NCBI GenBank assembly: GCA_038209275.1
Contig: JBBQXW010000039.1
Coordinates: forward strand, 1-24,000
Reading direction: 5' to 3'
Length of the DNA stretch: 24,000 nucleotides
Source: Chloroflexia bacterium
Lineage (GTDB): Bacteria > Chloroflexota > Chloroflexia > Chloroheliales > Chloroheliaceae
The translations under genes were made by a program, and so were the position numbers. The notes beneath the pieces were generated by a model. That model was not told where the DNA came from and made no database searches. It worked only from the letters and a program-made list of their open reading frames with translations. Of the stretch, positions 1 to 24,000 are shown piece by piece. Position 1 is the stretch's first letter, and each line of letters begins with the position of its first letter.

Positions 1-938
1 TTATCGAGCAAATCCAGCCTGGCCCGGCGCGGCCAGTTGTTTAGGTCAGCCCCGGCCAGACACAGCGCCAGATAGCGCACAAAGGTACTTTTGCCACTGC
101 CCGGCGCACCCAAAATCACCAGCCTGTCACGCGCCGCCGCCAGATGATTGAGGTGCAGCGTCATCACGTTTTCATGAATCCCGTTGTTCCAGCGATTACG
201 GTAAGAATGTTCCTCATCAGGTTTGGCCTGTGGATTCTCCTGCCGATAGAGTTCAATTTGCTCTTTTACTTCGTCAATCAGGATTTCAAAGGGCTGGCGT
301 TCGTAGCCGAGTTCTTCAGGTGTATGGGGAAGCCGCCCCGCCCGGTCATTGGCGAACTTAACACGCGGCTCGTCGGTGCGGGTTAGCCCCCAGTCCACCA
401 CCTGCCAATTGTCAACCTCCACGCTCAAGGCCAATGGGGTAGGCGAATCAACATAAACGTCTTCGAGGAAGATGTCCTGGGGCTGGTCGGGGTTAATCTG
501 GGCCAGATTTACCGTGCCAATCCGCTCCACCAAACGCCGCAAATAGGTCTGGTGCAACGGATTGCGCTTGTGGCGGTCAAAGCGAACGGCCCGCCCGCCC
601 GGTGAGGTCGGCTCGTTCGGGTGGCGGGGCAACCCAATTCCCGGCTCGATTTCTTCCAGAAAATCTACTACTGCCTGATACGGTTGCGAATACTGCTCAT
701 AGTGACCGACCAGCCCGATTAAGGCTTCCAGACCGCCTTCGTAGTTGACACAGAAATTCACCAGTTCACTTACATCATTCAAAGCTCTATCAATTTGAGC
801 GGCGTTGTAAATTTTGCCGGTCTCTCTCTCCCAGGCGCGGATTAATTGTTCGCGGCTACTTTTGATTCCAACCGCATCACAAGCTGAAAGCAACTTCACC
901 AATTCTTTGAGTTGTGCTAATTCGAGTTTTATTTTCAT
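1..938 (-). CDS. STAND/NACHT-type P-loop NTPase, 5' part only (gene continues beyond position 1), with an N-terminal helical effector-associated (EAD-like) adaptor module
   Basis: Missing from the ORF track because it has no stop in the window. Hand translation of the minus strand from ATG 938-936 stays open for all 312 codons to position 1: MKIKLELAQLKELVKLLSACDAVGIKSSREQLIRAWERETGKIYNAAQIDRALNDVSELVNFCVNYEGGLEALIGLVGHYEQYSQPYQAVVDFLEEI...FLEDVYVDSP...DRLVILGAPGSGKSTFVRYLALCLAG. The Walker A motif GAPGSGKST is encoded at 84-110. The N-terminal ~90 aa align to the C-terminus of the neighbouring TIR protein. Confidence 0.85.
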   Translation of the reverse strand, partial: MKIKLELAQLKELVKLLSACDAVGIKSSREQLIRAWERETGKIYNAAQIDRALNDVSELVNFCVNYEGGLEALIGLVGHYEQYSQPYQAVVDFLEEIEPGIGLPRHPNEPTSPGGRAVRFDRHKRNPLHQTYLRRLVERIGTVNLAQINPDQPQDIFLEDVYVDSPTPLALSVEVDNWQVVDWGLTRTDEPRVKFANDRAGRLPHTPEELGYERQPFEILIDEVKEQIELYRQENPQAKPDEEHSYRNRWNNGIHENVMTLHLNHLAAARDRLVILGAPGSGKSTFVRYLALCLAGADLNNWPRRARLDLLD

Positions 939-960
939 TTGTGTACTTCATTCAGGCTTA

Positions 961-1029
961 CCCGGCCCTGAAGAGCCGGGCTAAAAAGGGTCAGGCCATC
1001 TATTTTTAGCCCGGCTCTTCAGGGCCGGG
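961..1029. repeat. Perfect 27-nt inverted repeat (long hairpin/cruciform) in the divergent NTPase/TIR control region
   Basis: CCCGGCCCTGAAGAGCCGGGCTAAAAA (961-987) is the exact reverse complement of TTTTTAGCCCGGCTCTTCAGGGCCGGG (1003-1029), with a 15-nt loop. Each arm also contains its own mini-palindrome, CCCGGC-N8-GCCGGG. The left arm starts 23 nt from the NTPase ATG (938). Confidence 0.9.
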
Positions 1030-1065
1030 CCTTTCTCATCTACCGAAATCAACTAATTATTGCTA

Positions 1066-1093
1066 TTGGTTTCAGTATAACATATGTTATAAT
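1066..1093 (+). promoter_or_regulatory. Putative sigma70-type promoter for the TIR gene
   Basis: TTGGTT (1066-1071), a 16-nt spacer including the TG, then the extended -10 TGTTATAAT (1085-1093). AGGAG SD at 1130-1134 lies 8 nt before ATG 1143. Sequence pattern only. Confidence 0.4.
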
Positions 1094-1142
1094 TTTTCAA
1101 AACGTGGTTTGTTAAATGTAACCTGACTCAGGAGCAAAAAAA

Positions 1143-1952
1143 ATGAGCGCCAGCCCCAACCGTTTGCAACTTTATTTGTGCCACGCCGACGTAGATAAAC
1201 CGAAGGTACGCCAGCTTTACCAGCAGCTAGAAAACGATGGCATGCAACCCTGGTTCGACGAAGAAGATTTGGATATAGGCGGCGACCGGGAGCAAATAGT
1301 TGCCGCCGCGATTAAAGAATCTCATGCTATCGTGGTTTGTCTTTCAAAGCAGGCGCTTAACACTGCTGGCTTCATTCATAGGGAACTAAAATGGGCGCTG
1401 GAGAAAGCCGAATTACAGCCTGAAGGAGCAGTCACGATTATTCCAGTACGGCTGGATGATTGTGCGATACCTCATAAGTTGGAAGGACTTGTTTCGGTAG
1501 ATTTATTTGGCGAAGGCGGCGGCTACGGGCGGCTAATCAAATCGCTCACCAAAATGGCCGAGCGTCGCAAGCTGGAAACTACCTCACCTACCAGGTCATC
1601 CACCAGCCCGGCTAACTTTACCCTATCTTCGGCAACTGCTCCGGCTTCGCCAGCTTCTGATTCGCCCAAAGTGCTGAGTTTTGCCGAGCGGAGCGGAATA
1701 ATAGAGCGCCTGATGGCCTGTCATTCCCTCAGTAATCCCGGTTCGCGAGAAACCGTTATCCAAAATCTACCCGCACAAATCGCCAGTTCAGTAGCGCGGG
1801 CCTCCCAAACTAGCGTTGACGTTTCCAATTTGCTGACTACCTGCCTTAACTATCCGCAAGGCTTGCAAAAACTGCTGGAAGTAGTGAGCTTTTTCGAGCA
1901 GGGCAGCATCCCGTTCCGCGAACTGGAGAGTTATGTCAAGCAAATTCTTTGA
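1143..1952 (+). CDS. TIR-domain protein with S/T/P-rich linker and C-terminal EAD-like adaptor module (putative NADase effector)
   Basis: 269-aa ORF with a good SD. The N-terminal ~140 aa have a bacterial TIR_2-like pattern: LYLCHADVDKPKVRQLYQQLENDGMQPWFDEEDLDIGGD...AIKESHAIVVCLSKQALNTAGFIHRELKWAL, with a candidate catalytic Glu at E81. Linker: TSPTRSSTSPANFTLSSATAPASPASDSP. The C-terminal ~90 aa (nt ~1674-1949), ERLMACHSLSNPGSRETVI...DVSNLLTTCLNYPQGLQKLLEVVSFFEQGSIPF, align to the N-terminus of the divergent NTPase. Confidence 0.85.
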   Translation: MSASPNRLQLYLCHADVDKPKVRQLYQQLENDGMQPWFDEEDLDIGGDREQIVAAAIKESHAIVVCLSKQALNTAGFIHRELKWALEKAELQPEGAVTIIPVRLDDCAIPHKLEGLVSVDLFGEGGGYGRLIKSLTKMAERRKLETTSPTRSSTSPANFTLSSATAPASPASDSPKVLSFAERSGIIERLMACHSLSNPGSRETVIQNLPAQIASSVARASQTSVDVSNLLTTCLNYPQGLQKLLEVVSFFEQGSIPFRELESYVKQIL

Positions 1953-2166
1953 TACTAAGCCAGATGTAGCATTTACTACAGGATAGCACCCCAAAACGTG
2001 TTAAACTTAGGGTACTGATTATAGATTCACTTGCCTGTACCTGTACGAGAAAAAGCCCTTGCTCGAATTTTATTACGCCTGAAATAGCGGCGATGTTTTC
2101 ATTGCTTATCAAAAAGAAGCTCAATCAGCTATTATAATAAAGCGTTAGTCAGTAAGGAGTTTGAAC

Positions 2167-2514
2167 ATGGAAACCAGCGTATGGGCCGCGATTGCGGTGG
2201 CAGGGGCGTGGATTGCCGGGCTTGCCATCCTTTTTGCCATTTTAGCATTTTGCTTTGGCGTAATTCGGCCCTCTTTGTTCCGCTACGGTATAATCTATCT
2301 GTTTATTACCGATGCAGGTATTATTTTGATGCTGGCGGCAGTCCTGGTCATTGTAAATGACGCGGTACTCTGGACGTTCAGCTTAATCGGCCTGATAGTT
2401 ATGGTCTTGCTGACCGCAATTGCAGTTCTAGCAATCCGTAATTTGCGCGTGCGCGGCGAGATAGCATCGCTCGGTTCGCTTATCGAGGGTACACGGCAGC
2501 GTATCGAATTCTAA
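2167..2514 (+). CDS. Small integral membrane protein (3-4 predicted TM helices), function unknown
   Basis: The ORF track starts at TTG 2161. AAGGAG at 2154-2159 is better spaced (7 nt) for ATG 2167. The sequence is almost entirely hydrophobic (AAIAVAGAWIAGLAILFAILAFCFGVI..., LMLAAVLVIV..., LIGLIVMVLLTAIAVLAI). An intrinsic terminator follows. Confidence 0.65.
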   Translation: METSVWAAIAVAGAWIAGLAILFAILAFCFGVIRPSLFRYGIIYLFITDAGIILMLAAVLVIVNDAVLWTFSLIGLIVMVLLTAIAVLAIRNLRVRGEIASLGSLIEGTRQRIEF

Positions 2515-2535
2515 ATCTAGCGTTAGTGCAGGAGG

Positions 2536-2574
2536 CGCGGTCTTTCTCTATGGGGAAAGGCCGCGTTTTTATTT
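2536..2574 (+). terminator. Rho-independent terminator after the small membrane protein gene
   Basis: Stem CGCGGTCTTTC (2536-2546) pairs with GAAAGGCCGCG (2555-2565), with one G-U pair and an 8-nt loop. It is followed by TTTTTATTT (2566-2574). Confidence 0.75.
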
Positions 2575-2595
2575 ACAGCTTGTAGGAAATTTAAC

Positions 2596-2648
2596 TTGCG
2601 AAATAAGAGACCGAATGGTATATTATATTTATCTTGCCCTGGCAAGAT
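2596..2648 (+). promoter_or_regulatory. Putative promoter plus palindromic operator-like site upstream of the di-iron protein gene
   Basis: TTGCGA (2596-2601), a 17-nt spacer, then TATATT (2619-2624). Immediately downstream is the perfect palindrome ATCTTGCC-CT-GGCAAGAT (2631-2648), at about the expected transcription start. Confidence 0.4.
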
Positions 2649-2725
2649 TTCCTAAAGAGTGAAAGTAGTTAACATTAGCAGCGTAGCTTTGTATTACGCT
2701 TCCAAGTAGTAAAGGAGCCTCTTTA

Positions 2726-3808
2726 ATGAGTACTCGTATGTACACCCTCCCGGTCGGGCAAACTCAATGGTCAGTGGATAGCACCGCCACCACCGTGTTT
2801 AACTGGGAATACGATGAGGGCCGCGACAAATTGCTGAACCTTTATGAAAAAGGCAAAAATAAGCAATGGAACACCAACATCCGGCTCGACTGGTCGCAGG
2901 CAGTGAACCTGGATAATCCGCTGGGGTTGCCCGATGAGTTTTACCTACTTTATTACACCCCGATTTGGAAGCGTATGAGCCAGAAAGATATTAACGATTT
3001 ACGCTTGCACCATGCTTCCTGGCTCTTCTCGCAATTTTTGCATGGCGAACAGGGCGCGCTGATTTGTACCGCTAAAATTGTCCAGACCGTGCCAGATATA
3101 GATGCAAAGTTTTACGCCGCCACTCAAGTAATTGACGAAGCCCGCCACGTCGAAACTTATTCGCGCTACCTGCACGAGAAAATTCAACTGGCCTACCCGA
3201 TTAACGCTAACTTGCTGGCGCTGCTCAAAGATGTAATTCAGGACTCGCGCTGGGATTTTACCTACCTGGGGATGCAAATTTTGATTGAAGGGCTGGCCCT
3301 CGCCGCTTTCCACGGCATCCGGGATGGTGCTACCGAGCCTTTAGCCGCCGCGTTGAACGCTTATGTGATGCAGGATGAAGCCCGCCACGTCGCTTTTGGA
3401 CGGCTTTCGTTGCGCGACTACTATCCGCACCTGACCGACAAAGAACGCGACGAGCGCGAGGAGTTTGTGGTCGAAGCCTGTTACCTGATGCGTGACCGTC
3501 TATCGCAGGAGGAAATGTTCACTCACCTGGGCTACGATTTGCAAGAAATTCAGTCTTACGTGAATAGCCCGGAAGGAACGGATGAGTTCCAGAAGCGCCT
3601 GTTCTCCCGCATCGTGCCAACCATCAAAGATATTGGCCTGTGGGGGCCACGTGTCCAAAAAGCCTTCTCCGATATGGGCGTAATTGACTACCAGCAGCTT
3701 AATGCGGAAGAGCTAATGGCCTATGACGAAGTCGTTGCCGACCAGTTCGACGCGAAGCGCAAAGCCCTGACCGATGAAATTATCGCGGTGGGAGCAAGCG
3801 CGGATTAG
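2726..3808 (+). CDS. Ferritin-like di-iron carboxylate protein (AurF/R2-like oxygenase superfamily)
   Basis: 360-aa ORF with AAGGAG SD 8 nt upstream. Two identical EXXH metal-ligand motifs sit in helical context (VIDEARHVETY and MQDEARHVAFG). Upstream single-Glu helices (FLHGEQGAL, QILIEGLALAAF) give the E / EXXH / E / EXXH pattern of di-iron four-helix-bundle enzymes. Exact subfamily not resolved. Confidence 0.7.
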   Translation: MSTRMYTLPVGQTQWSVDSTATTVFNWEYDEGRDKLLNLYEKGKNKQWNTNIRLDWSQAVNLDNPLGLPDEFYLLYYTPIWKRMSQKDINDLRLHHASWLFSQFLHGEQGALICTAKIVQTVPDIDAKFYAATQVIDEARHVETYSRYLHEKIQLAYPINANLLALLKDVIQDSRWDFTYLGMQILIEGLALAAFHGIRDGATEPLAAALNAYVMQDEARHVAFGRLSLRDYYPHLTDKERDEREEFVVEACYLMRDRLSQEEMFTHLGYDLQEIQSYVNSPEGTDEFQKRLFSRIVPTIKDIGLWGPRVQKAFSDMGVIDYQQLNAEELMAYDEVVADQFDAKRKALTDEIIAVGASAD

Positions 3809-3811
3809 TAG

Positions 3812-3867
3812 TTTTGAATTTTGAATTTTGAATTTTGAATTTTGAATTTTGAATTTTGAATTTTGAG
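3812..3867. repeat. Tandem heptamer microsatellite (TTTTGAA)x7 plus one imperfect unit
   Basis: Seven perfect TTTTGAA units at 3812-3860 and TTTTGAG at 3861-3867. The array starts 3 nt after the stop codon at 3806-3808. Confidence 0.95.
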
Positions 3868-3880
3868 TTATAAGAAAAGG

Positions 3881-3931
3881 AAAGTTCCTGCTTCGCTTGT
3901 GAATAAGGCAAAGGCAGGAACTTTTTTCTTT
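3881..3931 (+). terminator. Rho-independent terminator of the di-iron protein gene
   Basis: Stem AAAGTTCCTGC (3881-3891) pairs with GCAGGAACTTT (3914-3924) around a 22-nt loop. It runs into a T-tract, TTTTTTCTTT. Confidence 0.7.
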
Positions 3932-3979
3932 GCCCGTCATCAGGGCAATTTATGTTAGAATATAGAAGAATTTAGATAA

Positions 3980-4007
3980 TTCAAAATTCAAAATTCAAAA
4001 TTCAAAA
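3980..4007. repeat. Tandem heptamer microsatellite (TTCAAAA)x4, the reverse complement of the 3812-3867 array
   Basis: Four perfect TTCAAAA units at 3980-4007. The array ends 2 nt before the AAGGAG SD (4010-4015) of the CoA-transferase gene. Confidence 0.95.
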
Positions 4008-4023
4008 TTAAGGAGTTCAGAGG

Positions 4024-5175
4024 ATGGGGGCAGCATTGGATGGCGTGCGGGTGCTGGATTTATCGCGGGCGCTGGCCGGGCCGTATTGCGCCATGATGCT
4101 GGGCGATATGGGCGCGGATGTTATCAAGATTGAGCATCCGCAGGGCGGCGACGAGGCACGCGGTTGGGGGCCACCCTTTCAGGCCGAGGAAAGTAGCTAT
4201 TTTCTGGCGGTCAACCGCAACAAGCGCAGCCTGACGCTGGATTTGAAAAGCGAGCAGGGCAAAGAAGCACTGCGGCGGCTAATCAAGACGGCGGATGTGT
4301 TGCTGGAAAATTTTAGTCCGGGAGTGCTGGAAAAGCTGGGGTTTGGCTGGGAAACTTTGCGCGAACTAAATCCTCGGCTGGTTTACTGTGCCATTAGTGG
4401 CTTCGGACAGTTCGGGCCACGCAAATTTCAGCCCGCCTACGATCAGATTTTGCAGGGGATGGGTGGTCTGATGAGCGTAACGGGGGAAGCGGACGGCCCA
4501 CCGACCCGCTTTGGCGTTTCGATTGCCGATATTGGCGCGGGCATGTTCAGCGCCTTTGCTATCGTCAACGCCCTGTTCTACCGCGAACGGAGCGGCGAGG
4601 GCCAGATGATTGACACTTCCCTATTAGATGGACAGGTAGCTTTGCTGACTTTCCAGGCCGGGCGCTTTTTTGCAACAGGCGAATCGCCCAAACGTATCGG
4701 CAACAAACACCCGCTAATTGCGCCCTATGAAGTATTAAAAAGCTCCGATAGTTATGTAAACTTGGCGGTTGGAAATGATAAGCAATGGGTCGCTTTTTGC
4801 AAAGCGATGGGCCTGGACGACCTGAGTGCGGACGCGCAATTGGCGACAAACCAGGGGCGCGTGACGCAGCGCGAAAAACTCAAAGCCCGCATCGAAGAGC
4901 GCTTTGCCGACCTGACCACGGCTGAAATAGTCGCAAAGCTGGAAGCGGTAAACGTACCTTGCGGCCCGATTTATAGCATAAGTGAAGTCTTTGCCGACCC
5001 GCAAGTTGAAGCACTGGGCTTGCGCCACCGCCTCGAACACCCGACGGCAGGTGAAATCAGCGTCACCACCCCGCCCTATCGCTTAAGCGCATCACCCGCC
5101 AAAGTCCGGCAAGCGCCGCCAACGTTGGGCCAACATACCGAAGAAATTTTGCGCGAAATTGGAATGGTGGATTAA
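4024..5175 (+). CDS. Family III (CaiB/BaiF) acyl-CoA transferase
   Basis: 383-aa ORF with a good SD. Hallmark N-terminus LDGVRVLDLSRALAGPYCAMMLGDMGADVIKIE, then NRNKRSLTLDLK. The conserved Asp region is QPAYDQILQGMGGLMSVTG. Confidence 0.92.
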   Translation: MGAALDGVRVLDLSRALAGPYCAMMLGDMGADVIKIEHPQGGDEARGWGPPFQAEESSYFLAVNRNKRSLTLDLKSEQGKEALRRLIKTADVLLENFSPGVLEKLGFGWETLRELNPRLVYCAISGFGQFGPRKFQPAYDQILQGMGGLMSVTGEADGPPTRFGVSIADIGAGMFSAFAIVNALFYRERSGEGQMIDTSLLDGQVALLTFQAGRFFATGESPKRIGNKHPLIAPYEVLKSSDSYVNLAVGNDKQWVAFCKAMGLDDLSADAQLATNQGRVTQREKLKARIEERFADLTTAEIVAKLEAVNVPCGPIYSISEVFADPQVEALGLRHRLEHPTAGEISVTTPPYRLSASPAKVRQAPPTLGQHTEEILREIGMVD

Positions 5176-5196
5176 ACAACATAAGGTAAGAGGGAT

Positions 5197-5982
5197 ATGT
5201 TACCTAAACCGAAATATCTCAAACCAGAAAATGCCGTTCGTTTCAAACAAGTGGGCGTAGTCGAGCGCTATCACCTACGCCTACCCTACCCACCCGCTAT
5301 TTTCGAGATGGTAGCCAATTTGATAACAGATGAGCCGCGCACGGTACTTGATGTCGGCACTGGCACCGGCGAAATTGCCCGCCAACTAATCAACCGGGTC
5401 GAACGAGTAGACGCGGTTGATTTTTCCCAGGCAATGCTTGCGAAAGGAAAGCAATTGCCCAATGGAGACAGCCCAAAGTTGCATTGGATTTACGGCCCAA
5501 TCGAGGAAGTTGCCCTTCAACCACCCTATGCCTTAATAACTGCCGGGGATAGTATGCACTGGATGAACTGGGAGCTACTTTTTCCCCGCTTCCGACAGCT
5601 TCTGACTCCAAACGGTTTTGTGGCAATGATACATCGTCAGGAATTGCCCGCGCCCTGGCAAACCGAATTAAACGAACTAATTTCGCGCTTTAGCACCCCT
5701 GGCTATGGCTATGAATTATTCGATTTAAACGAGGAATTAGAAAAGCGCGGGCTTTTTCAAAAATTTGAAGAGGAAAGCACCGCGCTAATAACTTCTAAAC
5801 AATCAGTTGAGGATTATATCGCCTGTTTTCACTCTCGGAGTAGTCTGGCGCTGGAAAGTATGAGGGCTGAGGCTGCCACTGCTTTTGACACTGAATTACG
5901 AAAACTGGTGTCCAAGTGGAGCAAAGACGATTACCTTGAATTACAAACTGTCGGGTCAGTATTCTGGGGAAAGCCAACCTAA
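5197..5982 (+). CDS. Class I SAM-dependent methyltransferase
   Basis: 261-aa ORF. Glycine-rich motif I is VLDVGTGTGEIARQL, followed by an acidic motif II, RVDAVDFSQAM. SD AAGAGGGA. Confidence 0.85.
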   Translation: MLPKPKYLKPENAVRFKQVGVVERYHLRLPYPPAIFEMVANLITDEPRTVLDVGTGTGEIARQLINRVERVDAVDFSQAMLAKGKQLPNGDSPKLHWIYGPIEEVALQPPYALITAGDSMHWMNWELLFPRFRQLLTPNGFVAMIHRQELPAPWQTELNELISRFSTPGYGYELFDLNEELEKRGLFQKFEEESTALITSKQSVEDYIACFHSRSSLALESMRAEAATAFDTELRKLVSKWSKDDYLELQTVGSVFWGKPT

Positions 5983-6000
5983 ATTTTCATTCTATCAAGG

Positions 6001-6426
6001 TTAAGCGGCGAAGCTGTAATTTTCGATTTGGACGAGGTGATGAAAGTTAATTGCGACCAGTTTGCGGTAAAGGGCGCTATCGGGATTGGTTACGCTGACG
6101 TAGCCGCCTGCTTCCAGCGCAGCGTTGCGAACGTTCACCAGGGCAGCAACACCGGCACTGTCCAGGTTCTTTAAGTCCGATAGGTCGAAAACGAAAGAAG
6201 TATAGCCGTTAGCAATAAAAGTTTTGACCAGTGATTTGAAAAGCAGGCTATTAGCAGTAGTCAGTTTGCCGACCAGGTGCAAGCGTACCGTGTCTTCCTC
6301 CATCCCTACACCCAACATCAAACCTTTGTTCGCCAATTGCTGCATCAAAGCCGAGCGATTATCTTCAATTTTGGCAACGCTGATTTCTTTGTTGGTAGGA
6401 AGGGTAGTAAGACGAAAGTTAAACAT
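6001..6426 (-). CDS. STAS-domain protein (anti-sigma-factor-antagonist-like)
   Basis: 141-aa ORF with GGAG SD. FVFDLSDLKNLDSAGVAALVNVRNAALEAGGYVSVTNP matches the STAS/SpoIIAA core, including the DSxG serine position. Confidence 0.75.
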   Translation of the reverse strand: MFNFRLTTLPTNKEISVAKIEDNRSALMQQLANKGLMLGVGMEEDTVRLHLVGKLTTANSLLFKSLVKTFIANGYTSFVFDLSDLKNLDSAGVAALVNVRNAALEAGGYVSVTNPDSALYRKLVAINFHHLVQIENYSFAA

Positions 6427-6616
6427 TTTAGAACTCCATTCTTCGCTAAGTTATCTGGTCAGAACCGGCCTAAGCTTTGTAATAATCCCTGAACTGCTTT
6501 TTCTTTTGAAGTTGAGTTATCAACCTCAACTGATAGGATTATAACTGAGTAGTCAGTATGTGTATGTGACCCAAAACACACTTTATTATTAACAAGATTA
6601 AGGATTTTATATAAAA

Positions 6617-7419
6617 CTAGGCAACCAGATTAAGAGGATAATTGAGGGCCATTACCAGCTCGGATAATGAAGACTTGCCATCAGTAGAGCCAATTCTTGG
6701 GGCAAATTGGATTTCGTCGCACTGGGCGCGCAACTCCCGTATAGTCATGACCAGTCGGTCAATCTCCTGCGCAATTGCCGAGGCGTTTGCTTCGGTCAAA
6801 ACAAAATCGGGCTTGACTGCTTGCGCCCGTTGCAAAAATAGCATTACCGAGGGATATTTAGCAATAGCCTGAAGCTTGAGCGGGCTTTTTAAATCGGGCA
6901 GGACCAGCGGCGATACTGATAGTTCTTGCTCTCCATAGACCCACAACGCCGTCCGGCTTGTCACCAGAATCTTCAGGGCCGGACAACCTGCCAGCAAATC
7001 AGAAACCAATCCGGCGGCATCGAGTACCAGCTCAAAATTATCCAGCACCAACAGTAGTTGGCGCGAACGTAAATACTCTTTCAGGCGGGCAATCAAAGGC
7101 TGGTCGCCACCTTCCTTTACCCCAAAGACCTGGGCAATGCTGGAAAGGCCGTATCATTGATGGCAGCCAGAGGTACAAAATAAACTTCGGCAAAATCGCC
7201 CAGCAAACTGGTAGCTAATTGCAAAGAGAGGCGAGTTTTGCCAATTCCACCTGGCCCGGTGAGCGTCACCAGCCGGACTCCCCCGGTACGGCGCAACAAT
7301 TCCTGAGCCACTGCCAATTCGCGCGCGCGCCCAATCAATGGAGTTACCTGCACCGGCAGCGACATTTTGGAACCCGACCCGATGTTAATTTCGCTCACCA
7401 TTTTAGCATAATTCGACAA
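6617..7419 (-). pseudogene. Frameshifted and C-terminally truncated STAND (NB-ARC/AfsR-MalT-like) ATPase relic
   Basis: Two adjacent minus-strand ORFs lie in different frames. ORF 7419-7117 carries Walker A (LVTLTGPGGIGKTRLSLQLA). ORF 7096-6617 carries Walker B and downstream motifs (LLLVLDNFELVLD, ILVTSRTAL, LFLQRAQAVKPDFVLTEANASAIAQ). Reading the second frame upstream of its start gives SIAQVFGVKEGGDQPLIARLKEYL, the expected continuation, which places a 1-nt frameshift near 7135-7160. The reading frame ends right after the NTPase module, with no sensor/repeat region. Confidence 0.6.
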
Positions 7420-7500
7420 ATCAACTCTACCTTCCGCTGTGTTCTACGTCGTTCATATTATACTCAATGCGGATGATTTGTCTATGCTTTTCTAATAAGA

Positions 7501-7529
7501 TTGACAGTATACCGTCTGGACGGTATAAT
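7501..7529 (+). promoter_or_regulatory. Consensus sigma70 promoter overlapped by a perfect palindromic (TetR-type) operator
   Basis: TTGACA (7501-7506), a 17-nt spacer, then TATAAT (7524-7529). The palindrome TATACCGTC-TG-GACGGTATA (7508-7527) fills the spacer and overlaps the -10. A TetR-family gene is the second gene of the operon downstream. Confidence 0.75.
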
Positions 7530-7595
7530 AAAACCCGTAAGTAAATTAAAGCTACCGAATAACCAGGTATATTGCCTTAAAATGGGAGGGAAATT

Positions 7596-7928
7596 ATGAA
7601 CGGCTTTATTCTTTTGCTTTTAGCTATCGTCAGTGAAGTAATTGGCACCACTGCCATGAAAGCCTCGGATGGTTTTAGCAAGTTCTGGCCTAGCGTGATA
7701 ATGGTGATTGGCTATATAGCAACTTTTTCTTTTCTCTCGCTAACTCTGAAAGAGCTTCCGTTGGGAACAGCTTACGCAATCTGGGCCGGGCTGGGAACGG
7801 CAGCAACAGTGATTATCGGCGTAGTAGTCTGGCGCGAAACGCTGGGTATCTGGCATATTTTGGGGATAATCTTTATTATTGTGGGGGTGGTAATGCTCAA
7901 TTTTGTAGGAGGAGAGGCGCATGGATAA
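7596..7928 (+). CDS. SMR-family small multidrug efflux transporter (EmrE/Qac-like)
   Basis: 110-aa ORF with four TM segments. The conserved membrane-embedded Glu motif is LAIVSEVIGTTAMKASDGF, followed by PLGTAYAIWAGLG. Confidence 0.92.
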   Translation: MNGFILLLLAIVSEVIGTTAMKASDGFSKFWPSVIMVIGYIATFSFLSLTLKELPLGTAYAIWAGLGTAATVIIGVVVWRETLGIWHILGIIFIIVGVVMLNFVGGEAHG

Positions 7929-8484
7929 AGCAAAACAGGCGGCAGATACCCGGCGGGCGCTATTAGAGGCAGCCCGCCGCGTAATAATTTCAAATGGGGT
8001 AAATGCCCTGACGCTGGACGCAGTGGCTAAGGAAGCGGGCGTGAGCAAAGGTGGCTTGTTGTATCATTTTCCGTCTAAAGATGCGCTGGTAGTTGGTTTG
8101 CTCGAAGAATTAAACCAGAGCTTTGTGGATGGCATCGAACAAGCCCTGGCCCAGGATGAACAACCGCAACGGGCGGGCAGGTGGCTACGCGCTTACGTGC
8201 GGTCTAGCGGCGCGATTGACCAGACGGAACTGGATTTAACTGCCGGACTATTGGCAGCTATTGGAACCAATCCAGCGCTGCTGGACGATATGCGCCAGAG
8301 CTTTATCGAATGGCAAACACGGGTGGAGCAAGACGGAATTGACCCGGCCCTGGCAACCATTATTCGGCTGGCGGTGGATGGTTTATGGATGGCGGAAATG
8401 TTTGGCCTGGCAGCACCCACAGGCCCACAGCGCGAAGCAGTCATTACCCGGTTGCTGGAACTGACCGAGGGAAAGGGATTATAG
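7921..8484 (+). CDS. TetR/AcrR-family transcriptional regulator
   Basis: 187-aa ORF. N-terminal HTH: LTLDAVAKEAGVSKGGLLYHFPSKDALV. The start ATG overlaps the SMR stop by 8 nt (7921-7928), and AGGAGG lies upstream, consistent with translational coupling. Confidence 0.92.
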   Translation: MDKAKQAADTRRALLEAARRVIISNGVNALTLDAVAKEAGVSKGGLLYHFPSKDALVVGLLEELNQSFVDGIEQALAQDEQPQRAGRWLRAYVRSSGAIDQTELDLTAGLLAAIGTNPALLDDMRQSFIEWQTRVEQDGIDPALATIIRLAVDGLWMAEMFGLAAPTGPQREAVITRLLELTEGKGL

Positions 8485-8514
8485 CCGGGCTTGAAATTAA
8501 TAATTTGGTGCGGC

Positions 8515-8540
8515 CCGCCCTGGAATAAATTCCAGGGCGG
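8515..8540. terminator. Hairpin between the convergent TetR and pirin genes (probable bidirectional terminator)
   Basis: Perfect 11-bp stem CCGCCCTGGAA (8515-8525) / TTCCAGGGCGG (8530-8540) with a 4-nt loop. Flanks are A/T-rich on the left. A second hairpin, AGGGTTTG-CCCCTT-CAAACCCT, lies ~60 nt further right. Confidence 0.55.
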
Positions 8541-8624
8541 ACTTTCATTCGGTAACAACTTAAGATTAGACAGCAATTGGGACAATAGAGGGTTTGCCCC
8601 TTCAAACCCTTACTGAACAGGTTC

Positions 8625-9491
8625 TTAGCTAACCGAAGCCGGGGTCTCATTCTGGATACCAGCGCTGGCAAACTTACCAGCCCGATAATCGGCATAGGCT
8701 TGCCTGATTTCAGCCTGGCTATTCATTACAAACGGGCCATAGGCTACTACTGGCTCTTTAACCGGCTCACCAGCCCAAAGCAAAAGATGCAGCTTTTCTT
8801 TGGCCTGAATACTAATCTGACTCGCTGGTTCATTATCGCCTGAACCAAGCCACAGCACCTGATTTTGCTGGCCCTCGGTTTTGTTCAAGCCAAAAGTGCC
8901 GCTACCTTCCAGCACGTAGATAAAGCCGTTGTAGCTGCCTGGCAATTCCTGGGTCAGGTTCATTTCTGGCTCTAGCCAGACATCTAACATTGTTACTGGC
9001 ACATGGTTGCGAGTAGTGGCGCTAACTTCGCCGGATGAGCCGGAAAAGACCCGAATCTTAACGCCATCCTCCTCCCGCAAAGGCAAATTCTTGCCCCGCA
9101 AATCCTGATAGCGCGGCTGGGTCATTTTGTCCGAACTTTTCAAATTGACCCATAGTTGCAAGCTATGCACCAGTTGACCTTCGGGCGGAGTTTCCTTGTG
9201 GATAACGCCGCGTCCCGCCGTCATCCACTGGGCATCACCCGCTTCCAGTCTGCCGTAGCCGCCCTGGTTGTCGAAATGCTCCAGCGTGCCGTCAATGATA
9301 TAAGTGACCGTTTCAATGCCACGATGCGGATGAAAATCAAATACGCCCGGCTGAAACCAGTCTTCCGCCATCATCAAAAACGGGTCAAACTCGGCCCAGT
9401 TACCCGGTTCTAGCACTATCCCGACTTTATGAATTGGGCTGGCCTTTTGGGGTTTAACCATCCAGGTGCGCCGAATGTCTCTCTGCTTCAT
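8625..9491 (-). CDS. Pirin-family (bicupin) protein
   Basis: 288-aa ORF. The pirin N-terminal cupin metal-site region is FDFHPHRGIETVTYIIDGTLEHFDNQGGYGRLEAGDAQWMTAGRGVIHKE. Confidence 0.9.
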   Translation of the reverse strand: MKQRDIRRTWMVKPQKASPIHKVGIVLEPGNWAEFDPFLMMAEDWFQPGVFDFHPHRGIETVTYIIDGTLEHFDNQGGYGRLEAGDAQWMTAGRGVIHKETPPEGQLVHSLQLWVNLKSSDKMTQPRYQDLRGKNLPLREEDGVKIRVFSGSSGEVSATTRNHVPVTMLDVWLEPEMNLTQELPGSYNGFIYVLEGSGTFGLNKTEGQQNQVLWLGSGDNEPASQISIQAKEKLHLLLWAGEPVKEPVVAYGPFVMNSQAEIRQAYADYRAGKFASAGIQNETPASVS

Positions 9492-9643
9492 ATTTTTTAC
9501 CTGTATCCCTTTTTCTATAACTTAGTCGTTCTTCTCATTAAAGCTATTTATTATAGGCTACTTACTTTATGTAGGTAATTTTATTACAAATGATAAGGTT
9601 TGTCAAGGTTTTAGTTCAGTTAAATTATTGTTCATGTCAGAAG

Positions 9644-10573
9644 TCAGAAACCAGAAATTTCTGCCGAAAAGGGGTTATCGTTTTGCCAGCCGACTTTGCC
9701 CAGGGTGCGGTAGCGTTCAAGGCGACGGATGGTTATTTCGCAGTAAACCGGGTCGCTATCGGTGGTGAAGCAACGCCGCCCGGCGATTTCGCAGGCCAGT
9801 AAAGTTGTGCCGGAGTGGGCGAAGAAATCCAGCACCAGATCGCCAGGCAGCGAACTGGCGGAAAGAATACGCTCGATAGCCTTGAGCGGCTTTTGGGCAT
9901 AGCAGCCGTTGACGTTTTCTTCGCGGCGGTAGAACACCTGCTGAATATCGAACCAGACGTTCCCGGCCCGAATATTCGGCGAACGACCCCGTGCCATATT
10001 TTCTTTTACTTCGCCGTCTATTTCTTTGTAGTACCCTGCCAGCGTTTTGGGGATTTCGGTGTATTGCGGGCTGAAGGGTGGCTGACCAAGCGTGTAATAC
10101 AAAAGTTCCTGGCGCACCGCCATCCAGTTGCGTTGCGTGCCGTAGCCGCGCTGATTTCGCATAGTGATAAAGCTGCGGGCGCGGAAAGGCGTGTCGCGCA
10201 TCATCAACATAAAATCTGGTAGCGGTTGAAATCCAGCATCCTGGTCAGCCCCCAGCCACAGATAAAGGCTGCTGTTTTCGCTCAGATGCGCCCGCGTAAT
10301 ATCTATCCAGCGCCGACACCAACCGATATAATGGGACAGTTCGCGCTCCTCGAAAGCGACCAGATTATAAGGCGGGTCGTGAATAGCGAGGGAGGCTTGC
10401 TCCGCTGCACATAGTTGAGTAATTTGTTCAGGATTGATGGCATCGAGACAACCAACGGCGTGACCGTTTTGGGGGTCGCGCCAGATTTCGCCCGGCTGCA
10501 CGCGGCAGTACGGCAACAATTTCTGGCGCAATTCAGGCACTTTATCGAGGCGCGGTAGTGGATTCTTTATCAT
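9644..10573 (-). CDS. Beta-class N6-adenine/N4-cytosine DNA methyltransferase; no cognate endonuclease seen
   Basis: 309-aa ORF. Catalytic motif IV DPPYN (LAIHDPPYNLV) precedes SAM-binding motif I (LVLDFFAHSGTTLLACEIAGRR), which is the beta-class order. The N-terminal PGEIWRD...GHAVGCLD resembles ParB-less phage/plasmid-type MTases. Confidence 0.85.
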   Translation of the reverse strand: MIKNPLPRLDKVPELRQKLLPYCRVQPGEIWRDPQNGHAVGCLDAINPEQITQLCAAEQASLAIHDPPYNLVAFEERELSHYIGWCRRWIDITRAHLSENSSLYLWLGADQDAGFQPLPDFMLMMRDTPFRARSFITMRNQRGYGTQRNWMAVRQELLYYTLGQPPFSPQYTEIPKTLAGYYKEIDGEVKENMARGRSPNIRAGNVWFDIQQVFYRREENVNGCYAQKPLKAIERILSASSLPGDLVLDFFAHSGTTLLACEIAGRRCFTTDSDPVYCEITIRRLERYRTLGKVGWQNDNPFSAEISGF

Positions 10574-10587
10574 ATAAAGTTAAAAAT

Positions 10588-11493
10588 CTAGCCCGCCGCC
10601 CGCTTGAACTGGTCGGGTGGGAAAGCCTGGGCCGCAATACAGCGCGCCGACCATTCGTTTAGCTGCTTCAGCACTTCGTCCAGTTCATCGCCGATAGCAT
10701 CTACCAAAGGCTGTTCCATTCTATCGGTGGTTTCTTCAATCGAGTGGCGCGCTTGCTGCCCTGCCGGGGTCAGCGCCCCGTCCGCTACCAGCCCGGCGGC
10801 TTCGAGTCGCTTTACCTCGGCGGCAATCGTTTCGGCACTCCAACCGCGTGTGGCGGTATACGAGCCTAGCGGCATCCCGACATAAAGTTCGGTCAGAATG
10901 TTCATTGCCACCGGGCCAAATCCGGCAGTGATGTAAGCAGCGATGTGGCTATCACCCCGGTGTTCCCTGACTAAATCACAGGCCCGCCACAACTGCCCGA
11001 TTGAACTGCCCGGCCAGGGCTGGGCTTGTAGTCCGGCAAACAAAGGCCGACCTGTACCATCGGCGGCGGCCAGACCGCGACGCAAAGCTGCTACCGCGAA
11101 ACTAACGTCTACGCCTGCCAGGGTTTGTGCCAAACTGCTCACGGTTGCTTCCTCGCGTGCCGCCAGCATTTCGGCCCGGCCCAGTTTTTGACGACCTTCG
11201 TCATAAAGGGCTGTAACCAGGCCCGGCTCAAAAGCGGCAAAAGTGGCGACTACTACCGAGGCAGGTGGTTCGCCCAGCGCGGCGGCTCTACCCCAGACAT
11301 AGCTGGTCAGAAAGTTCAGACCCAATGCCGCTAACCGCTCGTTAGTCAGGCGCGACCAGATGGCGTGCATGGCGATTGGTTCGCCGCTATCGCGCAAACG
11401 ACGGGCGGGACTACCTTCTGCTACCGGGTAGGGCGCTGGCGCATCCGGCGGGCTGGGCTGAAAAAATACCTGGGTAGCGGTTTCGTAATCCAT
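10588..11493 (-). CDS. Conserved hypothetical protein, Ala/Gly-rich actinobacterial-type (resembles the family NCBI names 'SCO6745 family protein'); function unknown
   Basis: 301-aa ORF with GGAGG SD. It is visibly GC-richer than its neighbours. The pattern HAIWSRL...LGLNFLTSYVWGRAAALGEPPASVVVATFAAFEPGLV recalls that family from memory only; no search was run. Confidence 0.6.
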   Translation of the reverse strand: MDYETATQVFFQPSPPDAPAPYPVAEGSPARRLRDSGEPIAMHAIWSRLTNERLAALGLNFLTSYVWGRAAALGEPPASVVVATFAAFEPGLVTALYDEGRQKLGRAEMLAAREEATVSSLAQTLAGVDVSFAVAALRRGLAAADGTGRPLFAGLQAQPWPGSSIGQLWRACDLVREHRGDSHIAAYITAGFGPVAMNILTELYVGMPLGSYTATRGWSAETIAAEVKRLEAAGLVADGALTPAGQQARHSIEETTDRMEQPLVDAIGDELDEVLKQLNEWSARCIAAQAFPPDQFKRAAG

Positions 11494-11691
11494 TTATACA
11501 ACCTCCATTGGCTATTGAATAAGAACAATAAATAGCTCACCGTTGCAGGGGGCTGCGTTCTATGCGCGTCAGCGTAAGCCTTTTAGCCCGAAATTGGTAT
11601 GTCAGTGAAAATCGCATGGGAGTTTAGTCCCAGGCGCACCCACCACTATTCTACCGCGTTAGCCTTTTTCTTAAGTTGACGCGCATGGCTC

Positions 11692-13695
11692 TTAGTTTTC
11701 AGCCTTGAGACCTTTCGGTTTCTTGTCGGTTTTTGCCTCGGTGTCCTGATTAGCAGCGCGTTTGAGTTTGAGAATCAGTATACCGAGCGGCGGCAAGGTA
11801 AGTGAGAGCGAGTGCAGCAAACCACTAAAGCCGATTGGTTCACTAGCTTTGCCACCCATATTGCCCACGTTGCTGCCCCAGTAATCCCCGGCATCGCTGT
11901 TCAAAATTTCCTCGTAATGTCCGGCTTCCGGCACCCCGATGCGGTAATTGTAGCGTGGCACAGGCGTAAAATTGCAGATTGTCACCAGAAAGTCGTCAGT
12001 GTCGCGGGCCAAACGCATAAAGACCAGCACGCTTTGCTCGCTATCGCGGAACTCAATCCACTTGAAACCCTCCCAACTATCGTCTATTTCGTGCAGGGCT
12101 GGTTCGCTCTGGTACAGGCGGTTGAGGTCGCCGACAAACTGCTGCAAACCTTTGTGCGAAGGCCAGTCGAGCAAATTCCATTCGAGGGTACTCTGGAAAT
12201 TCCATTCGCCCCACTGCCCGAACTCGCCGCCCATAAAGACCATTTTCTTGCCGGGATGAGTGAACATATAACCAAAAAGAGTACGCAAGTTGGCGAATTT
12301 TTGCCAGACATCGCCGGGCATTTTGTTCAACAGCGAACCCTTGAGATGGACGACCTCGTCGTGCGACAGAGGCAGCATAAAATGCTCACTAAAGGCGTAC
12401 ATGAGCGAGAAAGTCAGTTTGCTATGGTGGTAGCGACGATAAACTGAGGCTTCTTCCATATAGTCGAGCATATCGTGCATCCAGCCCATGTTCCACTTGA
12501 GGTCGAAGCCCAGCCCACCGACATAGACCGGGCGCGTAACCATCGGCCATGCGGTAGATTCTTCGGCCACCGTCAGTACATCAGGATATTCGCCATGCAC
12601 CTGAATATTTAACTGTTTGAGAAATTCAATTGCGTCCAGATTTTCGCGTCCGCCATAGCGATTGGGAACCCATTGGTCAGCAGGTCGTGAGTAATCCAGA
12701 TAGAGCATAGAGGCCACCGCGTCTACCCGCAAGCCATCAATATGATATTTATCCAGCCAGAAAAGGGCATTGGAAAGCAGAAAATTGCTTACTTCCACTC
12801 GACCATAATTAAAGATAAAAGTCTGCCAATCCAGGTGAAAGCCCATGCGCGGGTCGGCGTGTTCATAAAGGTGCGTACCATCGAAATAGCCCAAGCCATG
12901 CTCGTCGGTTGGGAAGTGGGCCGGAACCCAATCGAGAATGACCCCAATATTATGGCGATGGCAGTAATCTACAAAATACATAAAATCTTCCGGCTTGCCG
13001 TAGCGACTGGTGACGGCATAATAGCCAGTGGTCTGGTAGCCCCACGAACCATCGTAGGGATGTTCGCTGATGGGCATAAGCTCGATATGAGTAAAACCCA
13101 TTGCTTTGACGTAAGCGACCATTCGGTGCGCCAGTTCGCGATAGTTCAGCCAGTTTCCGGCCTCGTCGCGTTGCCATGAACCCAGGTGCGCTTCGTAGAC
13201 CGAGATGGGCGCGGCAATATTGTTGCGTTTCATTCGGTCAACCATCCAATCGCTATCACCCCAGATATAGCGTGTCAGGTCGGCAACCACCGAAGCATTT
13301 TGAGGGCGCAATTCGCCAGCAAAGGCGTAAGGGTCGGTTTTGGTGACAATATAGCCATTGTAGCGCGATTCGATGTGATACTTATAAACTTCCTGAGCTG
13401 CCAGACCGGGGATAAAAATCTCCCAGATGCCCTGGTTGGAGTGCGAATACATGGGATGCGCGCCATGCGTCCAATTATTAAAATTGCCAACGACACTAAC
13501 CCGTTCAGCATTGGGGGCCCAGACCGCAAAGTGAACGCCTGTTACGCCGTCTACCTCGCGCAAATGTGCGCCAAGCTTTTCGTAGGTACGGTAATGAGTG
13601 CCTTCGCCTAGTAATTGAAGGTCAAACTCGGTCAGCAAGAGCGTATATGGCTCTCCTTCCGATTTCGGTGTTCCAGCCGAATAATCCAATCCCAT
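11692..13695 (-). CDS. glgB: 1,4-alpha-glucan branching enzyme GlgB (GH13)
   Basis: Long ORF with GH13 branching-enzyme motifs: [55 protein letters not shown]. The stop is fixed at 11692. The start is ambiguous: ATG 13695 (MGLDYS...), ATG 13734 or TTG 13788 (ORF-track start). None has a convincing SD. Confidence 0.93.
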
Positions 13696-13877
13696 TCTTT
13701 TATTATTTCCCTTACGCTGCTTCAAAAATTTCATTAATTTAGAGCAATGAGCATAGTTGATGATACTCTTTCCCTGAGCCTGAGTCAACTGAAATTAAAC
13801 TATGAAATTACCTGAATTAGGGGCGCAATGTTATAATTGCACCAACCAGAATCAGGGCTTTCGCTTGCTATTGTAAA

Positions 13878-14043
13878 GTAGTAGCGATTGATGGTCTTTA
13901 AGAGCTAAATGCGTAAATAGCGCAACCGTTGTAGGAGTTGGCGCTGCCCTCGAAAAGGTCTGGTTTGGGCAGAAATCGAGGGCGCAGCCCTCTCTTACAA
14001 TGATTTACGGCTTATTTTGTTAAAGACCATCAATCGCTACTAC
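13878..14043. repeat. 166-nt nested inverted-repeat element in the divergent glgB/SDR spacer
   Basis: The outer 24-bp inverted repeat is perfect: GTAGTAGCGATTGATGGTCTTTAA (13878-13901) / TTAAAGACCATCAATCGCTACTAC (14020-14043). Inner pairs are TTGTAGGAG (13929-13937) / CTCTTACAA (13992-14000, one G-U) and GCCCTCGA (13946-13953) / TCGAGGGC (13976-13983). Confidence 0.9.
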
Positions 14044-14080
14044 CACAGCGAAAGCCTAACAGAGTTTAAAAGGATAAAGC

Positions 14081-14845
14081 ATGGCAATAGATTACGGATT
14101 AGCCGGAAAATTGGCGGTAATTACCGGGGCAGGAGCGGGTATTGGGCGGGCGTTGACATTGGGATTGGGAGAGGCGGGTCTGCGGCTGGCGTTGGGTGAT
14201 GTAAACAAGGCAGCATTGGAAGAGACGGCCCTTTTGCTGAAAGACCGAATTGAACCAGAAGCGTTGTTATTGAAAGAACTGGACGTGAGCCGAGGCGAAG
14301 CAGTCGCCAGCTTTGCCCAGGAAGTAATAGCCGAACTTGGCACGCCCGATATTTTAATCAGCAACGCCGGGATTTTCCCGCGCCGCCTTTTGCTGGAAAT
14401 GAGCGAAGCAGAGTGGAATAATGTGTTAGATGTAAACCTGAAGGGGGCGTTTCTGTGCGTGCGAAATTTTGGCCCGGCTATGTCGCAACGGAACGGCGGA
14501 CGCATCATTATAATGAGCAGTAGTGCTGGATTCGAGGGCGTAGCACGCGGCGTGCATTATTCCGCCAGCAAAGCCGGATTGGTCGGCTTTGTCAAAGCCC
14601 TGGCGCTGGAACTCGCGCCCTACCAGATTACGGTCAACGCGATTGCGCCGGGCCTGACCGACACGGCCCAACCGCGCTATGGCTTGAGCGAAGAACAAAT
14701 CGCCGCCCGCGCCCAAATTATTCCACTGGGTCGCATCGGTACGCCCGAAGATATTGTAAACGCCGCCCTCTGGCTTGCCAGCGCTGCCGCCAGCTATGTC
14801 ACCGGGCAGACCATTCATGTCAATGGCGGAGCGTTGAGGAATTGA
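14081..14845 (+). CDS. Short-chain dehydrogenase/reductase (FabG-like SDR)
   Basis: 254-aa ORF. Cofactor motif VITGAGAGIGRAL, NAG (ISNAGI), and catalytic YSASKAG (YxxxK). Confidence 0.92.
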   Translation: MAIDYGLAGKLAVITGAGAGIGRALTLGLGEAGLRLALGDVNKAALEETALLLKDRIEPEALLLKELDVSRGEAVASFAQEVIAELGTPDILISNAGIFPRRLLLEMSEAEWNNVLDVNLKGAFLCVRNFGPAMSQRNGGRIIIMSSSAGFEGVARGVHYSASKAGLVGFVKALALELAPYQITVNAIAPGLTDTAQPRYGLSEEQIAARAQIIPLGRIGTPEDIVNAALWLASAAASYVTGQTIHVNGGALRN

Positions 14846-14969
14846 CGATTACAGAGAAATATAATTAAAATTCTTGGCGTTCTTTGCGTCTTGGCGGTTC
14901 ATTCTCACAACCCACCAGTAAATACAACCTGCTAATAAATTGGCAACGAATGAGAGAAAGGCAAATAAA

Positions 14970-15272
14970 ATGTATATCCGAATATCGCGTGGGAAGTTTG
15001 ACCCGGCGCTGGCGGGCGAGGTGGAAGCATTACTCAGAGAATCGGAAAAAAGTCTGGCAGCGGCGATTAAAAAGCTACCCGGCGTGCATAGCTACCGCAC
15101 CGGGACTGACCCGGTAAACGGCTATATGATTGGGATGAGCCGGTGCGATAGCCCGGAATTGGGCGCGACAATCGGCAAATTGCCCGAAATGATTGCCTCG
15201 TGAGAGCCATTCGAGGCTCTAGGCATAGTTTTTGATCCGATTACTACTTATGAAGTTTTTTGGGAAGTCTAA
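14970..15272 (+). pseudogene. Small ABM/Dabb-like (ferredoxin-fold) protein gene interrupted by an in-frame TGA at 15201-15203; alternatively a genuine 77-aa CDS, 14970..15203
   Basis: ATG 14970 (MYIRISRGKFDP...) has an AAAGG SD 8 nt upstream, whereas the track start TTG 14940 has none. After the TGA the same frame continues for 22 sense codons, EPFEALGIVFDPITTYEVFWEV, to TAA 15270-15272. That stop sits directly before a strong hairpin. The extension looks like the normal C-terminus of this ~100-aa protein type. Confidence 0.5.
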
Positions 15273-15281
15273 TAAAGATAA

Positions 15282-15328
15282 AACCTTCGCTGGTCACGCC
15301 CCATAAGGGGGCGTGACCAGCGAAGGTT
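15282..15328. repeat. Perfect 21-bp GC-rich stem hairpin between the ABM-like gene and the ACAD gene (terminator/attenuator-like, no U-tract)
   Basis: AACCTTCGCTGGTCACGCCCC (15282-15302) / GGGGCGTGACCAGCGAAGGTT (15308-15328) with a 5-nt loop. The hairpin ends 24 nt before ATG 15353. Confidence 0.85.
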
Positions 15329-15352
15329 CTAAAAGATAAGGAGCAGAGAATC

Positions 15353-16546
15353 ATGTCAGATACCATTGCAGAGCGGCGGGTACAGATGCCATCGGCAACC
15401 GACCTTTATAATATTGACCATTTGTTGAGCGATGAAGAAAAGATGGTGCGCGACACAGTGCGCCGCTTTGTGCGCGAGCGGGTTGTGCCGATTATTAGCG
15501 AACATTTTGAGGCGGGAACTTTTCCGCGTGAAATTATACCCGAAATTGCGGAACTGGGCTTGTTAGGAATGCACCTGGAAGGTTACGGCTGCGCCGGGTC
15601 GAGTGCGGTGGCTTACGGGTTGGCCTGCCAGGAATTAGAGGCGGGCGATAGTGGGCTGCGTTCGTTTGTATCGGTGCAAGGTTCGCTGGCAATGTTCCCA
15701 ATCTGGGCCTTTGGGTCGGAGGAGCAAAAGCAGCGCTGGTTGCCGCCGATGGCGCGGGGCGAAGTTATCGGTTGTTTCGGCCTGACCGAGCCGGATTTCG
15801 GTAGCGACCCGTCCGGGATGCTAACCAACGCCCGGCGCGACGGCAATAGCTACGTCTTGAACGGCGCGAAGATGTGGATTACCAACGGTGGCATTGCCGA
15901 TGTAGCGGTAGTCTGGGCCAAAACCGACGGCGAAATTCGGGGCTTTTTGGTCGAGCGCGGCACGTCCGGCTTTAACACCACTAATATTCATCACAAGCTT
16001 TCGCTACGGGCTTCAGTTACTTCGGAATTACATTTCGAGGATTGTCGGATTCCCGCCGAAAATATGCTGCCGGGCGTAAAAGGTTTGCGCGGCCCACTTT
16101 CCTGTCTGAGCGAAGCGCGTTTCGGAATTGCCTGGGGCGCAACCGGCGCGGCCCGTTCTTGCTACGAAACGGCGCTGGAATACGCCAAAACCCGCGTCCA
16201 GTTCAACCGGCCCATTGGCGGCTTCCAACTGGTGCAGCAAAAGCTGGCGATTATGGCAACGGAACTGGTGAAGGCGCAGTTGTTGGCGCTGCAACTCGGT
16301 AGGCTCAAAGATGAAGGATTGGTACACCCGGTACAGGTCTCGATAGCCAAGCGCAACAACGTCCGCGAAGCGCTAAAAACGGCACGGGAAGCACGCTCGA
16401 TTCTGGGCGCGAACGGGGTAACGCTGGAATATCCGATTAGCCGCCACATGAACAACCTGGAGTCGGTCTACACCTACGAAGGCACTGACGATATTCATAC
16501 CCTCATTATCGGGCAGGCTATTACTGGCCTGAGCGCCTTTTCTTAA
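15353..16546 (+). CDS. gcdH: Acyl-CoA dehydrogenase, glutaryl-CoA dehydrogenase-like
   Basis: 397-aa ORF with AAGGAG SD. ACAD motifs: GCFGLTEPDFGSDPSGMLTNARRDG, NGAKMWITNGGIADVAVVWAK, and C-terminal NLESVYTYEGTDDIHTLIIGQAITGLSAF. The N-terminal DLYNIDHLLSDEEKMVRDTVRRF and GLRGPLSCLSEARFGIAWGA match the GCDH subfamily pattern as I remember it. Confidence 0.85.
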   Translation: MSDTIAERRVQMPSATDLYNIDHLLSDEEKMVRDTVRRFVRERVVPIISEHFEAGTFPREIIPEIAELGLLGMHLEGYGCAGSSAVAYGLACQELEAGDSGLRSFVSVQGSLAMFPIWAFGSEEQKQRWLPPMARGEVIGCFGLTEPDFGSDPSGMLTNARRDGNSYVLNGAKMWITNGGIADVAVVWAKTDGEIRGFLVERGTSGFNTTNIHHKLSLRASVTSELHFEDCRIPAENMLPGVKGLRGPLSCLSEARFGIAWGATGAARSCYETALEYAKTRVQFNRPIGGFQLVQQKLAIMATELVKAQLLALQLGRLKDEGLVHPVQVSIAKRNNVREALKTAREARSILGANGVTLEYPISRHMNNLESVYTYEGTDDIHTLIIGQAITGLSAFS

Positions 16547-16559
16547 TCAGGAAAATTAT

Positions 16560-16702
16560 TTAAACAGGGAGTCAGCCCACTTGCGAAAAGCGATAAAACA
16601 AGCGAAGTAGACTGAAACAATCCGGCTTGCTTTGGATTGAGCCATTTGACACTTGTTTCATTTTACTTCGCTTTCATTCAAGTGGGCTGACTCCCTGTTT
16701 AA
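16560..16702. repeat. 143-nt rod-like imperfect hairpin element closed by a perfect 24-bp inverted repeat
   Basis: TTAAACAGGGAGTCAGCCCACTTG (16560-16583) / CAAGTGGGCTGACTCCCTGTTTAA (16679-16702). Internal pairs continue the helix: GCGAAGTA (16602-16609) / TACTTCGC (16664-16671) and TGAAACA (16612-16618) / TGTTTCA (16654-16660). The element starts 14 nt after the gcdH-like stop. Confidence 0.9.
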
Positions 16703-17225
16703 GCAAAATTCAGGAAAGTTTTACCGGTATTGAGCTCGATGTTACCCGTTAACACGTCTTCAGTGCTGGCTTAGTCACGGGGAATTAAATTTGTAAATTG
16801 TACTACCCGGTTCATTCTCAGGTAAACCCTTCGGAGTGAATTGGTTATGAGGATGTGGCGAGTCTGTTTGTGTCAAAAATAATGAGAGAAAAGACTATAA
16901 CTTTGGGCAGATTAATGTAATTTTAATATTCTCCTCAAGCTAACTTCATAATCTTTTTCTAAAATTTGTTTGAAATACAAATTAAATATCCAGTCAGTCC
17001 TTATGGACAGGTCCAGCCCCCAGCACTTACCGTGCGTTCTCTCCGGTCCAAGAGCCTGGCGACCCATGTTTCACACCTTGTACCGAAAATTGGTCAGGAA
17101 CGCCTGGTGTCAGATATGGAGTAACTATGGTGGTAGAGTTATTAACCAACAAGAGGTTTTTTAGAAAACAGCTTATAAAGAGAAAATAAAAAAGATTATA
17201 CCTAGAAGCTAGGAGGAGGAAGCTG

Positions 17226-18539
17226 GTGTTAATTACATCTCCCTTTGTTTTGGGTGTGCCTTCGACCAAGTTCACTTTCTATGCTGCGCCTACACCTGGT
17301 GAAGGGGGAGGTATGTCGGAACTGCTTCAGTTTTTGCTGATGCTGATGCTGGTAATCGTCGCCGCCAAAACCGCCGGGCTGGTGAGCACTAAACTGGGAC
17401 AACCAGCAGTGCTGGGCGAACTGCTGGCCGGAGTAGTGCTTGGCCCAACTCTGCTAAATGTTTTTGGTCTCCCCTTTATCACGAGTCAAACTTTACAGGT
17501 CGAATTCAAGCACCTGGCCGAAATTGGAGTAATCCTGCTGATGTTTATGGCGGGTCTGGAAACCGATCTTAAAGCGCTTAGCCGGGTAGGCAAGATTGCA
17601 GTTTTCGCCGGGGTATTAGGTGTGATTTTCCCGATTACCCTGGGCGGGCTGGTAGCCTTGCCCTTTAATTACAGCTTTGATAAAGCCCTTTTTATTGGCA
17701 TTATTCTGAGCGCTACCAGCGTCTCAATTTCTGCTCAAACTCTATTGGAACTGGGGGTACTCAAACGGAAAGAGGGGATAGCTTTATTAGGGGCGGCGGT
17801 CATCGACGATGTGCTGGTCATTTTGGTGCTGTCACTTTTTATGGCCCTGGCAACCGGCGGTGGAAGTGGTGTTGGCGATATTGTAGTAGTGGTGCTAAGG
17901 ATGGTAGGTTTTTTCATAGTGGCTGGTCTCTTTCTGTGGAAAATACTGCCCTGGATTTTGCACCGGGCCAGGCGCCTGCCCATCAGCGAAAGTTTGACCG
18001 CTACTACGCTGGTGATCATCCTGGGAGTAGCCTGGGCTGCCGAATTTGTAGGCGGAATTGCCCTGATCGTAGGAGCTTTCCTGGTTGGAGTGCTAGTAGC
18101 ACGCACCGATCACAAACACGAACTGGAGAAAAGTTTTCATACCCTGACCTATAGCTTTTTCGTGCCTATTTTCTTTGTGAGTATTGGTTTAGCTGCCAAT
18201 CTGACCCAGCTTTCCGCTTCTGACTTGCTATTTGCCGCTTTAATTGTGCTGGTGGCGGTAGTTTCTAAGGTTATTGGTTGCGGACTGGGCGCACGCTTGG
18301 GGGGTTTCAACAATGGTGAAGCTTTTCGGATGGGTCTGGGAATGATCAGCCGGGGAGAGGTAGGCTTAATTGTAGCGGCGGTCGGGTTGCAGGAAGGTCT
18401 TATTCAAGAGGGCACTTATGGCGTAATGGTCTTAATGATACTGGCAACTACCATCATCACCCCATTAGCGCTCAAAGCGGCCTACCGTAACGTCAAGGCA
18501 GATAGCTCCGGGAAAGGTCAAGTTGGTCAGCAAGCATAG
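17226..18539 (+). CDS. CPA2-family cation:proton antiporter (Kef/NapA-type Na+/H+ exchanger family), no RCK domain
   Basis: 437-aa ORF, polytopic. LGQPAVLGELLAGVVLGP (TM1-2 signature), LLMFMAGLETDL, and ISRGEVGLIVA near the C-terminus. GTG 17226 has a strong AGGAGGAGGA SD (17211-17220) at ideal spacing. The alternative ATG 17313 has GGAGG only 1 nt upstream. Confidence 0.9.
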   Translation: MLITSPFVLGVPSTKFTFYAAPTPGEGGGMSELLQFLLMLMLVIVAAKTAGLVSTKLGQPAVLGELLAGVVLGPTLLNVFGLPFITSQTLQVEFKHLAEIGVILLMFMAGLETDLKALSRVGKIAVFAGVLGVIFPITLGGLVALPFNYSFDKALFIGIILSATSVSISAQTLLELGVLKRKEGIALLGAAVIDDVLVILVLSLFMALATGGGSGVGDIVVVVLRMVGFFIVAGLFLWKILPWILHRARRLPISESLTATTLVIILGVAWAAEFVGGIALIVGAFLVGVLVARTDHKHELEKSFHTLTYSFFVPIFFVSIGLAANLTQLSASDLLFAALIVLVAVVSKVIGCGLGARLGGFNNGEAFRMGLGMISRGEVGLIVAAVGLQEGLIQEGTYGVMVLMILATTIITPLALKAAYRNVKADSSGKGQVGQQA

Positions 18540-18641
18540 AAAAGCAAGGCCATTAATGAAGCACAACCGGTCTGACAAGCCTTTGAGAATATTTCGCTAA
18601 CCGAAAAGCAAAGATACTGAAATAAAAGGGAGGTACTCCAG

Positions 18642-19016
18642 ATGGAAAAAGCTGACAAAGGTCCACAAATGGTTGTATTAATCCTCAGAGAGGAGGAACG
18701 GTTGGAAGAGTTATTGTCACTATGGGAGAAGGCTGGCGCTTCCGGTGCAACTGTGCTGGATTGTATCGGACGTACTCAATTAAGGGATGCGCTGCATATG
18801 GATGATGTACCAATGTTTCCTTCACTCGCCGACCTTACTCGCTCCGAAAGTGTAGGAGAAAAACTGGTTTTTACGTTAGTGGCAAGTGACGAACTGGCTC
18901 AACGCCTCATCATTATTAGCCGCCAGTTACTGGAACGAACTTCCCGTAACAAGGGATTGATATTTACCATCCCACTTGGTAGCGTTTTTGGGCTGGGTCA
19001 GACTACTACTCCCTGA
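18642..19016 (+). CDS. PII-like (GlnB-fold) small signalling protein, probable partner of the upstream antiporter
   Basis: 124-aa ORF with GGGAGG SD 8 nt upstream, 102 nt after the antiporter stop. The pattern fits a beta-alpha-beta / T-loop / beta-alpha-beta PII topology: MVVLILREEERLEELLSLWEKAGASGATVLDCIGRTQ, then a ~30-aa loop, then EKLVFTLVASDELAQRLIIISRQLL..NKGLIFTIPLGSVFGL. Assigned by eye, no profile search. Confidence 0.6.
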   Translation: MEKADKGPQMVVLILREEERLEELLSLWEKAGASGATVLDCIGRTQLRDALHMDDVPMFPSLADLTRSESVGEKLVFTLVASDELAQRLIIISRQLLERTSRNKGLIFTIPLGSVFGLGQTTTP

Positions 19017-19176
19017 GATCAGCTACCGAGGGTGGAGTGAACCAATCTAAATGTAAAAGAATCGGGTAGAAGCAGAGGTCGTAGAAAAGGCAAGCAGCCA
19101 GGATAGAGAAAGTGAACAAATAAGAGATGAATACCCGGTTTAATCTTAGTTTAGTAATATAAGTGATACTTCTGAG

Positions 19177-19584
19177 ATTGACGTTTAGACTAAAGAAATG
19201 GGCGAAGCGACCTTGCGGTAACTCGCCCCATCGAGTAATGTTCTTTCGACCAAAAAAGGAGCATTACTCAATGGGAGTGGACGCTTCCAATATCGTGCGG
19301 CCTCAATCTAGCACCCTGCCTGAGCGCGGCGCTTTGTACGTTCACAACCTGCCCGAATGTGACAAACCAATCACTTTTGGCTGACAATTCTCAGTGGCGG
19401 TGGGTGCAGTAGTTAAACGGTCTGAACGCCATCCGGTGGTCAAGGTCAAAAAAGGGGCTGCCAAGGCGCGGTGGCGCAAAAAGCGGGCTTAAAAGCCTAG
19501 TTTAGGCTAGTTGCAACCGTCTTATTTAGAGTTCGCGGCGCGTGCGCGAGGCTTGTTAATGTGCCATTTAGTCTAAACGTCAAC
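19177..19584. repeat. ~408-nt noncoding unit bounded by a perfect 17-bp inverted repeat (candidate structured ncRNA or MITE-like element)
   Basis: TTGACGTTTAGACTAAA (19177-19193) / TTTAGTCTAAACGTCAA (19568-19584). The interior is rich in local hairpins, e.g. 19227-19275 (CCCAT-c-GAGTAATG...CATTACTC-a-ATGGG), GGCTTAAAAGCC and GCCTAGTTTAGGC. It sits in a 650-bp spacer between convergent genes. Confidence 0.8.
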
Positions 19585-19600
19585 CCTTTTAGGCACTCCC

Positions 19601-19630
19601 GAAAAATCCATTGGCGGAGCAATGTCCTAC
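19601..19630 (-). repeat. Copy of dispersed motif GACATTGCTCCGCCAATGGATTTTT (minus orientation)
   Basis: The reverse complement of 19601-19630 reads GTAGGACATTGCTCCGCCAATGGATTTTTC. Its 25-nt core is identical to 23482-23506. Confidence 0.9.
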
Positions 19631-19668
19631 GAATTAGCTACTTGCCCGTGCGCTGATTATTAGGGCTG

Positions 19669-20868
19669 TTAGGCTTTTACAACGCCTTTTTTGCATAGTC
19701 GCTCGATTTCGGCCTCGTCCCAACCAAACTGGCGCAAGATTTCGCGGGAGTGTTGGCCCAGCACCGGGGCGGGGCGGTAGATGCGGCCCGGCGTGCCGGA
19801 TAGCTTGACTGGTACGCCAATTTGTTTGATTTTCCCGGCAACAGGGTGTTCAATCTCGACCATCATTTCGCGGGCCTGTACCTGCGGGTCATTATAAACC
19901 CCCGCCATATCGTAAATCGGGCCTGCTGGTACGCCGACCTGTTCCAGCAAAGCCAGCCATTCTTCCGAGCCATGCCGCCGAAAAATATCGTCTAAAATCG
20001 CGGCCAGCTCAGCACGATGGGCCATGCGGTCGCGGGTAGCGGCAAAACGGGGGTCAGCCAGCAAATCGGGCCGCTCTATCACCTCGCACAATTTCTCCCA
20101 GTTCGCCTGGTTCGCTGCCCCGATATTAATATAGCGGTCAGCCGTCGGGAAAGCCTGATAGGGCGCGGAAAGGCGATGGGCCGACCCCATTTGGGTAGCC
20201 GATTGCCCGGTGAAAAACAAAATATTCGATTCCCAAAAAGTGTAAGCCAGGCTGCTTTCCAGCAGCGATACATCTATATACTGCCCCTCGCCCGTTTTTA
20301 GTTGGTGGATATAAGCACACAGGACACTATAAGCGGCGTATAGCCCGGCGTTCAGGTCGGCGATTGGCACACCAACTTTGGCGGGTGTGCCGTCCGGCTC
20401 TCCTGTCAGGCTCATTAGCCCGCTCATGCCTTGCGCCACCAGATCGAAGCCGCCGCGCCTGCCGTAAGGCCCGGTCTGCCCAAACCCGCTTATCGAACAA
20501 TAAATAAGTTTGGGATTGAGCGCCTTTAAGTCTTCGTAGCTCAACCCCAGGTTTTCCATTGTGCCGGGCCGGAAATTTTCAATTACCACATCGGCTTTTT
20601 CCGCCAGCTTGCGAAAGACCGCCCGACCTTCTTCGTCTTTCAAATTCAAGGCCAGCCCGCGTTTATTGCGGTTCATTGCAATAAAGCCGCTACCCTCGCC
20701 GTTCAGAAACGGCCCAAACTGGCGCGAGTCGTCGCCGCCGTTGGGCTTTTCCACTTTGATTACATCTGCCCCCATGTCAGCCAGCAGCAACCCACAGTAC
20801 GGCCCAGACATTATCTGCGTCGCATCCAGCACAATCATTCCATCCAACGCAAACGGACTATTCAGCAT
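19669..20868 (-). CDS. Family III (CaiB/BaiF) acyl-CoA transferase, paralog of 4024..5175
   Basis: 399-aa ORF with GGAGGAG SD. LDGMIVLDATQIMSGPYCGLLLADMGADVIKVE, NRNKRGLALNLK, and GGFDLVAQGMSGLMSLTG (Asp region). Confidence 0.92.
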   Translation of the reverse strand: MLNSPFALDGMIVLDATQIMSGPYCGLLLADMGADVIKVEKPNGGDDSRQFGPFLNGEGSGFIAMNRNKRGLALNLKDEEGRAVFRKLAEKADVVIENFRPGTMENLGLSYEDLKALNPKLIYCSISGFGQTGPYGRRGGFDLVAQGMSGLMSLTGEPDGTPAKVGVPIADLNAGLYAAYSVLCAYIHQLKTGEGQYIDVSLLESSLAYTFWESNILFFTGQSATQMGSAHRLSAPYQAFPTADRYINIGAANQANWEKLCEVIERPDLLADPRFAATRDRMAHRAELAAILDDIFRRHGSEEWLALLEQVGVPAGPIYDMAGVYNDPQVQAREMMVEIEHPVAGKIKQIGVPVKLSGTPGRIYRPAPVLGQHSREILRQFGWDEAEIERLCKKGVVKA

Positions 20869-21017
20869 CTTTTAGCTTCTCCTCCATTAATTTTTAAATC
20901 AGTAAAATTCGGTGGGCTTATTATACGCGCAAGTCTGTTACTTTTGCCATAAAAACAACAACCGAGCAAAATCCGACCCCGTTTCCGATAGCATTTTCTC
21001 TTTATTCAAAAAAGGTT

Positions 21018-21157
21018 AAGGCTGTTGCAAAGTCAGGGTTTTTGATTGTAGGAGAGAGTAGGAGAGAGTTCTACTCTCGATAAAGCGGTTGCTCAGGCTC
21101 AATTTTCGAGAGCAGCGCTCTCTCCTACACCCTCTTTTCGGACTTTGCAATCGCCTT
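21018..21157. repeat. 140-nt nested inverted-repeat element in the divergent CoA-transferase/rpsB spacer
   Basis: Four nested pairs: AAGGC (21018-21022) / GCCTT (21153-21157); TTGCAAAGTC (21025-21034) / GACTTTGCAA (21141-21150); TGTAGGAGAGAG (21047-21058) / CTCTCTCCTACA (21118-21129); CTCTCGA (21074-21080) / TCGAGAG (21106-21112). There is an internal tandem TAGGAGAGAG x2. The core resembles that of the 13878-14043 element. Confidence 0.85.
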
Positions 21158-21177
21158 ACAAAAAAGTTTCAAAAGAG

Positions 21178-21206
21178 TTGCGGGTGAAGTGAGGCTATGT
21201 TATAAT
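21178..21206 (+). promoter_or_regulatory. Putative rpsB promoter with extended -10
   Basis: TTGCGG (21178-21183), a 17-nt spacer ending in TGT, then TATAAT (21201-21206). This leaves a ~165-nt leader before ATG 21373. Confidence 0.5.
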
Positions 21207-21372
21207 AGCCAACGGCGTTTTAAACCAAGCGCCTTTTTGTGAGTATAGCTTAGATAAAAAAAGCACGCTCTCCGACTGTTCGGTTCGTGTCTGCCTTTTA
21301 GCACAAGAGCAAAGACAGATGGCCGGATGGGATGACGAGAGCGGAAGATTAACGAAGTCAGAAAGGAATACA

Positions 21373-22368
21373 ATGGTAGCAACAATCGAGGAAGCTCCTC
21401 AGCCAGCTTCAGCCCCTCGCCCGTTGGTGACGCTAGAGCCGGGACAGAGCCAGGCCGCCATCATGCGTACCCTGCTGGAAGCGGGCGTTCACTTTGGACA
21501 CCAGACCAAGCGCTGGAATCCGAAGATGCGGCCCTACATCTTCACCGAGCGCAACGGCATTCATATCATAGATTTGGCTCAGACCGTGCAGGGTCTGGCA
21601 TCGGCGGCAGAGTTCGTCGGCGAACTGGCGGCGCAGGGTGGGCGCTTGATGATGATTGGCACCAAGAAACAGGCCCAGGACGTAATTTCGGAAGAAGCCA
21701 AACGCTGCGCTCAGTTCTATGTGAACAAGCGCTGGCCCGGTGGTCTGCTGACCAACTTTGTCACCACCCGGCAGCGTCTGCGCCACTTAGCCGAACTGGA
21801 AGCCCGCCAGACTCGTGGCGAAATTGAGCAATTGCCCAAGCAGGAAGCCAAGAAGCTGAACGAAGAGATGACCAAGCTGAACAATACGCTGGGCGGTATC
21901 AAGCAGATGTACGATTTGCCAAGCGCAGTGTTCGTGATTGACCCGCACAAAGAGCGGGTAGCGATGGCGGAAGCGCTACGGCTGGAAATCCCGGTGATTG
22001 CCATCGGCGACACCAATTGCGACCCGGACGAAATAGATTATGTCATACCGGGTAACGACGATGCCATTCGCTCGGTCAAAATTATTACGGCGCGGCTGGC
22101 CGATGCTTTCATCGAAGGGATTAATCGGCGCGAGGCCATGCGAGCCGAGCAGATGATGAGCGAACAGGAAGAACGCGGCGGACGCGACCGTGACCGGGGC
22201 GGCGAACGCAACGAAGAGCGCGGCGGACGCGGCGAAGGCGGCGGACGTGACCGGGGCGGCGACCGGGGTGGTCGGCGTGACCGGGGTGGTCGTGGCGGCG
22301 GCGGTGGCGAAAACCGTGACCGGGGCGGCGACCGTGACCGCAATAGCAGCGAAGGCGGCGACCGCTAG
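21373..22368 (+). CDS. rpsB: 30S ribosomal protein S2 with a C-terminal ~66-aa RGG/RD-rich low-complexity extension
   Basis: The S2 core is unmistakable: [71 protein letters not shown] 21373 has an AAGGA SD at 5-nt spacing, whereas the track start 21319 has a weak RBS. The tail [66 protein letters not shown] is encoded at 22168-22365. Confidence 0.93.
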
Positions 22369-22402
22369 ACTTATTTTGTCGGCAAAAATTTAGCGTAAAA
22401 AG

Positions 22403-22441
22403 TTTTGCCTCCAATAAAGCCTGGCTCTATTGGAGGCAAAA
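22403..22441 (+). terminator. Hairpin (terminator/attenuator) after rpsB
   Basis: Perfect 14-bp stem TTTTGCCTCCAATA (22403-22416) / TATTGGAGGCAAAA (22428-22441) with an 11-nt loop. It is followed by TCTTAAAT, a weak U-tract. Confidence 0.6.
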
Positions 22442-22486
22442 TCTTAAATAAAAGACTTTCACTTGTACCAGGTTAGAACCTGGAAA

Positions 22487-22529
22487 TTTCTGAGTTTTTG
22501 ATTTTTGTAAAAAATCAAAAACTCAGAAA
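22487..22529. repeat. Perfect 20-bp-arm A/T-rich palindrome (first of a related pair) in the rpsB-tsf spacer
   Basis: TTTCTGAGTTTTTGATTTTT (22487-22506), loop GTA, then AAAAATCAAAAACTCAGAAA (22510-22529). Confidence 0.95.
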
Positions 22530-22539
22530 AACCGAATCC

Positions 22540-22585
22540 TTTTAGTTTTTGAAATTTTTTTGCAAAAAAATTTCAAAAACTAAAA
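22540..22585. repeat. Perfect 22-bp-arm A/T-rich palindrome (second of the pair) in the rpsB-tsf spacer
   Basis: TTTTAGTTTTTGAAATTTTTTT (22540-22561), GC, then AAAAAAATTTCAAAAACTAAAA (22564-22585). It shares the core AGTTTTTGA with the first palindrome. Confidence 0.95.
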
Positions 22586-22627
22586 AGAAAAGTGGAAATC
22601 CTGAAATAAAACAAGAGGAGAAACACA

Positions 22628-23164
22628 GTGGAAATTTCGGCTCAGGCGGTGAAGGAACTCCGCGAAGAGACCGGCGCGGGAATTATGGATTGCAAGAACG
22701 CTCTGAAAGAGAGCGAAGGCGATGTCAAAAAGGCTAAGGCGTGGCTGGATGCCCGTGGCCTGCGCAAGGCTGAGAAAGTAACTGGGCGCGAAGCCAAGCA
22801 AGGTCTGATTGAGACCTACGTACACAGTGGTCGTATCGGCGCGATTATCGAGTTAAGCTGCGAGACCGACTTTGTGGCCCGCACCGAAGATTTCAAGAAA
22901 CTGGCCCGCGATATTGCCCAGCAGGTCGTCGGCACTGGCCCGGAATATGTTTCGGTGGATGATATTCCGGCGGACGTACACGAAGACAAAAAGAACGAGC
23001 ATGGCGACAGTATCAATTCGTGGTACAAGGAAGCGGTACTTTTGCATCAACCTTCGCTCAAAGACTCGAAAGCAACCATTAACGATATGATTACCCAGGC
23101 GAAAGCCAAGCTGGGCGAAAATATCGTGCTAAAGCGCTTTACCCGGTACGAACTGGGCAAGTAA
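22628..23164 (+). CDS. tsf: Translation elongation factor Ts (short form)
   Basis: 178-aa ORF with GTG start and AGGAG SD. N-terminal UBA-like ISAQAVKELREETGAGIMDCKNALKESEGDVKKAKAWL, then GLIETYVHSGRIGAIIELSCETDFVARTEDF. Confidence 0.93.
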   Translation: MEISAQAVKELREETGAGIMDCKNALKESEGDVKKAKAWLDARGLRKAEKVTGREAKQGLIETYVHSGRIGAIIELSCETDFVARTEDFKKLARDIAQQVVGTGPEYVSVDDIPADVHEDKKNEHGDSINSWYKEAVLLHQPSLKDSKATINDMITQAKAKLGENIVLKRFTRYELGK

Positions 23165-23178
23165 CTTTAAGCTAAAAT

Positions 23179-23340
23179 TGAGGCGGATGAAGCCTTCTCT
23201 TGCACCGATTTAAGAACTTGTTTCATAATGGGTAGGGGTTCAATTCATTGAACCCAATTGGGCCTGCCCCTTCAAGCCCCTACCAGCTTTGAAACAACTT
23301 CTAAGGTCGGTTCAGCAAAGAAAGACTTCCTTCCGCCTCA
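23179..23340. repeat. ~160-nt composite imperfect inverted-repeat element in the tsf-pyrH spacer
   Basis: Conserved ends: TGAGGCGGA (23179-23187) / TCCGCCTCA (23332-23340), and TTGTTTCA (23218-23225) / TGAAACAA (23290-23297). Inner hairpins are GGTAGGGG...CCCCTACC and GGTTCAAT-TC-ATTGAACC (23237-23254). Confidence 0.8.
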
Positions 23341-23468
23341 TTTAATATATATTTCATTTAATTTTTCGGGTATAATAGTTGCTAAGAAACAAATTGAGTT
23401 TATTTTCGTTGTGCTAATAAGGAGTCTTAAGCAGCAATCAGCTAACGGAGCAGCATCCTACAAATTAA

Positions 23469-24000
<532 letters not shown>

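Follow-up and report, generated by a model that had tools for sequence, protein, structure and literature searches.

The window analysed here, a 24-kb stretch of DNA, begins with two divergent genes that both carry an EAD2 adaptor module, i.e., a NACHT-type sensor NTPase and a TIR effector. The NTPase gene lies on the minus strand (938..1) and is represented by its 5' part, an open frame of 312 codons without a stop that runs off the left window edge. It encodes, in this order, the EAD2 module, a linker, a conserved pre-NACHT region and the start of the NACHT NTPase domain. The EAD2 module (residues 14-93; 660..899, minus strand) matches Pfam PF19956 with 36.8 bits (E 4.7e-09), and the pre-NACHT region, which extends from residue 128 to about 265 (144..557, minus strand) and reads LHQTYLRRLVERIGT...LEDVYVDSPT, is marked by invariant columns in our alignment A1. 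The Walker A motif or P-loop, GAPGSGKST, read from the translation, occupies residues 277-285 (84..110, minus strand), where the NACHT, nSTAND3 and AAA profiles align, with P-loop profile matches at residues 265-300. Of the NTPase domain, the P-loop, NACHT and nSTAND profiles match just the initial ~30 residues, after which the window ends; the 29 residues of the NACHT profile that lie inside it score 17.9 bits (cut-off 26.7). From family membership, the full-length sensor protein is expected to be a NACHT-type STAND ATPase, about 1000 aa long, whose off-window C-terminal sensor is predicted to be an FGE-sulfatase/C-type-lectin-fold domain. The pre-NACHT region can also be described as a constant junction behind a variable N-terminal head.

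The effector gene on the plus strand (1143..1952) encodes a protein of 269 aa plus stop, in which the ORF, Pfam matches and an AF2 model (pLDDT 84.4) delimit a TIR domain, a disordered S/T/P linker and a second EAD2 module. The TIR domain matches TIR_2 (PF13676) at residues 11-124 (1173..1514) with 77.3 bits against a cut-off of 28, and is structured to about residue 146. It is followed by a flexible S/T/P-rich tether (residues 150-172, 1590..1658) with pLDDT <50 and without secondary structure, and by EAD2, whose helices span residues 180-268 (1680..1946; Pfam 188-263, PF19956, 63.0 bits, E 3.2e-17) with pLDDT >90 across most of the module. Foldseek related the TIR domain with a probability of 1.00 to the TIR domains of SPARTA, MyD88, AbTir, RUN1 and SARM1, the best structural matches being the oligomerisation-activated SPARTA TIR domains (TIR-APAZ); plant TIR domains were also among the matches. 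Glu81 (codon 1383-1385, plus strand) is invariant in 9/9 members of the TIR subfamily and corresponds in the profile alignment to the catalytic Glu of bacterial TIR NADases in the W/F..E motif, seen as '...WTEYEL' in BtTir (7uxr) and '...WPQKEL' in PdTIR (3h16), so that the domain looks catalytic. The preliminary description of this DNA, made by reading the letters, had proposed an N-terminal helical module followed by a Walker A motif on the minus-strand gene, and a TIR domain, an S/T/P linker and a C-terminal copy of the shared module on the other; this architecture is borne out in both proteins, with the P-loop located at residues 277-285 rather than about 290 aa in.

The divergent intergenic region (939..1142) contains a -10-like TATAAT at 1088-1093, which is overlapped by the palindrome TATAACATATGTTATA at 1076-1091, a good Shine-Dalgarno sequence of the TIR gene (AGGAG, 1130-1134), and a perfect 27-nt inverted repeat (961-987 / 1003-1029) detected with a repeat finder. 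A generic promoter scan returned nothing in this region. Downstream, a small membrane ORF (2161-2514) was considered as a third component and rejected, as it is without a family match and is not kept at that position in the second locus described below. Neither the pair nor the DNA downstream was found to encode SLOG, Macro or SAVED domains as receptors of a signal made by TIR, and no further EAD2 was found in the 24-kb window besides the pair. HIP1 GCGATCGC is absent from the window, and the relatives retrieved from genomes are all Chloroflexota, which makes a HIP1-rich cyanobacterial origin unlikely. A search of PADLOC-DB v2 and NCBIfam gave generic TIR matches only (Aga_TIR, ThsB, PDC-S66; E 1e-7 to 1e-3) plus P-loop matches, with the EruA NACHT model at 11.8 bits (cut-off 1000), and neither collection contains a system-specific model for an EAD2-NACHT / TIR-EAD2 pair.

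The two EAD2 modules are homologous. Both exceed the Pfam gathering cut-off of 23.8 bits and cover nearly the whole 81-position profile, i.e., positions 1-79 in the NTPase and 2-78 in the TIR protein. BLASTP aligned them with 26/93 identities, 55% positives and one 2-residue gap (E = 2e-13), and their Smith-Waterman score of 113 compares with 24.2 +/- 4.2 (max 52) in 5000 shuffles (z = 21), none of which reached 113. The shared module with one 2-aa indel, for which about 22 identities over 80 positions had been counted by eye, is therefore sound also against shuffled controls, and the guess that it belongs to the effector-associated domains of the Aravind group was right, the family being EAD2. 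The NTPase copy is 28% identical to its neighbour on the TIR protein and 50% identical to the NTPase copy of the second locus; the two EAD2 sub-types are older than the split of the two loci. Identity between the sub-types is about 30%, within the NTPase type 50% and within the TIR type clearly higher, and a fixed 2-residue indel separates them in both pairs. The adjacent copies are not mutually closest, which departs from a tendency, though no strict criterion, reported by Kaur et al. (2020).

The AF2 model of the NTPase copy (residues 5-101, pLDDT 94.2) is an all-helical bundle of about 90 residues, for which a Foldseek search of the PDB gave no significant match, Bcl10 CARD ranking 15th at E = 6.4. 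As modelled, EAD2 thus bears no significant similarity to known six-helix death folds (DD/CARD/PYD/DED), and the term death-domain-like used in the preliminary description holds as an analogy only, since even so confident a model is without a significant PDB match. A Foldseek search of BFVD found no EAD2-like viral protein. In a census that comprised 1323 cluster representatives at E <= 0.001, EAD2 was terminal in 121/136 multi-domain proteins, mostly the best matches of the search, and its commonest partner was TIR_2 (19/127), followed by VMAP-C (12/127). These partner counts refer to Pfam TIR, an ad hoc TIR HMM that flagged 100-aa EAD2-only proteins having been set aside. The N-terminal position of EAD2 in the NTPase and its C-terminal position in the TIR protein match the terminal placement typical of coupling adaptors, which are small and non-enzymatic. 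The EAD2 profile, run in a word-indexed protein search, returned just four matches; of two that were looked up, one locus (L025) has a 70-aa EAD2 remnant and no second EAD2, and in the other (L026) the adjoining gene extends with its N-terminus beyond the contig.

The gene pair, proposed earlier as a two-gene system, recurs in one independent locus, which is the sole orthologous pair that we found outside the window; two distant TIR-only matches were all that a scan of metagenomes for orthologues of TIR-EAD2 gave. In this second locus (L002, a metagenome contig), a TIR-EAD2 gene 58% identical to that of the window is again divergent from an EAD2-NACHT gene, the product of which reaches 37.5 bits with the NACHT profile and has the Walker B signature DGLDE in LLLDGLDEVP, in agreement with D[GAS]hDE of the NACHT clade (Kibby et al., bioRxiv 10.1101/2022.07.19.500537). 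Divergent pairing and matching EAD2 sub-types are thus kept in both loci, with proteins just 54-58% identical. Alignment of the two intergenic regions showed conservation of the TATAAT/palindrome block and the Shine-Dalgarno sequence and not of the inverted repeat, which is lineage-specific. In L002, an IS element separates the ribosome-binding site of the TIR gene from the promoter-like element.

In the family to which the NTPase belongs, 15 relatives share 50-68% identity with its body (residues 128-312). A genome scan with the motif LExVYVDSPT found 14 related loci, and the genome-derived relatives are all Chloroflexota. Complete relatives (n=10) measure about 950-1140 aa, the NACHT profile reaches 42-50 bits on four of them (L015, L018, L021, L022), and an FGE-sulfatase (FGS) domain stands at the C-terminal end in 12/12 relatives with this region covered, which agrees with the earlier placement of the sensor part outside the window. 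The N-terminal heads vary, and all precede one common junction, LHQTYL...; TIR heads were found in 8/14 loci, as well as in the protein matches P0001-P0006, and the others are EAD1 (3), coiled coil (2) and a caspase-like domain (1) recognised by sequence motifs only. The body of the window's NTPase is 67.6% identical to an EAD1-headed relative, 62% to a TIR-headed one and just 57.5% to the other EAD2-headed one, which indicates that heads have been exchanged even between close relatives. The cis-fused TIR of close relatives stands exactly at the position of EAD2 in the window, and it is on such a placement that the case for an EAD2 pair as the substitute of a covalent link usually rests. By BLASTP, the window's TIR has no detectable relation to the cis-fused TIR and belongs to a different TIR sub-family; the pair is therefore not the product of simple gene fission of a TIR-NACHT ancestor. 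One relative among L003-L008 has an in-frame TAG.

This layout was predicted by comparative genomics. Kaur, Burroughs, Iyer and Aravind formulated the coupling principle of EADs (eLife 2020, PMC7159879) and later described STAND NTPase-FGS systems with EAD1, EAD2, EAD7 or EAD8 as the N-terminal adaptor, exemplified by bDLD3-NTPase-FGS plus bDLD3-TIR (eLife 2021, PMC8195603). The window's pair resembles these systems in that one EAD is N-terminal on a probable NACHT-clade STAND NTPase, family members end with FGS, and relatives have TIR, a caspase-like domain or EAD1 in place of this head, in line with the published description; it differs in that the adaptor is EAD2 and not bDLD3, and its FGS tail, outside the window, is predicted from relatives. 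In the 2020 study, EAD2 is described mainly as an actinobacterial and cyanobacterial module that recruits 'signalling' components of VMAP ternary systems, whereas here it joins a TIR effector to a NACHT protein with all-Chloroflexota relatives. The single-chain TIR-NACHT, Avs and bNACHT receptors (bioRxiv 10.1101/2022.07.19.500537; PMC13581612) likewise combine a sensor, a STAND NTPase and an N-terminal output, and TIR-NACHT-FGS single chains are close homologues of the window's NTPase (body 55-62% identical), but its effector is a separate polypeptide joined via an adaptor pair. In the literature we found no tested bNACHT that has an EAD as its head or FGS as its sensor, and according to Dore et al. 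experimental work on STAND proteins containing CLec domains is lacking (bioRxiv 10.1101/2023.09.22.558884). A small helical adaptor carried both by an NLR-like ATPase and by a separate effector enzyme is also present in the bacterial CARD/NLR-like systems (Wein et al., PMC10312443; LypABC, PMC13236601), in which the CARD-like adaptor is genetically required and regulates toxicity. Unlike EAD2, this adaptor is a true death-fold CARD by crystal structure, the effectors are proteases (with gasdermin and others) rather than TIR, and the adaptor on Lysobacter's NLR-like protein is C-terminal, whereas that of the window's NTPase is N-terminal. The preliminary description had called split, adaptor-coupled architectures essentially uncharacterised experimentally, which holds for EAD2 and for any EAD, no test of which was found in full-text literature searches; the experimental gap is narrower than stated, because the analogous bacterial CARD-NLR systems have been tested. 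The likeness to animal and plant chains (TLR/MyD88, death-domain assemblies, plant TNLs), in which a sensor oligomer nucleates a downstream TIR by means of modular interaction domains, is one of concept and analogy only.

We consider it likely that the pair is an adaptor-coupled NLR-type conflict system of the 'STAND NTPase-FGS' kind, probably with a role in antiphage defence or abortive infection, and the adaptor-coupling interpretation is supported by the genomic context. The FGS sensor of the NTPase would bind an invader molecule, and ligand binding together with NTP exchange would cause the NACHT module to oligomerise and cluster the N-terminal EAD2 heads. Each head could then bind the C-terminal EAD2 of a TIR protein, held on a disordered tether of ~25-30 residues, and the clustered TIR domains would form the composite active site required by TIR NADases. 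Glu81-dependent cleavage of NAD+, by depletion or by a signal nucleotide, may finally arrest or kill the infected cell.

The same parts could work in the opposite sense, with the EAD2 of the NTPase holding TIR-EAD2 inactive or sequestered until sensing frees it or permits CARD/PYD-like EAD2 filaments. A precedent comes from the CARD/NLR-like gasdermin system of Lysobacter, which became toxic once the CARD-like domain had been deleted from the NLR-like protein, this toxicity being reversed when the protease carried a mutated CARD-like domain; the authors read this as auto-repression (PMC10312443). Two distinct, separately conserved EAD2 sub-types with a fixed 2-residue indel are compatible with such a dedicated heterodimer. 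We nevertheless regard restraint as unlikely, since the cis-fused TIR at the same position in relatives fits induced proximity on an oligomer more simply, and our data give no sign of EAD2 self-polymerisation. It is less probable still that the adjacency of the two genes is incidental or vestigial, so that TIR-EAD2 serves another EAD2 core at a different place in the genome, e.g., a VMAP/MoxR ternary system, or that the locus is decaying and non-functional. EAD2 has been described mostly on VMAP components, and VMAP-C ranks second among its partners in our census, but there is no other EAD2 in the window, and the divergent pairing with matching sub-types has been kept in two loci despite the low identity of the proteins. 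As for decay, the IS element upstream of the L002 TIR gene, the in-frame TAG in a relative and an NTPase readable to codon 312 only could be taken as its signs, yet both genes of the window are intact over the readable part, and the TIR gene has retained a good Shine-Dalgarno sequence.

A function other than antiviral defence, such as regulated cell death, kin discrimination or development in a filamentous, multicellular bacterium with TIR as a scaffold or a maker of a signal nucleotide instead of a killer that depletes NAD+, seems highly improbable. Kaur et al. stress the enrichment of these systems in multicellular prokaryotes (PMC7159879, PMC8195603), one CARD-NLR-like system was co-opted to release gene transfer agents (PMC13236601), and some TIR domains are scaffolds, e.g., MyD88, a top structural match here. 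However, the catalytic-type Glu is invariant, signal receptors of the SLOG, Macro and SAVED types are absent from the pair and downstream, and the DGR-type diversification that relatives show in their sensor is in keeping with an arms race against invaders.

Since the concept, the domain family and the system class have all been published before, the system is no conceptual novelty, and our finding contributes a further example and an experimental candidate rather than new biology. Should the proposed mechanism be correct, the pair, being compact, would lend itself well to tests of the widely cited 'EAD principle', according to which small docking modules allow immune sensors of bacteria to recruit effectors that are encoded separately and are interchangeable, a docking likened to that of death-fold domains in the inflammasomes of animals. 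Besides its one sensor, the pair has a single small effector of 269 aa in which the catalytic residue is obvious, EAD2 is without a solved structure or a detectable structural relative, and the sensor family includes members with DGR hypermutation repeats.

These repeats, i.e., DGR-type template/variable repeats with adenine-specific mismatches, are located at the 3' end of the FGS domain in two relatives of the NTPase. In L003/L004, 19/21 mismatches fall at template adenines (P = 1.5e-9), and in L022 17/26 (P = 1e-4); no reverse transcriptase was found in the flanks of either. Dore et al. described DGR-diversified STAND-CLec sensors, including a target with the organisation EAD8-nSTAND1-FGE and an EAD8-trypsin partner, and placed filamentous Chloroflexi as basal members of RT clade 5D (bioRxiv 10.1101/2023.09.22.558884). 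The two relatives resemble these sensors, in contrast to the window, where no TR, VR, FGS or reverse transcriptase is detectable. It is a tentative and rather doubtful extension that the sensor of the window is itself a DGR-hypermutated FGS, and the pair a somatically diversifiable antigen receptor that acts via a non-death-fold EAD2 pair on a free TIR NADase. Were this true, EAD2 would represent a structurally new adaptor in two co-evolving complementary sub-types, and bacteria would possess a receptor-adaptor-effector chain whose parts have no relation to those of animals. Within the same NTPase family, the locus L015 encodes EAD1-NACHT-FGS, a two-adaptor protein EAD1-EAD2, EAD2-VMAP-C and EAD1-trypsin in succession, a gene order suggestive of an EAD relay.

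The leftmost 2 kb of the window hold two divergent genes with 204 bp between them. The minus-strand gene starts at 938 and is open through base 1 (312 codons), and the preliminary description had read it as a Walker A NTPase with an N-terminal module. That module is Effector-associated domain 2 (EAD2, Pfam PF19956; residues 14-93, 36.8 bits against a cut-off of 23.8), and residues 265-300 match many P-loop families of Pfam (NACHT, nSTAND3, AAA_16, FtsK) and carry the Walker A motif GAPGSGKST (277-285), the NTPase domain being read for only about 30 residues up to the window edge. An AGGAG Shine-Dalgarno sequence precedes the plus-strand gene (1143-1952; 269 aa), which encodes the expected TIR domain (TIR_2, residues 11-124, 77.3 bits), linker and C-terminal module, the last again being EAD2 (residues 188-263, 63.0 bits); in its AlphaFold2 model (mean pLDDT 84.4), a flavodoxin-like TIR domain and a confident helical bundle (180-268) flank residues 150-172 with pLDDT below 50. 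The two EAD2 modules share 26/93 identities with one 2-residue gap (BLASTP, E = 2e-13), and Smith-Waterman alignment scores them at 113, while 5000 shuffles gave 24 +/- 4 (z = 21). The Pfam, BLASTP and shuffle results therefore confirm every element of the first observation, including the homologous module on both proteins, whose two copies differ by a 2-aa indel.

This architecture follows the EAD principle as defined by Kaur et al. 2020 (PMC7159879). Kaur et al. 2021 (PMC8195603) described a STAND NTPase-FGS system (FGS, FGE-sulfatase domain) with EAD2 among its heads, i.e., N-terminal domains; their example pair is bDLD3-NTPase-FGS with bDLD3-TIR, whereas the window pair uses EAD2. Kibby et al. 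(bioRxiv 10.1101/2022.07.19.500537) place EADs among the 'adaptor' heads of bNACHT proteins and FGS among their sensors, and according to Dore et al. (bioRxiv 10.1101/2023.09.22.558884) STAND proteins with a CLec sensor are still untested. We found no tested bNACHT with an EAD head or FGS sensor in the literature, and no experimental work on an EAD of any kind came up in a full-text literature search. The closest tested precedents are the CARD-like/NLR-like gasdermin system (PMC10312443) and LypABC (PMC13236601). PADLOC and NCBIfam hold no model for an EAD2-NACHT / TIR-EAD2 system. This kind of system has already been predicted and will not surprise a specialist, and the window pair, probably from a Chloroflexota-like genome, would be well suited to the first experimental test of EAD coupling.

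P0012, the TIR-EAD2 protein's nearest homologue (58% identical along its full length), is encoded on a 5-kb metagenome contig, L002, where the divergent gene starts with EAD2 (29.6 bits) followed by NACHT (37.5 bits); protein and metagenome searches for orthologous pairs beyond the window yielded this single further example. After removal of an IS, the intergenic regions of the two loci can be aligned and share the Shine-Dalgarno sequence and a palindrome/-10-like block (window AGTATAACATATGTTATAAT, L002 AGTATATCACATGCTATAAT). The EAD2 modules form two sub-types, NTPase-type and TIR-type, both of them conserved across the two loci, with 50% identity among the NTPase-type modules and visibly more among the TIR-type (whole TIR-EAD2 proteins, 58-60%), whereas the two types share about 30% identity and differ by a fixed 2-residue indel. 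Since both sub-types are kept in the window and in L002, we infer that the pair is older than the divergence of these loci. The IS in L002 (2394-3587; DDE_Tnp_1, a DDE transposase) sits between the two divergent genes, exactly in the gap that separates the TIR-EAD2 orthologue's Shine-Dalgarno sequence from the promoter-like element, with duplicated ATCAAGGAGCA at its flanks and inverted ends GGGCTTATGCGC / GCGCATAAGCCC, and it may silence the effector.

In the window, the palindrome TATAACATATGTTATA overlaps a -10-like TATAAT 50 nt 5' of the TIR-EAD2 start codon (palindrome and TATAAT together 1076-1093). It is kept in L002 (2340-2358), and the element may be the promoter, combined with a repressor site, of a potentially toxic gene; a generic sigma-70 scan gave no call at this position. 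At a distance of 23 nt from the start codon of the NTPase, the divergent promoter region also contains a perfect 27-nt inverted repeat (CCCGGCCCTGAAGAGCCGGGCTAAAAA; 961-987 / 1003-1029, 15-nt spacer), whose arms are each a GC-rich hairpin. It occurs once in the 24-kb window and, since L002 lacks it in the orthologous intergenic region, is a lineage-specific insertion; it may represent a miniature palindromic mobile element, or else an operator or insulator. Directly 3' of the TIR-EAD2 gene, a strongly hydrophobic 117-aa ORF with a TTG start (2161-2514, plus strand) matches no family and has no equivalent downstream in L002, which makes it unlikely to be a component of the system.

In a 5.8-billion-protein collection, the nearest relatives of the NTPase match residues ~110 to 312 only and have TIR or EAD1 upstream of the matched region. 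Their alignment shows a sharp junction: the body, from LHQTYLRRLVERIGT..LEDVYVDSPT onwards, is conserved across all members, and the sequence N-terminal of it is variable throughout. A scan for LExVYVDSPT in one genome per species returned 14 loci, all in Chloroflexota MAGs (Anaerolineae, Chloroheliaceae, Chloroflexia); 10/14 of the proteins are complete or nearly so, at ~950-1140 aa. The head is TIR at 8 of the 14 loci, EAD1 in L009, L015 and L017, a coiled coil in L018 and L022, and caspase-like in L021, the last by sequence motifs with no Pfam match. The C-terminus is FGS, of C-type-lectin fold, in 12/12 relatives whose C-terminal region was covered, those of L003/L004 included. Members whose NTPase is complete reach 42-50 bits with the NACHT profile and carry DGLDE, the NACHT Walker B signature defined by Kibby et al. 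Identity of the window body is 67.6% with an EAD1-headed member, 62% with one headed by TIR, and only 57.5% with the other EAD2-headed member; heads are thus swapped faster than bodies diverge. In the closest TIR-NACHT-FGS relative, an in-frame TAG occupies a conserved Glu codon (L003 6361-6363; …DHLWDYI*HEILGEAL…), ~30 codons ahead of Walker B, and divides the gene into ORFs of 402 aa and 640 aa; the identical TAG occurs in six contigs from related samples (L003-L008), and the gene may be a pseudogene or subject to read-through or suppression.

Two sets of relatives carry, nearby, a second copy of the final ~120 nt of the FGS coding region, and nearly all differences between the copies are at adenines of that second copy: 19/21 mismatches in the TIR-headed L003/L004 (P 1.5e-9) and 17/26 in the coiled-coil-headed L022 (P 1e-4). 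The template repeats lie 3' of the NACHT-FGS genes (L003 8565-8684; L004 3629-3748; L022 16065-16173) and hold runs of AAC codons. We read these adenine-biased pairs as the signature of a diversity-generating retroelement (DGR), in agreement with published DGR-targeted STAND-CLec sensors (PMC8195603; bioRxiv 10.1101/2023.09.22.558884). No reverse transcriptase was seen in the retrieved flanks of these repeats, and no FGS-like, template-repeat-like or reverse transcriptase sequence within the 24-kb window. L022 carries two tandem FGS-ended STAND genes (9779-15872), NACHT (948 aa) and nSTAND1 (1032 aa, 347 bits), of different NTPase clades, with a near-identical FGS 3' end and a single template repeat downstream.

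Glu81 of the window TIR domain is invariant across its sub-family and, by profile-to-PDB alignment, corresponds to the glutamate of the W..E motif in BtTir (7uxr) and PdTIR (3h16), the catalytic residue of bacterial TIR NADases. Structural comparison ranks first the TIR domains of SPARTA TIR-APAZ, activated by tetramerisation, and next MyD88, AbTir, plant TIRs and SARM1. BLASTP detected no similarity between the window TIR and the cis-fused TIR of relatives; the two belong to different sub-families, and recent fission as the origin of the split arrangement is therefore ruled out.

Comparative genomics supports the proposed two-gene reading, in which an NTPase sensor is coupled to a TIR effector through adaptors. 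The FGS sensor would bind a ligand, the NACHT module would oligomerise in an NTP-dependent manner and cluster the EAD2 heads, these would capture the EAD2 tail of the TIR protein via its flexible tether, and the concentrated TIR domains would become an active NADase, with NAD+ loss or a TIR-made nucleotide stopping the cell. As the chief alternative, the EAD2 pair would hold the TIR in restraint until activation, a role proposed for a CARD-like domain in one tested NLR-like protein of bacteria (PMC10312443). Less weight goes to two other readings: that a different EAD2 core, encoded elsewhere in the genome, is what the TIR-EAD2 protein serves, or that the role of the system is not antiviral.

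The EAD2 adaptor itself was modelled by AlphaFold2 from six sequences only as six main helices and one short one (pLDDT 94.2, pTM 0.85). Foldseek found nothing significant for it in the PDB (top match E = 2.0; Bcl10 CARD at rank 15, E = 6.4, TM 0.37) or among predicted viral structures. An exhaustive profile search identified 1323 EAD2-bearing cluster representatives among 1.84 billion; EAD2 was terminal in 121/136 multi-domain proteins, mostly the best matches of that search. TIR_2 is its commonest partner (19, n=127), ahead of VMAP-C (12), CHAT (8), bDLD1 (6), caspase, trypsin and EAD1 (5 each) and FGE-sulfatase (4). The proposed adaptor role gains independent support from locus L015 of a Chloroheliaceae MAG (43-10420), which encodes, in order, the EAD1-NACHT-FGS family member, a 221-aa protein consisting solely of EAD1 and EAD2, EAD2-VMAP-C, a MoxR-like AAA ATPase, an 843-aa FGS protein and EAD1-trypsin. 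Because the flanking genes each carry one of its adaptors, the two-adaptor protein is hard to explain other than as a bridge, and the NACHT system and the VMAP ternary system appear to be cross-wired via two adaptor types. The best EAD2 match in the whole library, P0028 (775 aa), has three tandem EAD2 followed by VMAP-C and could be a multivalent hub for several EAD2-tagged partners.

Elsewhere in the window, an N6/N4 DNA methyltransferase gene adjoins an HTH_67 gene (9644-11493, minus strand); no restriction enzyme was recognised among the window ORFs scanned, so the methylase may be an orphan. A STAS-domain gene (6001-6426) has as neighbours two adjacent short minus-strand ORFs (6617-7419) of 100 aa and 159 aa, which have matches to AAA_16/nSTAND3 and to collinear stretches of phrog_24039 and look like remnants of a decayed STAND-like ATPase gene.
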